From Candidatus Bathyarchaeota archaeon (lineage in GTDB: Archaea > Thermoproteota > Bathyarchaeia > Bathyarchaeales > Bathycorpusculaceae), in assembly GCA_963832745.1 (NCBI GenBank), contig CAWHVC010000001.1:352001-416000 (forward strand): a DNA stretch of 64,000 nt, in the 5' to 3' direction. The notes below the pieces were generated by a model. That model ran no database searches, was not told the origin of the DNA, and was given only the letters and a program-made list of their open reading frames with translations. The translations under genes and the position numbers were made by a program. Position 1 is the stretch's first letter; each line of letters opens with the position of its first letter. Below are positions 1 through 64,000 of the stretch, piece by piece.

Positions 1-1352
1 TGCTTCGAAGCGGCGGTCCAGCGATTGAAAGGGGCTTGTACGCGTTTGGCAAAACACGCAAAATAATCAGCAGAAATGTCGAGCGTAACTTGATGAGGAG
101 TACGATATGTTTTGCGTTAATTGGCATTTCGTTGAGTTTAGTAGTTGTTATGGGTGGAGCTCAAATAGGCACGGTTGCGGGCGTTGAAAACGTTATTCGC
201 TCATTTTCCAGTAGTGACTTGACGGTTATGACCGATAATGTTGTTAGCAAAGGTTTTGCACAAAACATTACAGCAATTGAAGGGGTTAATTCGACTACGC
301 CTGTGCTTGTAGTTCCGGACAGGACACTTCTTCAAAGTGACGCAGCTAATTCTCCGCTTAACTCTTCAACTACTGTTTTAGCTATTGACACTGTTTCTTA
401 TTCTTCTGTTATGTCAATGACTTTCAGTGATGACACGCCAGAAGATGTTTTCAGTCGGCTTAACGAAAAAAACACTATTATTTTGACTTCTCCACTTGCT
501 CAATCGTTGAATGCCACTGTAGGTGACACAGTGAAAGTACGCTACATTGCTTATGAGGATAAGGTTGTTAAAGTGGAGGTTCCAGCTGGAACAGTTTTGC
601 CTGCAGGAGTGCCGACGCCAGCACCAACTGAGTATCATGTCACTGTGCCCCTTTTGGAATGGAAAAACTGCACAGTTGTCGGGGTAGCACAGGGGGCATG
701 GCTGGATATTATGTCGTTTGGCAATTTTATGCTGTCTGAAGCCTCATACATTTCATACAATAACCTGAACTCGACTTTTCCAAACAGCAATAAAAACTAC
801 AATGACACCGCTAACCTGTTCTTCGTAAAAGTAAATCCAGACACAAACATTGACCAAGCCAAAAACAACCTCGTTAGCAACTATGGCGACCAATACAAAC
901 TCAGCATTACCACTTATAATGACGCAGTACAAAGAGTACGAAGCTCAATAGACGAAATCTTCTACATCCTTTACTCAATCGTAATTTTTGCAGTAGCAAA
1001 CGCTGGCATAGGTGTAGCAGCCATAATGATAATGAACGTGTCTGAACGCAAAAGGGAAATCGGCATTCTACGTTCCCAAGGCATGAGCAAATCTCAGGTT
1101 GTCACAAGCATCATAGGCGAAGCCACTTTCTTAGGTGTTGTTGGCTTTGCTATGGGCATAATTGTTGGTTTAATGTTTCACCGGGTAACCGTTAGTTACA
1201 TGCGGCTTGAAGGCTTCCCAATGGCGTTCATCATGCCGTATGATGCGATGGCAGTTATTCTTGTTTTAGCAATTGCAACCGCAGTAATAAGCGCCGTTTA
1301 CCCAGCTGATAAAGCTTCAAAGCTTGATATTGTCGATGCCATAAGACACTAA
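1..1352 (+). CDS. ABC transporter permease, FtsX/MacB-like (5' part probably outside window)
   Basis: C-terminal FtsX motif (NVSERKREIGILRSQG, SAVYPA..ASKLDIVDAIR) and a large extracytoplasmic loop. Confidence 0.9.
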   Translation, partial: LRSGGPAIERGLYAFGKTRKIISRNVERNLMRSTICFALIGISLSLVVVMGGAQIGTVAGVENVIRSFSSSDLTVMTDNVVSKGFAQNITAIEGVNSTTPVLVVPDRTLLQSDAANSPLNSSTTVLAIDTVSYSSVMSMTFSDDTPEDVFSRLNEKNTIILTSPLAQSLNATVGDTVKVRYIAYEDKVVKVEVPAGTVLPAGVPTPAPTEYHVTVPLLEWKNCTVVGVAQGAWLDIMSFGNFMLSEASYISYNNLNSTFPNSNKNYNDTANLFFVKVNPDTNIDQAKNNLVSNYGDQYKLSITTYNDAVQRVRSSIDEIFYILYSIVIFAVANAGIGVAAIMIMNVSERKREIGILRSQGMSKSQVVTSIIGEATFLGVVGFAMGIIVGLMFHRVTVSYMRLEGFPMAFIMPYDAMAVILVLAIATAVISAVYPADKASKLDIVDAIRH

Positions 1353-1744
1353 ACCCTGTTTTTGCGTCGAGCTATGTCATATATGGCAGCTATTGCTACA
1401 GCATCAAGAACAATGCCCCCAGCAAGAAACAACGGCGAAGGCACTACAATTACCGCTGGAACAAAATTCAAGAAAAATAAGGAATGCAAAACAATTCCGC
1501 CAAAATACAAGAAAGCCAATAAAACTGCAGAAAAAAGATTTTTCGTGTAAAGAAAAATTAGGCTTAAAATTGCCAAAGCAAAGGTGCCGGGAATCACAAA
1601 ATCGGCGATATGTAGAGTGGAGAAAGCTGCTGAGGTTTCAGCGCCTATGGTGTTTGGCGGTAAAAGGAATGGGATAGCAAAATGGAAAACTCCGAAAACA
1701 AGAAGGAATACTGTTTCAACAAAATGTATCTTGGACTGGAGCAT
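1349..1744 (-). CDS. hypothetical membrane protein
   Basis: 131-aa ORF with four hydrophobic segments. Confidence 0.7.
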   Translation of the reverse strand: MLQSKIHFVETVFLLVFGVFHFAIPFLLPPNTIGAETSAAFSTLHIADFVIPGTFALAILSLIFLYTKNLFSAVLLAFLYFGGIVLHSLFFLNFVPAVIVVPSPLFLAGGIVLDAVAIAAIYDIARRKNRV

Positions 1745-1837
1745 GTCAGGTCGTCCTCAATCTTTTTTAATGCAATCTTACTAAATTAACTTGTAGAGTA
1801 ACGCTTGTTTTTTTAAGGCTTTTTAGGAGAGACCTGT

Positions 1838-2530
1838 TTGTCTGTCAAAGTTGTTGATGTAGAAAAAACTTACCGTTTAGGCGAAAACAATGTTCACGCA
1901 TTAAAAGGCGTGAGTTTAGAGGTAAATAAGGGCGATTTTGTCGCGTTCATAGGACCCTCTGGTTCAGGAAAAACGACGCTGCTAAATCTAATTGGTGTAT
2001 TGGATAAGCCAAGTAAAGGCAAAATCTACGTAAACGAAACAGACTTAACGTTGCTTAAAGAAAAAGACTTAACCAAACTTCGGCGGGGCACAATCGGCTT
2101 CATCTTTCAATTCTATAATCTTATTCCAGTTCTTTCAGCATTTGAAAATGTAGAGTTACCCATGTTGATAGCGGGCGTTCCAAGCAAAGAACGCGAAACC
2201 CGCGCTAAAGAGCTCTTGAAAATGGTGGGGTTAGCTGACAGGATTCATCATCGTCCTGACGAGTTAAGCGGTGGAGAACAGCAAAGGGTGGCAATTGTTC
2301 GTGCATTGGCTAATAGACCATCAATTGTGCTTGCCGATGAACCCACGGGGGATTTGGATTCTAAAACGGGTAAAGAGGTTGTTCAGGCACTGCATGACCT
2401 GTCTAACCGTGAAGGCGCAACAGTTATAATTGTTACACATGACCCTACAGTTGCCAGCATGACCAGCCGCGTGTTCGAAATGCGCGACGGCACGATAATC
2501 AAGGAGCACATAAACACTTTGACACATTAA
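1838..2530 (+). CDS. ABC transporter ATP-binding protein, LolD/MacB-like
   Basis: Walker A GPSGSGKT, LSGGEQQR, LADEPTG, THD. Confidence 0.95.
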   Translation: MSVKVVDVEKTYRLGENNVHALKGVSLEVNKGDFVAFIGPSGSGKTTLLNLIGVLDKPSKGKIYVNETDLTLLKEKDLTKLRRGTIGFIFQFYNLIPVLSAFENVELPMLIAGVPSKERETRAKELLKMVGLADRIHHRPDELSGGEQQRVAIVRALANRPSIVLADEPTGDLDSKTGKEVVQALHDLSNREGATVIIVTHDPTVASMTSRVFEMRDGTIIKEHINTLTH

Positions 2531-2598
2531 CATTAGTGGTTTTAAAATCCATCTAGATTTAAATTAACACTAATTATATAGGATTTAGATGCGTTTTT

Positions 2599-3279
2599 TT
2601 GAACAACGAACAATTTATTCTCTTTACAGGGTCAGTCATTGCTTTGCTGTTAGGGTTATTATCCGCGTTTGTTCCAGCATTAGCGTACATAACAGTATCA
2701 GCTGAATGGTCAAACTTTTTGCTTTCAAACGCACCACATTTTGTAACTATTCAACCGCTGATTTTTAGCTTCCATGATTTTACTATCAAACTGCTGGTTT
2801 CAGCGTTTGGCGGCCTTCTGGGTTTATGTTCAGTCTGTTGTGAACATAGGAATACGGTCCCCTTTCTTAGCTTCGCAGGTTTATCGCTTGGCACAATTGG
2901 GTTTTTGCTGCCTTATGGTTCAAGCCAATTTGCGGCAAGTGATTATTCAAGTGACGTCCCATGGGTTGGCTCTCTGATTACTCTTGTGGGTGTTTTGTTG
3001 ATGTTTTTAGGGTTTTCTTTAAGAAATACTCAGGTTCCAAAATGGGCACTTTTTGTTATACCTATCCTGTTAATTATTTACTTGACATCGCCTGTATTGA
3101 TTTTTACGGGTAACCTGCAGCTGTTTATTTTCTTGCAAGTTAACATTTCAATCAGCACAATAATCGGCATTTTGATTTTGATGGGGCACTTGATTATTGT
3201 ATGGGCTGGAATAACGGGTCTTCGCATTCCTGAAAATGAACAAGCTAATCCTTCGGCGAAAATTAACACTAAAAAATAA
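2599..3279 (+). CDS. hypothetical membrane protein
   Basis: 226-aa multi-TM ORF. Confidence 0.7.
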   Translation: MNNEQFILFTGSVIALLLGLLSAFVPALAYITVSAEWSNFLLSNAPHFVTIQPLIFSFHDFTIKLLVSAFGGLLGLCSVCCEHRNTVPFLSFAGLSLGTIGFLLPYGSSQFAASDYSSDVPWVGSLITLVGVLLMFLGFSLRNTQVPKWALFVIPILLIIYLTSPVLIFTGNLQLFIFLQVNISISTIIGILILMGHLIIVWAGITGLRIPENEQANPSAKINTKK

Positions 3280-3408
3280 ATAAACTCAAAGATTTTTCTT
3301 TACTTCTTTAGTATTGATTGTTCATATTGTTTCCAAAAGCATAAGTGGTTAATACTCATTTTTTATCTAATCCACAAGTATCCCTGCTCATTTGACGTTT
3401 GGAGAATA

Positions 3409-5232
3409 ATGATGAAAATCCGCGCTAAAACATTGATTGCTCTTTTAGCTACGACCCTGTGCCTGTTTATCATTATTCATTACATATCTGCCTCTGTAAT
3501 ACTAGACAATTTTTCCAAAATAGAAGAAGATGAAGTAATCCAAACAATAGTTCGACTGCACATCGCCACCACAAGCCGCTATACTGATTTAGACAACAAA
3601 TTAGTAAGCTGGTCACAAAAAAACAGCACCTACGAATTCGTTAAAAGCCAAAACATCACCCAACCAGAACAATTTATCACCCCATCAACAATGCAAACGT
3701 TAGACATCAATTACGCCATAATTTTAAACGAAAAAGGGTCTTACATTACTGGCGTTGGACTTAACTTAACCAGCATGCAACTCACCTCTATTCCAAAACC
3801 TATACTTGCAAAAGTATCATCAGATGAGCAAATATGGAATTTGAAAAAGTTTGAAAGTTTTGCAAATGGTTTCATCCAAGTTGAAGGTCAACCCATTTTT
3901 TTAGCTTCAAGACCAATACTCACAACTGAGGGAAATGGCGCAGCTAGAGGGGTAATAATTTTCGCTCGTTACTTTGACAAAGTAGAAATAACTAAACTTT
4001 CATATGAACTTCGTTCTTCGTTAACTATACAATCTATTGATGATTGGAAAAATTCTGGTTTTACACAGGAAAATGTTTCAGGTGCTTCATACGTTAAACC
4101 GTTAAATGAGCAATCAATAGCAGGGTATGACATTATTAATGACATAAATGGTAAACCAGTTTTTGTTTTAGGTGCTACCTTGCCTAGAACAGTTTACAGT
4201 CAAGGATTAAAAACGATAGGTTTCATTGACCAAACATTGATACTTTCAGGCATAATTTTCACATGCACGATAATTCTGGTTTTAGAATTTTCAGTTCTTA
4301 ACCGTTTAAGCAAATTGACCAATGCCGTAAAAAAACTTGGAACCACCGGTAAACAGTCACCAATACTTACAATGTCTGGAAACGACGAAATAACCTGGTT
4401 AACACACTCAATCAACGGGTTACTTAAAGAGATACAAAGTCAAAGTTTGAAACTTCAAAAAAATGAACGCTTATCCGCTATCGATGAACTCGCAAGACAA
4501 GTTGGGCATGATTTGCGAAATCCGTTAACAAGCATTAACAACGCAGTTTATTACCTTAAACACAAAGGCAACATATGTACTGCAAAAAACCGTCAAACAA
4601 TGCTAAACATTATTGAAAATGACATCCAACGCGCCGACAAAACAATAACAAGCCTTGTTGATTACTCAAGCGAAATACTGGTAGACCCACAGAAGTGTAG
4701 CATAAAGGGGCTTCTTTTGGATGCTTTAGCAAGAAGTGCTGTACCAAACCGGATTAAAGTAATAAACAACACTTCAGAACAGCATATTTTGAGTGTTGAT
4801 AAAGAAAAAATTGAAAGAGTGTTTATGGCAGTAATAAAGAACGCTGTTGAAGCAATACCAAAAGAGGGAACCTTAAAAGTGGATAGCCGAAAGGTTGGCG
4901 ACAGCATCCAAACTTTTTTCATGGACACAGGTTTGGGAATCCCTGAAAAGCTTGTTTCAAAAATTTTTGCTCCTTTGATGACAACTAAAGCTCAGGGTAT
5001 CGGCTTTAGCTTAGCTATTAGTAAACGTATTGTTGAAGCTCACGGCGGCACAATAAGTTTTGAAAGTAAAGTTGGAAAAGGGACAACGTTCAAGGTTACC
5101 TTGCCAATACAACCGAAGATTGAATTAGAAAATCAAAAGGCTACTTTGCCAAAACAGGACCCACTGCTGCATTACGAGCTTATTGAAGAAACATCTGCTG
5201 ATATAAAAAGTGGACAAACAGATAATGTTTAA
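3409..5232 (+). CDS. membrane sensor histidine kinase (CHASE4-like, HAMP, HisKA, HATPase)
   Basis: H-box GHDLRNPL, N-box KNAVEA, G1 DTGLGIP, IVEAHGG; two TM helices flank the sensor domain. Confidence 0.9.
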   Translation: MMKIRAKTLIALLATTLCLFIIIHYISASVILDNFSKIEEDEVIQTIVRLHIATTSRYTDLDNKLVSWSQKNSTYEFVKSQNITQPEQFITPSTMQTLDINYAIILNEKGSYITGVGLNLTSMQLTSIPKPILAKVSSDEQIWNLKKFESFANGFIQVEGQPIFLASRPILTTEGNGAARGVIIFARYFDKVEITKLSYELRSSLTIQSIDDWKNSGFTQENVSGASYVKPLNEQSIAGYDIINDINGKPVFVLGATLPRTVYSQGLKTIGFIDQTLILSGIIFTCTIILVLEFSVLNRLSKLTNAVKKLGTTGKQSPILTMSGNDEITWLTHSINGLLKEIQSQSLKLQKNERLSAIDELARQVGHDLRNPLTSINNAVYYLKHKGNICTAKNRQTMLNIIENDIQRADKTITSLVDYSSEILVDPQKCSIKGLLLDALARSAVPNRIKVINNTSEQHILSVDKEKIERVFMAVIKNAVEAIPKEGTLKVDSRKVGDSIQTFFMDTGLGIPEKLVSKIFAPLMTTKAQGIGFSLAISKRIVEAHGGTISFESKVGKGTTFKVTLPIQPKIELENQKATLPKQDPLLHYELIEETSADIKSGQTDNV

Positions 5233-5336
5233 GCACGTTTTGGTAAATGATTGTACCTTAACCCATTTAACTAAACCGTACATTAAACAAGTAAACAAAA
5301 GTTTCATGGAAGGTTAAAAATGAAAAAAGTACAGCA

Positions 5337-6782
5337 ATGGCTCTATCGATAATGCTGATTGCTACAGTTTTGCTTTCAGCTTTTATTATTTTACAAAGTT
5401 ACAGTCTAACTGAAAAACCGTTTTATGTTGGAGTAACATACTGTGGCAGCTCTGTAGAAGAAGCCAAACAGTTAATCGATAAAGTGAAGGCCTACACCAA
5501 CCTCTTCGTGCTACAATCGGGACCTTTGCAAGAGAATCAGTCGGCGACAGTTGAGATTTCTGATTACGCGGTTAACAACGGCTTAGACATCATAGCTTAT
5601 TATGGTTCTTTAGATTGGAAACATGATGTAGTAAGTAGCTTTCTTAATGCAACTGATAACCGTTGGGGTAACCACTTTTTAGGCGTATATTACGGTGATG
5701 AGCCAGGCGGAAACCTACTTGATGATTGCCACTTGACTTTAAGAGACGAAAGTGGCATAGCATCGGGTATTGATCAAGATGGAAATAGGTTTAGAACAGG
5801 AAATTGGAATAAAATTACCTTTAAAACTTCGGGCACAATAACTTTAGAGGATACTGCAGTCTATGTTACCGGCGTTAATGACACAATACAACCACACCCA
5901 CACAAAATAATGACAAATTATTACCCCAACCAAACTATCATTGTTACCCAATATCCTCCAGCAGATACAATCATATACCAACAAGACGGCACGGTAACCT
6001 TGCAAAAGCTTGATGGCTCAACATCAAGAGTTACAGACCGAGGCAACATTTCCCAGTTTGAACCCTATCAGCAACTCTGGAATTCAAGACCATTGCAAAC
6101 ATACGATGAAACAGCAAGCATGTTTGAAAAAGTCAATAAAGAATCAGTTAATTGGCTACATAACCAGTCTTCGTCGGCGAAGGCGTTCACGTCTGATTAT
6201 GGTTTGTACTGGTTTGACTATTTAGGCGGTTACGACGTGGTTTTAGCGGAGTTCGGCTGGAACCATACTGAAGCCCAACATATGGGGTTGGTTCGCGGTG
6301 CCGCAAGCTTGCAGGGTAAAAGTTGGGGTGCCATGCTAACTTGGAAGTTTGACCAGCCACCTTACATGGCTTCAGGCGAGGAACTTTACGACCAAATGAC
6401 ACTTGCTCACAACGGCGGTGCAGAATACGTAGTCGTTTTCAATTATTCACCAAATGATGAGGGTGCAGGTGTTTTGCAGGATGAGCATTTTGCGGCGTTG
6501 GAACGCTTCTGGAACGAAAACGTTCTACCAAATAATGAAAAGGCAAAAACAGTGAAGGCTGAAGCGGTGCTGGTTTTACCATCAGATTATGGTTGGGGCA
6601 TGCGTAACCCTAAAGACACGATTTGGGGGCTGTGGCAGGCTGATGACAAATCCGCGCAAGTGTGGAGTTCACTGCAGAATGCGCTTGAAGTTCACGGCGA
6701 AAAACTGGACATTGTTTATGATGACACGGCGTTTCCAGTTTCGGGTTACCAGCAAGTTTTGTGGTGGAACAAGACTGGTTAA
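5337..6782 (+). CDS. secreted/membrane-anchored protein, possible TIM-barrel glycoside-hydrolase-like fold
   Basis: N-terminal hydrophobic segment, YYGDEPGG and DVVLAEFGWN motifs; an upstream ATG at 5320 is one base out of frame in an A-run. Confidence 0.7.
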   Translation: MALSIMLIATVLLSAFIILQSYSLTEKPFYVGVTYCGSSVEEAKQLIDKVKAYTNLFVLQSGPLQENQSATVEISDYAVNNGLDIIAYYGSLDWKHDVVSSFLNATDNRWGNHFLGVYYGDEPGGNLLDDCHLTLRDESGIASGIDQDGNRFRTGNWNKITFKTSGTITLEDTAVYVTGVNDTIQPHPHKIMTNYYPNQTIIVTQYPPADTIIYQQDGTVTLQKLDGSTSRVTDRGNISQFEPYQQLWNSRPLQTYDETASMFEKVNKESVNWLHNQSSSAKAFTSDYGLYWFDYLGGYDVVLAEFGWNHTEAQHMGLVRGAASLQGKSWGAMLTWKFDQPPYMASGEELYDQMTLAHNGGAEYVVVFNYSPNDEGAGVLQDEHFAALERFWNENVLPNNEKAKTVKAEAVLVLPSDYGWGMRNPKDTIWGLWQADDKSAQVWSSLQNALEVHGEKLDIVYDDTAFPVSGYQQVLWWNKTG

Positions 6783-6848
6783 CCAAACCATTCATTGTCC
6801 TGCTTTACGATGTTACGATGAATATTTTTTTAAAGGTTTATTTACTAT

Positions 6849-7340
6849 TTGTTGGCAGATACATTAACAGTAACCAATACACATGCAACAAGTCATGTTG
6901 GTGAAAAGATGGGAATTAGACTTACAAAATCCGATAAAACATTCATACAACAATTACCAGTTTGCCATCTAGCAACAGCAACCGAAGACTGCGAACCAGT
7001 AGTTCGGCCTGTATGGTCAGTTTTCGACGGCGTTTTCATTTACTTTGCATCTGACCCCGACACTCCAAAACTAGAGCAGATAGAGTCAAACCCGCAGGTG
7101 TCTATAGTTTTTGATGATTATGACAGGAATAACTGGTCAACCGTAAGAGGCGTACGTATTCAAGGCGAAGCAGAACTTCTCTGGAGCGGCAAAGAATACC
7201 AGTATGCGCATTCACTGCTTAAAGAAAAGTTTCCAGAATACCGAACAGAAGACGGCGGCTGGAAAGAAGGCGACCTGCCGATTGTAAAAATTACGCCAAC
7301 ATCCTTTGCCAGATGGGCAGAGGGTAAATGGACAAAATAA
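6849..7340 (+). CDS. pyridoxamine 5'-phosphate oxidase-like (PPOX class) flavin/F420-binding protein; start probably 6909
   Basis: LATA..P.VRPVW, K...I.SNPQVS..FD, GVRIQG.A motifs. Confidence 0.85.
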   Translation: MLADTLTVTNTHATSHVGEKMGIRLTKSDKTFIQQLPVCHLATATEDCEPVVRPVWSVFDGVFIYFASDPDTPKLEQIESNPQVSIVFDDYDRNNWSTVRGVRIQGEAELLWSGKEYQYAHSLLKEKFPEYRTEDGGWKEGDLPIVKITPTSFARWAEGKWTK

Positions 7341-7385
7341 ATTTTACCCTAAATTTTTTAAGTTTTCAACCGCTTAATCCTATTT

Positions 7386-8168
7386 ATGCAAAATATTAAC
7401 GTCTTGTTTTTTCTTTCACCAATAATTGTTATCATAATTTCTTCTGCGTTAGTAATTTATTGGTACCGCAAACGTCATTTCCGTTGGACAGCCCTAATTT
7501 TTTCGTTGGCAGCTTACGCAGGCGCCATTGCACTCAAATATGCGGTACAAATCCCAACAATAAACTTGGTTAAGGATTCAGGCCCCGTAGTGCTCGGCGC
7601 ATATTATGGCATTCAAACAATGGTTTTCGAGGTCGGCTTGGCTTTTCTGGTTGCATTAATTGCCCTTCGTTACCGTGAACTTAGCGGAAAAGATGCAGAG
7701 GGTTACGCTTCAGGATTAGCTTTTTGGGAAAACGCTGGCCTGCTTGGAATTCTTATTTTAATCAACTATGTTACATATTATAGTGTTCTTTCTTCAAACA
7801 CACCTCTTGCACAACAACTATATGACCAATTAACGTCAAATGCACCAGGACTCTTCGCATCCAATCAAGAAGCGCTCGGCTTAGTTGGCATCGCTGTTTT
7901 TGAACGGGTTTCTTCGATTATAATTCATTTTGCCTGGGGTTACCTTTGCTTTATGGCTGCCTACCATCATAAGTCGAGGCTGTTTTTGATAGCGTTGCCG
8001 ATGGGACTGGTTGATTTCTTTGTACCTTTTGCTGCAAGCGCGCCAATAATGTTTGAGGTGCTGTTTTTTGCTTTAGCTGTAGTGTCCTTGGCGGTTGCAT
8101 GGTATGTGACAAAAGATTTGCATAAAAAACCAGAAGCCGAAAACGGAAAAGCTGGTTTGTCAAGCTAA
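7386..8168 (+). CDS. YhfC-like intramembrane glutamic protease family protein
   Basis: FE, GLAFWE, FERVSSII.H motifs, multi-TM. Confidence 0.7.
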   Translation: MQNINVLFFLSPIIVIIISSALVIYWYRKRHFRWTALIFSLAAYAGAIALKYAVQIPTINLVKDSGPVVLGAYYGIQTMVFEVGLAFLVALIALRYRELSGKDAEGYASGLAFWENAGLLGILILINYVTYYSVLSSNTPLAQQLYDQLTSNAPGLFASNQEALGLVGIAVFERVSSIIIHFAWGYLCFMAAYHHKSRLFLIALPMGLVDFFVPFAASAPIMFEVLFFALAVVSLAVAWYVTKDLHKKPEAENGKAGLSS

Positions 8169-8553
8169 AAGTTTGCTTATTTTTCTCCTGCAATAATGGC
8201 GATTCTGCCCATCGTAAACGGCAGTTTTAGCTAAGGGCAAGCCAGATTCGAAACTTTCATGCCCCAGATGTGGTGTTGCACGTTTTTCCTGTTTGGCGAA
8301 AATAAGTACCGTGGATAAGCAAAATATGCGGCGGTTATAAGGCATAGGGCAGCTATGATTCCAAGTGGCCACAGCCAGAGGTTTGTAACGCAAAAATTAT
8401 TGTTAAAACGGTGAAGCTGTTGATGAACCGTTTTTTGATACCCAGTTATCGTATTCTGCTTGTTGGTTAACCGTTTTAGCCATAACGGGTGAGTCATAAG
8501 AAGGGGGAATGTAGGTCCAAGATTAAAAGGTTGAGAAAAAAGGCGTACAGGAG

Positions 8554-8808
8554 TTATTTGCTCCATTGATAATTAGAGAATTCGATTGTATCAATAATGC
8601 GTTGCGAAAAATCGATTGGTTCCGATTGGTCGCAGTACATTACGAATCCGTCAAAAGCGAAGAAGTACATGTTTTTTCTGCGGTAAATTATTTTGGGTTT
8701 TGCTATGCGTACGAGTTCTTTAAAGTTTTCTCGGTCGAATTTGACACGGTACGAACTTGCTTCATTTGCCGCTGCCATTGTTGCTGCCATGGTTGTTATC
8801 TCAGCCAT
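8554..8808 (-). CDS. hypothetical protein
   Basis: 84-aa ORF with plausible composition. Confidence 0.6.
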   Translation of the reverse strand: MAEITTMAATMAAANEASSYRVKFDRENFKELVRIAKPKIIYRRKNMYFFAFDGFVMYCDQSEPIDFSQRIIDTIEFSNYQWSK

Positions 8809-8959
8809 CAGTTTTCATCCTTAAATGGTGAATATATACCCTTTTTTGTGATTTAATTCTTTTCTAAATAAACAATACACAGGATTTAGAATACTAAAAA
8901 GTAGAACAGGAAAAAGCTTATTCAGTAAATACAAAATAGTAAAGGCGAGGTTAAAAGTA

Positions 8960-9748
8960 GTGTCTCTTGAATCAGGCAAAAAATACGGTTTCATTGCCAG
9001 CCTAATAAACGTAATAATGCCGGTAGTTGCAATTTTATTAGTTGTTGGTTTACTTGCTTACCAGTTTTCCATTTATGCAGCAGGCGGTGTTGGCGCTTCA
9101 CTTTTTGGAGCAGGAGCCTTCTTAGGCGTATTTGTGGTTCTAGGTGCAGTCAGTATTATCGGTTTAATATTGTTCTTTTTAGCAATGCATCGCTTAGCCC
9201 AATATTATAATGAACCATCAATCTTCAAAAATGTCCTCTACGGGTTTATAATAACAATCGTAGGCGTCATCATAGCGCTCATAATTGACTTTGGATTCAT
9301 TTTAACAGCAGCAAGCCGTTTTCCTCAAGTCGGTACACCTTCAACGGCTGGACCAATCGTTGCACAATTCATACTAGGATACATGTTGGTCTTAGCTATC
9401 GGATTCATTTGTGCCATAATTACCGCGGTACTTTACTGGCGTGCATTCACAAAACTTGGAGAAAAATCAGGTGTTGAAAGCTTCAAAACTACTGGTCTTC
9501 TGTACCTTATCGGCGCAGCTTTAACAATCATAGCTGTAGGGGCAATTATAACGTGGATTGCATGGATATACTCTGCAATGAGTTTTAGAAAACTCCAGCC
9601 GAAACCTCAACCTGCCCCTATCGCCTCAACTTATCCACCTGCAACAGACAAAATTTACTGTAACTACTGCGGTACTGAAAATCAAGCCAGCTCAATCTAC
9701 TGCAGAAACTGCGGCAAACCCCTACGCACCACACAAGCCAGCGTCTAA
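8960..9748 (+). CDS. DUF996-like membrane protein with C-terminal zinc ribbon
   Basis: LAQYYNEPSIFKN, SGVESFKTTGLLYLIG; CNYCG...YCRNCG. Confidence 0.85.
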   Translation: MSLESGKKYGFIASLINVIMPVVAILLVVGLLAYQFSIYAAGGVGASLFGAGAFLGVFVVLGAVSIIGLILFFLAMHRLAQYYNEPSIFKNVLYGFIITIVGVIIALIIDFGFILTAASRFPQVGTPSTAGPIVAQFILGYMLVLAIGFICAIITAVLYWRAFTKLGEKSGVESFKTTGLLYLIGAALTIIAVGAIITWIAWIYSAMSFRKLQPKPQPAPIASTYPPATDKIYCNYCGTENQASSIYCRNCGKPLRTTQASV

Positions 9749-9821
9749 ACCAATCATTTTTTGCTTTAAAAACAAGCAATAACGCCTACGCTTGTAAAAA
9801 AAGCAACCTTTTTTTTAAATT

Positions 9822-10275
9822 TAGGTCTCTTCTATCTGTTTGGCTTTACCGGCAATTACTGCAGGTATCAATGCAATTGCGTTTATGATTGCAAATGCTA
9901 AGTAAGTGTTTGATAAACTAGATACAAGGAGCGTTTTATCTGCGGCCTGTAATTAATTGTCGTATGCCTTGCACGGTTCTGAACACAATAACTTCTGTGG
10001 GTTCATTCCAAGGGTTTAACGCGGACCCTATCGTGAATATGGCAAAATCGATAACATAAATGCGGACTCGCCAAAAATATCTCCAAGCCAGCCAATAATT
10101 GAAAAAATTAACGTGTTTATTAAAATGTATGCTTGTGATTCCCGATTGCCTGTTCAATGTCAGCGCCTAATTATTCTGAAACCTGTGGCAACCCAATTAT
10201 AACTATTCGCGTATCGATTCCAACCATTAAAACGCCGATTATTGTAGCTGTTAAGGCTAACCAGTTGTACTGCAA
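9822..10275 (-). pseudogene. internally deleted MFS transporter pseudogene, paralog of 36087..37601
   Basis: Translates QYNWLALTATIIGVLMVGIDTRIVIIGLPQV and FAIFTIGSAL, then jumps to C-terminal TYLAFAIINAIALIPAV, matching both ends of the intact MFS; frameshifted. Confidence 0.8.
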
Positions 10276-10310
10276 AAAAAATCTACTAACCAACGATTGA
10301 TAACTGAAAA

Positions 10311-10634
10311 TTAATCCACGGTAGGCTCATTCTTTTTAGGTTTATCTAATTGTCCATGATAATGGTTAATGCCAATATACAGCATAACAATGAAAAGGCT
10401 AACAAAAACAACTTCGATAGCTACAACAAAAATTATGGTATTGTAATGGTTCTCAGCAACCTCGTCAGGATTTATATAGGTCACGTTAGGGCCTGTCCCC
10501 TGAGAAGGGTTATTTATATGCTGTAAAATATTATCCACATCCTGATCAGCTTGCAACGCAAAAGTTACTATGGGCACAACTAATGCAACTACCAAAAATA
10601 TTCCAGCTAACGTGAAAATATATTTATGATGCAT
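10311..10634 (-). CDS. hypothetical membrane protein (2 TM)
   Basis: 107-aa ORF with two hydrophobic helices. Confidence 0.7.
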   Translation of the reverse strand: MHHKYIFTLAGIFLVVALVVPIVTFALQADQDVDNILQHINNPSQGTGPNVTYINPDEVAENHYNTIIFVVAIEVVFVSLFIVMLYIGINHYHGQLDKPKKNEPTVD

Positions 10635-10708
10635 AAAAACCGCATTCTTCTAGTAGTTTTTTTAAGATATAAACTTTATAAACTTTGAAAAGAATCAACG
10701 CCGTAAAA

Positions 10709-11083
10709 TTATAGCAGGATAATAATTGAGGTTTCTTTTGTTGAAGGCTTGTAAAGCTGTATTTCGTTGAACGCGATTTTTTCAGGCATACCTTCAAGCC
10801 TCATGTAGTCAATATTGAGACTTGTCTGTTCTTCTTTAAAGTTACAATCAATTATGGTTTCAATGTCAACTTTGTTTATCTTGTTACCTGATTCATCCTG
10901 AATTGCGTAAGTGTTATCGTCTTCTTTACTTATCCAGTGCCCAGGGTATAGTAATGTTTCAAGTACACGTTCCTTGTAAGCTTTTATAGAAAACTGTTCA
11001 GGAACTTCAATTCGCAGTTTAACTAAAGACGCAACACATTTGCGTTTGGAGCCTTCAGCAATTAACTGAGACACACTCCTCAC
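10709..11083 (-). CDS. hypothetical protein
   Basis: 124-aa ORF. Confidence 0.55.
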   Translation of the reverse strand: MRSVSQLIAEGSKRKCVASLVKLRIEVPEQFSIKAYKERVLETLLYPGHWISKEDDNTYAIQDESGNKINKVDIETIIDCNFKEEQTSLNIDYMRLEGMPEKIAFNEIQLYKPSTKETSIIILL

Positions 11084-11197
11084 AAAAATACTTGTAAAAG
11101 GTCAATCATAAAATTATGCTTATTTAGAAATTAAACAAGCTTTAAAGAAAGTGGTACTCAATTTTAGGTTTTGAGTTACCTTTTTGCTATCGTATAC

Positions 11198-11380
11198 CTA
11201 TGTAGGCACAATATACAACGTTAAAATTATGATGTAAACTATTATGAAAAACATTAGTCCTATTATGTCAGCATCAGTAAACGCTTGACCGACAAAAATA
11301 GGCATCATAAATTTATATGTGAAAAAATCGATAAAAGGCATAACACCTAATCTTATCGCCAATGTGTAGCAACAAAGCAC
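11198..11380 (-). pseudogene. fragment of a membrane protein, possibly an ECF S-component C-terminus
   Basis: Short hydrophobic ORF without a credible N-terminus, ending TLYIVP. Confidence 0.3.
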
Positions 11381-11655
11381 ATTACCAGCTTTTTTCGGAT
11401 TTTTTTTGCTTGCAAATCTCCGCTTGCTCTGTGGTCAAAAATCTCCAATAAACGGTACAACGACAACAAAAGTAACCACGGCAGCAGTAGCAATAATTAT
11501 TGCAATAGCAATCATAGGATTTCTAATAAAGAAAAAATAACATTTCTTTTTTTTATCGGTTAATAGAAAATATTTTTTTGCAATCAAAAAAGATGCGTGC
11601 ATCAATCAATTTTCGGCTTTATGCCTTGTAGTGGATAATAAATCGACGGCAAAGA

Positions 11656-12114
11656 TTATTCTTTTAATGCAGCTAACGCTTCTTTGGCATGTTTAGTGAA
11701 TTGGAGTTGCGAAACGAAAACGTGTTTAATTTTACCATCTTTGCTGATGACGTAAGTTACCCTGCCCGGAATGCCCAATGTAGATGCAACACCGTATAAT
11801 TTTCTAACGCTGTTTGTGCTGTCGCTCAATAGGATATATGGAAGATTATGGTGACAGGCGAACTGCTTATGTGACTCTATACTTTGGCCGCTAATACCAA
11901 TGACTTCGGCATTTCTTTCTTTGAATGTTTCATAGTTATCTTTGAATGCTTGTGCTTCTTTGACGCATGTTGGTCCTTCGTCTCGGGGGTAAAAGAAGAG
12001 AACAACATTCTTTTTTCCGAAAAACTGGGACAGAGTAATGTTTTCGCCGGTGCTTGATGGCAGGGTAAAGTCTGGGGCTTTGTCGCCGATTTTGATTTTA
12101 GCCATTTTATTCAC
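11656..12114 (-). CDS. bcp: peroxiredoxin, BCP/PrxQ family
   Basis: [28 protein letters not shown]. Confidence 0.9.
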
Positions 12115-12253
12115 CTTTGTTGTTTATATGTAAGGTTTGGTTTGGAATAAAAAGGGTTCATTGGTTTTTTGAATTTTGGATAATGTTTCTTGATGGTTTA
12201 TTTAGCAACTTTTTTAAGCATAAATGCATATATTATAATATGGTGATAAACAT

Positions 12254-12529
12254 ATGAAATATTCTAAAATCGTTATTGCCCTGGGAGTCATTGCCGCGTT
12301 GACCCTGGCATTTGTAGGATTAGCAGCAGCCCAAAAAACAACTAACCAAACAACCACGAACACAAACACGCCCAACCAAGCCTCAAACAACGGCGTCTGG
12401 GGATGGATAGGCAACTGCTTCGGATACGGAGCAAACCAACCATACACCGGTCAATATGTAGCACCGCAAGCACCCTAGCAAGGTGGCTATTACAACGGAT
12501 ATGGTTATGGACCCTGTTGGGCAAGATAA
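12254..12529 (+). CDS. small secreted Gly/Tyr-rich protein with an in-frame TAG at 12476-12478
   Basis: Signal peptide; Gly/Tyr-rich sequence continues in frame past TAG (QGGYYNGYGYGPCWAR) to TAA at 12529. Confidence 0.6.
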
Positions 12530-12663
12530 ACTAAAGCCACGCTCGCTAAAACCGATACCTAACTAGCAAAACCATGTCACAAGAATACGCGACTTTTTTC
12601 CTTAAGTTTCATTACCCAAGCTTTTGTTTATTTGCGATAATTAAGTTATAAACTGTGATAAAA

Positions 12664-12740
12664 TGGTGCGGTAACCGGGATTTGAACCCGGGTCCTAGAC
12701 TTGGCAAGCCTATGTACTAACCAAGCTGTACTATTACCGC
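12664..12740 (-). tRNA. tRNA-Gly (GCC)
   Basis: Cloverleaf GCGGTAA...TAGGC-TTGCCAA-GTCTA...GGTTCAAATCC...TTACCGC-A-CCA. Confidence 0.97.
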
Positions 12741-13000
12741 ATACAGCGTATTTCAACGCAACAATCTAAAAACTCCCTAATAAACTATAGTTTTTAGTTT
12801 TAACAACTTTTCTATCGTACGATAAGAAAAATTAACACTTCAAAATAAAATGCACTAAAAGTAGGACAACGGAACGATGATTTTGAACAGACCCACTAAG
12901 CAAGCCCAAGTGGCATGAACACCCGCCATACTTACAACTCGAATTTAATTCTCAGCCTCAAACCCCCGTTTAAAATTTTATAAGCTGCCTCGATGTTGCT

Positions 13001-13951
13001 TTGTTGAGTGTGCAGCTTTTGAGTTTGGGTATTATTGGTCTTGGAAAAATAGGCAGCAATTTAGCACTTCAATGCGTTGATAAGGGCATACCGGTTGTTG
13101 GAATAGACACAGCAGACAAAACTGAATTGTCCAACAAAGGCTTCAAAATCACCAAGACCCTTCAAGAACTCGCCAACGCTCTAAACCACCCCCGCATTAT
13201 CCTGCTATATCTCCCTGCAGGAAAAATCATCGACCAAGTAATCACCGATATCTTGCCATTCATTGAAAAAGGCGACGTCATAGTGGACGGAGGCAACTCT
13301 TACTTTAGAGATTCTGTTAGACGAGAAGCGGAGCTTTCGGAAAAGGGCATATTTTTTGTTGATTGTGGAACAAGCGGAGGCATAAATGGCGCCCGATATG
13401 GAGCATGTTTTATGGTGGGCGGCAAGCTTGAAGCCGTTGCCATAGTTGAGCCAGTGTTGAAGAGGTTGTGTGTTGAAGGCGGCTTCTTACATACGGGTGA
13501 ACCCGGCAGTGGGCATTATGTCAAGCTAGTTCATAATGGGATCGAGTTTGGGATGCTTCAAGCAATAGGTGAAGGAGTAGAACTTCTAAAAAACGGTGAC
13601 TACTCGGTTGATTTGGCTGAGGTTTTTAGGGTTTGGTCTAATGGGTCGGTTATTAGAGGTTGGCTAGTTGAATTGATGACCCAAGGCTTGCGGGAACAAA
13701 ACGGTTTAGAGAAGATTTCTGATTTTGTTGAAGACACAGGCGAGGTTAACTGGCTTGTTGAAGAAGCAATCAAAAAGGAAATACCTGTTCCAGTAATCAC
13801 TCAGTCTGTGCTTGAACTTTTTAGGTCAAGACAACGATGCAGTGATGCAGCTAAGGCAGTGGCGGTTATGCGGCACGGTTTTGGTGGTCACCCATTTGGA
13901 AGAGATGAGTATATTGCTAAAGAAAGAAAAGAATCAAAAATAAAACGCTAA
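13001..13951 (+). CDS. gnd: 6-phosphogluconate dehydrogenase (decarboxylating), short YqeC-type
   Basis: GLGKIG, VDGGNS, DCGTSGG, GHYVKLVHNGIEFG, RHGFGGH. Confidence 0.93.
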   Translation: MLSVQLLSLGIIGLGKIGSNLALQCVDKGIPVVGIDTADKTELSNKGFKITKTLQELANALNHPRIILLYLPAGKIIDQVITDILPFIEKGDVIVDGGNSYFRDSVRREAELSEKGIFFVDCGTSGGINGARYGACFMVGGKLEAVAIVEPVLKRLCVEGGFLHTGEPGSGHYVKLVHNGIEFGMLQAIGEGVELLKNGDYSVDLAEVFRVWSNGSVIRGWLVELMTQGLREQNGLEKISDFVEDTGEVNWLVEEAIKKEIPVPVITQSVLELFRSRQRCSDAAKAVAVMRHGFGGHPFGRDEYIAKERKESKIKR

Positions 13952-14065
13952 TTGCCAAAACTATTCGTAAAACCAAAAAATTCTGCTGAAAAGAACCAAA
14001 ACACCCCTTACAGGGCTACATTTTTCTTTTTCTAAGTAATTTGATATATGATTTGATGTTATTGA

Positions 14066-14602
14066 TTGGTTATGGCTTTCCAGCTTATCCCCATGCCAAT
14101 ATCCATACTTTTTGCAGTAGTATTTTTTGTTGCAATAACGTTTGCTCTTTGGAAGTTGCGACGGAAAGGAAAAATTTACGGGGTTATGTTTAAGGTTGTT
14201 GCTGTTTTTGGCGTGGCTATCTTGGCAGTTTTAGTTGTTATGGCGATTTTTCAGGTGCCAGTTGCTCCGGGAAAGGTTGAGATTTCTTTAACCACGAATA
14301 AATCGACTTACGTTTTAGGCGAAGGAGTGGTAATCAAATTTGACGTTAACAACATGAATGATTGGGCGGTTCCGGGACCAACAAACATAGTTTGTGTAGT
14401 CGTTCGAGATAACGTTCACGTTGGATTCTTTAATATTCAAAATTCTTATTCAACTTATGCTCCTAATTCGGTTGTCACTTATCAGTTTGAACACCAAAAT
14501 TACTTTACTACCCCAGGAAACTACACAATAGGTGTAACCTTAGAAGGAGACGTCAATTACAGTCCAACCAAAGAAGTAAAAATAACAACATATCCCGCAT
14601 AA
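14066..14602 (+). CDS. membrane-anchored protein with Ig-like C-terminal domain
   Basis: Two TM helices followed by a beta-rich domain (TNKSTY.LGE, PGNYTI). Confidence 0.65.
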   Translation: MVMAFQLIPMPISILFAVVFFVAITFALWKLRRKGKIYGVMFKVVAVFGVAILAVLVVMAIFQVPVAPGKVEISLTTNKSTYVLGEGVVIKFDVNNMNDWAVPGPTNIVCVVVRDNVHVGFFNIQNSYSTYAPNSVVTYQFEHQNYFTTPGNYTIGVTLEGDVNYSPTKEVKITTYPA

Positions 14603-14679
14603 AACCTGCTTTGTTGCTGACCAACATCAGTCACATATCTTTATGCTTGCCTCAAAGTTTCCTTTTTTGGTGAAAAATT

Positions 14680-15102
14680 TTGGTATTAGGTGAAAAATTG
14701 TTTGAAGGCAAAGGCAAAAGTGGACCCGGATTTATAAAATGGGTTGGAATGGAAGGCATCGCCCAGATGTATACGTGGACTGCAAACGTTAAAGGCATGG
14801 GCAAAGCTACGGGCGCAGAATGCATGATTTCTGTAACCGCAAAAAGTATGACGCCGCCAAAAGGCGTAGGCATGGCTAAAGATCAAGGCATCTTCCGGAC
14901 AACCACTGGCGACATGGGCATCATAAAAGGAATGGATATTGCAAAAATGGCGGAAGGCAAAACCATCAGCGTTGGCCTATGGAGTTTCATGACATCCTCA
15001 GAAAAGCTTGCTTGGATGAACGATTTAATTGCTGTTGCAGAGTTTCAAGCACTGGACCCGATGTGGCAGGATTTTAACATTAAAATCTACGAGTGGATTT
15101 AA
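14680..15102 (+). CDS. hypothetical protein
   Basis: 140-aa ORF with GGTGA Shine-Dalgarno-like site upstream. Confidence 0.7.
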   Translation: MVLGEKLFEGKGKSGPGFIKWVGMEGIAQMYTWTANVKGMGKATGAECMISVTAKSMTPPKGVGMAKDQGIFRTTTGDMGIIKGMDIAKMAEGKTISVGLWSFMTSSEKLAWMNDLIAVAEFQALDPMWQDFNIKIYEWI

Positions 15103-15959
15103 GGCTTTTTTTGAGTTAGCAGGCTTATGCCTAAAACGGGCATAACGATTATCCACCAATCAACTAGGCTAATCCAAGTCCAATAAGCAGGTGAAAAAGC
15201 AGAAACTATCAGGAAAACTCCGATGTAAAGACCCATCAAAACTAAAGCTACACCAAACAATCGGTTGTCAAAGGTTAGTTTTTGTTTTCTTACAATCGTC
15301 ATAAACGCTGCAGCCATCAAACAGGTAGCTACCAACAAAGTAACCGCTGAATTCGCAAAACCCACAGCAAAAACTGCATCACCAAAATTGAACGATGGCA
15401 AAGCATACAGTGCCAAAGCAAAATGTTTAACCCATAAAGCAAATGTGAAGCTGATTATTGACAACGCAAGCCATCTTGCCGCTTGTGCTAATTCTAAGGC
15501 TGGTTTTCTTAGGGTAAAGTATAGTTTTAGGAAAATTGGCGTTACAATCAACAGTTGACCTGCGTATGATAATGCCGCGCCTAAAGTTGCATTTGACATG
15601 GGTCCTGTTAACAAATAGATTATGAATGGCAGATTGAACAGGTAGTAGATTCCTTCAAGCAGTACACTTTTGCGTAGAAGCGAGATTGAAAACGTTTTTC
15701 TGAACAGCAACATTGCGGTAAAACCTACAAAAAAGCATGTGCCGATGAAGCGAAGAATAACGCCGACCTCGCCGATTAACTCTGAACATAGCCAGAATAC
15801 AGGTCCAGAAAGCGAGCCTTTTGCAATCAACCCAAAAACTGTTTGGGCAATATGGATTTCTGCTTCAATTGAATTGGCTAAAATGAGCAGCTGGTAAACA
15901 AAAAAGGCTACGGCAACTACTAAAATGAATGGCGCTTTAGCTTTAACTTGAGAAGTCAT
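15099..15959 (-). CDS. hypothetical multi-pass membrane protein
   Basis: 286-aa hydrophobic ORF. Confidence 0.75.
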   Translation of the reverse strand: MTSQVKAKAPFILVVAVAFFVYQLLILANSIEAEIHIAQTVFGLIAKGSLSGPVFWLCSELIGEVGVILRFIGTCFFVGFTAMLLFRKTFSISLLRKSVLLEGIYYLFNLPFIIYLLTGPMSNATLGAALSYAGQLLIVTPIFLKLYFTLRKPALELAQAARWLALSIISFTFALWVKHFALALYALPSFNFGDAVFAVGFANSAVTLLVATCLMAAAFMTIVRKQKLTFDNRLFGVALVLMGLYIGVFLIVSAFSPAYWTWISLVDWWIIVMPVLGISLLTQKKP

Positions 15960-16005
15960 TAATTTTGTATATACATTGTCTTGGGCTTAAAAGGTTTAAA
16001 CAGGT

Positions 16006-16377
16006 CTACGTGTCAAACTTTGACAAATAAACTGCGTTCCCTTCTTTAAACGCCCTCAAGAGTTCGCAATGCCGCAGAACAGCAAATTCCCTAGTAAATT
16101 CTTCCTCAGACATTTTCAATTCAACTATATATTCTGCCCTGTTTACTTTGCCGCGTTCAATAACAGTTTCGTAAATTTGTTTTTGCAGTTCGCTCAAACC
16201 GTCCGTTCCTGACTGCCCCAACTCTTTACGAACGTTTAAGGTGGAGGATACTGCTGTTGGATCACAGATTTTGGTTGTATCCATCATGTCAAAGCAGCAG
16301 TCTTCGCACAATGTTTTACCTTGATAAGTGTAAGATTGCTCTTCTTCAAGTTTTACGCCACATTTTTCGCAGTTCAT
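16006..16377 (-). CDS. zinc-finger plus winged-helix-like hypothetical protein
   Basis: CEKC...LCEDC, CDPTAV, REFAVLRHCEL. Confidence 0.8.
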   Translation of the reverse strand: MNCEKCGVKLEEEQSYTYQGKTLCEDCCFDMMDTTKICDPTAVSSTLNVRKELGQSGTDGLSELQKQIYETVIERGKVNRAEYIVELKMSEEEFTREFAVLRHCELLRAFKEGNAVYLSKFDT

Positions 16378-16763
16378 ACGTTTTACCCAGAAAGTAGCAT
16401 TGTGGCAAGTTATTTTTTGTTTTCTAATCTTTTAGCCAAAAAAAGCATGAAGACTTTAAATATCCAAAACCAATTTGCCGAATAGGTCTATTTGGTGTCT
16501 AATCACCAATCATTGCAGAAAACGTAGAGGAGGGTAGCTCGTCACCAACCTATTAGGATTCTAATAAGCTCCAAATAGGTTGGTATGAAAAGTAAAGCAC
16601 TGGGCGGCAATTAACAGCAGCAAAGTCGGGCAATAGCTTACATGTTTGCTCTTTTTTGTGTTGCTTAAATAGTGTATACCAAAAGCAACTTAACAGCGTA
16701 AACCAATAAGAAATAATGAGGAAATTTTGTATTTTTCTGTAACCCCGGATGGAGTTGTAAAGT

Positions 16764-16946
16764 TTGACCGCAAAAAAACCACGAAAAGAAATAAACTCAA
16801 CGCCTATCGAGGAAATTTCAGCAAACAACCGCGACAGGCCACCAATAAATCAAGCCCAAAACCCTATGCATGAGGCAGAAATAAAAAATGAACGCGAAAG
16901 AATCTATGATGAGTTAAAGAAAAAAGACCAAAAAATCAAAAAGTAA
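16764..16946 (+). CDS. small hypothetical protein
   Basis: 60-aa charged ORF with GGAG upstream. Confidence 0.45.
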   Translation: MTAKKPRKEINSTPIEEISANNRDRPPINQAQNPMHEAEIKNERERIYDELKKKDQKIKK

Positions 16947-17293
16947 ACTAAGTCAATTTTAAACCTACCCTCATAGGTTTCAGCATAGAACCGCGAATAG
17001 GCGGCAAATAGGCTGATGCAAGCAGCGTTAACGTTGACTTTGCAGTTTTCTTGGGTAAAGATTGACTTAAAATAGCTATTTGTTGTACCTTGATGGGTTG
17101 AGTGTCATGTATGGGAAAATGGGTTTGGAGCTACTCTATGGGAATGTTCAACCCACCAAGGCACCAAAAGATTTCTGTTGGGTTGCCCTGTTTCTCTCAA
17201 GACTACCTGTAACTGGTTTCTCTGAAATAAGAGTTGTACAAATAGAATATTTAGAAACAATATAACTATGCATTCAGCTATTGCTATCAGTGA

Positions 17294-17700
17294 TTGACGG
17301 TCAAAATGAGCAAAGATGCCATAAACAGGCTTTTCCCCAAGCAAGCAGATAACGAGTTTAAAGGCGCTAAAATAATTGTTTCAGTATCCTTCATTATTGT
17401 AATATTCACGATCGCAAGAAGCCTGATTCACATTTTTGCTCCAGACGGCAGAGCCTTTAGCATTGCAGGAATCGACATGTCAATTGCAGGCGGCGCCAAG
17501 TAGTGTTTCTGCGTTACAAGAGTCTAATCCCATTCATGTAACGTAATCGTTTAGCAGAATACTTGAGAAGAGTCTAATCGGATTAGCAAAACCCTTAACA
17601 ACCACACACATTCCATCAGGAGCAATCGAAGACTACAGAATAATTCCCTTAGCCATTGCAATGCTGATTTTTTTATTGATTACCAAAAAAAGTAACAGGA
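17294..17700 (+). pseudogene. degraded membrane-protein gene
   Basis: Coding-like N-terminus (RSLIHIFAPDG.A.SIAGID) followed by stops and frameshifted hydrophobic remnants. Confidence 0.5.
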
Positions 17701-17701
17701 T

Positions 17702-18094
17702 TCAATTGTGAACCAATTCATATGCGCGTTGTATATTTTCATAATTTACAAAGTTGCCCATTATCGAAACTTCTTTAACACATCCATCCGCTCGATACTG
17801 CAGGTAAAGAACCCTAAAGAGCGCAAAACAAGTTCTCTTGCTGCAGACTAACGAATTGTAAGGAACTACAAACCTAAATTTGCCCCTTAAAGTAACCCCG
17901 TACACCTGCTTGTTTGTCACTGTAATTATCGTATTGTTTTGTTGGGTCATGACAAAAAAGCCGGGACGACTAAAACACACGCTAACTCCCCAAGGACCAA
18001 AGGTCAAAAGCTGCTTTTCCTCAAACGATAAGGTTTTCCGCAAAATGGACAAAACCTGTTTTGAGCACCTACTTTGCCGCCACAGTTTGGGCAA
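17702..18094 (-). CDS. hypothetical protein (PH-like beta fold possible)
   Basis: 130-aa ORF. Confidence 0.5.
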   Translation of the reverse strand: MPKLWRQSRCSKQVLSILRKTLSFEEKQLLTFGPWGVSVCFSRPGFFVMTQQNNTIITVTNKQVYGVTLRGKFRFVVPYNSLVCSKRTCFALFRVLYLQYRADGCVKEVSIMGNFVNYENIQRAYELVHN

Positions 18095-18360
18095 TAAAAA
18101 TTCTGTTCTCGCTCAAAAGTCAACTACACCAAAACCCTTAATTTAACAGTAAGTTTAACGCACATAGAAGTTTATCTCTTCTCATAAAGGGCGGTCATAC
18201 AAATACAAGTTGATAATTTTCCCTTTACTCAAAATCGGCACACTTTTTTCAAAGTAATGCTGCCAAAAAATGGGCTGAAAAGAAATATCCAATGGATTGA
18301 GGCTTTCAATTGGTTAAAAAAGTAAGCGAAACAGCTGCAATTTACAAGAAAGAAAGTAAA

Positions 18361-18497
18361 TGGTGGGGCAGAGAGGATTTGAACCTCTGACCAACGGGTA
18401 TCTACAGCTCCAGAACTTCGTCATTCCCCAAAGGGTCAGTACCAAATTCTGTGATACTTCTGGAGCCCGCCGTAATACCGGGCTATACTACTACCCC
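18361..18497 (-). tRNA. tRNA-Trp (CCA) with 60-nt intron at 37/38 (18400-18459)
   Basis: GGGGTAG acceptor, GCGGG-CT-CCA-G^intron^A-CCCGT anticodon arm, GGTTCAAATCC, encoded CCA. Confidence 0.93.
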
Positions 18498-18614
18498 ATA
18501 CCACTACAGTTTTTAATAATTTAGCACTCAGATATTTATACATAACACCATAGCAGATAGAACTTTGAATAGACGTTTTGCCCTCGTTTTCGTTTACCGC
18601 TCTGTTCACCGCAT

Positions 18615-18674
18615 TACCAAAAATTGTTAACTCAATTTTTTGGTAGTTTTTGTTGGGACTCTAACCCTTAGAGT
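18615..18674. promoter_or_regulatory. two inverted repeats upstream of the ABC operon (candidate operators)
   Basis: TACCAAAAATTG-N6-CAATTTTTTGGTA and perfect ACTCTAA-CCC-TTAGAGT. Confidence 0.35.
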
Positions 18675-18741
18675 TGCCTTTGAGTTTCTGTTCTTAATGT
18701 TAGGGCTATATCCTTAATCTCCTTCAGTATTTTCAGAGAAT

Positions 18742-19698
18742 ATGGAAGCAAAAAAGATGCCAACAATAGAAGCAGTCAATTTAACCAAAACGTACGGTGC
18801 ATTTACAGCCCTCTCAAATCTAAACCTAAAAATTGGAGGTACAAAATGCGTCGGTTTCCTTGGACCAAACGGTTCAGGAAAAACAACTACATTAAAAATG
18901 TTCACTGATTTAATCAGGCCATCCAAAGGAGAAGCCCTAATTAACGGCGTAAACGTGCATACCCAAAAGAAGAAAGCCCTTGCATCCGTAGGCACACTTA
19001 TTGAAACTCCTGAAATTTATGCTTCACTTACACCCAGAGAAGCGTTAACCATGATTGCTGAGATTCGAGGGGTACCACGTGAAGAAAGAAAACAACAAGT
19101 GGAAGAAGTCGTCGCGGAAGTCCGCATGGAAGAATGGATTGACAAACGTGTAGGCAAATTTTCTAAGGGCATGAAACAGAGAATTTGCATCGCATCGACG
19201 TTACTCAATAACCCTACAATTATCCTTTTAGATGAACCTACAACTGGACTTGACCCCCGCGGAATGAGCGAAGTCAGAGACATCATCAAATCGCTAAAGG
19301 GCAAAAACAGGCTCATCTTCATGAGTTCACACATTCTAAGCGAGGTTTCCGATGTGTGTGATGAGGTTGCTATGATAAATCAGGGTAAACTAATCGTTTA
19401 CGATACTCTGTCTAACGTTACCGCCAAGTTTTCAGGAGGAAACAATGTTGTAGAAGTTGGCCTGCAACATCCAGTAGACAACCAAATCGTAACCAAAACT
19501 ATTGCTGCTTTTCCAAACGTTATTAAAACCGAAAAAATTGACGACAAAAACCTCAAGATTAGTTTCACTGGAGGCTTAGACGTGCAAGAGCAACTGCTCA
19601 GCGAGGTAGTCAAATTGAACATTGGAGTTGTCAGCTACAAAGCTGCTTCATCTGAACTTGAAGAAGTTTATCTTAAACTCATAACCTCAACGCTGTGA
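18742..19698 (+). CDS. ABC-2 type transporter ATP-binding protein
   Basis: GPNGSGKT, FSKGMKQR, LLDEPTTGLDP, SSH. Confidence 0.95.
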   Translation: MEAKKMPTIEAVNLTKTYGAFTALSNLNLKIGGTKCVGFLGPNGSGKTTTLKMFTDLIRPSKGEALINGVNVHTQKKKALASVGTLIETPEIYASLTPREALTMIAEIRGVPREERKQQVEEVVAEVRMEEWIDKRVGKFSKGMKQRICIASTLLNNPTIILLDEPTTGLDPRGMSEVRDIIKSLKGKNRLIFMSSHILSEVSDVCDEVAMINQGKLIVYDTLSNVTAKFSGGNNVVEVGLQHPVDNQIVTKTIAAFPNVIKTEKIDDKNLKISFTGGLDVQEQLLSEVVKLNIGVVSYKAASSELEEVYLKLITSTL

Positions 19699-20540
19699 TA
19701 AACATGACCCAAACATTACTTGAAACAAAAAACGCGGTTCCCAGCAGCTTTGCACAAGTCACCATAACCACAAAGTACACGCTTCTTGACTACATAAGGT
19801 CCCGCAGATTCTATATACTGTTAGCAATAACACTTAGCATCAGTGCACTTTTAACGTTCGCAGTTGGATACTACCGCCCTGAAGAATTTCTTGCCTCAGA
19901 CCTAACGTTCTATTCTGGTTGGTGGGGAAACACGGCAACCTTTGTAGTTGTGCTTTCAGCAGTTTTCTTCGGAGGCGACGCAATTTCAGGAGAATTCCAA
20001 AACAAAACCGGCTACTTCGGCGTTCCGAACCCAATCAGACGCTCTTCGATTTACATTGGAAAGTGGCTGTCCGCATTCATTGCGTCCACGGTCATACTGG
20101 GCATATTCACCGGTATAACTGTGGCTAACGGTGCATACTATTTTGGTTCAGTGCCAATAGAGTTCGTTGAATCGGTTCTTTTCTCATGGTTCTATCTTGT
20201 TGCAGTTCTTGGCTTTACGTTCCTGTTCAGTTCACTGTTCAAAAGCAGTTCCTATGCTATCCTTGTCACTGCAATCTTGTTCCTGTTCGCATTCAACATA
20301 ATAGAATTAGTAGTCACACTACTTATACATGTTGAACCTTGGTTCCTACTCAGTTATGGCGCAGGAATAATTGGAAATATACTGACAGTACCTTATCCAG
20401 TTCATGAGGTATCAATACCGCAAAGCGCAATCACTATGTACAGCGTAACTGTTCCAGAAGGACTCACAATCATTGCAGTATACTTTATAATAACCACAAT
20501 ACTTGGCTTAGTGCTGTTCGAAAGAAAAGAGTTCAATTAA
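19695..20540 (+). CDS. ABC-2 type transporter permease
   Basis: DAISGEFQNKT..P..R..IYIGK, six TM, overlaps the ATPase stop. Confidence 0.9.
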   Translation: MINMTQTLLETKNAVPSSFAQVTITTKYTLLDYIRSRRFYILLAITLSISALLTFAVGYYRPEEFLASDLTFYSGWWGNTATFVVVLSAVFFGGDAISGEFQNKTGYFGVPNPIRRSSIYIGKWLSAFIASTVILGIFTGITVANGAYYFGSVPIEFVESVLFSWFYLVAVLGFTFLFSSLFKSSSYAILVTAILFLFAFNIIELVVTLLIHVEPWFLLSYGAGIIGNILTVPYPVHEVSIPQSAITMYSVTVPEGLTIIAVYFIITTILGLVLFERKEFN

Positions 20541-20554
20541 GTAAAAGTGGCGCC

Positions 20555-20581
20555 GGTCGGTTCAAATCCCGACGACCCACC
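20555..20581 (+). other. tRNA 3'-end-like remnant (T-arm plus acceptor strand), possible old att site
   Basis: GGTCGGTTCAAATCCCGACGACCCACC with no 5' tRNA half upstream. Confidence 0.45.
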
Positions 20582-20640
20582 CCTAAATTTTAGCCAAAAG
20601 CGGTTTCCAAAGAAACGCATATTGCCGTTTTTTTCAGCCG

Positions 20641-21594
20641 TTAAGGACAATCATCTTTTTTTGCAACCTTTTCCATTTGCTCCAAAATCAATCGCACTTT
20701 TTTGAGCTGTGTAGCCCTGAAGCCGCAATCGGGGCATAAATATTGGATATTTTCTTTGTTCACTGTTTTCACGATTCGATTATATCGCTCGATGATTGTT
20801 GCTTCATCTTCGACAATATTGTTTGAGATGAATCCTGCTGCAAGCTTGATGCCATGCTCTTCCAGCGTCTCTTTTGAGAATACCTCAAAATTCTCTTTTT
20901 CTAAATCTCCGCTAAATCCTACGCTCAAGATTGGAACTCCCAAACCCAAAAGAGTTTCATAAAGGTTAGAAACGCTTTTGATTGACCCGCAAACATGACA
21001 AAGCACTTTTTCTTCTTTAATTGCTGAGGATGGAAGCTGTGAAACAAAAGTTTTTAGAATCTTTTGTGCGGTGTCAAGAGGTATTTGCCCTGTTGAAAGT
21101 AAGGGTTCATCAATCTGCAGGAAAGCTCCAAGTTCAAGCAACCGCTGTGCTAATGGCAAGAGTGCTTGGGCGAAGTCAGAATATAACGTTTCAATATTAT
21201 CTAAACTGTAATGCTCCTCTGTGCTGTTGATGTCTGCTGAGGCGCAGATTGTACCTAAAGTCATTGGACCCGTTATGGAGATTTTGACTTTCGCTTCTTT
21301 ATTCGTGTCTTTTAAGATTGATTGCACGGTTTTGTAGTCTTGTATTTTGTAGAATTCGTCCAACTTGCTTTGTTCCAACGGCTTAATTTTTCCAGCAATT
21401 CTTAAGCCATCACCAAAGCGTTCTAAACCTTTCAGTTGCTCAAAATATTGAATCATGTTGCTTCGCTGTTCGCCATCCGAAACCAAATCAACGCCATAAT
21501 GCAATTGCAGGTCAACGACTTCTCTGATTGCATCTTCAAGACGCTTACCAGGAAAAGGCGGAAAACTCCCGACAACGGTTGTTTCAATTGCCAT
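20641..21594 (-). CDS. cobalamin-independent methionine synthase catalytic-domain protein (core-MetE-like)
   Basis: TTVVGSFP, SDGEQR, ITGPMTL, QIDEP, HVCG, PDCG. Confidence 0.85.
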   Translation of the reverse strand: MAIETTVVGSFPPFPGKRLEDAIREVVDLQLHYGVDLVSDGEQRSNMIQYFEQLKGLERFGDGLRIAGKIKPLEQSKLDEFYKIQDYKTVQSILKDTNKEAKVKISITGPMTLGTICASADINSTEEHYSLDNIETLYSDFAQALLPLAQRLLELGAFLQIDEPLLSTGQIPLDTAQKILKTFVSQLPSSAIKEEKVLCHVCGSIKSVSNLYETLLGLGVPILSVGFSGDLEKENFEVFSKETLEEHGIKLAAGFISNNIVEDEATIIERYNRIVKTVNKENIQYLCPDCGFRATQLKKVRLILEQMEKVAKKDDCP

Positions 21595-22148
21595 ATTTGT
21601 ATTTAGGCAAGTTAATTATTTAGGGCTTTCTTGAACGCAGTTTAACCGATAAAATAGCAGTAGCCAGAATCAAGCCAACAGCAATAGCAGCAATTAGCAC
21701 CGTCAAGTTTTGGGAAAGAAAATCGTGGGTTGGTTCATCCCGCATCTGTTATGCTTGTGAAATCTGCGCCTCCATGGCAATCAACAATCCAAGTCTTTGA
21801 AGAATCAGCAACACTGAAATTAACAAAATTAAACCAGATATAATTAAGCAGGTTGAAAGAACTAACGCAAATATTAAGCAGGCGTTTTTTCGCATAGGAC
21901 AACATACGGTAAAACGAGTGATTTTAATATAAAACTTGCTTAATTTATCCTAAATACAGGCTAATGTTTGAAAAAATCAATTCATATTTGAATAAAAATT
22001 CTATTCGACATATTAAGGAAAAACATTTTGGCCGCTGTTTTCTGGAAAAGGAATTTGATTGACTTTTTAGAAACGGCAAAATAGCTTTTGGATGATCTTC
22101 ATTAGCACTTGAAGCAAACATTCATACGTCTTTGGGGCGAATTCTTTT

Positions 22149-22499
22149 TTGAGGAAATTCTGGATGGCGTTTGTAAGGGAAAGAAAAAAGGAAGTTGACA
22201 TTGATTTTCCAGTTGAAGCTATTTGGCAGGCTTTGCCTAAAGCGGTGGATGAGTTTGATTGGGAAATAAAAGAAAAAGACGAAATTGCCCACCGTTTAAC
22301 CGTTAAAACTTCTGGGACACTCTACTCTTACGGTTCAACACTTAAGGTGGAACTAAAACAGTTAAGCGGTAACACAACCCGTATGACCGTTTACGGCGAA
22401 ACCCCTGTAACAACAATAACGTCTACATTGCAGTTTGGCCAAACAATCGACGTTATTGACGATTTCGTATTGGCACTGGCAGAAGTAATGAACCGTTAA
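22149..22499 (+). CDS. hypothetical protein
   Basis: 116-aa ORF with alpha/beta pattern. Confidence 0.7.
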   Translation: MRKFWMAFVRERKKEVDIDFPVEAIWQALPKAVDEFDWEIKEKDEIAHRLTVKTSGTLYSYGSTLKVELKQLSGNTTRMTVYGETPVTTITSTLQFGQTIDVIDDFVLALAEVMNR

Positions 22500-22653
22500 C
22501 AGCAGCTTTCGAATTGTGGTTGCATTTGTGTTTCCACATACTGCTATATGCCGCTTTTTGACTCAAAATACGGTGGCGATATTTTTGGCCGTAGAAAATA
22601 TTGAAATGGAAAATGTAGCAGTAATCGAAGCAGGTGAGAAAGCACATCGAACA

Positions 22654-23076
22654 ATGGGTCCAGTTGATTATATTTTGGTGCGGTTTCCTGGCAACAAGTT
22701 TAATGGAAAAATCATTCCCGAACTCATGCGTTTAGAAAAGAACGGAATCGTCCGCGTTATCGACTTAGTTTTGGTAGTAAAGGATTCAAATGGAAAAGTT
22801 TTCATTACCGAAGCCAAAGACCTCAAAGGAGAAGCAGCAACCGCGTACTCTGAAATTGCCCAAAACACTCGGGAATGGTTCTATGAAGGCGACATAAACG
22901 CTCTTGCAGATAACTTACCAAACGACAGTTCCGCAGCGTTATTGCTGTTTGAAAACATCTGGGCTATCAAATTCAAAGAAGCACTCATTAATTCTGAAGC
23001 TGAACTAATTGACATGGGTAGGATTCCACCTAATGTAATCGAAAAAGTACAAGACTTAATGGAAGGAGGCACTTAG
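22654..23076 (+). CDS. DUF6325-like protein
   Basis: MGPVDYILVRFPGNKF.G.I.PEL..L...G.VRVIDL, SSAALLLFENIWA, GRIP; the ORF-track start at 22516 is probably too long. Confidence 0.8.
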   Translation: MGPVDYILVRFPGNKFNGKIIPELMRLEKNGIVRVIDLVLVVKDSNGKVFITEAKDLKGEAATAYSEIAQNTREWFYEGDINALADNLPNDSSAALLLFENIWAIKFKEALINSEAELIDMGRIPPNVIEKVQDLMEGGT

Positions 23077-23078
23077 CT

Positions 23079-23351
23079 TTGAGAGGAAGAGGCATAATGC
23101 TTGTAGCGGGGATGCGTGCGGGAGAACGTAAGGCAGAAGCGTCACAACAACAGCAACAGGCGCAGCAAAAAGCACAGGCTCAGGCGTATCAGGAAGGGCA
23201 GAAGTCTGCTCAGGCACAATCGGTAGCGGCACCAGCGGTTGCTCCACCGAAAGACACCACTACCGAATTGATGAAACTTGCTGATCTGCACAAGTCCGGT
23301 GCATTAACTGATGCAGAGTTTGAAGCAGCAAAAAAGAAGTTGTTAAGTTAA
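23079..23351 (+). CDS. SHOCT-domain protein
   Basis: Q/A-rich linker then ELMKLADLHKSGALTDAEFEAAKKKLL. Confidence 0.9.
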   Translation: MRGRGIMLVAGMRAGERKAEASQQQQQAQQKAQAQAYQEGQKSAQAQSVAAPAVAPPKDTTTELMKLADLHKSGALTDAEFEAAKKKLLS

Positions 23352-23378
23352 TCTTCAAACAAACTTTTTCTTCTTTTT

Positions 23379-23714
23379 TTAGACAATTTTGATATGGATT
23401 TTTTGATTTTCTATTTTTACAAGGTATGCCGTTAAATTGGGTAGTTTTGGGCTGTATGGATTGACCTGTGGGGGTGCTATGCATCTTCCGGTGGTTACAT
23501 CAAATTTTGCTTGATGCCGTGGACAAGTTAGAACTGTGCCTTCAAGTTTGCCCATTGAAAGGTCTCCTCCCAAATGTGGACAGGTATTATCGATTGCAGA
23601 GATGTTGCCTTCAATATTAGAGATAAGGATATCTCTGTTTTGCAAGGTTACTTTTTTTAAGGTTCCATTGGGCATTTCTGAAACATCTATAACTGGTATG
23701 TAGCCTGACTCCAA
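23379..23714 (-). CDS. Rieske [2Fe-2S] ferredoxin
   Basis: CPHLGG and CPRH...FDVTTG. Confidence 0.93.
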   Translation of the reverse strand: MESGYIPVIDVSEMPNGTLKKVTLQNRDILISNIEGNISAIDNTCPHLGGDLSMGKLEGTVLTCPRHQAKFDVTTGRCIAPPQVNPYSPKLPNLTAYLVKIENQKIHIKIV

Positions 23715-23772
23715 AAAGTTTGCCTCAACCTTAAGTTAAGATTAAGAGCTTTAAAGGCATTGCTTGCCTTGA

Positions 23773-24345
23773 TTAACGAGGGATTTTTTTGTGATACACC
23801 GAAAACACAAGTAGACAATTCATAACTGTCAAGTACACAGGAAAAGCAAGTGCGCTAAAATTCCAAATCGTGGCAGCGGCGAAGCTTGTTAAGGGACTAA
23901 AGATGCCGATAAGGTAAGGCCAGGCGGATTCGGTTTGCGGGTTTGTCCAAGCTTTTGCCAAAGTCGGAAAGGCAGCGAAAGCATCACCTGCAATAGCTAA
24001 CCCGATGGCTAAGTTAGGTTCTTGTGTGATGTACCAAAGCACGAGTGCCAATCCTGAGAGGACACCGCATAGGTAATCAACTCGTGAAAGTTTCCAGTAA
24101 GCCTTTCTAGTTAAAAAAGAAGCTATGAAAATCAGTAAGGGGCAAAAACCTGCCATGAACACTGGCAGCACAGCCAATTCAACGCCGTTGGAGATTGCAG
24201 CGGCTGTAGCTATGAGGGGCGCGACTGACCACATTAGCCAGGTTACCCTGTTAGGCAGTGTGTCACCTTTGAACATTGACCGTATGTAGGCAACTGCTGC
24301 AACTAGTGAAGCGAAGGCTGCAACGTAGACAAGATACTCTAGCAT
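23773..24345 (-). CDS. hypothetical membrane protein (PQ-loop-like repeat)
   Basis: YIRS..KG.T.PNRVTW and PT..KAW..P.TES..P motifs. Confidence 0.75.
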   Translation of the reverse strand: MLEYLVYVAAFASLVAAVAYIRSMFKGDTLPNRVTWLMWSVAPLIATAAAISNGVELAVLPVFMAGFCPLLIFIASFLTRKAYWKLSRVDYLCGVLSGLALVLWYITQEPNLAIGLAIAGDAFAAFPTLAKAWTNPQTESAWPYLIGIFSPLTSFAAATIWNFSALAFPVYLTVMNCLLVFSVYHKKIPR

Positions 24346-24404
24346 AATGCGTGATGTATGTTTTCTGGTATTTTAACAATTCAAAAATTTACTTTTTTGG
24401 CGGA

Positions 24405-24923
24405 TTATTCGCCTTTTTTCTCTTCTATTGTCAGCACCTGGCGGGGGCTGTAGCCTTTTTTACTTAATGACATGTCAATTAACTCTATTTTAGATGGGTC
24501 AATTCGCATTAACGAAAGTTGTTGAGGGAAATCTTGCAGGTTAAATTGTTTGGCGGTTTTTTCCCACTGGTAATCTTCCAAGCCTTCCTTAAATTTTTCA
24601 GTATTTCTTGGGAGTATTGTTGCTTTTCCAGTAATTTGAGCTCCTTTGGCGCTATCCCACCCTGTGTACGGCAAGTAAATGCCTACGCTAACATTTTGGT
24701 TGTTGGCTAAATTTTTGATTTTCATACCTGGCTCGCCCGCAAAATAAAGGGTAATTCCTTTGCAGTGGTATTCAATAGGAGTTGCCCGTGGCATGTTGTC
24801 ATAACAAGTTGCCAAAACACACATGTTGTTTTCAGAAAGAAATTGTTTAACATGTTCTTCTAACTCTTGAGGTGCCATAACCTTAGTTGGCTGGTTTCTA
24901 AAAGACATAACTGTATCCTCCAA
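24405..24923 (-). CDS. pyridoxamine 5'-phosphate oxidase family protein
   Basis: CVLAT....PRATPIEY, K..N...N.NVS, GAQITGKA. Confidence 0.85.
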   Translation of the reverse strand: MEDTVMSFRNQPTKVMAPQELEEHVKQFLSENNMCVLATCYDNMPRATPIEYHCKGITLYFAGEPGMKIKNLANNQNVSVGIYLPYTGWDSAKGAQITGKATILPRNTEKFKEGLEDYQWEKTAKQFNLQDFPQQLSLMRIDPSKIELIDMSLSKKGYSPRQVLTIEEKKGE

Positions 24924-25034
24924 TAATCAAGTATTTTTAGAAGATTAAATCTTATTGGGCCTGAAGAATAACTCTACCGCGGTGGGGCAATGCATAATAG
25001 TTTAGTTTTGGAATAATGGTTTAAGCGATGACTC

Positions 25035-25814
25035 TTGGTGCTGCAAAGTTCACGGACTGCATGGTTAAAACGTAAAGCTCCAAAGTTGATTGTTGCGGCA
25101 GTAATCATCATTGTTGTCGGCTACTTCTTGTTTGAAATACTCGAAGACGTCCTTGTTGAGGGTTCAACACTGACAAGCGAGCCAGTAATCGGAGCAATAA
25201 TCTCTTTTACCCGTGACGTTACCGCCACTATTTCCTCATGGGGTTACGTGGGACTTTTTCTTTTGATGCTGCTGGAATCAAGCTCTTTTCCTATACCCAG
25301 CGAAGTCATTTTGCCCTTTGCAGGTTATCTTGTTTCAACAACCAAACTGGATTTAGGTTTAACGATACTTTTCGCCACAGTCGCTGGCGTCTGCGGTTCA
25401 CTAATTGACTACTACATTGGCCGAAAAGGCGTAAACATGCTGGCAAAATACAAGCTATTAGGGCACGTTGTTTTTTCGCCTGACCAACTTGCGACAGCAG
25501 CAAAATGGTTTGGCAAGTACGGAGCCGCAATGGTTTTTCTTGGGCGACTGGTTCCGGGGATCAGGACATTTATTTCGTTTCCAGCTGGAGCTGTCAAAAT
25601 GTCAGTTACAAAGTTTGTTATTTACACGGCGGCTGGTTGCTTAATTTGGAATTCAATACTGGTTTATGTGGGTTACTATTTGGGCAGCAATTGGGCGCAA
25701 GTTGCAGGGGTCTCACATTACCTTATTTTAGGAGTTATCGCTGTAATAGCAGGTGTTGTAGTGTACTGGCTATTAAGGCGAAGGCGTATAAAGAAAACAA
25801 AACAGGCAATTTAG
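25035..25814 (+). CDS. DedA family membrane protein
   Basis: LESSSFPIPSEVILPFAG, GRLVPGIRTFISFPAG. Confidence 0.93.
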   Translation: MVLQSSRTAWLKRKAPKLIVAAVIIIVVGYFLFEILEDVLVEGSTLTSEPVIGAIISFTRDVTATISSWGYVGLFLLMLLESSSFPIPSEVILPFAGYLVSTTKLDLGLTILFATVAGVCGSLIDYYIGRKGVNMLAKYKLLGHVVFSPDQLATAAKWFGKYGAAMVFLGRLVPGIRTFISFPAGAVKMSVTKFVIYTAAGCLIWNSILVYVGYYLGSNWAQVAGVSHYLILGVIAVIAGVVVYWLLRRRRIKKTKQAI

Positions 25815-25824
25815 CTTGTAATGT

Positions 25825-26115
25825 TTAGTATTTTTTACCTTGAGAAAGTTTTTCAAGTATGATTTTTACGTCTGCATCGTTATCTGCTAAAATGTTGACC
25901 CATAACTCAAATTCTGCTTTTGAGATTTCTTTTTGCAAATTGCCGTTTTGGTCTGCAGAAAAGTATTTCGCGGCGCCTGCTGGGGAAGACAGCAGCCTAA
26001 CGTAGAATATTCGGTCGTCAAGTACTATTTTAGAGGAGCAGCTTTCGCTTTCTGCAGAGTCATAATCGATTTCATACGCCATAATGGTGCCCTTAAGAAA
26101 CAGGTTGCCACCCAA
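25825..26115 (-). CDS. hypothetical protein (start probably 26082)
   Basis: Acidic ORF convergent with dedA. Confidence 0.6.
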   Translation of the reverse strand: MGGNLFLKGTIMAYEIDYDSAESESCSSKIVLDDRIFYVRLLSSPAGAAKYFSADQNGNLQKEISKAEFELWVNILADNDADVKIILEKLSQGKKY

Positions 26116-26367
26116 ATTTACTTAAACTTTACCCTAAACAAACATTCAAACCCCTCTATGCAGTAAAAAGGAATATTTTGATTTTTACAAATCTCTTAGC
26201 ATAAAAAATCAGTATGCACTTTAAAACTAAAAAAGCTACAAACAAAACAAGCGGGCTTCACCACAAAAACATTTTTTTCAAAATTCTTGTTAGAATTTCC
26301 TCTTCAATATAGTGAAGCTTCGCTACTTAACTCGAGAGGAAGATACTTTGGGCGGCTTGAAACTTTA

Positions 26368-26535
26368 CTATGTGGCTTTTTGACTGTGCAGGGTGGCTGC
26401 TGCCGCTAAACTGTTTTTGTTAACATTTCGTTTATCTGATTTTTCGCCGTAAAAGCAGAGGAGCCATCCGCAAAACCAAATTGCAATGGCAAATGGAAAG
26501 AAGGCTATCTTTAACATTTTTTTGGTGGACGCCAT
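26368..26535 (-). CDS. small membrane protein (55 aa, not in ORF track)
   Basis: MASTKKMLKIAFFPFAIAIWFCGWLLCFYGEK..., one TM. Confidence 0.4.
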   Translation of the reverse strand: MASTKKMLKIAFFPFAIAIWFCGWLLCFYGEKSDKRNVNKNSLAAAATLHSQKAT

Positions 26536-26628
26536 TTTGCTCGCTTACCTAATATGCATGTTATTTGAAGATAAGCTTTGCGAAAAAAGGACAAGTTAGT
26601 GTTTATCGATAAAAAAAGCATACGAAAG

Positions 26629-28263
26629 TTAGTTATCCCATTTTAAACCTAATATTTTTAGTTTTTTCCTGATAGATTTTGAGCGTTTAATGAAAAGGTA
26701 GCCTGATGCAAGAATAATAATTGATGACGCAATGGCAGTTGCAACCCAAAAAGTGGGAAACGTGGCTATAACAAAAGATACCTCAGAGGATGAACCAGAG
26801 TTTCCAAGCTTATCAACTGCATACACGATTATGCTGTGACTTCCATCAGGCAACGCTGGCAAGGTAATGTTTCCCGTGATGGACGTTGAAGATTGCCCAT
26901 CCAAACTGTAAGTTAACTGAGTCGCGGGCTCGTCAAGTACAAAAGTTAATGGCACATCTGCTGAACTGTATGTTTCTTCCAACGGCATTAATACAGTGAT
27001 GTTTGGCGCAGTGTTATCAATGGTAAAGTAAACCGGTTGTGAAGCACCCATATTACCCAAAGTGTCATTAGCAAAAACCATTATGACGTGTTGACCATCA
27101 GGAATATCTGTAATTTCAGGAGTTCCAGTTAAAGTAACGTTTAGATTGTTATCTAAAGAGTATCCGACCCAAGAAACAGCTTTGCTAATTTTGCACTCAA
27201 TTTTTACGTTTTTGTAAGTAATATTTTCTGGACTTATAATCTCAATAGTGGGCGCAATTTTTCCGTATCCCACTGGTTTGAATTCTTCATTGCTGTTTAA
27301 CCAGTTTGCTCCATCAAAACCGCCAACTGCATAGACAACATCGTTTACAATTGCCAAACCCAAATAAGCTCGTGCGGATGACATTTTTGGGCCTTCACTC
27401 CAAGAGTTATTTTCAATATCATAAATCTGGGTTTTATCACTAAAAGTTCCCGCAGAATAGCCACCGATATAGTAAATTTTCGTTGGCGCCATAACACCCG
27501 AAGTAACAACAGTCGCACCATAACTGGAAGGGTAGTTTAATGGTTTGCCAGTTGTCCAAGTATCTGTTTGAGTGTCATAGATTTGAACAGCGTTAGTTGA
27601 TGAATCAACCCCTGATACTGATTGTTTTGTTCCACCTATCATGTAAATTTTTGTGTCGATAACAATTGAAGCGCAACCTTGAAGCGCAGTGGGCATTGAA
27701 ACATTTGTGGACCACGTATTAGTTGCAATGTCGTAAACTTGGTTAATGTTTGTCTGATTATAGTAAGGTGAAATACTTGAGTAAGTTTTTCCGCCGATAA
27801 GATAAATTTTGCCGTTAACAACATTCGCTGACAAATCAGCTCTTGGAGTAGGCATAGAAGCCACGGTTTGCCAAGTATTGCTAACGGGGTTATAAACTTC
27901 TACGTTACCCGTGAAGCTGTCACCAACTGAACCACCGATAACATAAATTTTGTTCTCATAGGTTGTTATGGCAAATCCTGTTCGGGCAGTTGGCATAGGC
28001 GTTTTAGTGTACCACATGTTCGTTGCTGGGTCATACATTTCATTTAACGCAAGTTCACCATTACTGCTTGAACCACCTATTGCATAAACTTTGCCTGATA
28101 CTACCGCTAAGCCTAATCCGCCACGGCTTGTCGGCATAGCCGCTAAACTTGTCCATGAAGACTCTGTTTCTGTGTCCGCGGCTTGGAGGGTTTTGAGTGG
28201 CAGGACTGTTAAAACTATAGAAATGGCAAGTAGCAGGATTAAGGCTTGGATATGCTTGCTCGT
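26629..28263 (-). CDS. cell-surface Kelch-repeat protein with two Ig-like repeats and C-terminal anchor
   Basis: Repeated MPT.R...KIYVIGG Kelch units, YSLD Ig-like repeats, C-terminal TM; an in-frame signal peptide lies upstream of ATG 28137. Confidence 0.9.
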   Translation of the reverse strand, partial: TSKHIQALILLLAISIVLTVLPLKTLQAADTETESSWTSLAAMPTSRGGLGLAVVSGKVYAIGGSSSNGELALNEMYDPATNMWYTKTPMPTARTGFAITTYENKIYVIGGSVGDSFTGNVEVYNPVSNTWQTVASMPTPRADLSANVVNGKIYLIGGKTYSSISPYYNQTNINQVYDIATNTWSTNVSMPTALQGCASIVIDTKIYMIGGTKQSVSGVDSSTNAVQIYDTQTDTWTTGKPLNYPSSYGATVVTSGVMAPTKIYYIGGYSAGTFSDKTQIYDIENNSWSEGPKMSSARAYLGLAIVNDVVYAVGGFDGANWLNSNEEFKPVGYGKIAPTIEIISPENITYKNVKIECKISKAVSWVGYSLDNNLNVTLTGTPEITDIPDGQHVIMVFANDTLGNMGASQPVYFTIDNTAPNITVLMPLEETYSSADVPLTFVLDEPATQLTYSLDGQSSTSITGNITLPALPDGSHSIIVYAVDKLGNSGSSSEVSFVIATFPTFWVATAIASSIIILASGYLFIKRSKSIRKKLKILGLKWDN

Positions 28264-28385
28264 TTTGAGACCTCTTGCAGTGGTTTTTTCTTAAAGCTAA
28301 TAGTGCTCTTTTATCCTTATATGGTTGAAGGTTTCTTAAAAATTAGAAGCCAATTTTTTAAAAAGGGAAGAGATAGGTGAAATTC

Positions 28386-29672
28386 TTAAGCTTGGTCTGC
28401 GGGGGTTTTCTTTGACCTTTTTTTGAACATTAGTTTGGCAGTGAGGATTTTTTCGGTTGAGAACAGTTTTGAGGCAAAGTACATGATGATAACGGTAAAG
28501 ATTGTAACGTAGATGATGCCGAATAGGACTGTGGTGTAGTCGCCCATGATTACTGCTTTGGATGCTATGATTGGGTGGCTGTACGGGATTGCGTAAAATA
28601 TTGCTTTGACCGCGGTTGGTAACGTGTTTATGTCCAAGTACATTAGTGCCATTGATGGTATGAAGATTAACGGGTAAATGTAGCCTATGAGGGCTTGTGC
28701 GCTGCGGACGTTTTCTGCGAAACTGGACATGACAACGGCTAGAGCAAGTGCGGATAATAACGTGACGAAAAGGGATATTCCAAGCATGATGTAGCCAAAG
28801 GTTGAGGGAACCAAGCCCAGGGTGACGAGGTCAACGTTTGCAGTGTTGGGGATGCCCATTGTGATTGAGCCTATCATGTATGAGTAGCCGACTAGGACTG
28901 TTACTGCTGCGACGCCGGCGACGATGACTGTGCTTGAGACTTTGCCCATTAGTATTGCAAAGCGGTCTACGGGTGCGGTTAGGAGTGTTTCAAGGGTTTT
29001 TTCTTCTTTTTCCATTGCGACGCTGGTTGCGGCTATCTGCATTGCGTATGTAATCATTATCATGACGGTTAAAGGCAAAGCGATTGATTGTGAAATCATT
29101 AAGCCGGATAAGGTTGCTGGGTCTATGCCTTCTTGTACTTGGCCTTTGATGATTGTTGATTGTGTTGTCAGGACTGCGTCGGGGGCGATTGCGCGGTTGA
29201 AGGCTTCGACGTATAGGGTTAAGCTTGAGGTGCCGATATCGCTAAAGATGCCGCCGCCTTGGAAGACACCGTAAATGTTGACGTCTGTTGTTGTGTTGAA
29301 GGTGCCGTTTAGGTGCTGGGTCATGTTTTGGCTGAATCCTGCTGGGATTTCCATGAATTGTGTGCTGTTGTAATTTGCGAGGAGATTTTGGTCTATGACT
29401 TGTTGGGCGGGGATGTCTTTTAGGACTTGAACATTCATGGACGAGTTAAGGTATGCTATGAAGGTTTGGCTCCAGTTGCCGCCGTCATTGTCTACGACGA
29501 CCAAGGTGGCTTTTTGTGCTTGTTCCTGCGCGCTGGTCACTGCGTAACCCATTACTAAGCCTAGGACAGGGAACATTATGAGTGGAACAAGAATCATGCC
29601 GACCAAAATTTTGGGGTCCCGCATGAGTTCTTTAAGCTCTTTTAGAAGAATCGTTGTAAAGCCTTTAAGCAT
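28386..29672 (-). CDS. ABC-2 permease, NatB-like
   Basis: KELKELMRD, SVAMEKEEKTLETLLTAP...GK; ATG 29672 overlaps the ATPase stop. Confidence 0.9.
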   Translation of the reverse strand: MLKGFTTILLKELKELMRDPKILVGMILVPLIMFPVLGLVMGYAVTSAQEQAQKATLVVVDNDGGNWSQTFIAYLNSSMNVQVLKDIPAQQVIDQNLLANYNSTQFMEIPAGFSQNMTQHLNGTFNTTTDVNIYGVFQGGGIFSDIGTSSLTLYVEAFNRAIAPDAVLTTQSTIIKGQVQEGIDPATLSGLMISQSIALPLTVMIMITYAMQIAATSVAMEKEEKTLETLLTAPVDRFAILMGKVSSTVIVAGVAAVTVLVGYSYMIGSITMGIPNTANVDLVTLGLVPSTFGYIMLGISLFVTLLSALALAVVMSSFAENVRSAQALIGYIYPLIFIPSMALMYLDINTLPTAVKAIFYAIPYSHPIIASKAVIMGDYTTVLFGIIYVTIFTVIIMYFASKLFSTEKILTAKLMFKKRSKKTPADQA

Positions 29673-30408
29673 AACCTGCCACCTTCGCGAAGACTTCTTC
29701 GAGGTTTTCGCTGCCATACTTGGCTTTAAGTTCTTTTGGTTCGCCTTCAACAACGATTTTGCCTTTGTTAACAAAAGAGACGCGGTTGCAGAGGTATTCT
29801 ACTTCAAGCATGTTGTGGCTGCTTAAAATTACGGTGATTCCGTAATCTTTGACGTAACGCTTGATGATCTCTCGAACGTGGTAAGCGTGGAGAACGTCTA
29901 AGCCGCTTGCGGGTTCATCGAGCACTGCCAATTTGGGGTGGGTCATAAGGGCGCGGGCGATGAGGAGACGGCGTTTCATGCCTTTACTGTAGGTTTTGGC
30001 GCGGTCTTTTAGGCGGTCTCCGAGTCCGCTGAGTTCTGCGGCTTCGTTTACCATGGTTTTGAGGTCGCGGTCTGGGGTTTGATTGAATTTTGCCATGAAC
30101 TGGAGGTATTCAAGGCCAGTGAGGTTTGGGTAAGCGCCCGATTCTTCTGGCAGGTAACTGAGGATTTTTCGGACTTCAGCGGCTTTAGAAACGACGTCTA
30201 ACCCGAATATGTCAATTTTACCTGAAGTTGGCAAAATTAGGGTGCAGATGGTGCGTAGTGTGGTTGTTTTGCCGGCGCCGTTTGGGCCGATTAATCCGTA
30301 GACTTCGCCGGGTTTAACGGTGAAGCTTAATTCATCCAACGCGCGGACAGTGCCGAATTGTTTTACTAACGATTTAGCATCAACAGCAAGAGTCAAAGTA
30401 TGATACAC
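29665..30408 (-). CDS. ABC transporter ATP-binding protein, NatA-like
   Basis: GPNGAGKT, YSKGMKRR, LDEPASGLD, SSHNMLEVE. Confidence 0.93.
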   Translation of the reverse strand: MYHTLTLAVDAKSLVKQFGTVRALDELSFTVKPGEVYGLIGPNGAGKTTTLRTICTLILPTSGKIDIFGLDVVSKAAEVRKILSYLPEESGAYPNLTGLEYLQFMAKFNQTPDRDLKTMVNEAAELSGLGDRLKDRAKTYSKGMKRRLLIARALMTHPKLAVLDEPASGLDVLHAYHVREIIKRYVKDYGITVILSSHNMLEVEYLCNRVSFVNKGKIVVEGEPKELKAKYGSENLEEVFAKVAGYA

Positions 30409-30413
30409 GCTCT

Positions 30414-30428
30414 CCCGAAATATTCGGG
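30414..30428. promoter_or_regulatory. palindromic operator candidate CCCGAA-ATA-TTCGGG
   Basis: Perfect 6-bp inverted repeat between a minus-strand TATA-like box (~30438-30444) and the ABC ATPase start. Confidence 0.45.
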
Positions 30429-30644
30429 CAATATCGATATAAAGTTAATCAAGCGTAAACAGCGATTGAGCGCTTTTTGGGGTTTGGGTTTGCAAATTAC
30501 TTTTTCTTAAAAATTCACAGAGGGTGAAAAAGCATCAGTAGGATCTATATTCTCAGTGTTTTACAGTTTTTTTGGAGTTTTTTTGTGGTGTTGCTGAAAG
30601 GGTTTATTAAGGCAATAAGTGAATTACTGCGTTTGGTGTAAAAA

Positions 30645-30737
30645 ATGGTATATACACTTTTCATTGAAGAAGACGAAGAAAACTGCGACGACGACTGCGA
30701 TTGCGACTGCGAATGTGAAGACTGCGAGGACGAGTAA
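30645..30737 (+). CDS. 30-aa acidic Cys-rich peptide MVYTLFIEEDEENCDDDCDCDCECEDCEDE
   Basis: TATA-like TTTATTAA at 30603, GGTG upstream of ATG, TAA stop, T-rich terminator-like tract after. Confidence 0.65.
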   Translation: MVYTLFIEEDEENCDDDCDCDCECEDCEDE

Positions 30738-30796
30738 ACCCGCAAAAATGTGCGGTAACCCTTCCTTTTTTCCGTTTTTTAAATCTGACCCGTTTT

Positions 30797-31723
30797 TTAT
30801 TCTAAAAATTGCTCCAAATACTCTGTAACCAACACGTAGGCTTGAGCGTCTTCTGGGCCTATCCGAACCCCGCCTCGGTCAGTTTTGATTAAAACTTCAC
30901 CATCATTCTCGCCAACAGGCTCATTATACCTTATCCTGTAAACAAGCATAGTCACCTTATCATTTTGCACTTGAAAAGTCAACAAAGGAAACTTGACACC
31001 TGGAAAAAATACGTCAAACTTTTCCCCCGTACGCTTCTCAATCATAAAATCTTTGCGTTCCTCCAAACCCAACAAACTATCCAAAAGGCTACCCTTAAAC
31101 CTGGGAAAACCCGACTGCACTTCCAATTCAGCCTTCCTCTTAACCGCACCAATCAGTCCATCTAATGCCAAATCATCCCAAAGCTCCACCCCCACCTTTT
31201 CCGCCTCCACCTTTGCCTGCTCAGAAAAACCCGTAGTAACCAAAACTATCGCCGTATCACATTCATAGATACGTTTTGCCTGCAGAGCCATCAAAACAAT
31301 CGCATCCGAAACCACACAATTTTTGGGATATTTACGCGCTAAAACCGCTGTTTTGCCACCGCTTTTAGAGGCAATATAGTCTATGCCTTGAAAGGCTTGT
31401 ATTTTTTCGGGGTGAATGTCATAGCCTAATTCTTGCATAAGCCATTTTGTAAAGTTCTCAAACTCTTTACCAGATAAACTGTCAAGGGTGTAGACGGGTT
31501 CTTTTTGCTGCTTTAAGCCAGTTTGTCTTTCAGCGACAGTTCTTAAGATTTTATGCTCAATCATTTCCGTTTTTTGTAAATGTTCTTTTTCGATTCTGCT
31601 TGCAAGCACTTCTGCCTTGTCAAGAGGCAACCTGAGTTCATCTTGGAGAACCTCTATAATGTCAAGGTTTGGGTACCGATTGAAGATTTCTTGTAAAACT
31701 CCGTTAAACTTTACGTGACGCAT
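30797..31723 (-). CDS. Mrr-like restriction-endonuclease-fold protein with degenerate catalytic motif
   Basis: LSGKEFE...L..LGY, GIDYIA, AVLARKY (canonical AVQxKxY), VTTGFS..A...A....VELWD. Confidence 0.8.
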   Translation of the reverse strand: MRHVKFNGVLQEIFNRYPNLDIIEVLQDELRLPLDKAEVLASRIEKEHLQKTEMIEHKILRTVAERQTGLKQQKEPVYTLDSLSGKEFENFTKWLMQELGYDIHPEKIQAFQGIDYIASKSGGKTAVLARKYPKNCVVSDAIVLMALQAKRIYECDTAIVLVTTGFSEQAKVEAEKVGVELWDDLALDGLIGAVKRKAELEVQSGFPRFKGSLLDSLLGLEERKDFMIEKRTGEKFDVFFPGVKFPLLTFQVQNDKVTMLVYRIRYNEPVGENDGEVLIKTDRGGVRIGPEDAQAYVLVTEYLEQFLE

Positions 31724-31735
31724 ACCTTTTAGCTC

Positions 31736-33094
31736 CTATCGAGTGCTTTTTCCCGCATGTTTAGGACATAGCTGATGTTTAAACTCGTCAGTGTAAGACA
31801 AATTCGCTTTCGAGTAAATTTTTCCGCTACCGCACACATCACAAAAACCGTAATGCTGGATACATACGCTTGAATTGTCGTAACTGCATTTAAACTCAAG
31901 CAAGCGACTATGCCGTTTTCCGCAGACCGAACACACAAACCCTGAACCCTGCTCAATATACTCTTTTAAAGTATCATCAAAAGTTAAGACAGCTTTTTTG
32001 GAGTAGACCTTGCCTGTGTCAATGGATTGTTTGATGCAGTTTCCGCAAACATATTGGGTGTCTTGGGTGGCGTATCCTTCAGTGAAGCCTTTTTTGCATA
32101 CTGGGCACGTGACTTCTATAGTCTGGTTCAAACCCAAAATCAACGATGAACAAATAACCGCGTCGTTATCAAGAACTACATCAAACTTTACCTTGAACGT
32201 ATTAACCACTAGTAAATTGATAAATTTCACCGAAATGTTAGTAAGGTAAGATTCTTCCTCCCTTTTCAGAAGCGCCACGTAATTGTTCTGCCATTTCAAC
32301 GGGTCAAAATCATGTTTTCGCGAAAGAATTTGCTCCCGACGCTCCTGTTTAAACCGTTTCTCAAAAGCATGAATCTTGGCCTTCTTCTCTCTGCTAAGTG
32401 GTAAATCAAAAAGCATCACCTTTTCACGGAGAAGTACCTCCAGTTTTTCTTCAGCTACGCTTTTCAGTTGGTCAAAAAGCTCTGGTTTAACTTTGCCTTT
32501 ACCATCTGAAACCTTCAATGAGGTATCCTCCATGAAGATGCTCTCGCCCAAAATTGCAACCTCCAAAATGTTGGCTTTCTCATCAAGCAAAATGGTTATG
32601 ATTTCCTCGTTTTTCGGTCTTAACTTATTGTAGAAGATAACTGAATAATAGAACTGGAAGTACCTTACCTGTTCTTGCTTGCCAATTTTTATTTGGCTGA
32701 TTTTGCCGCAGTTAATTTGGTGATGGCATGGTTGGGGTTTGACGCAGATGCTGATTTCCTTTTGTTCAACAGTGACTTTATCGCAGTCAATGCAGGCAAA
32801 CGTGGCGTCTTTAAAGTGCTTTTTTACTTCTGTTTCCATATCCTCTTGGGGGTTTAACTGGATTTGACATGGTACCCCATTTTCTTGGCATTCACGCAGT
32901 ACCTGTTGGAAAGCTGGACTTCCCGGCGCAATAAGCGGCACCTTTTTCTCCCTTCCAACCGACGGGTGATACGTATATTCCTCCTCAGCTTTATCGGGGT
33001 AAGTTACATAGAGAATATCGTTTTTGAAAGCTATTTTACCCTCTTTAGCTTTTATGTAAGCTTCAAAGAAGCTTTCAATGTTTGTTTCGCTCAA
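31736..33094 (-). CDS. Cys-rich multi-zinc-finger protein, YqhG-like partner of SNF2 helicase
   Basis: CIDC, CPVC, CGNC, CSVC, CIQH, CDVC, CPKH motifs, central coiled region; start overlaps the helicase stop. Confidence 0.7.
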   Translation of the reverse strand: MSETNIESFFEAYIKAKEGKIAFKNDILYVTYPDKAEEEYTYHPSVGREKKVPLIAPGSPAFQQVLRECQENGVPCQIQLNPQEDMETEVKKHFKDATFACIDCDKVTVEQKEISICVKPQPCHHQINCGKISQIKIGKQEQVRYFQFYYSVIFYNKLRPKNEEIITILLDEKANILEVAILGESIFMEDTSLKVSDGKGKVKPELFDQLKSVAEEKLEVLLREKVMLFDLPLSREKKAKIHAFEKRFKQERREQILSRKHDFDPLKWQNNYVALLKREEESYLTNISVKFINLLVVNTFKVKFDVVLDNDAVICSSLILGLNQTIEVTCPVCKKGFTEGYATQDTQYVCGNCIKQSIDTGKVYSKKAVLTFDDTLKEYIEQGSGFVCSVCGKRHSRLLEFKCSYDNSSVCIQHYGFCDVCGSGKIYSKANLSYTDEFKHQLCPKHAGKSTR

Positions 33095-35055
33095 TCAATT
33101 ACCCCTTGAGTAAATTGTTCAGCCATTTCTTGACTTTCTCTTGAAGTGTTTAGATTGTTGGCAAGTTTTTCCAGTTCCTTTTGAATATCCAGACGTGAAT
33201 TGCTTCTCAGCAAAATTTCGGCGATGGTTTTTTGAATGTCTTGGTCGCCTTCTTTCAATTCAGCCAGAACTGTTTCCATCTTGCCAATAGTCATAGTAAA
33301 TAACTCGATTTTCTGGTACAAAATGTGCAAGACATAATCATCTATTGTGTCTTTAACCGCAAGGTTGAAGACGGTGACGTCACGGTCTTGTTTGAAGCGG
33401 TGAATTCTGCCGATGCGTTGCTCAATTTTCATGGGGTTCCAATGTAAGTCGTAATTAAACATAATAGCGCAGTTCTGCAGGTTAAGACCTTCAGCAGCCG
33501 CGTCAGTCGCAATCAAGTACCGTATTTCACCTTTCTTGAAGGCTTCAATAGTGGAGTCTCTCTCTATTTGGTTCATGTCACCCAAATAAACTTCTGCTCT
33601 GCCAAATTCTTGGTCAATCATTTCCTTAATTTTGTGAGCCGTTATTTTTCGCAGACAGAAAATCAGCGCCTGCTCTTTGGGGGTTTGGTTTAGGATGCTT
33701 CTTAATAGGTCCATTTTAGCGCTTTTTACTTTCTTTGCCATTTCGATAAGTTTGTCGGTGGCTTCAGTTTCCATGGGAAAACGTTGCTGCCGTTTTTTCA
33801 ACGATTCAATGGATGCTGCAGGTGAACTGGAGAACGACTGTTGAAGTGTTATTGCTTGGAAAACCAAGATTGCGTTACTTTGTGACGCGCTAATTTTCCG
33901 GTTGGGATTTTCAGCGATTAAGGTTTCAATGGTTTTAAACTTGTTTTGGCTAACTGCCCGAAGGTACTCGGTTGCTTGGTCAATAAATTCGCGTTCGTAA
34001 TCGTTAGCTTCAAGCGTTCTGGATTCAACAACCCTTTTAGTAAATGGAATACCCGTCTGTTCCCTGCGTGTACGGCACATTATGTCCCTAAGGGTTTGTT
34101 TTAAACCGGGAGCTTCTTCTTGCCTTAATACTCGACTTCTTGCATCCTCTGCAAAACGAGAAATAAACGCCCGTTCACTATCCAAAATTCCCGGTTGAAT
34201 TAAATCAACAATGCTGTAAAGGTCCGTCAACTTGTTGCATAACGGTGTTGCAGTAAGCATCAGGAAATGATTTTTACGCAGGTTTCCAAGGCTCGCACGT
34301 CCTTTACTATGTGTGTTTCTGAAGGCGTGTGCTTCATCTACAACTATTAGATCCCATGTTCGGCTTGCAAGCGCCTCAAACTTTCTTGGTAACAGGCTGT
34401 GAGAACAGATTATTTTGTCATCAGCCTTAAGATTCACACGTTCACCGGGATAGTTGGCTATGAAAAAGTTTTCTCCAAACTTTTCCGACATTTCGGCTTT
34501 CCATTGGGAAAGCAAGCTTTTAGGTGAAATAATTAGGATTGAATTAATTTCGCCCCTCAAAACCAGCTCTTTAATGATTAAGCCTGCTTCAATGGTTTTG
34601 CCAAGACCCACTTCATCAGCTAAAATCGCGTTAGCATTCATCTCATTAATTACTTGAAGCGCGGTTTGCATTTGGAAATTGTACGGCACCAGCTTGGTCC
34701 TGATGGCATCCAGAGCGATCAGGTGGTCAATTTTACCCGTATTTTTAATCTGTAACGCTTCAAGGTTAAGCTTGAATTTTTGGTACGTCGCATAATTATT
34801 TGCCGAAACAAGCTTTTTGATGTTATAAAGGTCAGAGTAAGTGCAGGTATAGCGGTGTTTGACCATTTTGCCTGCAGAGTTCTCCTCCTCAAAATCGCAA
34901 ATAACGGTTTTTTCTTCAGCTTTACCCTTTTCTGCAGCTGAGTTCTTCTTGGTTCTTCGTGTTTTTACCTGCGAGTTTTCGAGGTTAATTAAGTTTGGGC
35001 TGGTTATGGTTGTTTTTGTGACTAAAGAGTTGGAGTCTTTTAGGTTTTCAGACAA
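33091..35055 (-). CDS. SNF2-family (YqhH/RapA-like) SF2 helicase/ATPase
   Basis: LADEVGLGKT, DEAH, LTATP, TDAAAEGLNLQ, YDLHWNPMKIEQRIGRIHR. Confidence 0.95.
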   Translation of the reverse strand: MSENLKDSNSLVTKTTITSPNLINLENSQVKTRRTKKNSAAEKGKAEEKTVICDFEEENSAGKMVKHRYTCTYSDLYNIKKLVSANNYATYQKFKLNLEALQIKNTGKIDHLIALDAIRTKLVPYNFQMQTALQVINEMNANAILADEVGLGKTIEAGLIIKELVLRGEINSILIISPKSLLSQWKAEMSEKFGENFFIANYPGERVNLKADDKIICSHSLLPRKFEALASRTWDLIVVDEAHAFRNTHSKGRASLGNLRKNHFLMLTATPLCNKLTDLYSIVDLIQPGILDSERAFISRFAEDARSRVLRQEEAPGLKQTLRDIMCRTRREQTGIPFTKRVVESRTLEANDYEREFIDQATEYLRAVSQNKFKTIETLIAENPNRKISASQSNAILVFQAITLQQSFSSSPAASIESLKKRQQRFPMETEATDKLIEMAKKVKSAKMDLLRSILNQTPKEQALIFCLRKITAHKIKEMIDQEFGRAEVYLGDMNQIERDSTIEAFKKGEIRYLIATDAAAEGLNLQNCAIMFNYDLHWNPMKIEQRIGRIHRFKQDRDVTVFNLAVKDTIDDYVLHILYQKIELFTMTIGKMETVLAELKEGDQDIQKTIAEILLRSNSRLDIQKELEKLANNLNTSRESQEMAEQFTQGVID

Positions 35056-35300
35056 GCGTATCGCGGTTTCTACTTTATGTCAGGGTATAAAAACATAAAG
35101 TTTCAGAAAACCGGTTTTTCGCAAGATATACAACCAGATTAGGTCTTGATGGATCCATGATATCTCCTTAAAACACTAAAATTCGAGTTGAAAAATTAGT
35201 TTTCTTGCTCTTTGTGCAGTTTTTTATCCTTTTTCGATTTACCAGTTAAACTTAACTTTAACCGAAGATATGATTAAGCATCTAACCGGAGTTACATGTA

Positions 35301-35471
35301 GTGAAGAAGAAACGAGATAGCGTAGAAGTGACTGAAGCAGAAACTTTTGTGTCTTATAGTGAGAAGCTCAAACAGAAGTATGGTGACAACTGGCTGGGGA
35401 AGGGTAAGTGTACGGGGTTAGAGTTTAAACGTTGGTTAGCTTTACGCGATAATAAAACAGAAATTCCATAA
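35301..35471 (+). CDS. small hypothetical protein (56 aa, not in ORF track)
   Basis: GTG..TAA open frame MKKKRDSVEV...LKQKYGDNWLGKG...FKRWLALRD, GGAG upstream. Confidence 0.45.
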   Translation: MKKKRDSVEVTEAETFVSYSEKLKQKYGDNWLGKGKCTGLEFKRWLALRDNKTEIP

Positions 35472-35499
35472 AAAATGAGGGCTTTGTAAGTGTTCTTAA

Positions 35500-35870
35500 G
35501 TCTCAGTAATGTTTCCCCGCATTAATGTATATCTGGTTAGGATTTCTTCGGGTGTTCTCCCAAGCCCTTATACTTTCTTTTAGCAGGTCGATTCTGCTTA
35601 CCTATGCTTTTGCTCTGATGGCTAATCCTGCACTGTTGTAGAGCTCTCTTAGTGTTTCTATACCCACGATTTGCATGTCTTCGTAAATGTCGTTAGTATA
35701 ACCCATTAACATAATTGGTTATATCGCTGTTGACTTAGCAACACCCATTTTTGTTTAGAAGTATTTTCTTAAACTGTGGGTTCTAACACCGTACATCCAG
35801 CTGTCAAGAAATTTTTTGGCCGTACCAGCATTTACTGCATGTTCATAAACGATTTTTCTGACAGGTGAAT
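35500..35870 (-). pseudogene. tyrosine recombinase/integrase C-terminal pseudogene
   Basis: Translates VRKIV...MYGVRTHSLRKYF*TKM, then MGY...Y....IETLRELY; HxLR motif and catalytic-Tyr region, with stops and frameshifts. Confidence 0.8.
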
Positions 35871-35966
35871 AGGTTTACTTTAAAAAAATCAACCTCGTTT
35901 GGGCTATAGGCGTCTATCTTGGTTATATGAGTTGTGTCTTTTTGCTCCTATCACAATAATGCTGGG

Positions 35967-36037
35967 TAGCGACATAACTGTTGTAGATGCGCTAGCAAAA
36001 TGTATGAAAGCAATATTTTCGAAGTTGCTGGTGATTG
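35967..36037 (+). repeat. degenerate direct repeat of CLC-CBS gene 3' region (48724..48794)
   Basis: Manual alignment about 63/72 identical columns, same orientation. Confidence 0.85.
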
Positions 36038-36086
36038 TAATTACGCTGTCACACAGCCTTAAAGGTACGTTCTCATTGAACTCGCT

Positions 36087-37601
36087 ATGGTGGCGCCAAA
36101 TTTGGAATATAAGTGGATAGCCGCAACTGTAACAACAATCGGCATTTTCATGGTTGGACTAGACTCACGTATTGTGATTATAGGCTTACCGCAAGTTGCC
36201 TACCAGTTAGGTGCGAGCGCGGAGCAAGCCATTTGGATTACCCAGTCTTATGTTCTAACAACCACTGTTTTACTGTTATTGATTGGGCGGCTATCAGATA
36301 TTTTTGGCAGAGTTAGGATTTACTGGATGGGCTTTGCCATCTTCACAATTGGGTCAGCACTGACCAGTCTGGGTTTTAGTCCCCTTTCAGTAATAATATT
36401 TAGAGCAATTCAGGGAGCGGGTGGTGCTCTTATATTCGCCAATAGCATCGCCATAGTGACAGACTCTTCACCTCATCGTCAGTTGGGCTTTTTTGTTGGA
36501 ATAAACCAAATTTCATATCGTGCAGGCGCAATTTTGGGATTGACTTTAAGTGGGTTGATTTTGTCCTTTTTTGATTGGCGAGCTCTTTTTTATATCAATA
36601 TTCCTGTAGGGGTCTTCGGGACCTACTGGGCAAGAAAACGGCTCAAAGAAGTTGCGGTGTTAGATAAAAATTCAAAGATTGATTGGATCGGCTTTTCTGC
36701 GTTTACAGTATTTCTCCTATCTTTGATGATCGCTTTAACAATCAGCGCTTATTATTCTTTGGAGTCAGCGTCTGTTCTGGGTCTTTTCTTATTATCGGCG
36801 ATTTTTTTTGTGTTGTTTGCTTTGTGGGAGAGAAAGACTAGTGCCCCTTTGATTGATTTTAGAATATTTAAGATTAGAGAAGTTACAGGAGGGGTGATGG
36901 CTGTTCTGCTTAATGTTATTGCTTGGGCAGCAATGCTTCTACTGCTAAGCCTACAGTTTCAACTGGTCAATAATCAGACGCCCCTTGAGGCAGGGATTAG
37001 CATACTTCCATTCGAGATTGCATTCTTAGCCGTTGGGCCTCTAAGCGGAACTTTATCAGATAGGTTCGGGTACACTCGGTTTATATTAACGGGTTTGAGT
37101 TTAGGAAGCATTTCGCTTTTTCTCCTATCAACAACTGATGCCAACACGCCTTACTCAATATTAGCACTCTACATGGCTCTGATGGGAGTTGCCACTGGTT
37201 TGTTCCTAGCACCTAACTTGCGGTCTGTGATGGGCGCGCTTCCAATGCAGAGACGGGGAGTCGGTTCTGCCTTAGTTTCACTTTTTCTCAACATAGGATT
37301 AACAATTAGCCTCAACTTTGCAATAGTTATAATGTCATTAATTGCCCCTTATGACTTAATTACACGGATTGTTTCTGGCATCGGCTCGGTTTCAGTAACC
37401 GCAGCTCAACAAGCGCTTTTCATGGATAGTATCAAGTTCACTTACGCTATTATTGCAGTCGTTAATGCTTTGGCTATTATTCCCTCAGTTTTCCAAATCA
37501 ACAGGCAGCGCAAAAATAAAGTTTTGTCTTCTTCTAAACAACCGCCCATGGCAACAGTTGAGGCTATTGCGTTGGAACGCTCGTCATACTTACTTGAATA
37601 G
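36087..37601 (+). CDS. MFS transporter, DHA2/EmrB-QacA-like
   Basis: GRLSDIFGR, RAIQGAG, WRALFYINIPVG, GTLSDRFG; ~14 TM. Confidence 0.92.
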   Translation: MVAPNLEYKWIAATVTTIGIFMVGLDSRIVIIGLPQVAYQLGASAEQAIWITQSYVLTTTVLLLLIGRLSDIFGRVRIYWMGFAIFTIGSALTSLGFSPLSVIIFRAIQGAGGALIFANSIAIVTDSSPHRQLGFFVGINQISYRAGAILGLTLSGLILSFFDWRALFYINIPVGVFGTYWARKRLKEVAVLDKNSKIDWIGFSAFTVFLLSLMIALTISAYYSLESASVLGLFLLSAIFFVLFALWERKTSAPLIDFRIFKIREVTGGVMAVLLNVIAWAAMLLLLSLQFQLVNNQTPLEAGISILPFEIAFLAVGPLSGTLSDRFGYTRFILTGLSLGSISLFLLSTTDANTPYSILALYMALMGVATGLFLAPNLRSVMGALPMQRRGVGSALVSLFLNIGLTISLNFAIVIMSLIAPYDLITRIVSGIGSVSVTAAQQALFMDSIKFTYAIIAVVNALAIIPSVFQINRQRKNKVLSSSKQPPMATVEAIALERSSYLLE

Positions 37602-37909
37602 CACTTGAGTACTTATCTGCGCTTTTTCAACTGACAACCTGAATGCTTAGCCACAGTCTAATTCTTAAGGGGCGATAATGCTTGAGGATAACATAAGCTG
37701 ACGTGAAAAAAGCGATCCATAAAACATAATGCCCAAGCAATTCCTTACTGTGATGAAACCTAACGTATAAGAACCCAGAAAATCGAGTCCTATATTTAAC
37801 ATCGAAAGAACAAATGCAATCGCAATTAGGGTTATCAAAATTACTAAAACTGTCTATTTAGCGTTTTGAACGCTTTTTCCAAAAACTCACTATCTAAAAA
37901 ACTGATTGC

Positions 37910-38818
37910 TTAATACATTCTCAGTTCGGGCACTTCCATTCCAGTTTCAGTTTTTCTGAAAAGTTTCCAAATATTCAATTGAATATTTTTTAAATCACTT
38001 AAGTCGTTTGCGAGGGCTTTTATTACGAGCCCGTGGTTATTTGCCATTTCTGTGGCTCCACCGTAGGTATTTTGAAAATCAATTTGTTTCTTGGCATTGA
38101 CAGCTTTTTCAGAATACCAATATGCTTTTAAATAATACTTGTTATTACCAAAAATAATGTCTAATATTTCTTTGTCCTGTTTAGTAAATTGAGTACTTTC
38201 GCTTAGAAGCAGTTGATTATTTTTCTCGATCATGACTTTTGAAGAGTATAACTCAAAATCCCAAAATTCTCCCCGTTCAACGCGTCCCGGGCAAAATATC
38301 TCACAGTAGAGAAGTCTAGACTCATCGCTAACATGGAACGTTGTTCTTTGATGCCATCGCGAATCAACAAACAGCATTGTCTCTCGGGGAAGATACTCTA
38401 ATCGACTATTTTTTCCAAGGAAAACATCCACCTGCTTGCTTGCGTAATTCAGATCCATTTTGTATACTTTTGTGGCCATCGTATCAGTGATGAATGCTTC
38501 AGCGCCTTCGTTTAATCTTATTTTGTAAGTGTACCTGTCGCCTTGTACAATTCCGCCTGTTGGGTTCATGAAGAGGATGTATGGTAAACCCGGTAGATAT
38601 GGGTCATAGTATAATTCTCTTAAAAGTTTTGCGGGAAGTACATTATACAGGTCTGTGAGGTATGTTTTGTCTTGATATTTGGTAAATGTTAATTCTGCAA
38701 TAGCTTCTTTACCTGGCGATCCAACTGCAAGTCTTGGCTTTTCAGCTTCATAAGTTAAGAAATTAGATGGTAAATCGCTTAAATCTTGAAGCACTTTTTG
38801 AAGCACGTCCAGTGTCAT
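37910..38818 (-). CDS. ureD: urease accessory protein UreD/UreH
   Basis: NPTGGIVQGD, ATKVYKM, LEYLP, PGR..RGE; position in ure operon. Confidence 0.92.
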   Translation of the reverse strand: MTLDVLQKVLQDLSDLPSNFLTYEAEKPRLAVGSPGKEAIAELTFTKYQDKTYLTDLYNVLPAKLLRELYYDPYLPGLPYILFMNPTGGIVQGDRYTYKIRLNEGAEAFITDTMATKVYKMDLNYASKQVDVFLGKNSRLEYLPRETMLFVDSRWHQRTTFHVSDESRLLYCEIFCPGRVERGEFWDFELYSSKVMIEKNNQLLLSESTQFTKQDKEILDIIFGNNKYYLKAYWYSEKAVNAKKQIDFQNTYGGATEMANNHGLVIKALANDLSDLKNIQLNIWKLFRKTETGMEVPELRMY

Positions 38819-39462
38819 TTGAAAAGTGCCTTTTCCCTTAGTATTTTAACGACTTCATCAAGGCCTGTGCCCTCTTTAAGGGAAAGTAACACTGTAGGAT
38901 TGCCATCTCTAATTCTTTCGGCATCTTCCCTCATTAGGTCAAGGTTGGCTGTTTTTACGCCTGATTCAAGAATCGTTGATTCAACATATGGGGCTAAATC
39001 TATTTTGTTTATAATAAGCATATCAGATTTTTTAATTCCTAAACCGCCTTTGCGTATTGTTTTATCTCCACCAGCGACATCAACCATGTAAATGAAATAG
39101 TCTGCAAGTTTTGGACTAAACGTGAGTGTTATGTTGTCTCCACCTGATTCTATAAGAATTGCATCTAAACCCGGATTTTCTTTCTCAAGCTTCTCAGCAG
39201 CATCTATGTTCATTGATGGGTCATCCCTTACGGCTGTGTGAGGGCAACCACCTGTTTCAATGCCTATGATTAGGTTTGGGTCAATGTTTTTTCCAAGTCT
39301 TGTAGCGAGCCTTCGGGCGTCCTCTCTGGAGTAAACATCATTTGATATTGCTCCAACCTTGAAGCCTTGATCGACAAATTTTGGAATTAGTTTTTCGATT
39401 AATTCTGTTTTTCCGCAGCCTATTGCGCCGCCTATTCCAATTCTAACTGTTCTACTACTCAT
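38815..39462 (-). CDS. ureG: urease accessory GTPase UreG
   Basis: GCGKT, ETGGCPH, ESGGDN, DVAGGDK, NKIDLAPYV. Confidence 0.97.
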   Translation of the reverse strand: MSSRTVRIGIGGAIGCGKTELIEKLIPKFVDQGFKVGAISNDVYSREDARRLATRLGKNIDPNLIIGIETGGCPHTAVRDDPSMNIDAAEKLEKENPGLDAILIESGGDNITLTFSPKLADYFIYMVDVAGGDKTIRKGGLGIKKSDMLIINKIDLAPYVESTILESGVKTANLDLMREDAERIRDGNPTVLLSLKEGTGLDEVVKILREKALFK

Positions 39463-39476
39463 AATTTTTGTCTCCT

Positions 39477-40154
39477 TTAACTCATGAACATTCTGCTGTT
39501 GCTTAATTCGTGCCTCATTGAGGCAATATCTACCAGTGGAAAAGTTTGATGTAAATCGGTTAACTTTAAAGGTTTAACCTCGATTGAAGAAAACGCGTTG
39601 CTTATGATTTTTTGGGCTTCTAAGTAATCGATTATGCCCATTCGTACCAAAGAAGCCGTGACTTCCATTAGATTTACGTATAGAAGAGATAAAGCGCCTG
39701 AATCTTTGAAACCAAATTGGTGAGAAACGAGCGCTAAAACCACGGGGTAGGTTCCATAAGATTGACCTGATTTGACAAGTTCTTTGAAGTCTTTTCCCAT
39801 TGAATCTTCGTTGAATTCAATTGCGTTTATCATGCCTCTTCCCATTTTAACGATGGCTGAACGGGTTTCTTCAGCAATTTTAGCGGAATAACATATTTCA
39901 TCAATTTTTTTCAGCAATTCGATGTCGCCTGTTTCAACAGCGTTTAATGCTTGAAAAAAAATTCCAACATCGAAAGATTGCCATACTTTTTCAACGTAGA
40001 TGTTAATTATTGTTGAAATCTTGTCTTTGGGTAACAGGTCTTCGTTTACTACTTGTTCTATACCTTGAGACATCATAAATGAACCCATAGGAAAAAAGGA
40101 GTCAGACAAACGAAGCAAGTTTAACAATTTTTCGTTTTCACTTAAACTATTCAT
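39477..40154 (-). CDS. ureF: urease accessory protein UreF
   Basis: LSDSFFPMGSF..SQGIE; C-terminal DIASMRHE....RMFMS. Confidence 0.93.
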   Translation of the reverse strand: MNSLSENEKLLNLLRLSDSFFPMGSFMMSQGIEQVVNEDLLPKDKISTIINIYVEKVWQSFDVGIFFQALNAVETGDIELLKKIDEICYSAKIAEETRSAIVKMGRGMINAIEFNEDSMGKDFKELVKSGQSYGTYPVVLALVSHQFGFKDSGALSLLYVNLMEVTASLVRMGIIDYLEAQKIISNAFSSIEVKPLKLTDLHQTFPLVDIASMRHELSNSRMFMS

Positions 40155-40620
40155 CCTCTTCCCCTCCATGGTATCCCGCTGCGGACATGGTGATTATTTT
40201 TTGGGTTGGCTCAAACTTGATTGGTAGCTTCATCGATTGAAGAATTTTCGTGATTTTTTCTTCGCCTAAGGTTACTGGAACGTAGACATCGTTGTTTTCA
40301 ATCAAAACTTCAAGGTGCCGATTACCTAGATTGTAGCCTAATTTTATTGCTTGCTCCAAAAGCGTTGTATCTGGCGCGTTTAAATTCACTTTTATTACAC
40401 GCTCAGGTTCAATCAAAATCTTGAAGTATTCACCTTTTTCAGAAGGACCAAAAATGTCACCTTGGAGTATTGTTTCGCCTCTGGGTAAATTAATGATTAA
40501 ATCTTCTCCATCGTTTAACTTTGTTCTTATTCGGCCTCTCATTGCATCTTGCCTATTAGTGGTCACTTCTTTAACATTATCAATGGATAATGAATTGGCT
40601 ATCTTTTCTGAAAAAATCAA
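40147..40620 (-). CDS. ureE: urease accessory nickel chaperone UreE
   Basis: LPRG..L.GD, GYNLGNRH; no His-rich tail. Confidence 0.9.
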   Translation of the reverse strand: MIFSEKIANSLSIDNVKEVTTNRQDAMRGRIRTKLNDGEDLIINLPRGETILQGDIFGPSEKGEYFKILIEPERVIKVNLNAPDTTLLEQAIKLGYNLGNRHLEVLIENNDVYVPVTLGEEKITKILQSMKLPIKFEPTQKIITMSAAGYHGGEEDE

Positions 40621-40638
40621 ACAAATTGCCTCTCTTAA

Positions 40639-40968
40639 CTAAACTTTCTTAAAAGCAGCATCTCTGAGTTGGTCAGCCCTTTCGGCCTCGTCAACCAAGC
40701 CTAAATGCCTATACCATAAAGGATTCACGTAAGCGGTCTTAAACCTTTCGTCCTCAACCAATATCTTGCCGCCGATAACTAAATCATCGGCAATATAGAC
40801 TTCTCTCATTAAATGTTTAGGAAAATCAAGATTAAGATGAGTTTGAGGGTCAACCCAACTTGAAATGTTTGAAAGTTTAAGAGCAGTAACATCCGCATGC
40901 TTAACCTTTGTAGGGTCAACTACCTCTCCATCTTCAATATTAGAAATAGAAGTATAATGTCTAATCAA
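40639..40968 (-). CDS. unknown 109-aa protein embedded between ureC and ureE
   Basis: TTG start with GGAG site, co-oriented, 18-nt gap to ureE. Confidence 0.75.
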   Translation of the reverse strand: MIRHYTSISNIEDGEVVDPTKVKHADVTALKLSNISSWVDPQTHLNLDFPKHLMREVYIADDLVIGGKILVEDERFKTAYVNPLWYRHLGLVDEAERADQLRDAAFKKV

Positions 40969-41006
40969 ATCTTATTTCTCCAAAAAAAGGATAGGGGAAA
41001 CTCAGT

Positions 41007-42731
41007 TTACACTAAATGGTAAAGCTGAGTTAGGGGTAATTCTTTTGCTGGTTCAGAAGTTATTGGCTTACCGTTGAATGAGACTTTGTATGTTTCTGGG
41101 TCAATCTTTATGTCGCCGAGGGTGCTGTTTCGTATCATGTGCTGTTTGCCGAGGTTTCTTACGTTGTGTACGGGCAAAACCATGCGATGGATTCCATATT
41201 TCTTTTCTATGCCGTTTTCGATTGCTAACTTCGATACGAAGAGGGCACAGGTTCTTGGTTGTGCTAATCCAAATCCGCCCCACATGGGTCGGAAGAAGAC
41301 TGGCTCGACAGGGGGCACTGACGCGTTGGGATCACCCATCATTGCATAGGCAATTAAGCCACCCTTGAAGACAATGTTTGGTTTTACTCCGAAGAATTGC
41401 GGGTTCCAAAGAACGATATCCGCCATTTTTCCTGGTGAAATACTGCCTACATAGTCGGATATTCCGTTGGTTATTGCAGGGTTAATGTTGAGTTTTGCGA
41501 GGTATCTTAAGACTCTAAAGTTGTCATTTTCAGCGGAGTCTTCGGGGAGTTTACCAAATTGGGCTTTCATTTTGTGGGCAGTTTGCCAGCATCTGGTTGA
41601 TACTTCACCTGTTCGCCCCATTGCTTGGCTGTCGGATGAATACATACTAAGAATGCCCATATCATGGAAGACATCTTCGGCTGCGATGGTTTCTGCTCTG
41701 ATTCTTGATTCGGCGAATGCAACGTCTTCAGGAACCTTGGGGTTGAGGTGGTGTGTAACCATGACCATGTCTAGGTGCTCGTCGATGGTGTTAACGGTGT
41801 AGGGTCGGGTGGGGTTTGTTGAGGATGGTAAGACATTAGGTTCTCCGGCGATTTTCATAATGTCTGGAGCGTGGCCTCCGCCAGCACCTTCAGTGTGATA
41901 AGTGTGGACTGTTCGGCCATCTATGGTGTCGATTGTGTCGTCTACATAGGCGCCCTCATTTAGCGAGTCGGTGTGGATTGCTAACTGGACATCATATTCG
42001 TCTGCGACAGTTAACGCTGTATCTATAGACGCAGCTGTTGCACCCCAGTCTTCGTGCATTTTGAATCCGCCTGCGCCAGCTGCTAATTCTTCGATCAGGG
42101 TTTCTTTTTTACTGTCGTTGGCTTTGCCTAAAACTATCCAGTTTAAGGGTAATCCTTCGAAAGACTCGATTAATTTTTGGATGTTCCAGGGGCCGGGTGT
42201 ACAGGTTGTGGCGTTTGTTCCATCTGCGGGACCTGTGCCTCCACCAACGTATGTTGTGATGCCGTTGGCGATTGCGTGGTAAACCTGTTGCGGCGAAATC
42301 CAATGGGTGTGGGTATCAAAGAATCCTGCGGTGGCAATGAGGCCCTCTCCGGCAGTGATTTCGGTCGCGTTACTAACAACCATATTTTCGGTGACGTTGT
42401 CCATGGTGCTTGGGTTTCCGGCTTTACCGATGCCTACGATTATCCCGTCTCGGATGCCAATGTCCGCTTTCACAACGCCCAATAAAGCGTCTAACACCAC
42501 AACGTTTGTTATGACATGGTCTAATGCACCGTCTGCATGTGTTGTGCCTGGCGATAGGCCCATGCCTTGGCGTCCTGTTTTCCCTCCACCGAAAACTAGC
42601 TCGTCACCATAGGTATTAAGATCTTTTTCTATTTCAATTGTCAGGTTTGTGTCAGCTAGCTGGATTTTGTCGCCTTTCGTGGGGCCATACAAGTCTAAAT
42701 ATTGCTTTCGTGGAATCTTCATTTTATTCAA
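41007..42731 (-). CDS. ureC: urease alpha subunit
   Basis: [42 protein letters not shown]. Confidence 0.99.
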
Positions 42732-43101
42732 CCACTACTCCTTTGAATTTTAGTTTCTTGGCTTTTCTTAGCGCCATCTCTTTTCGATAAATTGTCCTTA
42801 CACTGCCGTCTACGAGGTTGTTGAATCCGTGGATGTATTTTTTACCGCCATATTCAACAAGGGGCACTTCTTTTTCTTGGCCTGGTTCAAATCGTACACT
42901 TGTGCCTGCAGGCAGAGCGAGTTTCATTCCATAGGCTTTTTCTCTGTCAAAATCTAGTGCTCTGTTGGCTTCGAAGAAGTGAAAATGCGAACCTACTTGA
43001 ATGCCTCTATCGCCAGTGTTTTTCACTTTCAAGGTTATGGTTTTTCTATTTGGGAATGCCTCAATGTCGCCTGATCCCAAGGTAATTTGTCCGACGGTCA
43101 T
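42724..43101 (-). CDS. ureB: urease beta subunit
   Basis: [29 protein letters not shown]. Confidence 0.99.
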
Positions 43102-43419
43102 TTAACTGCCTCCTTTCGGTTGAATTGGATTATGGACACTTACTAATTTGGTCCCATCGGGGAACGTTGCTTCGCATTGAACCATTGGTATCATATCAGC
43201 TACACCAGGCATAACATCATCCATTGACAAAACATGCCTAGCATCTTTGGCGATTTGAGCTACACGGACACCCTTTCTTGCTTCCTCTTGCACGAAATCA
43301 GCAATTAGTGCAACTGCTTCTGGATGATTCAGCTTTAGGCCAGCTTTGTGCCTGCGATCAGCCATTTGAGCAGCAACGAAAATCATCATTTTCTCAGTTT
43401 CACGTGGAACTAGTTTCAT
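43102..43419 (-). CDS. ureA: urease gamma subunit
   Basis: [35 protein letters not shown]. Confidence 0.99.
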
Positions 43420-43845
43420 TTTGTTTCATCCTTATTTTTTTAAAAAAAACCTGATTATTTTTAAATAAAATCGTTTTCATAAGGGTATGTTACACCTAGT
43501 TGTTACTACTTTTTTTAAAAGTTAATACTTCTTTTTTAGAAATTCACACTGATGTGTATGAAAAATGTGGTAGGTACGGACATTTAATTCGGCATTCAAA
43601 ATCTACTTCGCATGTTAATTCCGAAAAACTTAAAAAAGCAGTTATTTTATGGTTTTATGATTAGGTTTGCCAAAACGACTTATCTCAAGCGGGATAAATA
43701 ACCCAATATCTTCTGGCAGAAAAAAGGTTGGAAAGTGCAAGGGTGATAATCTTTATGTCCAGAGTTTAAAAACTATCATTCTTGATGGGGCGAATCACGT
43801 TGCATTCCTGTCAATGGAGTCAAACAGGTCAAGGAGGCGATATAC

Positions 43846-43989
43846 GTGTCAGAAACTAGAATCATTGTCTTGGAGGAAAAACTTGCTGAATTAGAAAAAA
43901 GACTTCAAAAATTGGAGAAACATGAGGAACGACTTGAAAAATTGGAGAAGAAGCATGAGGTCACAGCGCCCCATTCGTTTGTTGTTTAG
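43846..43989 (+). CDS. 47-aa coiled-coil small protein (not in ORF track)
   Basis: Strong AAGGAGG site, GTG start, MSETRIIVLEEKLAELEKRLQKLEKHEERLEKLEKKHEVTAPHSFVV. Confidence 0.7.
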   Translation: MSETRIIVLEEKLAELEKRLQKLEKHEERLEKLEKKHEVTAPHSFVV

Positions 43990-44165
43990 AAAAGGATGAA
44001 CTTAATCACGAAAACACATTTTTCTATGTCTCACGGGTAACTGCATATAATACAATCGACAGTTTGTACTATACAAAGGACTAAAATAGTAACACAAACG
44101 ATTGGTGTTGTGGTAGGTTGGGCCCAACTACAAACCTATAAATCGGAACTAAATCAGCCTTTAAT

Positions 44166-45308
44166 ATGGCGGTTTTTGTGGATCCGATTTCAGGAGCTAT
44201 TAATTTTATCCTTAACGGTGTCGGGCAAGTATTCTTTATGGGTTCGCCGTTAACTGGAATTATTTTCGTGATTGCGCTCGCTATAAACTCAAGAAGAGCC
44301 GCTGCTCTTGCGGTAATAGGCTCTATTTTGGGTGGGTTAGTAGGCTGGGGGCTAGGCATAGAGCTCATACCGGCTTCTTTGTCTTCTCCGGACAATTCAG
44401 TAATTTATGGAATTTTCGGGTTTAACTCTGTTCTAACCGCTATCGCATTGGGTGATACCTTCTTAGAGAAGGGAAAAGGAGCATGGGTCGCAGCCGCATT
44501 AGGCGCGGCAATTACAGGATTTGTCACTGCTTCTCTTATCTGGTTTACAGGCATATTTGGGATACCCGTGCAAACTTCAGCGTTTGTTTTAACCACATGG
44601 ATTATTCTATTTGCTGTTTATAAGATGGGCAACCTTAAACTTGCTGGTCCACCTCCTGTGCCAAAACAAAGAAGCTCAATGTTGAAGAATCCTCAAAATA
44701 TTGAAAAAAAAGAACCTTTACAGTTAGGGGAATTATCTGCAGGCGGTTTTGTAAAACTGATTTTTACAGGTGTAGCACAAGTAATGTTTCAGGAAAACTG
44801 GAAAACAGGGGTTGTTTTTTTTATAGGATTAACCGTTGCCAGTTTTTCTTTGGTTCCATATGGTTTTCCAGGGCAATATCCAATATATTTCGCTGGGGTA
44901 ACTGCTTTTATAGGGACTCTTTCCGCCACTTTAACAGCTATTGCCTTCAAAGCTGATAGACAATCAGTTTTAATCGGTCTTTACGGATTTAATGGTACCT
45001 TAACGTCGCTAGCAGTCATGGGTGTCTTCCTTGGATTTCTTTGGCCTATAAGCCCATTTAATGGTTCATGGGTTAATTTTTTTGTTATGCTCTTTGCTGC
45101 TGCATTTTCTTCTGTAGTTACAGCTTTTATTGGAACAATAACTAGCCGCTTTAAGTTGCCAACTTTGACTGCACCGTTTGTTTTCACAGCATGGCTAATA
45201 GAGTTAGGCGCGCATCTCTTTCCTAACATAGCACCCGCCAGTCTACTTTTACTAACACAGCCCACAGCCACGGGAATTCTCCAAATCGTCCCTTCCCTGA
45301 TAATATGA
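44166..45308 (+). CDS. urea transporter (UT/Utp family channel)
   Basis: Two homologous halves with GVGQVFF/GVAQVMF, GFN and TSAF/TAPF motifs. Confidence 0.92.
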   Translation: MAVFVDPISGAINFILNGVGQVFFMGSPLTGIIFVIALAINSRRAAALAVIGSILGGLVGWGLGIELIPASLSSPDNSVIYGIFGFNSVLTAIALGDTFLEKGKGAWVAAALGAAITGFVTASLIWFTGIFGIPVQTSAFVLTTWIILFAVYKMGNLKLAGPPPVPKQRSSMLKNPQNIEKKEPLQLGELSAGGFVKLIFTGVAQVMFQENWKTGVVFFIGLTVASFSLVPYGFPGQYPIYFAGVTAFIGTLSATLTAIAFKADRQSVLIGLYGFNGTLTSLAVMGVFLGFLWPISPFNGSWVNFFVMLFAAAFSSVVTAFIGTITSRFKLPTLTAPFVFTAWLIELGAHLFPNIAPASLLLLTQPTATGILQIVPSLII

Positions 45309-45332
45309 CTCGGAGAGATTGGAGTGTTATAG

Positions 45333-46655
45333 ATGTCGGCTAATATTGCTACAGAGACCCTGTTCAATAATCTCTGGGTATTGATTTGTGGTGTTCTTGT
45401 TTTCATCATGACTATCGCAGTGGGTATCCTAGAACGAGGAGAACTGGGACGGTCCTCAAATAGGGCTCTGCTGAAAAACATTTTCATTTCTTGCTCAGGC
45501 TTCTTTTTTATGGCCTTCATCGGCTTCAATATCGCTTTTGCACCAACAATTGCGAACGGCTTAATCGGTAACCCTCTTTACACTTCGCCCTTCCTCGGAA
45601 GCTTTCAGTCAAACGCCGTTGCTATACACACCCAAACATGGTGGTCAATGACCCCCACCTACTTCAATAACTTCATTACACTTCCCACCTATTTTTTCTT
45701 CGAAACAGCCTTTGCCACAGTAACCTTGGCTCTAGTTGGTGTAATCGTCTTAAGAAAAATTAAGCTAAGTTCATTTTTCCTTTTTTCAATACCCTATTTT
45801 ATCCTTATATGGGCACTGCCGGCTGCTTGGATATGGAACCCTCAAGGCTGGCTATACTTGTTGGGCGTAAGAGATTTTGCAGGTGGACTGGTGGTTCACG
45901 GTGCTGCAGGTGCAGCAGGTCTAGCCATCGTTTTTAGGGTCTGGCAAGAGGAAAAAAAGAAAGGCTACCGTGAAAGCCCCCAGATAAAGCCTAAGCCAAA
46001 CACGCCCTGGTTAGCCTTGTCAATTCTTCTGCTCTGGTTCGGCTGGTTTGGTTTCAACCCTGGAAGCACCTTAGCGCTAAACATCCAATCGTACATTGTA
46101 GTTTTGATAACTTTCTTAGCCGCCGCAACTGCCTTTTTGTTTACGATGTTTTTTAAGTACTTAGAAATTAGAAAGATGCCCAGTATAATGTACGCTGCAA
46201 ATGGTGTGCTCATCGGGCTAATAGTCATCACCCCTGTTGCCGGTTATATTGGTCCCGAGAGTGCAGTAATTCTTGGAATATTGGGTTCAATTGTGTTTAT
46301 TTTAGGAGAGAAGCTTTTCGCGAGAATTAAATGGTTCACTGACCCAGTTGGGTTGTTTCCGGGACACTTTCTCGGTGGCTTATTTGGGTTTATCATGGTT
46401 GCCTTTTTCACACAGAAAGTGTATGCTGATTTTGGCGGCGGATATGGTTTGCCTGATGGATTACTTTTCGGCGGGGGCTTGAATGCATTACGACAACTTG
46501 GGATTCAGATGTTAGCTATTCCAGTTGTTCTTGTCTCTGTCTTTGTTTTATCATACGTTTTCATGTGGATAATTAGCAAGAGCACACATGGCATAATCAA
46601 CGAATACCCTGCTAAAGGAACTAATCCTAAATCAGCAATCAAACCAACAACCTAA
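45333..46655 (+). CDS. amt: ammonium transporter (Amt family)
   Basis: DFAGGLVVH, LWFGWFGFNPGS, NG...GL..ITP.AG, DP....PGH. Confidence 0.93.
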   Translation: MSANIATETLFNNLWVLICGVLVFIMTIAVGILERGELGRSSNRALLKNIFISCSGFFFMAFIGFNIAFAPTIANGLIGNPLYTSPFLGSFQSNAVAIHTQTWWSMTPTYFNNFITLPTYFFFETAFATVTLALVGVIVLRKIKLSSFFLFSIPYFILIWALPAAWIWNPQGWLYLLGVRDFAGGLVVHGAAGAAGLAIVFRVWQEEKKKGYRESPQIKPKPNTPWLALSILLLWFGWFGFNPGSTLALNIQSYIVVLITFLAAATAFLFTMFFKYLEIRKMPSIMYAANGVLIGLIVITPVAGYIGPESAVILGILGSIVFILGEKLFARIKWFTDPVGLFPGHFLGGLFGFIMVAFFTQKVYADFGGGYGLPDGLLFGGGLNALRQLGIQMLAIPVVLVSVFVLSYVFMWIISKSTHGIINEYPAKGTNPKSAIKPTT

Positions 46656-46717
46656 CGAACTGGAACCAGAAAACAGAGGTCTTTTATGAATGGACCGAGT
46701 AATGGAGAAAACCAGTT

Positions 46718-48886
46718 TTGTCTAAGCGACTCCCAACATCCATCACAACTTTGCAGCATTGGGTAATTTACGGAGTATTAATTGGAACAGTAACTGGCTT
46801 TGGAACCGCTCTTTTCTATTTTGCACAGCAAACAGCAACAACTCTACTGATAGGCGACGCTGCCGGATTTGCAATCCCACTTCCAGCAGGAGAAGGAACA
46901 ACAATAGCGCCTAGCTATATTGGCGTGCGATGGCCCCTTTTATTTATCTTTCCAGCTATCGGCGGCTTGATTTCAGGGTTTCTTGTTTACACCTTTGCCC
47001 CTGAAGCTGAGGGCCATGGAACCGATGCTGTAATCAAGGCGTTTCATAGACATAGAGGAAAAATAAGGCGCCGGATTCCATTAGTTAAAGGTTTAGCAAC
47101 AATTGCAACATTAGGCTTCGGAGGCAGCGCTGGACGTGAAGGACCAGTAGCTCAAATAGGCGCTGGTTTTGGGTCTATGATTGCAAACCTAAGGAAACTC
47201 AATGAATCTGACCGCAGAACCCTTGCCATTTGTGGAGTCGCGGCTGGAATAGGCAGCATTTTCAAAGCACCTTTTGGAGGCGCAATCTTTGCAATCGAAG
47301 TGCTCTACAAAGAAGATTTTGAAGTTTCAGCGTTAATACCTGCGTTCATTTCTTCAGCAGTATCTTATACTATTTATTCAATATTTTTCGGATTTAACTC
47401 CATCTTTGGGCAGACAAGCTTTGTTTTCAATAATGCATTTGACCTTATACCCTATGCGCTATTAGGCCTTTTTTTGGCACCTATTGCCATAGCTTACATC
47501 AAAGTTTTCTATGGAATCCATGATTTATTCGCGAAAATAAAAATTCCTAATCATTTTAAGCCCGCTATCGGTGGATTCATATTCGGATTCATAGCCTTAT
47601 TGGTTCCTCAGACAATGGCGGTTGGTTACGGCTGGCTGCAATTAGCAATTTATGGCCAAATTGCATTAGTTTCGATGGTTGTAATAGGGATTGCAAAAAT
47701 CTTTGCCACAGGATTAACAATAGCTACGGGAGGTAGTGGAGGTGTCTTTGCTCCATCCTTAATGATAGGCGGCATGTTAGGTGGGGCGCTTGGCATAGTC
47801 CTTAATTTGATAAATCCAACATTATTTCCTCAGCCTGGAGCCTTTGTAATTGTTGGCATGGGCGCTTTCTTTGCGGGAGCAGGTCATGTTCCCATAGCCG
47901 CTATCATAATGGTTTTTGAGATGACCCGCGATTACTCGCTGTTCGTTCCCGCCATGGTTGCTTGTACATTAACCTACATATTCGTTCGCAACTATACAAT
48001 ATATATCGAGCAAGTTCCACGCAGAAGCGATTCGCCTGCACATATAGGGGAGTTCAACCGAGACCTACTAGAACAAGTTGGTGTAGACCAAGCAGCAACT
48101 AAAAAAGTCGTCACTGTTTCCTCTAAATCTCCTGTAGAGGAAATCACCCATCTTATCCTATCGACGGGTCACAGGGGGTACCCTGTTGTTGATGATGGAA
48201 AACTTGTTGGAATAGTGACTTATCGCGATGTAGTCAAAGTCGACGCTAAATCGAGAGAAACAACAAAGATTAGTCAAATAATGACCACTAACCTTCATGT
48301 TATCTATCCACGAGATAGCGTGTTTTCAGCACTCTATCAAATGGAGCTTAACCAAGTTGGAAGACTACTTGTAGTTAACCCAAATGAACCTTCAAATCTT
48401 TTAGGAATAATCACAACGACCGACATAATATTAGCTCACGAAAGGGTAACTCAAAAAGAAGGAAAAATGCATAAAACAGCTTTCTTCCAGAAAATCATTG
48501 TTAAAGAGATTATGACTACAAAAGTAGTAACCGTATCAGCATCGACCCCGATTTCTAAGTTTGAAGTAATCGCTAGTGAAAACGGACATGAGAGTTACCC
48601 TGTATTAGACAACGAAAAAATTGTAGGCATAGTAACACTTAGAGGGCTTATCAAAAGCCTTACATTAAATAAACCCGCCAAAACTGTGTCTGACATATTG
48701 AGTGATAAGTACATTACGGTTTATAGCGACATAACTGTTGCAGATGCGTTAACAAAAATGTATAAAAGCAATATTTGGCAGTTGATGGTGATTGATAAAG
48801 CTAATCCTGATAAGTTAGCAGGGTTGGTGACCTTTGCAGATATCATGAAAGTCTATATTTCCGAACAGATTTTAGCTCTCGACTGA
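46718..48886 (+). CDS. CLC chloride channel/transporter with four CBS domains
   Basis: GHGTD, GREGP, GGVFAP, two C-terminal CBS pairs. Confidence 0.95.
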   Translation: MSKRLPTSITTLQHWVIYGVLIGTVTGFGTALFYFAQQTATTLLIGDAAGFAIPLPAGEGTTIAPSYIGVRWPLLFIFPAIGGLISGFLVYTFAPEAEGHGTDAVIKAFHRHRGKIRRRIPLVKGLATIATLGFGGSAGREGPVAQIGAGFGSMIANLRKLNESDRRTLAICGVAAGIGSIFKAPFGGAIFAIEVLYKEDFEVSALIPAFISSAVSYTIYSIFFGFNSIFGQTSFVFNNAFDLIPYALLGLFLAPIAIAYIKVFYGIHDLFAKIKIPNHFKPAIGGFIFGFIALLVPQTMAVGYGWLQLAIYGQIALVSMVVIGIAKIFATGLTIATGGSGGVFAPSLMIGGMLGGALGIVLNLINPTLFPQPGAFVIVGMGAFFAGAGHVPIAAIIMVFEMTRDYSLFVPAMVACTLTYIFVRNYTIYIEQVPRRSDSPAHIGEFNRDLLEQVGVDQAATKKVVTVSSKSPVEEITHLILSTGHRGYPVVDDGKLVGIVTYRDVVKVDAKSRETTKISQIMTTNLHVIYPRDSVFSALYQMELNQVGRLLVVNPNEPSNLLGIITTTDIILAHERVTQKEGKMHKTAFFQKIIVKEIMTTKVVTVSASTPISKFEVIASENGHESYPVLDNEKIVGIVTLRGLIKSLTLNKPAKTVSDILSDKYITVYSDITVADALTKMYKSNIWQLMVIDKANPDKLAGLVTFADIMKVYISEQILALD

Positions 48887-49246
48887 ATGTTGAATCAAAA
48901 AAACGTCTTTTCTAAGAAACCGATAAAAAAGGACACAATTACATAGCTCAATAACAGTTTGATATCGTCTTATGTTTTTAGGATGAATAATTGTGCAAAG
49001 AAGGGCGTATTATGTTGGGTTAGTGGGTCTTCTTTTGCTCTTTATGGGTTTGTCCTATACCCAATAAATGCAGTGGTCCAATTTTGGTAGACATAACCTG
49101 GTTGGTGGTATACTGTATTATTGATGTTTTTGGTCTTTCATTCGCATTTATAGGAGACTTTTGGAGACTAAGCTTTGGAGAAAAGAGAAAATTTCTACAG
49201 ACTTCCTTTGCGAACCACTGCGAACACATTTTACATCGTAAGACAC

Positions 49247-50152
49247 TTAACTGATTAGTAGGCCCAACGTAAAACTAAGCAGTGGAGCCACTATCCAGCC
49301 CACCACTATGGTTAAGAAAGGTTTTAAGGACATAAATCGGCCCTTATATGATATTCCTGCTCCAAAAACTGCCGCTGAGAGTGTCTGAGTATTTGAAAGA
49401 GGAATATTAAAAACTGTAGCTATCTCAACCAGTACTGTGGATGCTAAAAGCGTTACGGTCGTGTTAGGATATCGCATCAAGAAGAGTTCTTGAGAGACTC
49501 GTTTAATCTCTCCTGCACTAAAAAAGAATGAGCCTATAAATATGGCAATAACTGCCAAAACTATAGCTATTATGCTTTCGCTGCCAGTGGCAACTATTAG
49601 ACCAAGGGTGTTTGCACCAAGAACGTATGCTGAAGAAAAAGAGAAAATAATTATGGCTATTTTATAAATTTTCAAACGCTTCCAAATATCTTTTGATTTG
49701 GTGTGGAAGAGTTTTAGTGCAAAAAATACAAAAATGATAGCGACCACGGGTGCAACGACCCACATAACTACAACTGTAAAGATATACCCCTGATCTATCA
49801 AACTACCCCTTGCGATCGATAACCCTGCAAGTAAACCTGTAAGCGACATAGTGTAAGAAAGTGGAACTCTCATAACATCCGCAATTACAAAGATAACTAT
49901 AGTGACCAACAATGCTTCGGCTTGAAGCTCTGGTGTCACATTTGGCAATAAAGTATCCACAGATTTTTTCATCAGGGTTCCTTGAATGAGTAGTCCGCTT
50001 GTAAATCCAACGGCACCTAAGAGGATTCCAAAGTTTTTTCCCAAAATTCTCGAACCTATTGCAGGACCTACGCATGCGGACAGGTTGTTCCCGGAAACTA
50101 GCATAACCGTTAGAAAGGTCAGCGCAATCAAAGCTATCGATATTAACAGCAT
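49247..50152 (-). CDS. inorganic phosphate transporter, PiT family
   Basis: SGNN.S..VG..IGS, GANT, IPLSNTQ, GWIVAP. Confidence 0.85.
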   Translation of the reverse strand: MLLISIALIALTFLTVMLVSGNNLSACVGPAIGSRILGKNFGILLGAVGFTSGLLIQGTLMKKSVDTLLPNVTPELQAEALLVTIVIFVIADVMRVPLSYTMSLTGLLAGLSIARGSLIDQGYIFTVVVMWVVAPVVAIIFVFFALKLFHTKSKDIWKRLKIYKIAIIIFSFSSAYVLGANTLGLIVATGSESIIAIVLAVIAIFIGSFFFSAGEIKRVSQELFLMRYPNTTVTLLASTVLVEIATVFNIPLSNTQTLSAAVFGAGISYKGRFMSLKPFLTIVVGWIVAPLLSFTLGLLIS

Positions 50153-50159
50153 TTGTTGG

Positions 50160-50843
50160 TCACTTGAGGATGGAGGTAACTATTGAAACAATCAGTTGTG
50201 AAGCGTCTTCGCATGAATCTAAAATGTCATCAGATTTGTGAAGAACTTCAGAGTAATGGTAAAATTGTAAATATGGTAATTTTGGCGCTATCCTGTAAAG
50301 TTTATCAAAGCCTTGATCTTTCACTTCATCGCCCTGTTCTTCTAGTGCTTCAATTTCTTTACGTAAACTCGCTATTTCTTCTTCATCAGATACAGAAAGC
50401 ATTTTTCTTAATTTTCCAAGCGATGTCTCTGCAAGACTAAATAGATTCTCGTAAATTGACGCCCAGGCTGCTTCTTGATGTGCTTTAAAATCAATCGAGT
50501 GAGTCTCGGACATTCGGTTTAGTTCTCTACTTATGTAATAATAAGTATCGATAATATCGTCAGCGGTTTGAATGCATTCGAGAAGATTGTCGATTATATT
50601 TGGGCTAATTGCTCCACCTGTAACCTCCTCGCTTATTCGAAAGGCAACTATATCAGATTTTTTTTCTAACCATCGCACCGACTCCATATCTGTCGATAAG
50701 ATCTGTTCATTGTAGTTCACTTTGAGCATTTCGTTAACAATGGCATTTGTTTCAAGCGATATACCTATTATTTCAGAAAGTTCTTTGAAGATATTTTTCT
50801 CTCCAATAACTAAAATACCTTTCAGAGATTTCACAGATAACAT
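50160..50843 (-). CDS. DUF47/PhoU-like phosphate transport regulator
   Basis: Repeated LEKKSD..ADDIID / LEEQGD..SDDILD motifs, adjacent to PiT. Confidence 0.85.
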   Translation of the reverse strand: MLSVKSLKGILVIGEKNIFKELSEIIGISLETNAIVNEMLKVNYNEQILSTDMESVRWLEKKSDIVAFRISEEVTGGAISPNIIDNLLECIQTADDIIDTYYYISRELNRMSETHSIDFKAHQEAAWASIYENLFSLAETSLGKLRKMLSVSDEEEIASLRKEIEALEEQGDEVKDQGFDKLYRIAPKLPYLQFYHYSEVLHKSDDILDSCEDASQLIVSIVTSILK

Positions 50844-50915
50844 CCCTAAAAATTATAAGCCTTCTATGTAAATGAAGCCGAGAGACCTTTAAAAAGATAA
50901 AACTATTCATAGGGT

Positions 50916-51267
50916 CTAGGCAAAAATAAGTAAGCTTTTGTCTGTGGCTGCTATGATTGCTTCTCCCTGTTGCCGGGCGATTTTCTGCAGGTTGTATGCG
51001 ATAATTTTAGCGGTGTCTCTGTTCAGACATACAGCGAACTCATCCATAAGCCACCAATGCTTGTCACTTTCGATTAGCTTGGCAATTCTGTATCGATACC
51101 GTTGGCCATCGCTTGATTGGCGGTATGTTACGCAGGAAAAGAACAGCATCATTTAAGCCAACTTTGCTACAATTCCAAGCTTTCTTCGATGAGTTGTCCT
51201 GAGCGGTCGTTCTTCGTTTATGTCCCAGGGTTTGCCCTTTACCAATCCAGCGCCTCCAAATCAACAC
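50916..51267 (-). pseudogene. fragment of mobile-element-type ABC-like ATPase
   Basis: VGLNDA.LFLR, SDGQRYRYRIAKL, LMDEF...L.RDTAK; frameshifted and truncated. Confidence 0.7.
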
Positions 51268-51269
51268 TG

Positions 51270-51410
51270 AAAACGGCTTTGCGCTCTTGCCGCTCTTTAC
51301 GAACTATCTGCATAACGGCTAGCTGGTTTAGATACGCGCTCTCAACCGCCCGCTCCTTTCCAGTTACGTTAGCTACTCTTGAGCGGTACCCCTGCCAAGC
51401 TTAATCAAAG
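51270..51410 (-). pseudogene. winged-HTH regulator fragment
   Basis: ANVTGKERAVESAYLNQL..M..VRKER..RKAVF. Confidence 0.5.
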
Positions 51411-51474
51411 TCAACATTAATGACTTAGAGATGTTTGGGGAAATCCAGTATCTTGTAGAGGCACCGCTGGCTCA

Positions 51475-51702
51475 TCATGATTCTTGACCCACAAAAACCC
51501 CCCATAACCGTACCGCATAAACCCTAATGCCAGCAAAAAGCTCACTATTCCAAGTATGCAGAAGCGCTAAACTTGCAATCTCAACAGCAGTTAAACAGGC
51601 GACGATTCCTAAAGCACATTTTACGGCGCTAACCAAGTTGTTGTTTGGTTCTTCTTCTATCCAATGCCCACACTGCATCCGCCGCCTTGTCAAGGCACGC
51701 TT
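51475..51702 (-). pseudogene. truncated paralog of integrated-element membrane protein 59162..59407
   Basis: [11 protein letters not shown]...V.....LHTWNSELFA...GVFVG vs KHALTRRR..EEP...LNTWNSEIFA...GLFVG. Confidence 0.75.
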
Positions 51703-51704
51703 AT

Positions 51705-51900
51705 ACCCTTGAGGAAGCAGAGCGTGGTGTTGAAAAAGAAATTGAGGTCCCGAGAATTGAGCGTTGCCCAGTTTGTGGGGGTTCTGGAGCTACTCCAGGT
51801 TCTTCAGTGCAAACTTGCCCAGCATACAGAGGTTCTGGAAAAGTCCCATAACACAATAAGAAAACGTTCGGGCACGTTTATGCAAATCGCGCAATGCTCT
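51705..51900 (+). pseudogene. DnaJ central zinc-finger fragment
   Basis: [27 protein letters not shown]....TCP...GSG. Confidence 0.8.
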
Positions 51901-52290
51901 GCCAACTTTCCCGTGTGGGGAAGACGATTTAGCAGGTGCGGAAAAGCACGGTTTTGCCTGCGCCCCTCTTCTGCAGGGCTTCAATTGCGTTTCCCGCTTG
52001 GCGTTCTTCCCAGAAACCAACTATTGCATTCATGAACAACAAAAGAAGAATAAGTCCAAAAGAAGAAGTATCACCCAGCACCGCTGATATAACAAGGCTG
52101 CTTCAATCATTAAAGGGATTGGCTCCAAAAGTAATGCAGAAATTTTACAATAGTGTTAACTTTTTTTCTGATTTCATTGAGACCATATTTTTGGAGCCTT
52201 GTTTGAGCTTCTTCTGAAGAAAGACCTTGCTTGATGAAAGTGATTTAAAAAGTTGATCTGCTTCGCTTTCTCTGTAGAAATTTCTTGCTC
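51900..52290 (-). pseudogene. P-type H+-ATPase (P3A-like) N-terminal pseudogene fragment
   Basis: Across frameshifts: GLSSEEAQTRLQKYGLNEI...KFLHYFW.PIPLMIEAA...LLFMNAIVGFWEERQAGNAIEAL. Confidence 0.8.
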
Positions 52291-52583
52291 CAAAAAACGC
52301 ATTAACCTTAAACGTTAAAAATCCTGTATCAATAAAACGAAAGTAAGTTAAAAAAAAAACTTTCTAACCCTACTCAGTCAGTCTATATAGCGGTTGTAAA
52401 AGTTTGAAACGCTTCTTATTCTGTGATTGCCTTTGCCCAGTCACAAACGCACTTAAACCGAATGAAGTCAAATTTACTCAAAGTTAAGACAGTAATTAAA
52501 CTGTAGAAGACATCTGCCGATGTTTAACTAACAGTAAAGTTGTCGCTTTTTAAAATTACAAAAAGTAAACAGGAAGTTTTAGA

Positions 52584-53297
52584 TTGAAAAAATGTGAAGA
52601 AATAATTCAAAAGGCACTCAAGCAAGGTCATTCATCCCTTTTGCTTCCTGAAGCACAACAAGTCGTCAGTGCGCACTACATCCCTACTCCAAAAGCTTTT
52701 CTTGCAAAAAACGTTGAAGAAGCCATAAAGAAAGGAAGCGAAATTGGGTTTCCAGTGGTTTTGAAAATTGTTTCCCCTATGATACTGCACAAGTCAGATG
52801 TCGGCGGGGTAGCATTGAACGTCAACAGTCCAGAAGAGCTTAAAGAAGCTTACCAAAAAATGATTAAAGAAGTAAGCAGAAACACGCCGGACGAACAAAT
52901 TATAGGTGTCAGCGTAGAGAAAATGCTGCCTTCCTCCACAGAGGTTATTGTAGGTGGCATAAGAGACAGCCAGTTTGGTCCTTCAGTAATGTTTGGTATG
53001 GGAGGCATCTTCGCTGAGGTTTACGAAGATGTAGCTTTCCGTGTTGCACCGCTGGACAAAATTGATGCTTTAAACTTGATAAACGGCTTAAAGGGCTCAA
53101 AAATTCTTAAGGGCATCCGTGGAAATCCGCCCGCTGACATGGAAGCGTTAGCTGACATACTTTTGAATGTTTCATCGTTAATGATTGAGCATAGCAGTAT
53201 AAGTCAACTTGACCTTAACCCTGTGCTTGTTTATCCAGACTCTGCCTACGCTGTGGATTACAGAATCATATTAAAACAACCTGAAGGAGGAAAATAA
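52584..53297 (+). CDS. acdB: ADP-forming acetyl/acyl-CoA synthetase beta subunit (ATP-grasp)
   Basis: GFPVVLKIVSP.ILHKSDVGGV, FGPSVMFGMGGIF.E, LDLNP. Confidence 0.92.
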   Translation: MKKCEEIIQKALKQGHSSLLLPEAQQVVSAHYIPTPKAFLAKNVEEAIKKGSEIGFPVVLKIVSPMILHKSDVGGVALNVNSPEELKEAYQKMIKEVSRNTPDEQIIGVSVEKMLPSSTEVIVGGIRDSQFGPSVMFGMGGIFAEVYEDVAFRVAPLDKIDALNLINGLKGSKILKGIRGNPPADMEALADILLNVSSLMIEHSSISQLDLNPVLVYPDSAYAVDYRIILKQPEGGK

Positions 53298-54726
53298 ATG
53301 AGTTTGGAGCCTTTTTTTTAACCCTAAAAACGTGGCGGTAGTAGGAGTTTCAAGACAACCTAGAAAATTCGGTCATGTTATCTTCAAAAACTTTGTGGAT
53401 TCAGACTTTTCAGGGAATGTTTATCCGGTTAACCCTCATGCAGAAACTATTTTGGATACGAAAGCTTACCGCTCATTACGCGATATTCCAGATGAACTTG
53501 ATTTAGTCACAATCGCTGTTCCAGCAAAGCTCGTACCCTCAATTGTCGATGATTGCCTTGATAAAAAAGTTAAGACGGCAGTGATAATTTCAGGTGGATT
53601 CAAAGAAATCGGTGCAGAAGGAGCCAAACTTGAACGGGAAATTAAAGAGAAAATTAAGGGAAAAAACCTTCGAATAATCGGCCCCAACTGCATAGGTGTA
53701 TTTGACCCCACAAGCCATGTTGACACACTGTTCTTGCCAACCTATAAACTTCGACGCCCAAAAAAAGGGTCAATAGCTTTTATTTCGCAAAGTGGAGCCT
53801 TCGGTTCAGCAGTGCTTGATTGGGCAGCATCCAAAGAAATCGGCATAAGCAAATTCATAAGCATAGGAAACAAGCTTGACGTTGACGAAGTTGACCTATT
53901 AAATTTCCTATCTGAAGATCCGCTTACAAAGTGCATAGCTGTTTATGTTGAAAGCATCGGTCGTGGAAGAGAATTTCTCAACGCCGCATCGAAGGTTGTG
54001 CCAAAAAAACCTGTTGTATTCTTAAAAGGTGGCATAACAAAAGCAGGCGCTCAAGCTGCAATGTCTCACACTGGTTCGCTTGCGGGTTTAGCTAAAGTTT
54101 ACGAAGGCGCATTCAAGGGTGCAGGGGTAATTGAGGCTTTCACGGTTGACGAATTGTTCGATTACGCGCGGGTATTAGCTTACCAACAGGCGCCAAAAGA
54201 ACAAACAAACGTTGCTATCGTGACTAATGGCGGCGGTTTTGGAGTTATAAGTAGTGATGAAGCCTCAAGGCAGGGTCTTAAACTGGCAAGTTTTGGTTCA
54301 AATACCGTAAAGAAGGTGGCGGCGTCTATGCCCAGCTATGGTGAAGTGCATAACCCGTTAGATTTGGTTGGGGATGCGGATGTTCAACGTTACCGGGTGG
54401 CCTTAGACGCGGTTGGTTCTGACCCAAACGTAGGAATAATTTTGGTTATTGTTCTTCTTCAAACCTCGTTTATAGAATCCGACATAGTTGACGCTATAAG
54501 TGAAGCAAATGTTGCCTCAGGAAAACCCATTGTAGTTTGCACTATTGGAGGCGATTTCACAGAGATCTTAAGCAAGATGCTAGAAGAGGACCATATACCA
54601 GCGTACTCTACACCTGAAAGGTCGATTAAAGCAATTGGCGCGTTAATCAACTACGGCGTTGGCTTGAAAGATATTGATGAAAGAATCAAGCTCAACCAAA
54701 ATTACTTGTCAGAAAAAAGATATTGA
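53298..54726 (+). CDS. acdA: ADP-forming acetyl/acyl-CoA synthetase alpha subunit (one-base frameshift in T8 run at 53312-53319)
   Basis: IGPNCIG, SQSGA, SHTGSLAG, TNGGG, NPLDL.GDA; MSLEPFFNPKNVAVVG is restored by removing one T. Confidence 0.92.
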
Positions 54727-54778
54727 ATCCTGTTGACTATACTAAGAAATCAGTCCAACAGAGAAGCTTTCTTTTAAC

Positions 54779-55066
54779 TAAGACAGTGCTTTTTGAAATC
54801 AGCAGCATAAAAAATATCGTCAGTGAAGTCAGCTTGCCTACTTTTACTTTCCAGATTTCTGCCACATCATTGAAAAACACGCCTTTAGGTGACAAAATCG
54901 CGTAATGAATCACTGCACAGGCATTAACATCAACAATCATCTGTTTTACTTCAAGACCTTGAACCAATTTGAAAAAATTGTTGTTCACAAAAAGCTCTTT
55001 ACCCCGTGATTCTTTGGCTATTGTCCCTGCAGCAAAATGTCGTCAGCTAACATAGAGTGCCAATCA
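54779..55066 (-). pseudogene. SnoaL/NTF2-like protein pseudogene
   Basis: MLADD...GKELF...LEVKQMIVD..ACAVIHY...DVAEIWKVK.GKL.SL.IF with frameshifts. Confidence 0.55.
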
Positions 55067-55282
55067 CTCTTACTTAAGAGTCCCTTGTAATAATCTTGCA
55101 GAGTGACTCGTTTTGGTTTCGGGTTTTCATAAAAATCATCAGATAATTTTTGAAATGCAGACTATTCAAACTTTATCATACACTCACAATTTAGCAAAAA
55201 AATTGATAAAAGTATCCCGCAAGTTTATGAAAACAGCATATTGGCAGAAACCACGCCGCTAATGGATTCAAAGCCTTGCAGG

Positions 55283-55964
55283 TTATGGAAGCATTTTTTC
55301 GCGTCTAATAAGCCTGCTAGACAAAACCAGCAACACAGCCGCCAATGCAATGGCTAAAACAGATAGCGCCAAAACTATTATGACCTCCAAAGAAAATCCC
55401 AGAAAAGAAAGGTAAAAGGTAGGAATTATAAACACAACACCAAGCGCTGTAGCGAGGGGACTGTTGCCGCCTACACGTTGCTTCTGTAAGGAGCTAAAAG
55501 CCATCATCGCGGTAACAACAAAGGAAACTACAGAAAAACCTAGAAAACCAGTGAGAGCCAGCATCAATAAATCCAAAAGAAACGCTGGTGAACCGGCGAT
55601 GGCGCCCACTATTAAAACGGCGATGGATTCAGCGATAAAAAGAATCAACACCAAAAAGAGAGCAGCCTTCAAATACTGCTTAAAAACACTGCTTTGGTTC
55701 CATCCAAGCGAAAGCAGGTACTCCAAGACACCGTTGTTTTTGTCGTAAACATAGAGCAGTATTACTGGGGTTGGAAACATTAGAAGCCCAAAAGCCATGA
55801 AGGAAACAGAAAGAAGATAGAATTGTTCACCTGAGCTTCCCCCAAAAAAATTAAGGGCAACTAGTACTGAAAACTCCAAAAACTGCAAAAAAGACGCCCA
55901 TTCCAGCTTGAATTTTACTTAAACTAAGACTCCGTTTAGCGAAAATCAAGGTACTGCTTGGCAT
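55283..55964 (-). CDS. ABC-2 permease (frameshift near 55860)
   Basis: YDKNNGVLEYLLSLG; ATG 55964 abuts the ATPase stop but is out of frame with 55283..55888. Confidence 0.75.
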
Positions 55965-56837
55965 TTAGGGGGGCTCCTGTGGTTTTTCGTTGCCGTGAGT
56001 TTCAAATAGTTCCTGCAGGGGATTGCCTAGCTGACGCATTTCAGTAACTAAAATGCCTTTTTCAACAATTTTTTTAAGTGCCAATCCAGCCTCTTCGGGA
56101 CTTGACACACTTAAAATGTAGTAGTCGCCTTCACGTTTAGCGTCGACAATTCCAGTTATGTCTGTTGAGGCTTTGATTCCCACGCGGTAATTTTTGGGTT
56201 TAATGTTTGAAATTCTATCAAGCGTCGTTACGGAACCGTTCTTGATTAGAATCAGGTAGGTGCCAATGTCTGTGGCTTCATAGAGGTTATGTGAAGAATA
56301 CAGAATCATACGGTCTTTGCTTAACCTCACGATAATATCCCGTATTTCCTTGGATACAGCAGGGTCTAAATTTGCGGTCGGTTCATCAAGCAGGTACAGG
56401 TCTCTTTTAGTTAGAAACACTTTAGCGATAGATGCCCTCTTTTTTTGTCCCTGAGAAAGGTCAGAAAATTTCTTGTTTTTCAATTCACCTAGTTCCAGTA
56501 ACTCAATTGCTTTGTTTGGGTCTCCGCCTTCCATGTCAGCGTAAAATTTGAGTGCATCATACACCGTCATTTCTTCAGGCATTGCATTATATTGCGAGAG
56601 GTAACTTATTCTGGTTCTTGCTTGGGCTGTGGTGGTTAAGTTCTGGCCGTCAAGAAGAAGGCTTCCTTTGAATGGTTCAAGGATACCAGCGATTGTTCTA
56701 AACAGAGTGGTTTTGCCAGCGCCATTAGGTCCTAAAACAACGTATATGGATGGTTCACTAAGTTTGAAGCTGATATCATGCAGTACAACTTGTCGGTTAT
56801 AACCTGAAGATACGTTGTTAAGTTCTAAAATAGGCAC
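55965..56837 (-). CDS. ABC transporter ATP-binding protein
   Basis: GPNGAGKT, LSQGQKKR, LLDEPTANLD, SSHNL. Confidence 0.95.
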   Translation of the reverse strand: MPILELNNVSSGYNRQVVLHDISFKLSEPSIYVVLGPNGAGKTTLFRTIAGILEPFKGSLLLDGQNLTTTAQARTRISYLSQYNAMPEEMTVYDALKFYADMEGGDPNKAIELLELGELKNKKFSDLSQGQKKRASIAKVFLTKRDLYLLDEPTANLDPAVSKEIRDIIVRLSKDRMILYSSHNLYEATDIGTYLILIKNGSVTTLDRISNIKPKNYRVGIKASTDITGIVDAKREGDYYILSVSSPEEAGLALKKIVEKGILVTEMRQLGNPLQELFETHGNEKPQEPP

Positions 56838-56992
56838 AGCGAGTTCGCCTTTGGCTACTATCGAAATAGTCTTTTATGATATTTAAGGCTAAAATTAGCG
56901 GCAGTTTGTTAAGCAAATGACTTTGTTCTTGCTTTTTGCATTAAGCTTATAAAAATAGCAAATTATAGATTGCTTAGCAGGTATCCGAATTG

Positions 56993-57390
56993 ATGAAATC
57001 AACGGGCATAATTAGAAAAGCAATTAACACCAAAGATGGAAAAATCGGCATAGTTAAAGACTTAATAATCGAAACCAAGTCCGGCAGACAAGAAAGACTC
57101 GGGTAAAAGGGCTTACGTCCCCAGATTGGTGGATATCACACCTTGAAATATAGATAGACGAAACCTTCAAAAAAAATTAATCGCAGCCAAAAAATTAGCT
57201 ATAAACAAAACAGAAACAACATTTACGCTAAAACTAGCGTGTTTTGGTGAGGACGCAGTCAATCTAACGCCAAAAGGCTTAGAAATTAAAGTAACCAAAG
57301 CTCAAGCCGGCGACAACATTGGAACACTATACACCTTTTTTAAGCAGGCAACAATAGCCAAACCAAACCTAACCCTAAAACGCCTATAAA
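56993..57390 (+). pseudogene. PRC-barrel-like pseudogene
   Basis: MKSTGII.K.I.TKDGKIG.VKDLIIE followed by in-frame stops. Confidence 0.45.
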
Positions 57391-57671
57391 AAAGGAAAGC
57401 CTATTCCTACTTCCACTTAATAATCGTTCAAATTTTCAGTTACCTGTATCCACACAATAACCTACATTGAAAAGCCTTTTTGTGGTTTAATCATAGCCCA
57501 AACATTGCTTTATCAACGTATAGGCACTTCTGAAAGTGGGTCTACTCTGGATGTAACAAATAAGGAACGTTATCCACCACTTAGGATGAAGCCCGCTTTT
57601 TTGAAATGGCATAATGGTGCTATCCTACATGACTAAAGTTGTCTTAATTAATCCTCCTGAAAAAACATAGC

Positions 57672-57910
57672 TCAAACCGTATACTCCCCAAGCTTTCTTT
57701 GCCCTTCAGCTATCTTTCTCGGATCAGCTTCAACATCTACTTGCCCAAGGGTTTCGATTAGCCGCTCAAACTTAACCTCAAGCCGACCCAATTTCCTATC
57801 GATACACTTAATTTTCTCAGGCATCTGCATGTAATCGATTGCCGCATCCTTACCCAATGTTTTCAAGTTCGCCCTCGCCCCAACTGTGATCGATCTTTCG
57901 CCTCCCAGCT
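57672..57910 (-). pseudogene. C-terminal fragment of element-encoded protein
   Basis: RKIDHSWGEGELE/LGKDAAIDYMQMPEKI plus coiled coil; no N-terminus. Confidence 0.45.
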
Positions 57911-58002
57911 CTTACACTGAAGTATCTGCCAAACAATTTTGCAACAGGTCCTCAACCGCCAACGCCTGCTCACGCAGAGCATCACGTTCCTTAAAAAACT
58001 GC

Positions 58003-58439
58003 TTAGGCCGAAGCGCCCGGGGCTTTTTTAGAAAATTCCGCATTATACTTCTCCCTCAAATCTGCAAGCTCAGATTCAACCTCCCGATAATGCACATAAT
58101 CAGCCAAAATCTCCTTGTAAGTCTTAGCCAAAGTTGCAACAACCTGCAACCGCTGAACATCAACCCTATCAAGACCTGGCTTACAAGCAGCCCTCAAAGC
58201 ACCAGCCAACATCCCCGCTGCCTCTTCAACGCTAGGAAATCCTTAGGAATAACAATAGAAGTAGTAGTCGTTACAGCCTTACCGTCGACGACTACTTCTA
58301 AACCAAGACGCTCACACTTCTTCAAAACAGCATCCGAGCTGAGGCCAAACTTTTCAGCAATCACCTTAAGAGAAATCTTTGCTTCAACAAGCTCCCTAAG
58401 CTGCTTTTCCCGCTCAGCACTCCAAGGTTTACCCTTCAA
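58003..58439 (-). pseudogene. HTH-containing element protein split by a frameshift (~58238)
   Basis: MKGKPWS.E.E.QLRELV HTH-like start; PKD/PSVEEAAGMLAGAL joins with one added base; paralogous to 58451..58768. Confidence 0.65.
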
Positions 58440-58450
58440 CCATAAAACCT

Positions 58451-58768
58451 CTATTCACTCTGCATTTTAATAGCACAAGAATTAACCACCTGATCAACAT
58501 ATTTTCCAGCAATCTCAAGATAAAGCCGGGCACCCTCAACAAGTGCAGATAACCTTAACAGTTCAACCTCATTTAACCCAGGCTTGCAAGCATCCTGCAG
58601 AGCTTTACCAAGCATTATCTGCGCCTCCTTAAGACTTGACAACCCCTTATCCTTAAGAATAACCTGCTCAACAGCATCCTTGAGCACTTGCATTCCTTCA
58701 ACAGACAAAGTTCTCTTCAATGATAACCCTCTTTTAACCTGAAGCGGTAATTTCAATATCAAACCCAA
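58451..58768 (-). CDS. hypothetical element protein, paralog of the 58003..58439 C-terminal half
   Basis: L.S.KEAQ.ML.KAL..ACKPGL..VE..RL vs PSVEEA..ML.GAL..ACKPGL..V...RL. Confidence 0.6.
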   Translation of the reverse strand: MGLILKLPLQVKRGLSLKRTLSVEGMQVLKDAVEQVILKDKGLSSLKEAQIMLGKALQDACKPGLNEVELLRLSALVEGARLYLEIAGKYVDQVVNSCAIKMQSE

Positions 58769-59165
58769 ATGAAGTAATTCCAGTTACCGTGCTAGCCACC
58801 GTCAACGTAAACATAACCGGCACAACTTGCCCAGGAGCAATCGGCGCACCCAAATAATCCCAAGCCAACGCCAAATATGATGATCCGACTGCAGGCTCAA
58901 AATTTCGCATCGCCAAGTTAGCGCTCACATTAGAAGCAAGACTACTCTTCATGTACAAAGTACGGTTAACCTGCTGGCCAGGCTCAAGAGTGCCCCAGTC
59001 AATGCTTGAAACCTTACTTGCACAAGCACGATCAGAGTAAAAATTAAATTCCCTCGAAATGATGATGCCATGGGTCGGAATAGTTACAGAGTACTGTAGG
59101 GCAGCATAAACAAAACCCATAGGAATAATGCTGATAAGAAGTGCCGCAATAAGCTTGGTCCTCAA
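58734..59165 (-). CDS. secreted beta-rich protein
   Basis: Signal peptide, SIDWGTLEPG, L.WDY.G..I.PG, FTLTV. Confidence 0.7.
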   Translation of the reverse strand: MRTKLIAALLISIIPMGFVYAALQYSVTIPTHGIIISREFNFYSDRACASKVSSIDWGTLEPGQQVNRTLYMKSSLASNVSANLAMRNFEPAVGSSYLALAWDYLGAPIAPGQVVPVMFTLTVASTVTGITSFGFDIEITASG

Positions 59166-59407
59166 GATTTTTTCCCCACAAATAGGCCAACGATTGTGCC
59201 AGTCAAACAGGTAATGGAAGCGAAAATTTCACTATTCCACGTATTCAAGCAAACCATGCTTACGACTTCCAAGCAACTTAGAATAATCGCCATAGCAATG
59301 GCAAACTCTACACCCAAAACAAGCCGTTCATCAGGCTCCTCAACAGTCGGATTCCTACTGCGGGTTTGGCGTCGACGTGTCAAGGCATGTTTAACCAAGT
59401 TCGTCAT
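59162..59407 (-). CDS. small two-TM membrane protein
   Basis: Basic N-terminus plus two hydrophobic helices. Confidence 0.65.
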   Translation of the reverse strand: MTNLVKHALTRRRQTRSRNPTVEEPDERLVLGVEFAIAMAIILSCLEVVSMVCLNTWNSEIFASITCLTGTIVGLFVGKKS

Positions 59408-59813
59408 GGCGCAACCTCTGCATTCTGTGAGCAAACATTCTTGGAGAACGCAGGCCAGCAGTGTTTGAGCGGCTTTGGCTTAAACTTGCTTGAGCAAAAC
59501 TCCGCAACATATCCCCTGCCACGACTTCAGAAACATGCCCCGCTGCTAAAACTTTAATCTCTAAGGCCCATCCAGCAGGTACGCTCGTATAATCAAGGTC
59601 AAAAAGAGAATCAGTATAGCGAAAACTGTTTTGCGCCAAAATAATGTTATGCGCCTTACCCATGACACCAAGATAGATTCCCCAACTTTTCACCGGAACA
59701 TCAACACAGCCACCGTTTAGACTGCTCTTACCTGTTGACGCATCACACCAATCAACAGCGATAAGATCACCGGGCTTAACATTTTCCAGCGCTTTTAGAA
59801 CTGACTTGCTCAT
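59391..59813 (-). CDS. hypothetical element protein
   Basis: PGDLIAVDWCDAS, SWGIYLG, HIIL-type beta-barrel pattern. Confidence 0.7.
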   Translation of the reverse strand: MSKSVLKALENVKPGDLIAVDWCDASTGKSSLNGGCVDVPVKSWGIYLGVMGKAHNIILAQNSFRYTDSLFDLDYTSVPAGWALEIKVLAAGHVSEVVAGDMLRSFAQASLSQSRSNTAGLRSPRMFAHRMQRLRHDELG

Positions 59814-59905
59814 CAAGACCAAACCAACAAAAACAAATCCCAAAGCTTAACACTAATAGGTTGTTAGCCTAAACACGCTAGCAAATTTCAGAAGAACTAT
59901 CTTTG

Positions 59906-59933
59906 TGGTGGACCAAGCGGGATTTGAACCCGC
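59906..59933 (-). other. tRNA 3'-half duplicate (Ala-like), att-site remnant
   Basis: GCGGG-TTCAAAT-CCCGC-TTGGTCC-A-CCA, no 5' half; U70/A73 pattern typical of tRNA-Ala. Confidence 0.75.
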
Positions 59934-60010
59934 CTTACGGCTTACTGATTTATTGGGTTCTCTTATCTCGGGGGGTCATAATCTAAAACCTATTTGGGAA
60001 TTGTTGTTTT

Positions 60011-60748
60011 CTAGTTATAAGCTTTTAGACAAATCCTCTTCTTTGCAAGGATTGTAATCAGGGAAATAACTGCAAGCAAGGATAAGACTGCCACAAAGGG
60101 AAACTCTGGAACGGTTGGAGATGGGTCTGGTGTAGATAAAGAAACTGTACCATCAGCTAAGTTTATTGTTACTTTGCCGCTCCAATTGCTCTCCTTTAAA
60201 ACCTTGAAGTGCCATCCAGAGCCGATGGGATTACCATCAGTAGGTTCAACAAAGACTGAGCCAGCAATGAAAGCTTGTGCTTGAAAATCAAATTGACCAT
60301 AGGGCGCATAAATTTTACCATGATTAGGACCGTAAAAATAGTCACCGCTTCCTTGAATAAAATTAAGAATTGTGTACGTGGAGTTTGTCTTCAGAGGAGC
60401 AGCATCATATTGATAAAGCGGTGAATCCCAAGTATCCGCAAAGTGACCCTTACCACGAATATTATAACAAAGGTTTGACTGTTCCTCATATGGACCGTTG
60501 TTTATTGATAATTGAATTGTGAAGTTTTGAATGTGGTGAGCTGGATTTGTGATTTCTTGTCCACTGTATGGATCAATTGTATGAGTTTCTGGTACGTTAT
60601 AGGAATTGTCGATTATCCGTGCAGTTAGTTCAGGTACAGACAATTCAGTCGTTGATTGCCCACATGTAAATTCAAGGAACAAACTTAGGGTTACTAACGT
60701 TGACAGCAGAACAGTAATCAATACGAGTGCTTTGCAGATTCTACTCAT
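60011..60748 (-). CDS. secreted surface protein with PEF-CTERM-like sorting signal
   Basis: Signal peptide; C-terminal PSPTVPEF + TM + KKR. Confidence 0.8.
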   Translation of the reverse strand: MSRICKALVLITVLLSTLVTLSLFLEFTCGQSTTELSVPELTARIIDNSYNVPETHTIDPYSGQEITNPAHHIQNFTIQLSINNGPYEEQSNLCYNIRGKGHFADTWDSPLYQYDAAPLKTNSTYTILNFIQGSGDYFYGPNHGKIYAPYGQFDFQAQAFIAGSVFVEPTDGNPIGSGWHFKVLKESNWSGKVTINLADGTVSLSTPDPSPTVPEFPFVAVLSLLAVISLITILAKKRICLKAYN

Positions 60749-61221
60749 ACTTTATAATCAGACCTCAAATTCAATAAAAGATTATTTGTAAAGGTTTGTT
60801 GACTGAACCACGTCGAAGTTTTCTTGACTAACTGACGAATGGCTCACTAATTACTTCCCGGTTTTTTTATTTTTTCGCATAACAATAATGGAGGGCGAAA
60901 CCGTACAATTCTTACTTAACTGGACCTCAAGTCTTGCTTTAGACGCGTGCATCGCTCTTTTTTAGTTACCAATTTAAGATGCAATTCATTAGCAAAGCGA
61001 ACATCTACTTTGGCACGCTTCAATTTTTTGTACGCAGCCTTCTTACTTCTGGCAACGCTTCCTCGAGTGATATTTAGCTGCTTATCAATGACATAATCAG
61101 GGCACTGTTAAGATGGCTTAAGATTATTTGATTATTTTCAATCAATCGCTAATATGAAACAGAGAGAAGCGCAGTTAATTGTTATGCTTCAATCTGTAGA
61201 GAAATCTTTGGAGAACTAGTT

Positions 61222-62004
61222 ATGATAGATAATAAAGGTGAAAGGTGGGGGAATCCAATGACACACTTACAGAGTAACCTTCCACACAATAATATATCTA
61301 ATTCAGATACAAAATATAAACACTATCCTGAAGTCTCCATTTACAACCCAAACAATACAGCCAAAGGACAAATAGCGGAGGACCTAGTTAGAGATACTTT
61401 TACCATCAATGGAATAGCTGTTAAACCTCATGAAATAGATGACGGTGGATGTGATGGCATATTCACTTATGGTAGTGCTATATGCTGTTATGAAGTAAAC
61501 TATTGGAAGCCTAATACTTACTTTAAAGAGGAAAGAGTAGATGGTATTGATTGCAATTTAGTTAATGGATTTAACTATGTTAATAACAACTTTATTCCAA
61601 ATAAGGTTAAACATAAACTGCATATCTGCATAGGCGTTAAAAGAACTAGAGTGCAAATGCAACAAGCTAAAGCGGTAGGAATCAAAGTTATCTATTTTAG
61701 AGAATTACCCTCTAAAGAGGCATTATGGAATAAAATAAACTCCATCCTAGAGAATCCACACCTCAAATTCTACAAGATTAGATGTATAGGCAACAACCAT
61801 CTTAGGAATAATGATGATGGTGCTATACGCTCTTCTGTATGCTCATTAAATAACGCTATATGTTATCCTATCTCAGATACAGAGAAGCAGATACAGCGTA
61901 ATAGTCATAGTTCTGTAATCAAATCATCCATAAAGTGTAGGCTTAAGGGATTTAGGGATAAACTTACTAGAAATATTTCTGATTATTTTGAGGGTGGTAA
62001 CTAG
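61222..62004 (+). CDS. PD-(D/E)xK-fold-like protein of AT-rich element
   Basis: G..AE.LV..., DGGCDGIF, CYEVNYW pattern. Confidence 0.55.
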   Translation: MIDNKGERWGNPMTHLQSNLPHNNISNSDTKYKHYPEVSIYNPNNTAKGQIAEDLVRDTFTINGIAVKPHEIDDGGCDGIFTYGSAICCYEVNYWKPNTYFKEERVDGIDCNLVNGFNYVNNNFIPNKVKHKLHICIGVKRTRVQMQQAKAVGIKVIYFRELPSKEALWNKINSILENPHLKFYKIRCIGNNHLRNNDDGAIRSSVCSLNNAICYPISDTEKQIQRNSHSSVIKSSIKCRLKGFRDKLTRNISDYFEGGN

Positions 62005-62481
62005 ATGGATACTGATAAGGATTCTACTCACGCTTTAGGTGGTTGCTCAGATACAGCGTTATCCAATACAAAGTTATCTAGAATTGAAAGCATAGCAGAA
62101 GGCAGTAGCTTAACCAATAACACCATGAGACTAGTTAACTCCAAAACTCATGTAGATATAGGCTTCAAAGGTAAAGCTGTGCACTCTAGGGTATTAGAAA
62201 CATTATGGCAAATACTATATGAAGGCAAAATGGCTCCCTTTAATGTTGAATGCTACATTTTACCTACTGAACATTTCATAGAAGCATCAAGAATATTTGG
62301 GTTAGATGATAATACAGAATCTTTCACGTTCTGCAAAAGCAATCATTCCAGCGAATATGTAATTCTAGTTAGGGAATCCAACTTTGATGAGGAACTTAAT
62401 GCTCTGAAGAGTGAGCTAGAAATTATTACTCAAGCTAATTGGCTTACTAAAACTGTAGGGAGATTGCGATTATATGAATAA
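62005..62481 (+). CDS. hypothetical protein
   Basis: 158-aa ORF directly after the upstream stop, GAGGGTGG site. Confidence 0.65.
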   Translation: MDTDKDSTHALGGCSDTALSNTKLSRIESIAEGSSLTNNTMRLVNSKTHVDIGFKGKAVHSRVLETLWQILYEGKMAPFNVECYILPTEHFIEASRIFGLDDNTESFTFCKSNHSSEYVILVRESNFDEELNALKSELEIITQANWLTKTVGRLRLYE

Positions 62482-62656
62482 AATAATGATGAAGGAACCT
62501 AGACCTAAAACAGTTATACGCCAATGTGAAGTATGCAAGCAACCAACATTCTTTATCACATTTGAAACTGATGTATGCGATAACTGCCAAGCTAAGCTAG
62601 ATGCTGAGAAACTTAACACTAAATCTAAACATGTATGGTTGAGGTGGTTTAGATGA
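62474..62656 (+). CDS. small zinc-finger protein
   Basis: CEVC...CDNC; overlaps neighbours. Confidence 0.6.
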   Translation: MNKIMMKEPRPKTVIRQCEVCKQPTFFITFETDVCDNCQAKLDAEKLNTKSKHVWLRWFR

Positions 62657-62820
62657 GAGAAACAATAGATACTGACTTTGGACAACAAAGTTATCCAACA
62701 TTCTTTACTGCTAAATGCTCTATCTGTGGATGCCCCACTGTATTTTGTATTGATGATGAATACCTTAGCAAAGATTCTCTAATCTGCTGTGTTTGCGCTA
62801 ATAAGAATAACAAAATCTAA
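62653..62820 (+). CDS. small zinc-finger protein (55 aa, not in ORF track)
   Basis: ATGA overlap, GAGGTGG site, CSICGCP...CCVC. Confidence 0.6.
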   Translation: MRETIDTDFGQQSYPTFFTAKCSICGCPTVFCIDDEYLSKDSLICCVCANKNNKI

Positions 62821-62892
62821 AGCATATACCTCTGCCCGTGATTAATTGAAAATCTTTTAAGCAGGTTACAACAAAAGAACAAATGATTAAAA

Positions 62893-63108
62893 ATGGAATA
62901 CAAAGGATTATTTGGGGCATTTTTGTTAGCTATTGGTGGCACTATTCTCTTTTTGTTATATTACATATTCTTTCAAATGGGTTACTCTCACGTTTATTTT
63001 CCTGCTTATCCAGCACTTGACCCAACCTTTATTGTTTTTAGCTTTGTAGGTTTTTTTGTTGCAGGAATAGGATTATTGTTAATAGTTCAAAGTGCTAAGC
63101 TGAAATAG
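62893..63108 (+). CDS. small membrane protein
   Basis: 71 aa, two TM. Confidence 0.6.
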   Translation: MEYKGLFGAFLLAIGGTILFLLYYIFFQMGYSHVYFPAYPALDPTFIVFSFVGFFVAGIGLLLIVQSAKLK

Positions 63109-63604
63109 AAACAACCACTTCATAGAACCAAAACCTAAAGCATCTATAGCTCAGGCAATTACTTAATTCTAAATTGCCATAAGGTCTAATGTCCCTCCAT
63201 CATGTTTTTTGTTGAATATGAATTAACTACTTTTGCAACTAGCTCTATAGTGATTATCCATACCATCTGATATAGAATCAGAAGGTAAGCTCAATAATCC
63301 AACATTCAATATCCAACATTGCAGACTGTAACCATCAAACATCTCAACAAACTTAGCTCCATAAGAAACTAGTAAGAAACTCTGCACTAAGAAAGAAAAG
63401 TAAACAGTAAGTAAGCGTAGATGTGTATCATAGTTCTATGCTGTAATAAAACTCCATAGGATGCATGAGTTACCAATTAGTTAGGGTATAAAATAGATTT
63501 AGCGTTTGTTTGATATTTTACTGCATATATGCGCTAAGGCTCCAAAATTGTTCTTTAGGGGTCGTTATAAGCTCAATAGACATTCAGGCTCATAGCTGAT
63601 AACT

Positions 63605-63900
63605 ATGAGAATCAAACAATCTAGCTCTAAGATTGAATGCGAAGTATGCAGTAAGTTATCCACAGTACAATTATTCTATAAATCTGATGGAAAACTCAGC
63701 TATGGGCGTTTAGACATTATACAGAGTATAAAGAAGGCAAAGCCAATTACATCTACCACCAACAATCTTTAGATTATCTACAGCAAAAGCTTCTAGCTCA
63801 TGAACTAGAACTAGGTAATAGCACATCCATTGACATGAATAAGCCTAATTCAAGCTTAGAATTAAATAATAAAGAAGTGAATGGCGCCGCTGAAAGGACT
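63605..63900 (+). pseudogene. SSV-type integrase N-terminal fragment reading into tRNA-Asn antisense (frameshift ~63710)
   Basis: CEVC....VQ...YGR/RHY...YH.Q pattern; second frame stays open through the tRNA (NGAAERTRTFDLL). Confidence 0.55.
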
Positions 63901-63958
63901 CGAACCTTTGACCTACTGATTAACAGTCAGTCGCACTACCGAGCTATGCAACAGCGGC
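63882..63958 (-). tRNA. tRNA-Asn (GTT)
   Basis: GCCGCTG acceptor, ACTGA-CTGTTAA-TCAGT, GGTTCGAGTCC, G73, CCA. Confidence 0.97.
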
Positions 63959-64000
63959 AAAGCCTGATTCTAATCCACACTCAATTTCATCAAGGTATTT

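Follow-up and report, generated by a model that had tools for sequence, protein, structure and literature searches.

The Swi2/Snf2 ATPase RapA (HepA) of Escherichia coli recycles RNA polymerase, a job that needs no nuclease activity. In Bacillus, a short Snf2 gene (yqhH) precedes a small, uncharacterised partner gene (yqhG), and eukaryotic Snf2 enzymes such as ZRANB3 and Rad5/HLTF carry zinc fingers together with a nuclease or nuclease-like module. The N-terminal domain of RapA (residues 1-109) is described as being needed both to grip the zinc-binding domain of RNA polymerase and to open the polymerase clamp (10.1101/2024.09.28.614012; PMC8666675). With regard to defence, HmaA of the Hma system is described as a Snf2 protein with a fused C-terminal PD-(D/E)xK nickase, proven to act in defence and with an essential nickase activity (PMC11232893); one report also links yqhH of Bacillus thuringiensis to UV resistance (PMC10054049).

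Here we describe a three-gene operon encoding a Snf2 ATPase, a zinc protein and an Mrr-fold protein. PADLOC and NCBIfam searches returned no model that names the trio, the SNF2 protein scored far under every curated cut-off, and the middle protein matched no family in Pfam, PADLOC, NCBIfam or PHROG, in agreement with the preliminary description of this DNA, which had found no named system to fit. The operon is probably a lineage-specific DNA-remodelling machine and no clear antiviral nuclease system. Specifically, we favour, at a probability somewhat short of one half (about 0.45), a three-subunit RapA-like Swi2/Snf2 dsDNA translocase that is chromosomally inherited in one Bathyarchaeia genus and would remodel the cell's own chromosome.

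Organization, conservation and distribution

The three genes lie on the minus strand of the window, i.e., the whole 64,000-nt stretch of DNA analysed, and according to the ORF listing comprise gene 1 (33091..35055; SNF2 ATPase, 654 aa, TTG start), gene 2 (31736..33094; zinc protein, 452 aa, TTG start) and gene 3 (30797..31723; Mrr-fold protein, 308 aa, ATG start). Genes 1 and 2 overlap by 4 nt (33091-33094) and genes 2 and 3 are separated by 12 nt (31724-31735), exactly as first described; the three genes are real and form one unit. The 4-nt overlap is preserved in 30 of the 31 loci in which both genes are intact. Across 42 loci (that of the window and 41 others), the SNF2 gene is present in 42, the zinc protein gene in 41 and the Mrr gene in 38, always in identical order, and the three proteins show correlated pairwise identities (r 0.85-0.94, 435 pairs). 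Two proteins, P0082 and the distant P0154, are fusions of genes 2 and 3, and searches of G038 (100% complete) and G187 (98% complete), both near-complete genomes of the same genus, recovered neither gene 1 nor gene 2. This strict co-conservation, the two fusions and the joint loss uphold the earlier suggestion that the trio acts as a unit. The genes thus occur together and diverge in step, and dN/dS values of 0.03-0.23 across the three (0.03-0.05 for gene 1) indicate purifying selection.

Of 201 Bathyarchaeia genomes searched, 10 yielded full-length gene 2, and these all belong to one genus: they comprise the genome of the window and nine of the 11 relatives sampled, in one of which the gene is pseudogenised. 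None of the other 86 Bathyarchaeia genera yielded it, and in a phylum sample full-length matches were again confined to that genus (the genome of the window and 8 of the 10 relatives sampled). A factor with a general role in transcription or repair should occur in more than one genus, and this narrow distribution counts against the reading that we favour. So does the dispensability of the module, which was not found in two of the 11 relatives sampled in the genus and is pseudogenised in G193 and affected by split ORFs in 12 of 42 loci. Dispensability and occasional decay would suit the defence function that had been proposed initially, considered here in the form of an antiviral or anti-plasmid helicase-plus-nuclease system working like Hma (HmaA), Zorya (ZorD), DISARM or type IV/ISP restriction. 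The Snf2 motor would move on invading DNA, the zinc protein would sense it or act as an adaptor, and the Mrr-fold protein, or a variant site in it, would nick or cleave. We regard such a system as possible but less likely than a remodeller; its distribution, confined to one genus with synteny within sub-clades, is not patchy across taxa.

Genomic neighbourhood

In the window, the operon is flanked by a urease operon and transporters, and across loci its neighbours are mostly housekeeping genes, with creatininase, TFIIB, pyruvate kinase, thermosome, UvrC and glycosyltransferases shared within sub-clades. The SNF2 protein is 87-90% identical to its closest relatives, i.e., conserved as much as the neighbouring ABC permease (86-87%), a point against defence. 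One-genus occurrence, sub-clade synteny, housekeeping flanks, neighbour-like SNF2 identity, low dN/dS and the finding of no second Snf2-type gene in the genome were all counted for a cellular over a mobile nature; mobile defence islands do not typically show such a pattern, restricted to one genus, mostly vertical and set among housekeeping genes, and here the initial defence reading loses ground. A Pfam scan of the 27 flanking window ORFs detected no methyltransferase, confirming a previous remark, and ZorAB, DrmABC and HmaBC partner genes were likewise absent from the flanking ORFs scanned. Only 10 of 96 neighbour families had a PADLOC match at 1e-8, mostly through generic ATPase/helicase similarity; a few defence-like neighbours do occur elsewhere (AbiEii in L033, an MkoA-like helicase in four loci and a pVip-like gene in L056) and speak for defence.

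The window operon lies at a synteny breakpoint, and a possible, weakly matching integrase-like gene fragment (~35563..35874, minus strand; tblastx) lies upstream of the SNF2 gene, about 510-820 nt from its start. Its tblastx matches in the same genome (C1:686011-686336 and C5:125641-125847; E 1.8e-8 and 4.9e-10) are themselves weak PF00589 matches (E 1.1e-4 and 0.057). None of the 12 matches in a whole-genome PF00589 scan lies at this place, and four fragments had no Pfam integrase match. The tyrosine-integrase remnant reported earlier therefore keeps its likeness to weak PF00589 places but not a direct PF00589 or Pfam match, and the region is possibly a fragment of an integrase-like paralogue. 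Breakpoint and fragment count against our favoured reading and suit defence; along with the split genes, they would also fit cargo left by an old mobile element, either decaying or selfish and devoid of current host function. Such cargo is very improbable, given that all three genes show dN/dS values well under 1, that helicase motifs are invariant in 30 orthologues and that 30 of 42 loci are intact; many split cases stem from one large MAG series or sit at the ends of contigs and may be assembly errors.

The Snf2 ATPase and the zinc protein

Judged by its motifs, the Snf2 ATPase encoded by gene 1 is intact, and a scan of the host genome detected no other Snf2-type gene. Its core (residues 139-554; 33394..34641, minus strand) comprises Pfam SNF2-rel_dom (2.4e-34) and Helicase_C (8.6e-27), with envelopes over residues 139-380 and 447-554. 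The helicase motifs, previously noted as all intact, are invariant in 30 aligned orthologues (G150-L-G-K-T154, D240-E-A-H243, A269-T-P271 and Q546-R-I-G-R550/H552/R553), and the N-terminal ~56 residues show no conservation. The best PADLOC matches are defence helicases, namely DrmD (9.2e-75), BrxHI (2.1e-63) and HmaA (1.9e-58), with DpdE and ZorD also matched, which favours defence; by sequence, DrmD_b, HmaA and BrxH outscore RapA for the ATPase core, which counts against our reading. However, gene 1 missed all NCBIfam cut-offs widely, for DrmD_b (252.5 bits, cut-off 950), DpdE (196.2, cut-off 500) and ZorD (72.8, cut-off 1500) as well as for RapA PRK04914 (164.4, cut-off 576; query 85-611 against profile 117-648). 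DrmD of DISARM, BrxHI of BREX and DpdE of Dpd, despite giving the top scores for the core, are, unlike gene 1, single chains of 870-1100 aa, and their partner genes are absent among the flanking ORFs.

For the gene 2 product, an AF2 model (pLDDT 83.7) and 214 collected homologues were available. Residues 1-302 (32189..33094, minus strand) form a module that resembles the RapA C-terminal domain by Foldseek and VIA-align. Foldseek placed E. coli RapA in its first four positions (E 3.2e-5 to 4.4e-5, against 0.03 for the following match), and VIA-align of model residues 1..302 with RapA 710..968 (RapA structures PDB 6bog, 8so8, 8t0l and 4s20) gave Z 9.5, 9.4, 8.8, 8.5 and 7.1. The best superposition spans the whole RapA C-terminal domain with 223 aligned residues, as against Z 4.8 for the next unrelated match, and without the Foldseek pre-filter RapA ranked first among 48,161 chains (Z 7.1). 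A profile comparison with E. coli RapA by hhalign was not significant (probability 0.14%, E 0.42); the predicted RapA C-terminal-domain fold is thus a fold-only link, which weighs against our reading. As modelled, gene 2 supplies this fold, and genes 1 and 2 are therefore colinear with RapA ~117-968 as two translationally coupled polypeptides; together they resemble a RapA-like enzyme that has been split in two and lacks the RapA N-domain.

The module contains a Cys/His site (C101, C104, C117/C123 and H125) and a long helical hairpin (residues 204-282 of the model), which fits a coiled region noted earlier. It is followed by about three predicted zinc ribbons (residues 320-452; 31739..32137, minus strand) with ligands C330/C333/C350/C353, C388/C391/C403-C411/H414 and C418/C421/C443/H446. 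In a 33-sequence alignment, C117, C123, C330, C333, C350, C353, C388, C391, C418, C421 and H446 are invariant, and conservation reaches 90% or more at C101, C104, H125, C403, C411, H414 and C443; the resulting ~8 pairs agree with the at least seven ligand pairs counted before. By its fold matches, the protein labelled earlier a zinc-finger adaptor is mainly a RapA C-terminal-domain-like module with a zinc-ribbon tail.

The Mrr-fold protein

The gene 3 protein starts with a helical region, continues with a restriction-endonuclease-like core and ends in a conserved alpha/beta domain. The Mrr assignment holds, with Pfam Mrr_cat at 1.1e-12 over residues 80-188 and a match of the AF2 model (pLDDT 82.6) to AF1548 (1y88; Z 12.2, rmsd 2.1, 109 aligned); AspBHI (Z 11.1) and MspJI (Z 9.8) also matched. 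The PD-(D/E)xK fold (residues 84-195; 31139..31474, minus strand) carries a degenerate motif (D115, L128 and R130). Across 38 orthologues, position 115 holds D/E in 32, position 128 holds L in 18 but Q/E in 16, and position 130 holds R in 23 but K in 2, so that D...(E/Q)xK is canonical in a single orthologue. By sequence, gene 3 thus has the Mrr restriction-endonuclease fold without canonical catalytic residues in nearly all orthologues and seems to have lost its cutting site; because the canonical motif is absent from the window and from 37 of 38 orthologues, the nuclease effector initially proposed is doubtful.

An arrangement of D/E, E/Q and K/R that might still cut persists in seven of 38 orthologues, which counts against our reading. 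In favour of defence, a non-canonical site could be built from E87, which is invariant, D115, which is mostly retained, and the basic residue found at position 130 or 131. Moreover, Hma provides the precedent of a Snf2 motor combined with a PD-(D/E)xK-fold module in defence; unlike in Hma, the Mrr fold here is a separate gene with a degenerate motif and no HmaA match, and no HmaB methylase or HmaC ATPase occurs among the flanking ORFs. Likewise, the Snf2-then-Mrr-like order of type I Zorya ZorD is mirrored, in that PADLOC model PDLC00631 matches gene 1 over positions 341-888 and gene 3 over its C-terminal Mrr-like part (positions 915-1060; 7.6e-8); unlike in ZorD, the zinc protein is interposed and ZorA/ZorB/ZorC-like neighbours are lacking.

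The gene 3 core also matches NucS/EndoMS, a repair nuclease of archaea (Z 9.3 and 8.6), and Hjc resolvases (Z 5.8-6.1), as would suit a DNA-damage or replication-fork remodeller that, by analogy with ZRANB3 or Rad5/HLTF, is recruited to lesions or stalled forks, its Mrr fold recognising branched or damaged DNA. Further support comes from the UV resistance linked to B. thuringiensis yqhH, from UvrC directly downstream in L026 and L028 (with an adjoining UvrA-like ABC ATPase in L028) and from RING-like profile matches of the first zinc ribbon (best E 5.7e-4). We consider this remodeller unlikely, as the NucS and Hjc matches are generic for PD-(D/E)xK folds, UvrC adjacency is limited to two of 42 loci, the RING-like matches are borderline and may reflect CxxC spacing alone, and no repair-specific domain was found.

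The core further resembles the N-terminal domain of eukaryotic Rpb5 (Z 6-7; model 81..188 against chain 6..136), a likeness at fold level only, as the Rpb5 C-terminal (RpoH-like) domain is unmatched. This Rpb5 domain and NA-iREase1 (1.3e-6 to gene 3) are catalytically inactive restriction-endonuclease folds and thus precedents for such a fold as a non-cutting module. The best-conserved part of gene 3 is the C-terminal domain (residues 205-308; 30800..31111, minus strand), with a mean identity to the window of 61.1% versus 48.3% for the endonuclease core, a contrast that speaks for a non-catalytic Mrr fold; its fold matches are middling (YjbR, Z 6.3; frataxin-like, Z 4.8-6.2).

Proposed role and remote relatives

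Under the favoured RapA-like reading, the three proteins would form one complex in which the gene 2 protein takes the place on the ATPase that the C-terminal domain has within RapA, with the zinc ribbons and the inactive endonuclease fold as putative DNA- or protein-binding targeting modules. ATP-driven translocation would then serve to dislodge or remodel protein-DNA complexes of the host chromosome; candidates include RNA polymerase that has stalled or stays bound after termination, conflicts between replication and transcription, and intermediates of repair. The conserved activity would not be cutting of foreign DNA. Compared with RapA, the putative enzyme is split over two genes in an archaeal host, gains zinc sites, a zinc-ribbon tail and an Mrr-fold subunit, and is distant in sequence. 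It also lacks a matched N-terminal domain, the profile match beginning at 117, and this missing domain counts against the RapA-like reading.

In two other families, f20 and f21, a SNF2 protein 36-37% identical to gene 1 is followed by a 378-417-aa partner and by no Mrr gene; the partner is a remote gene 2 homologue (hhalign probability 95.8% with E 6.6e-9 over 338 columns, and 84% with E 7.7e-6 in the second case), and this occurrence of the core pair beyond the genus supports the favoured reading. The comparison with YqhH-YqhG drawn earlier is a weak lead: the nearest Pfam-bearing look-alike cluster of gene 2 in a language-model search has 15% PF11079 (YqhG) members at a score of 0.78, where scores are meaningful from 0.9, but gene 2 has no match to Pfam YqhG at E <= 0.1. 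The zinc-ribbon repeat of the gene 2 type also occurs in ~1000-aa open frames of other Thermoproteota, and both such frames inspected carry HerA/DUF87 ATPase domains.

Organization and conservation of the operon

The best-supported description of the operon is that of a RapA-like Snf2 translocase in split form, with one further part formed by zinc ribbons and another subunit by an Mrr fold whose catalytic motif is degenerate; the gene set is lineage-specific and inherited as a block. The ORF listing places three minus-strand genes in the window, namely gene 1 (an Snf2 ATPase of 654 aa, 33091..35055), gene 2 (452 aa, 31736..33094), and gene 3 (an Mrr-fold protein of 308 aa, 30797..31723); gene 2 shares 4 nt with gene 1 and lies 12 nt from gene 3, in agreement with the tight packing reported in the preliminary description, the observations of which were confirmed overall.

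A pattern scan covering one genome per species identified 41 further loci, nearly all titled Bathyarchaeia, including several Ca. Bathycorpusculum. Co-conservation of the trio was borne out by ORF clustering, which recovered the SNF2 gene from all 42 loci (the window included), gene 2 from 41, and gene 3 from 38, with gene order identical throughout. All three genes are single intact ORFs in 30 loci; the 12 imperfect loci include contig-end truncations as well as split ORFs and, as many of the split cases come from one large MAG series, assembly frameshifts are inseparable from real decay in this set. Pairwise identities of the three proteins co-vary (r 0.85-0.94; 435 pairs from the 30 intact loci) and, because the compared loci are kin, this correlation shows block inheritance and does not constitute an independent statistical test. 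Relative to the nearest relatives, dN/dS is 0.03-0.05 for SNF2, ~0.06 for gene 2, and 0.04-0.23 for gene 3, all rough values given saturated dS; that the trio represents decaying cargo appears highly improbable. Genes 2 and 3 are fused in two homologous proteins, P0082 (784 aa, from a close relative) and P0154 (675 aa, 22% identical).

The gene 2 family comprises 214 homologues in a large protein collection, with all named source organisms belonging to Bathyarchaeia/Bathyarchaeota, and only 40 turned up among 1.84 billion representatives when these were scanned all against all with HMMER. Of 201 sampled Bathyarchaeia genomes, 10 yielded gene 2, and these 10 all belong to the genus of the window (9 of 11 sampled relatives plus the genome itself), with no match found in the other 86 genera; in a phylum-wide sample of 401 genomes, the full-length gene was likewise found only in this genus (8 of 10 sampled relatives plus the genome itself). 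Genomes G038 (100% complete) and G187 (98%) yielded neither gene 2 at E <= 0.001 nor SNF2 at E <= 1e-10, and gene 2 is pseudogenised in one of the nine relatives, G193. At that locus (G193:C6:654544-657722, L021), several stops and frame changes interrupt SNF2 and gene 2, while 305 residues of gene 3 can still be aligned without a break. Two trio loci, L054 and L061, occur in bins titled Methanocella and Aminicenantes, respectively, the second heavily degraded; these may be mis-binned contigs or transfers.

Genes 1 and 2 resemble a split RapA

Gene 1 encodes, as had been proposed, an SNF2 ATPase with all motifs intact: SNF2-rel_dom (PF00176; 2.4e-34, 119.2 bits) and Helicase_C (PF00271; 8.6e-27, 94 bits) both score above their Pfam gathering cut-offs of 24.9 and 23.5, respectively, and helicase motifs I, II, III, and VI (GLGKT, DEAH, TATP, and QRIGRxHR) are invariant across 30 orthologues. 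Residues 85-611 align to positions 117-648 of the NCBIfam RapA profile (NF003426/PRK04914) with 164.4 bits, below the curated cut-off of 576 (160.6 bits in the genome scan); the match begins at profile position 117, and residues 1-56 of gene 1 are unconserved among orthologues.

Gene 2 has no family match in Pfam, PADLOC, NCBIfam, or PHROGs, and its conserved Cys/His sets correspond to about four zinc sites. When its AF2 model (mean pLDDT 83.7) was compared with the PDB by Foldseek, the best four matches were all E. coli RapA (E 3.2e-5 to 4.4e-5, probability 1.00), with the next match at 0.03. A VIA-align comparison with 48,161 representative chains, run without Foldseek, also ranked RapA first (Z 7.1), and a second look gave Z scores of 9.5 (8so8; 223 aligned residues, rmsd 7.3), 9.4, 8.8, 8.5, and 7.1, each placing residues 1..302 of the model on RapA 710..968, with the next unrelated chain at Z 4.8; these Z scores are moderate and the rmsd is high, and the domain consists of several parts and includes a long hairpin. 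RapA 710-968 is the whole RapA C-terminal domain. At the sequence level, a gene 2 profile showed no significant match to E. coli RapA (hhalign probability 0.14%, E 0.42). Weak PDB profile-search matches to RING, B-box, and LIM-type zinc fingers (best E 5.7e-4) were taken as CxxC pattern likeness and set aside.

With gene 1 corresponding to RapA 117-648 and gene 2 to RapA 710-968, the two genes are together colinear with RapA ~117-968, the break falling after the motor and before the C-terminal domain. While RapA is a single polypeptide, its counterpart here would occupy two ORFs, which overlap by 4 nt in 30 of 31 loci, with the C-terminal domain present by fold yet encoded by a separate gene; no fused SNF2-gene 2 form was found among proteins of 792-2260 aa, which is weak evidence. 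Two accounts treat RapA as a bacterial factor, the mechanism of which requires binding of its N-terminal domain (residues 1-109) to the zinc-binding domain of RNA polymerase (10.1101/2024.09.28.614012, PMC8666675). No counterpart to this domain was matched in the trio, and an action on RNA polymerase in the manner of RapA is thus one that we infer from fold. RapA-type polymerase recycling has been established from bacteria, and a limited keyword search of the literature found no description of an archaeal RapA-like module or of this three-gene set. If genes 1 and 2 rebuild a RapA-like enzyme, they would represent a candidate archaeal roadblock-clearing motor, and a family without a function (214 homologues, 40 representatives, and a sister family of 12) would gain its first structural annotation.

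Beyond the RapA-like fold, gene 2 has one Cys/His site within the module and a C-terminal zinc-ribbon array spanning residues ~320-452. Ribbons of this type are also present in open frames of ~1000 aa from other Thermoproteota, two of which, when scanned with Pfam, carry HerA/DUF87 ATPase domains (L071:1934-5032 and L072:1894-4653, both plus strand); this recurrence suggests that the module moves in association with DNA motors. The ribbon repeat (profile positions ~384-458) occurs several times per ~1000-aa frame, for example in 27 of 32 and 8 of 8 genomes of two families. A longer gene 2 of 577-578 aa, found at five loci (L036, L039, L040, L055, and L057; proteins P0122 and P0125), adds a C-terminal Cys-rich stretch and a small beta-rich domain; this extra part is also found in the distant proteins P0153 and P0160 and is absent from the window form.

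The closest SNF2 relatives beyond the genus are 36-37% identical and occur in three genomes from two other Bathyarchaeia families, each directly followed by a protein of 378-417 aa. The two such partner proteins compared with gene 2 are remote homologues; the first matched by hhalign with 95.8% probability (E 6.6e-9, 338 columns, zinc ribbon covered) and the second with 84% (E 7.7e-6, N-terminal part only). They belong to a small sister family of 12 proteins, and no Mrr gene follows the pair at these outside loci. As the pair occurs without Mrr outside the genus, the Snf2 protein and its partner are the core of the system and older than the trio, and the Mrr-fold protein is an addition, made in the genus of the window and in the P0154 lineage.

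Gene 3 carries a degenerate endonuclease motif

The assignment of an Mrr fold to gene 3 was upheld by a match to Mrr_cat (PF04471; 1.1e-12, 48.5 bits against a gathering cut-off of 21) and by matches of its structural model (pLDDT 82.6) to PD-(D/E)xK folds, including AF1548 (1y88; Z 12.2), AspBHI (Z 11.1), MspJI (Z 9.8), and NucS/EndoMS (Z 8.6-9.3). Gene 3 also matches NA-iREase1, an inactive endonuclease-fold family (1.3e-6). By contrast, a role of this protein as a nuclease effector is doubtful. The catalytic motif of Mrr and MspJI is D...(E/Q)xK, and the corresponding positions in the window, mapped through the orthologue alignment (in which L055 has QAK) rather than through residue-level structural superposition, are the non-canonical D115, L128, and R130. 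Across 38 orthologues, 28 have D at the D position, with E in 4 and other residues in the remaining 6; at the (E/Q) position, L is the commonest residue (18), followed by Q (14), E (2), and others (4); and R occupies the K position in 23, as against K in 2 and a hydrophobic residue or T in 13. Only one orthologue (L055) retains the complete canonical motif, and a looser D/E...(E/Q)x(K/R) is present in 7. Judged from these residues, nuclease activity of gene 3 is improbable in this operon. Relative to the window protein, mean identity is 48.3% in the endonuclease core, compared to 59.8% in the N-terminal helices and 61.1% in the C-terminal domain, for which fold matches were middling only.

Precedents for inactive endonuclease folds as binding modules are found among the gene 3 matches, i.e., NA-iREase1 and the Rpb5 N-domain. 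A relationship to Rpb5/RpoH itself was rejected, with the match limited to the endonuclease-like N-domain and the RpoH-like domain uncovered, as was a single homeobox match in a PDB sequence search (E 0.93), which was attributed to chance. If genes 1 and 2 rebuild a RapA-like enzyme, this operon would also be a warning that an "Snf2 + Mrr" combination should not be taken for a defence nuclease before its catalytic residues have been checked. In a fuller proposal, Bathyarchaeia would carry an archaeal RapA counterpart split into motor and C-terminal-domain subunits, one genus would have added a restriction-endonuclease fold that has been inactivated and serves to sense DNA, and the complex would clear RNA polymerase or other roadblocks from archaeal chromatin. 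This combination appears unlikely as a whole; were it true, archaea would have their first RapA-type transcription/roadblock recycling factor, and the operon would exemplify the domestication of a restriction enzyme as a subunit that does not cut.

Defence or a chromosomal role

The operon had been interpreted as an uncharacterised defence or DNA-surveillance module composed of a translocase, a zinc-finger adaptor, and a nuclease-fold protein. This interpretation stands in part, as the three genes do form a unit, while gene 3 is probably not an ordinary Mrr nuclease effector. In favor of defence, the PADLOC models that score best against the ATPase core of gene 1 are DrmD, BrxH, HmaA, DpdE, and ZorD, gene 1 and gene 3 align one after the other along a single ZorD model, and the module is dispensable; a precedent is also available in Hma, an Snf2 + PD-(D/E)xK nickase reported as a proven defence protein (PMC11232893).

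Each specific comparison, however, revealed differences, consistent with the initial view that the trio matches no named system. Gene 1 scores 252.5 and 220.8 bits against the DISARM DrmD models NF038318 and NF038317 (cut-offs 950 and 610, respectively), and DISARM includes DrmA, DrmB, DrmC, and methylase partners, whereas the flanking ORFs here are transporters and urease genes. Against type I Zorya ZorD (NF041790), gene 1 reaches 72.8 of the 1500 bits required, and ZorA, ZorB, and ZorC are absent among the flanking ORFs. The HmaA model covers only residues 89-440 of gene 1 and does not match gene 3; moreover, the Hma nuclease is fused to Snf2, whereas here it would correspond to a separate gene with a degenerate motif, and no Hma methylase or ATPase partner genes were found in the flanking ORFs. 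YqhG (PF11079) had no Pfam match at E <= 0.1, and the look-alike cluster score was only 0.78. We rate the operon as of the RapA/HepA-clade prokaryotic Snf2 kind, with no named system matched.

The flanks of the window trio contain a urease operon, transporters, an ABC transporter, and a Kelch protein; Pfam identified no methyltransferase, as had been noted, and no other defence gene among 27 flanking ORFs. A tyrosine-integrase remnant proposed upstream fared less well: no PF00589 match was found at the site, where four fragments lack any Pfam match, and what stands is a tblastx likeness of window ~35563-35874 to two weak integrase-like paralogues. This possible integrase-like fragment, together with the position of the trio at the exact point where synteny to the closest relatives ends (the syntenic part being window 20.6-30.45 kb), would also be in line with defence. 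The trio of these relatives lies 50-240 kb away from the syntenic block and, in an empty-site comparison, its flanks are scattered in the genome of the window or missing from it; this pattern is a synteny breakpoint, not a clean insertion. A defence role appears possible but somewhat doubtful; such a system would be Bathyarchaeia-specific, with an effector other than an ordinary Mrr nuclease.

Our main reading is that the trio has a chromosomal remodelling or roadblock-clearing role in which the Mrr fold does not cut, a tentative assignment to which we give a probability of roughly 45%. This cellular role is supported by distribution within one genus with sub-clade synteny, by the finding that gene 1 is the sole Snf2-type gene detected in its genome, and by SNF2 identities of 87-90% to the closest relatives, on par with the adjacent ABC permease (86-87%). 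At other loci, the neighbours are mostly housekeeping genes (creatininase, TFIIB, pyruvate kinase, thermosome, UvrC, and glycosyltransferases), and among 143 ORFs within two genes of the trio, only 10 of 96 families have PADLOC matches at 1e-8, most of them through generic ATPase/helicase likeness. A role in repair or fork remodelling is considered distinctly unlikely. An Upf1-like helicase of 1205-1453 aa (AAA_11/AAA_12; PADLOC MkoA-like, 2.9e-47) adjoins the trio in 4 of the 42 loci (L035:9308-13669, minus strand, and the same family in L038, L046, and L058).

Window 30300-36200 contains only three short, low-score rows of tandem repeats. In a listing of sequencing runs, no RNA run contained this material, and two DNA runs did so at small shares (0.07 and 0.06). 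At window 37910-43101 and 44166-46655, a complete-looking urease cluster encoding UreD, UreG, UreF, and the alpha and beta subunits adjoins urea and ammonium transporter genes, and the matches to the adjacent MFS transporter among four close relatives are only 24-37% identical. A 72-nt stretch (window 35967-36037) located upstream of the MFS transporter gene has a second copy with 87.5% identity ~12.7 kb away, at window ~48724-48794 (C1:400724-400794), near the end of a CLC channel gene.
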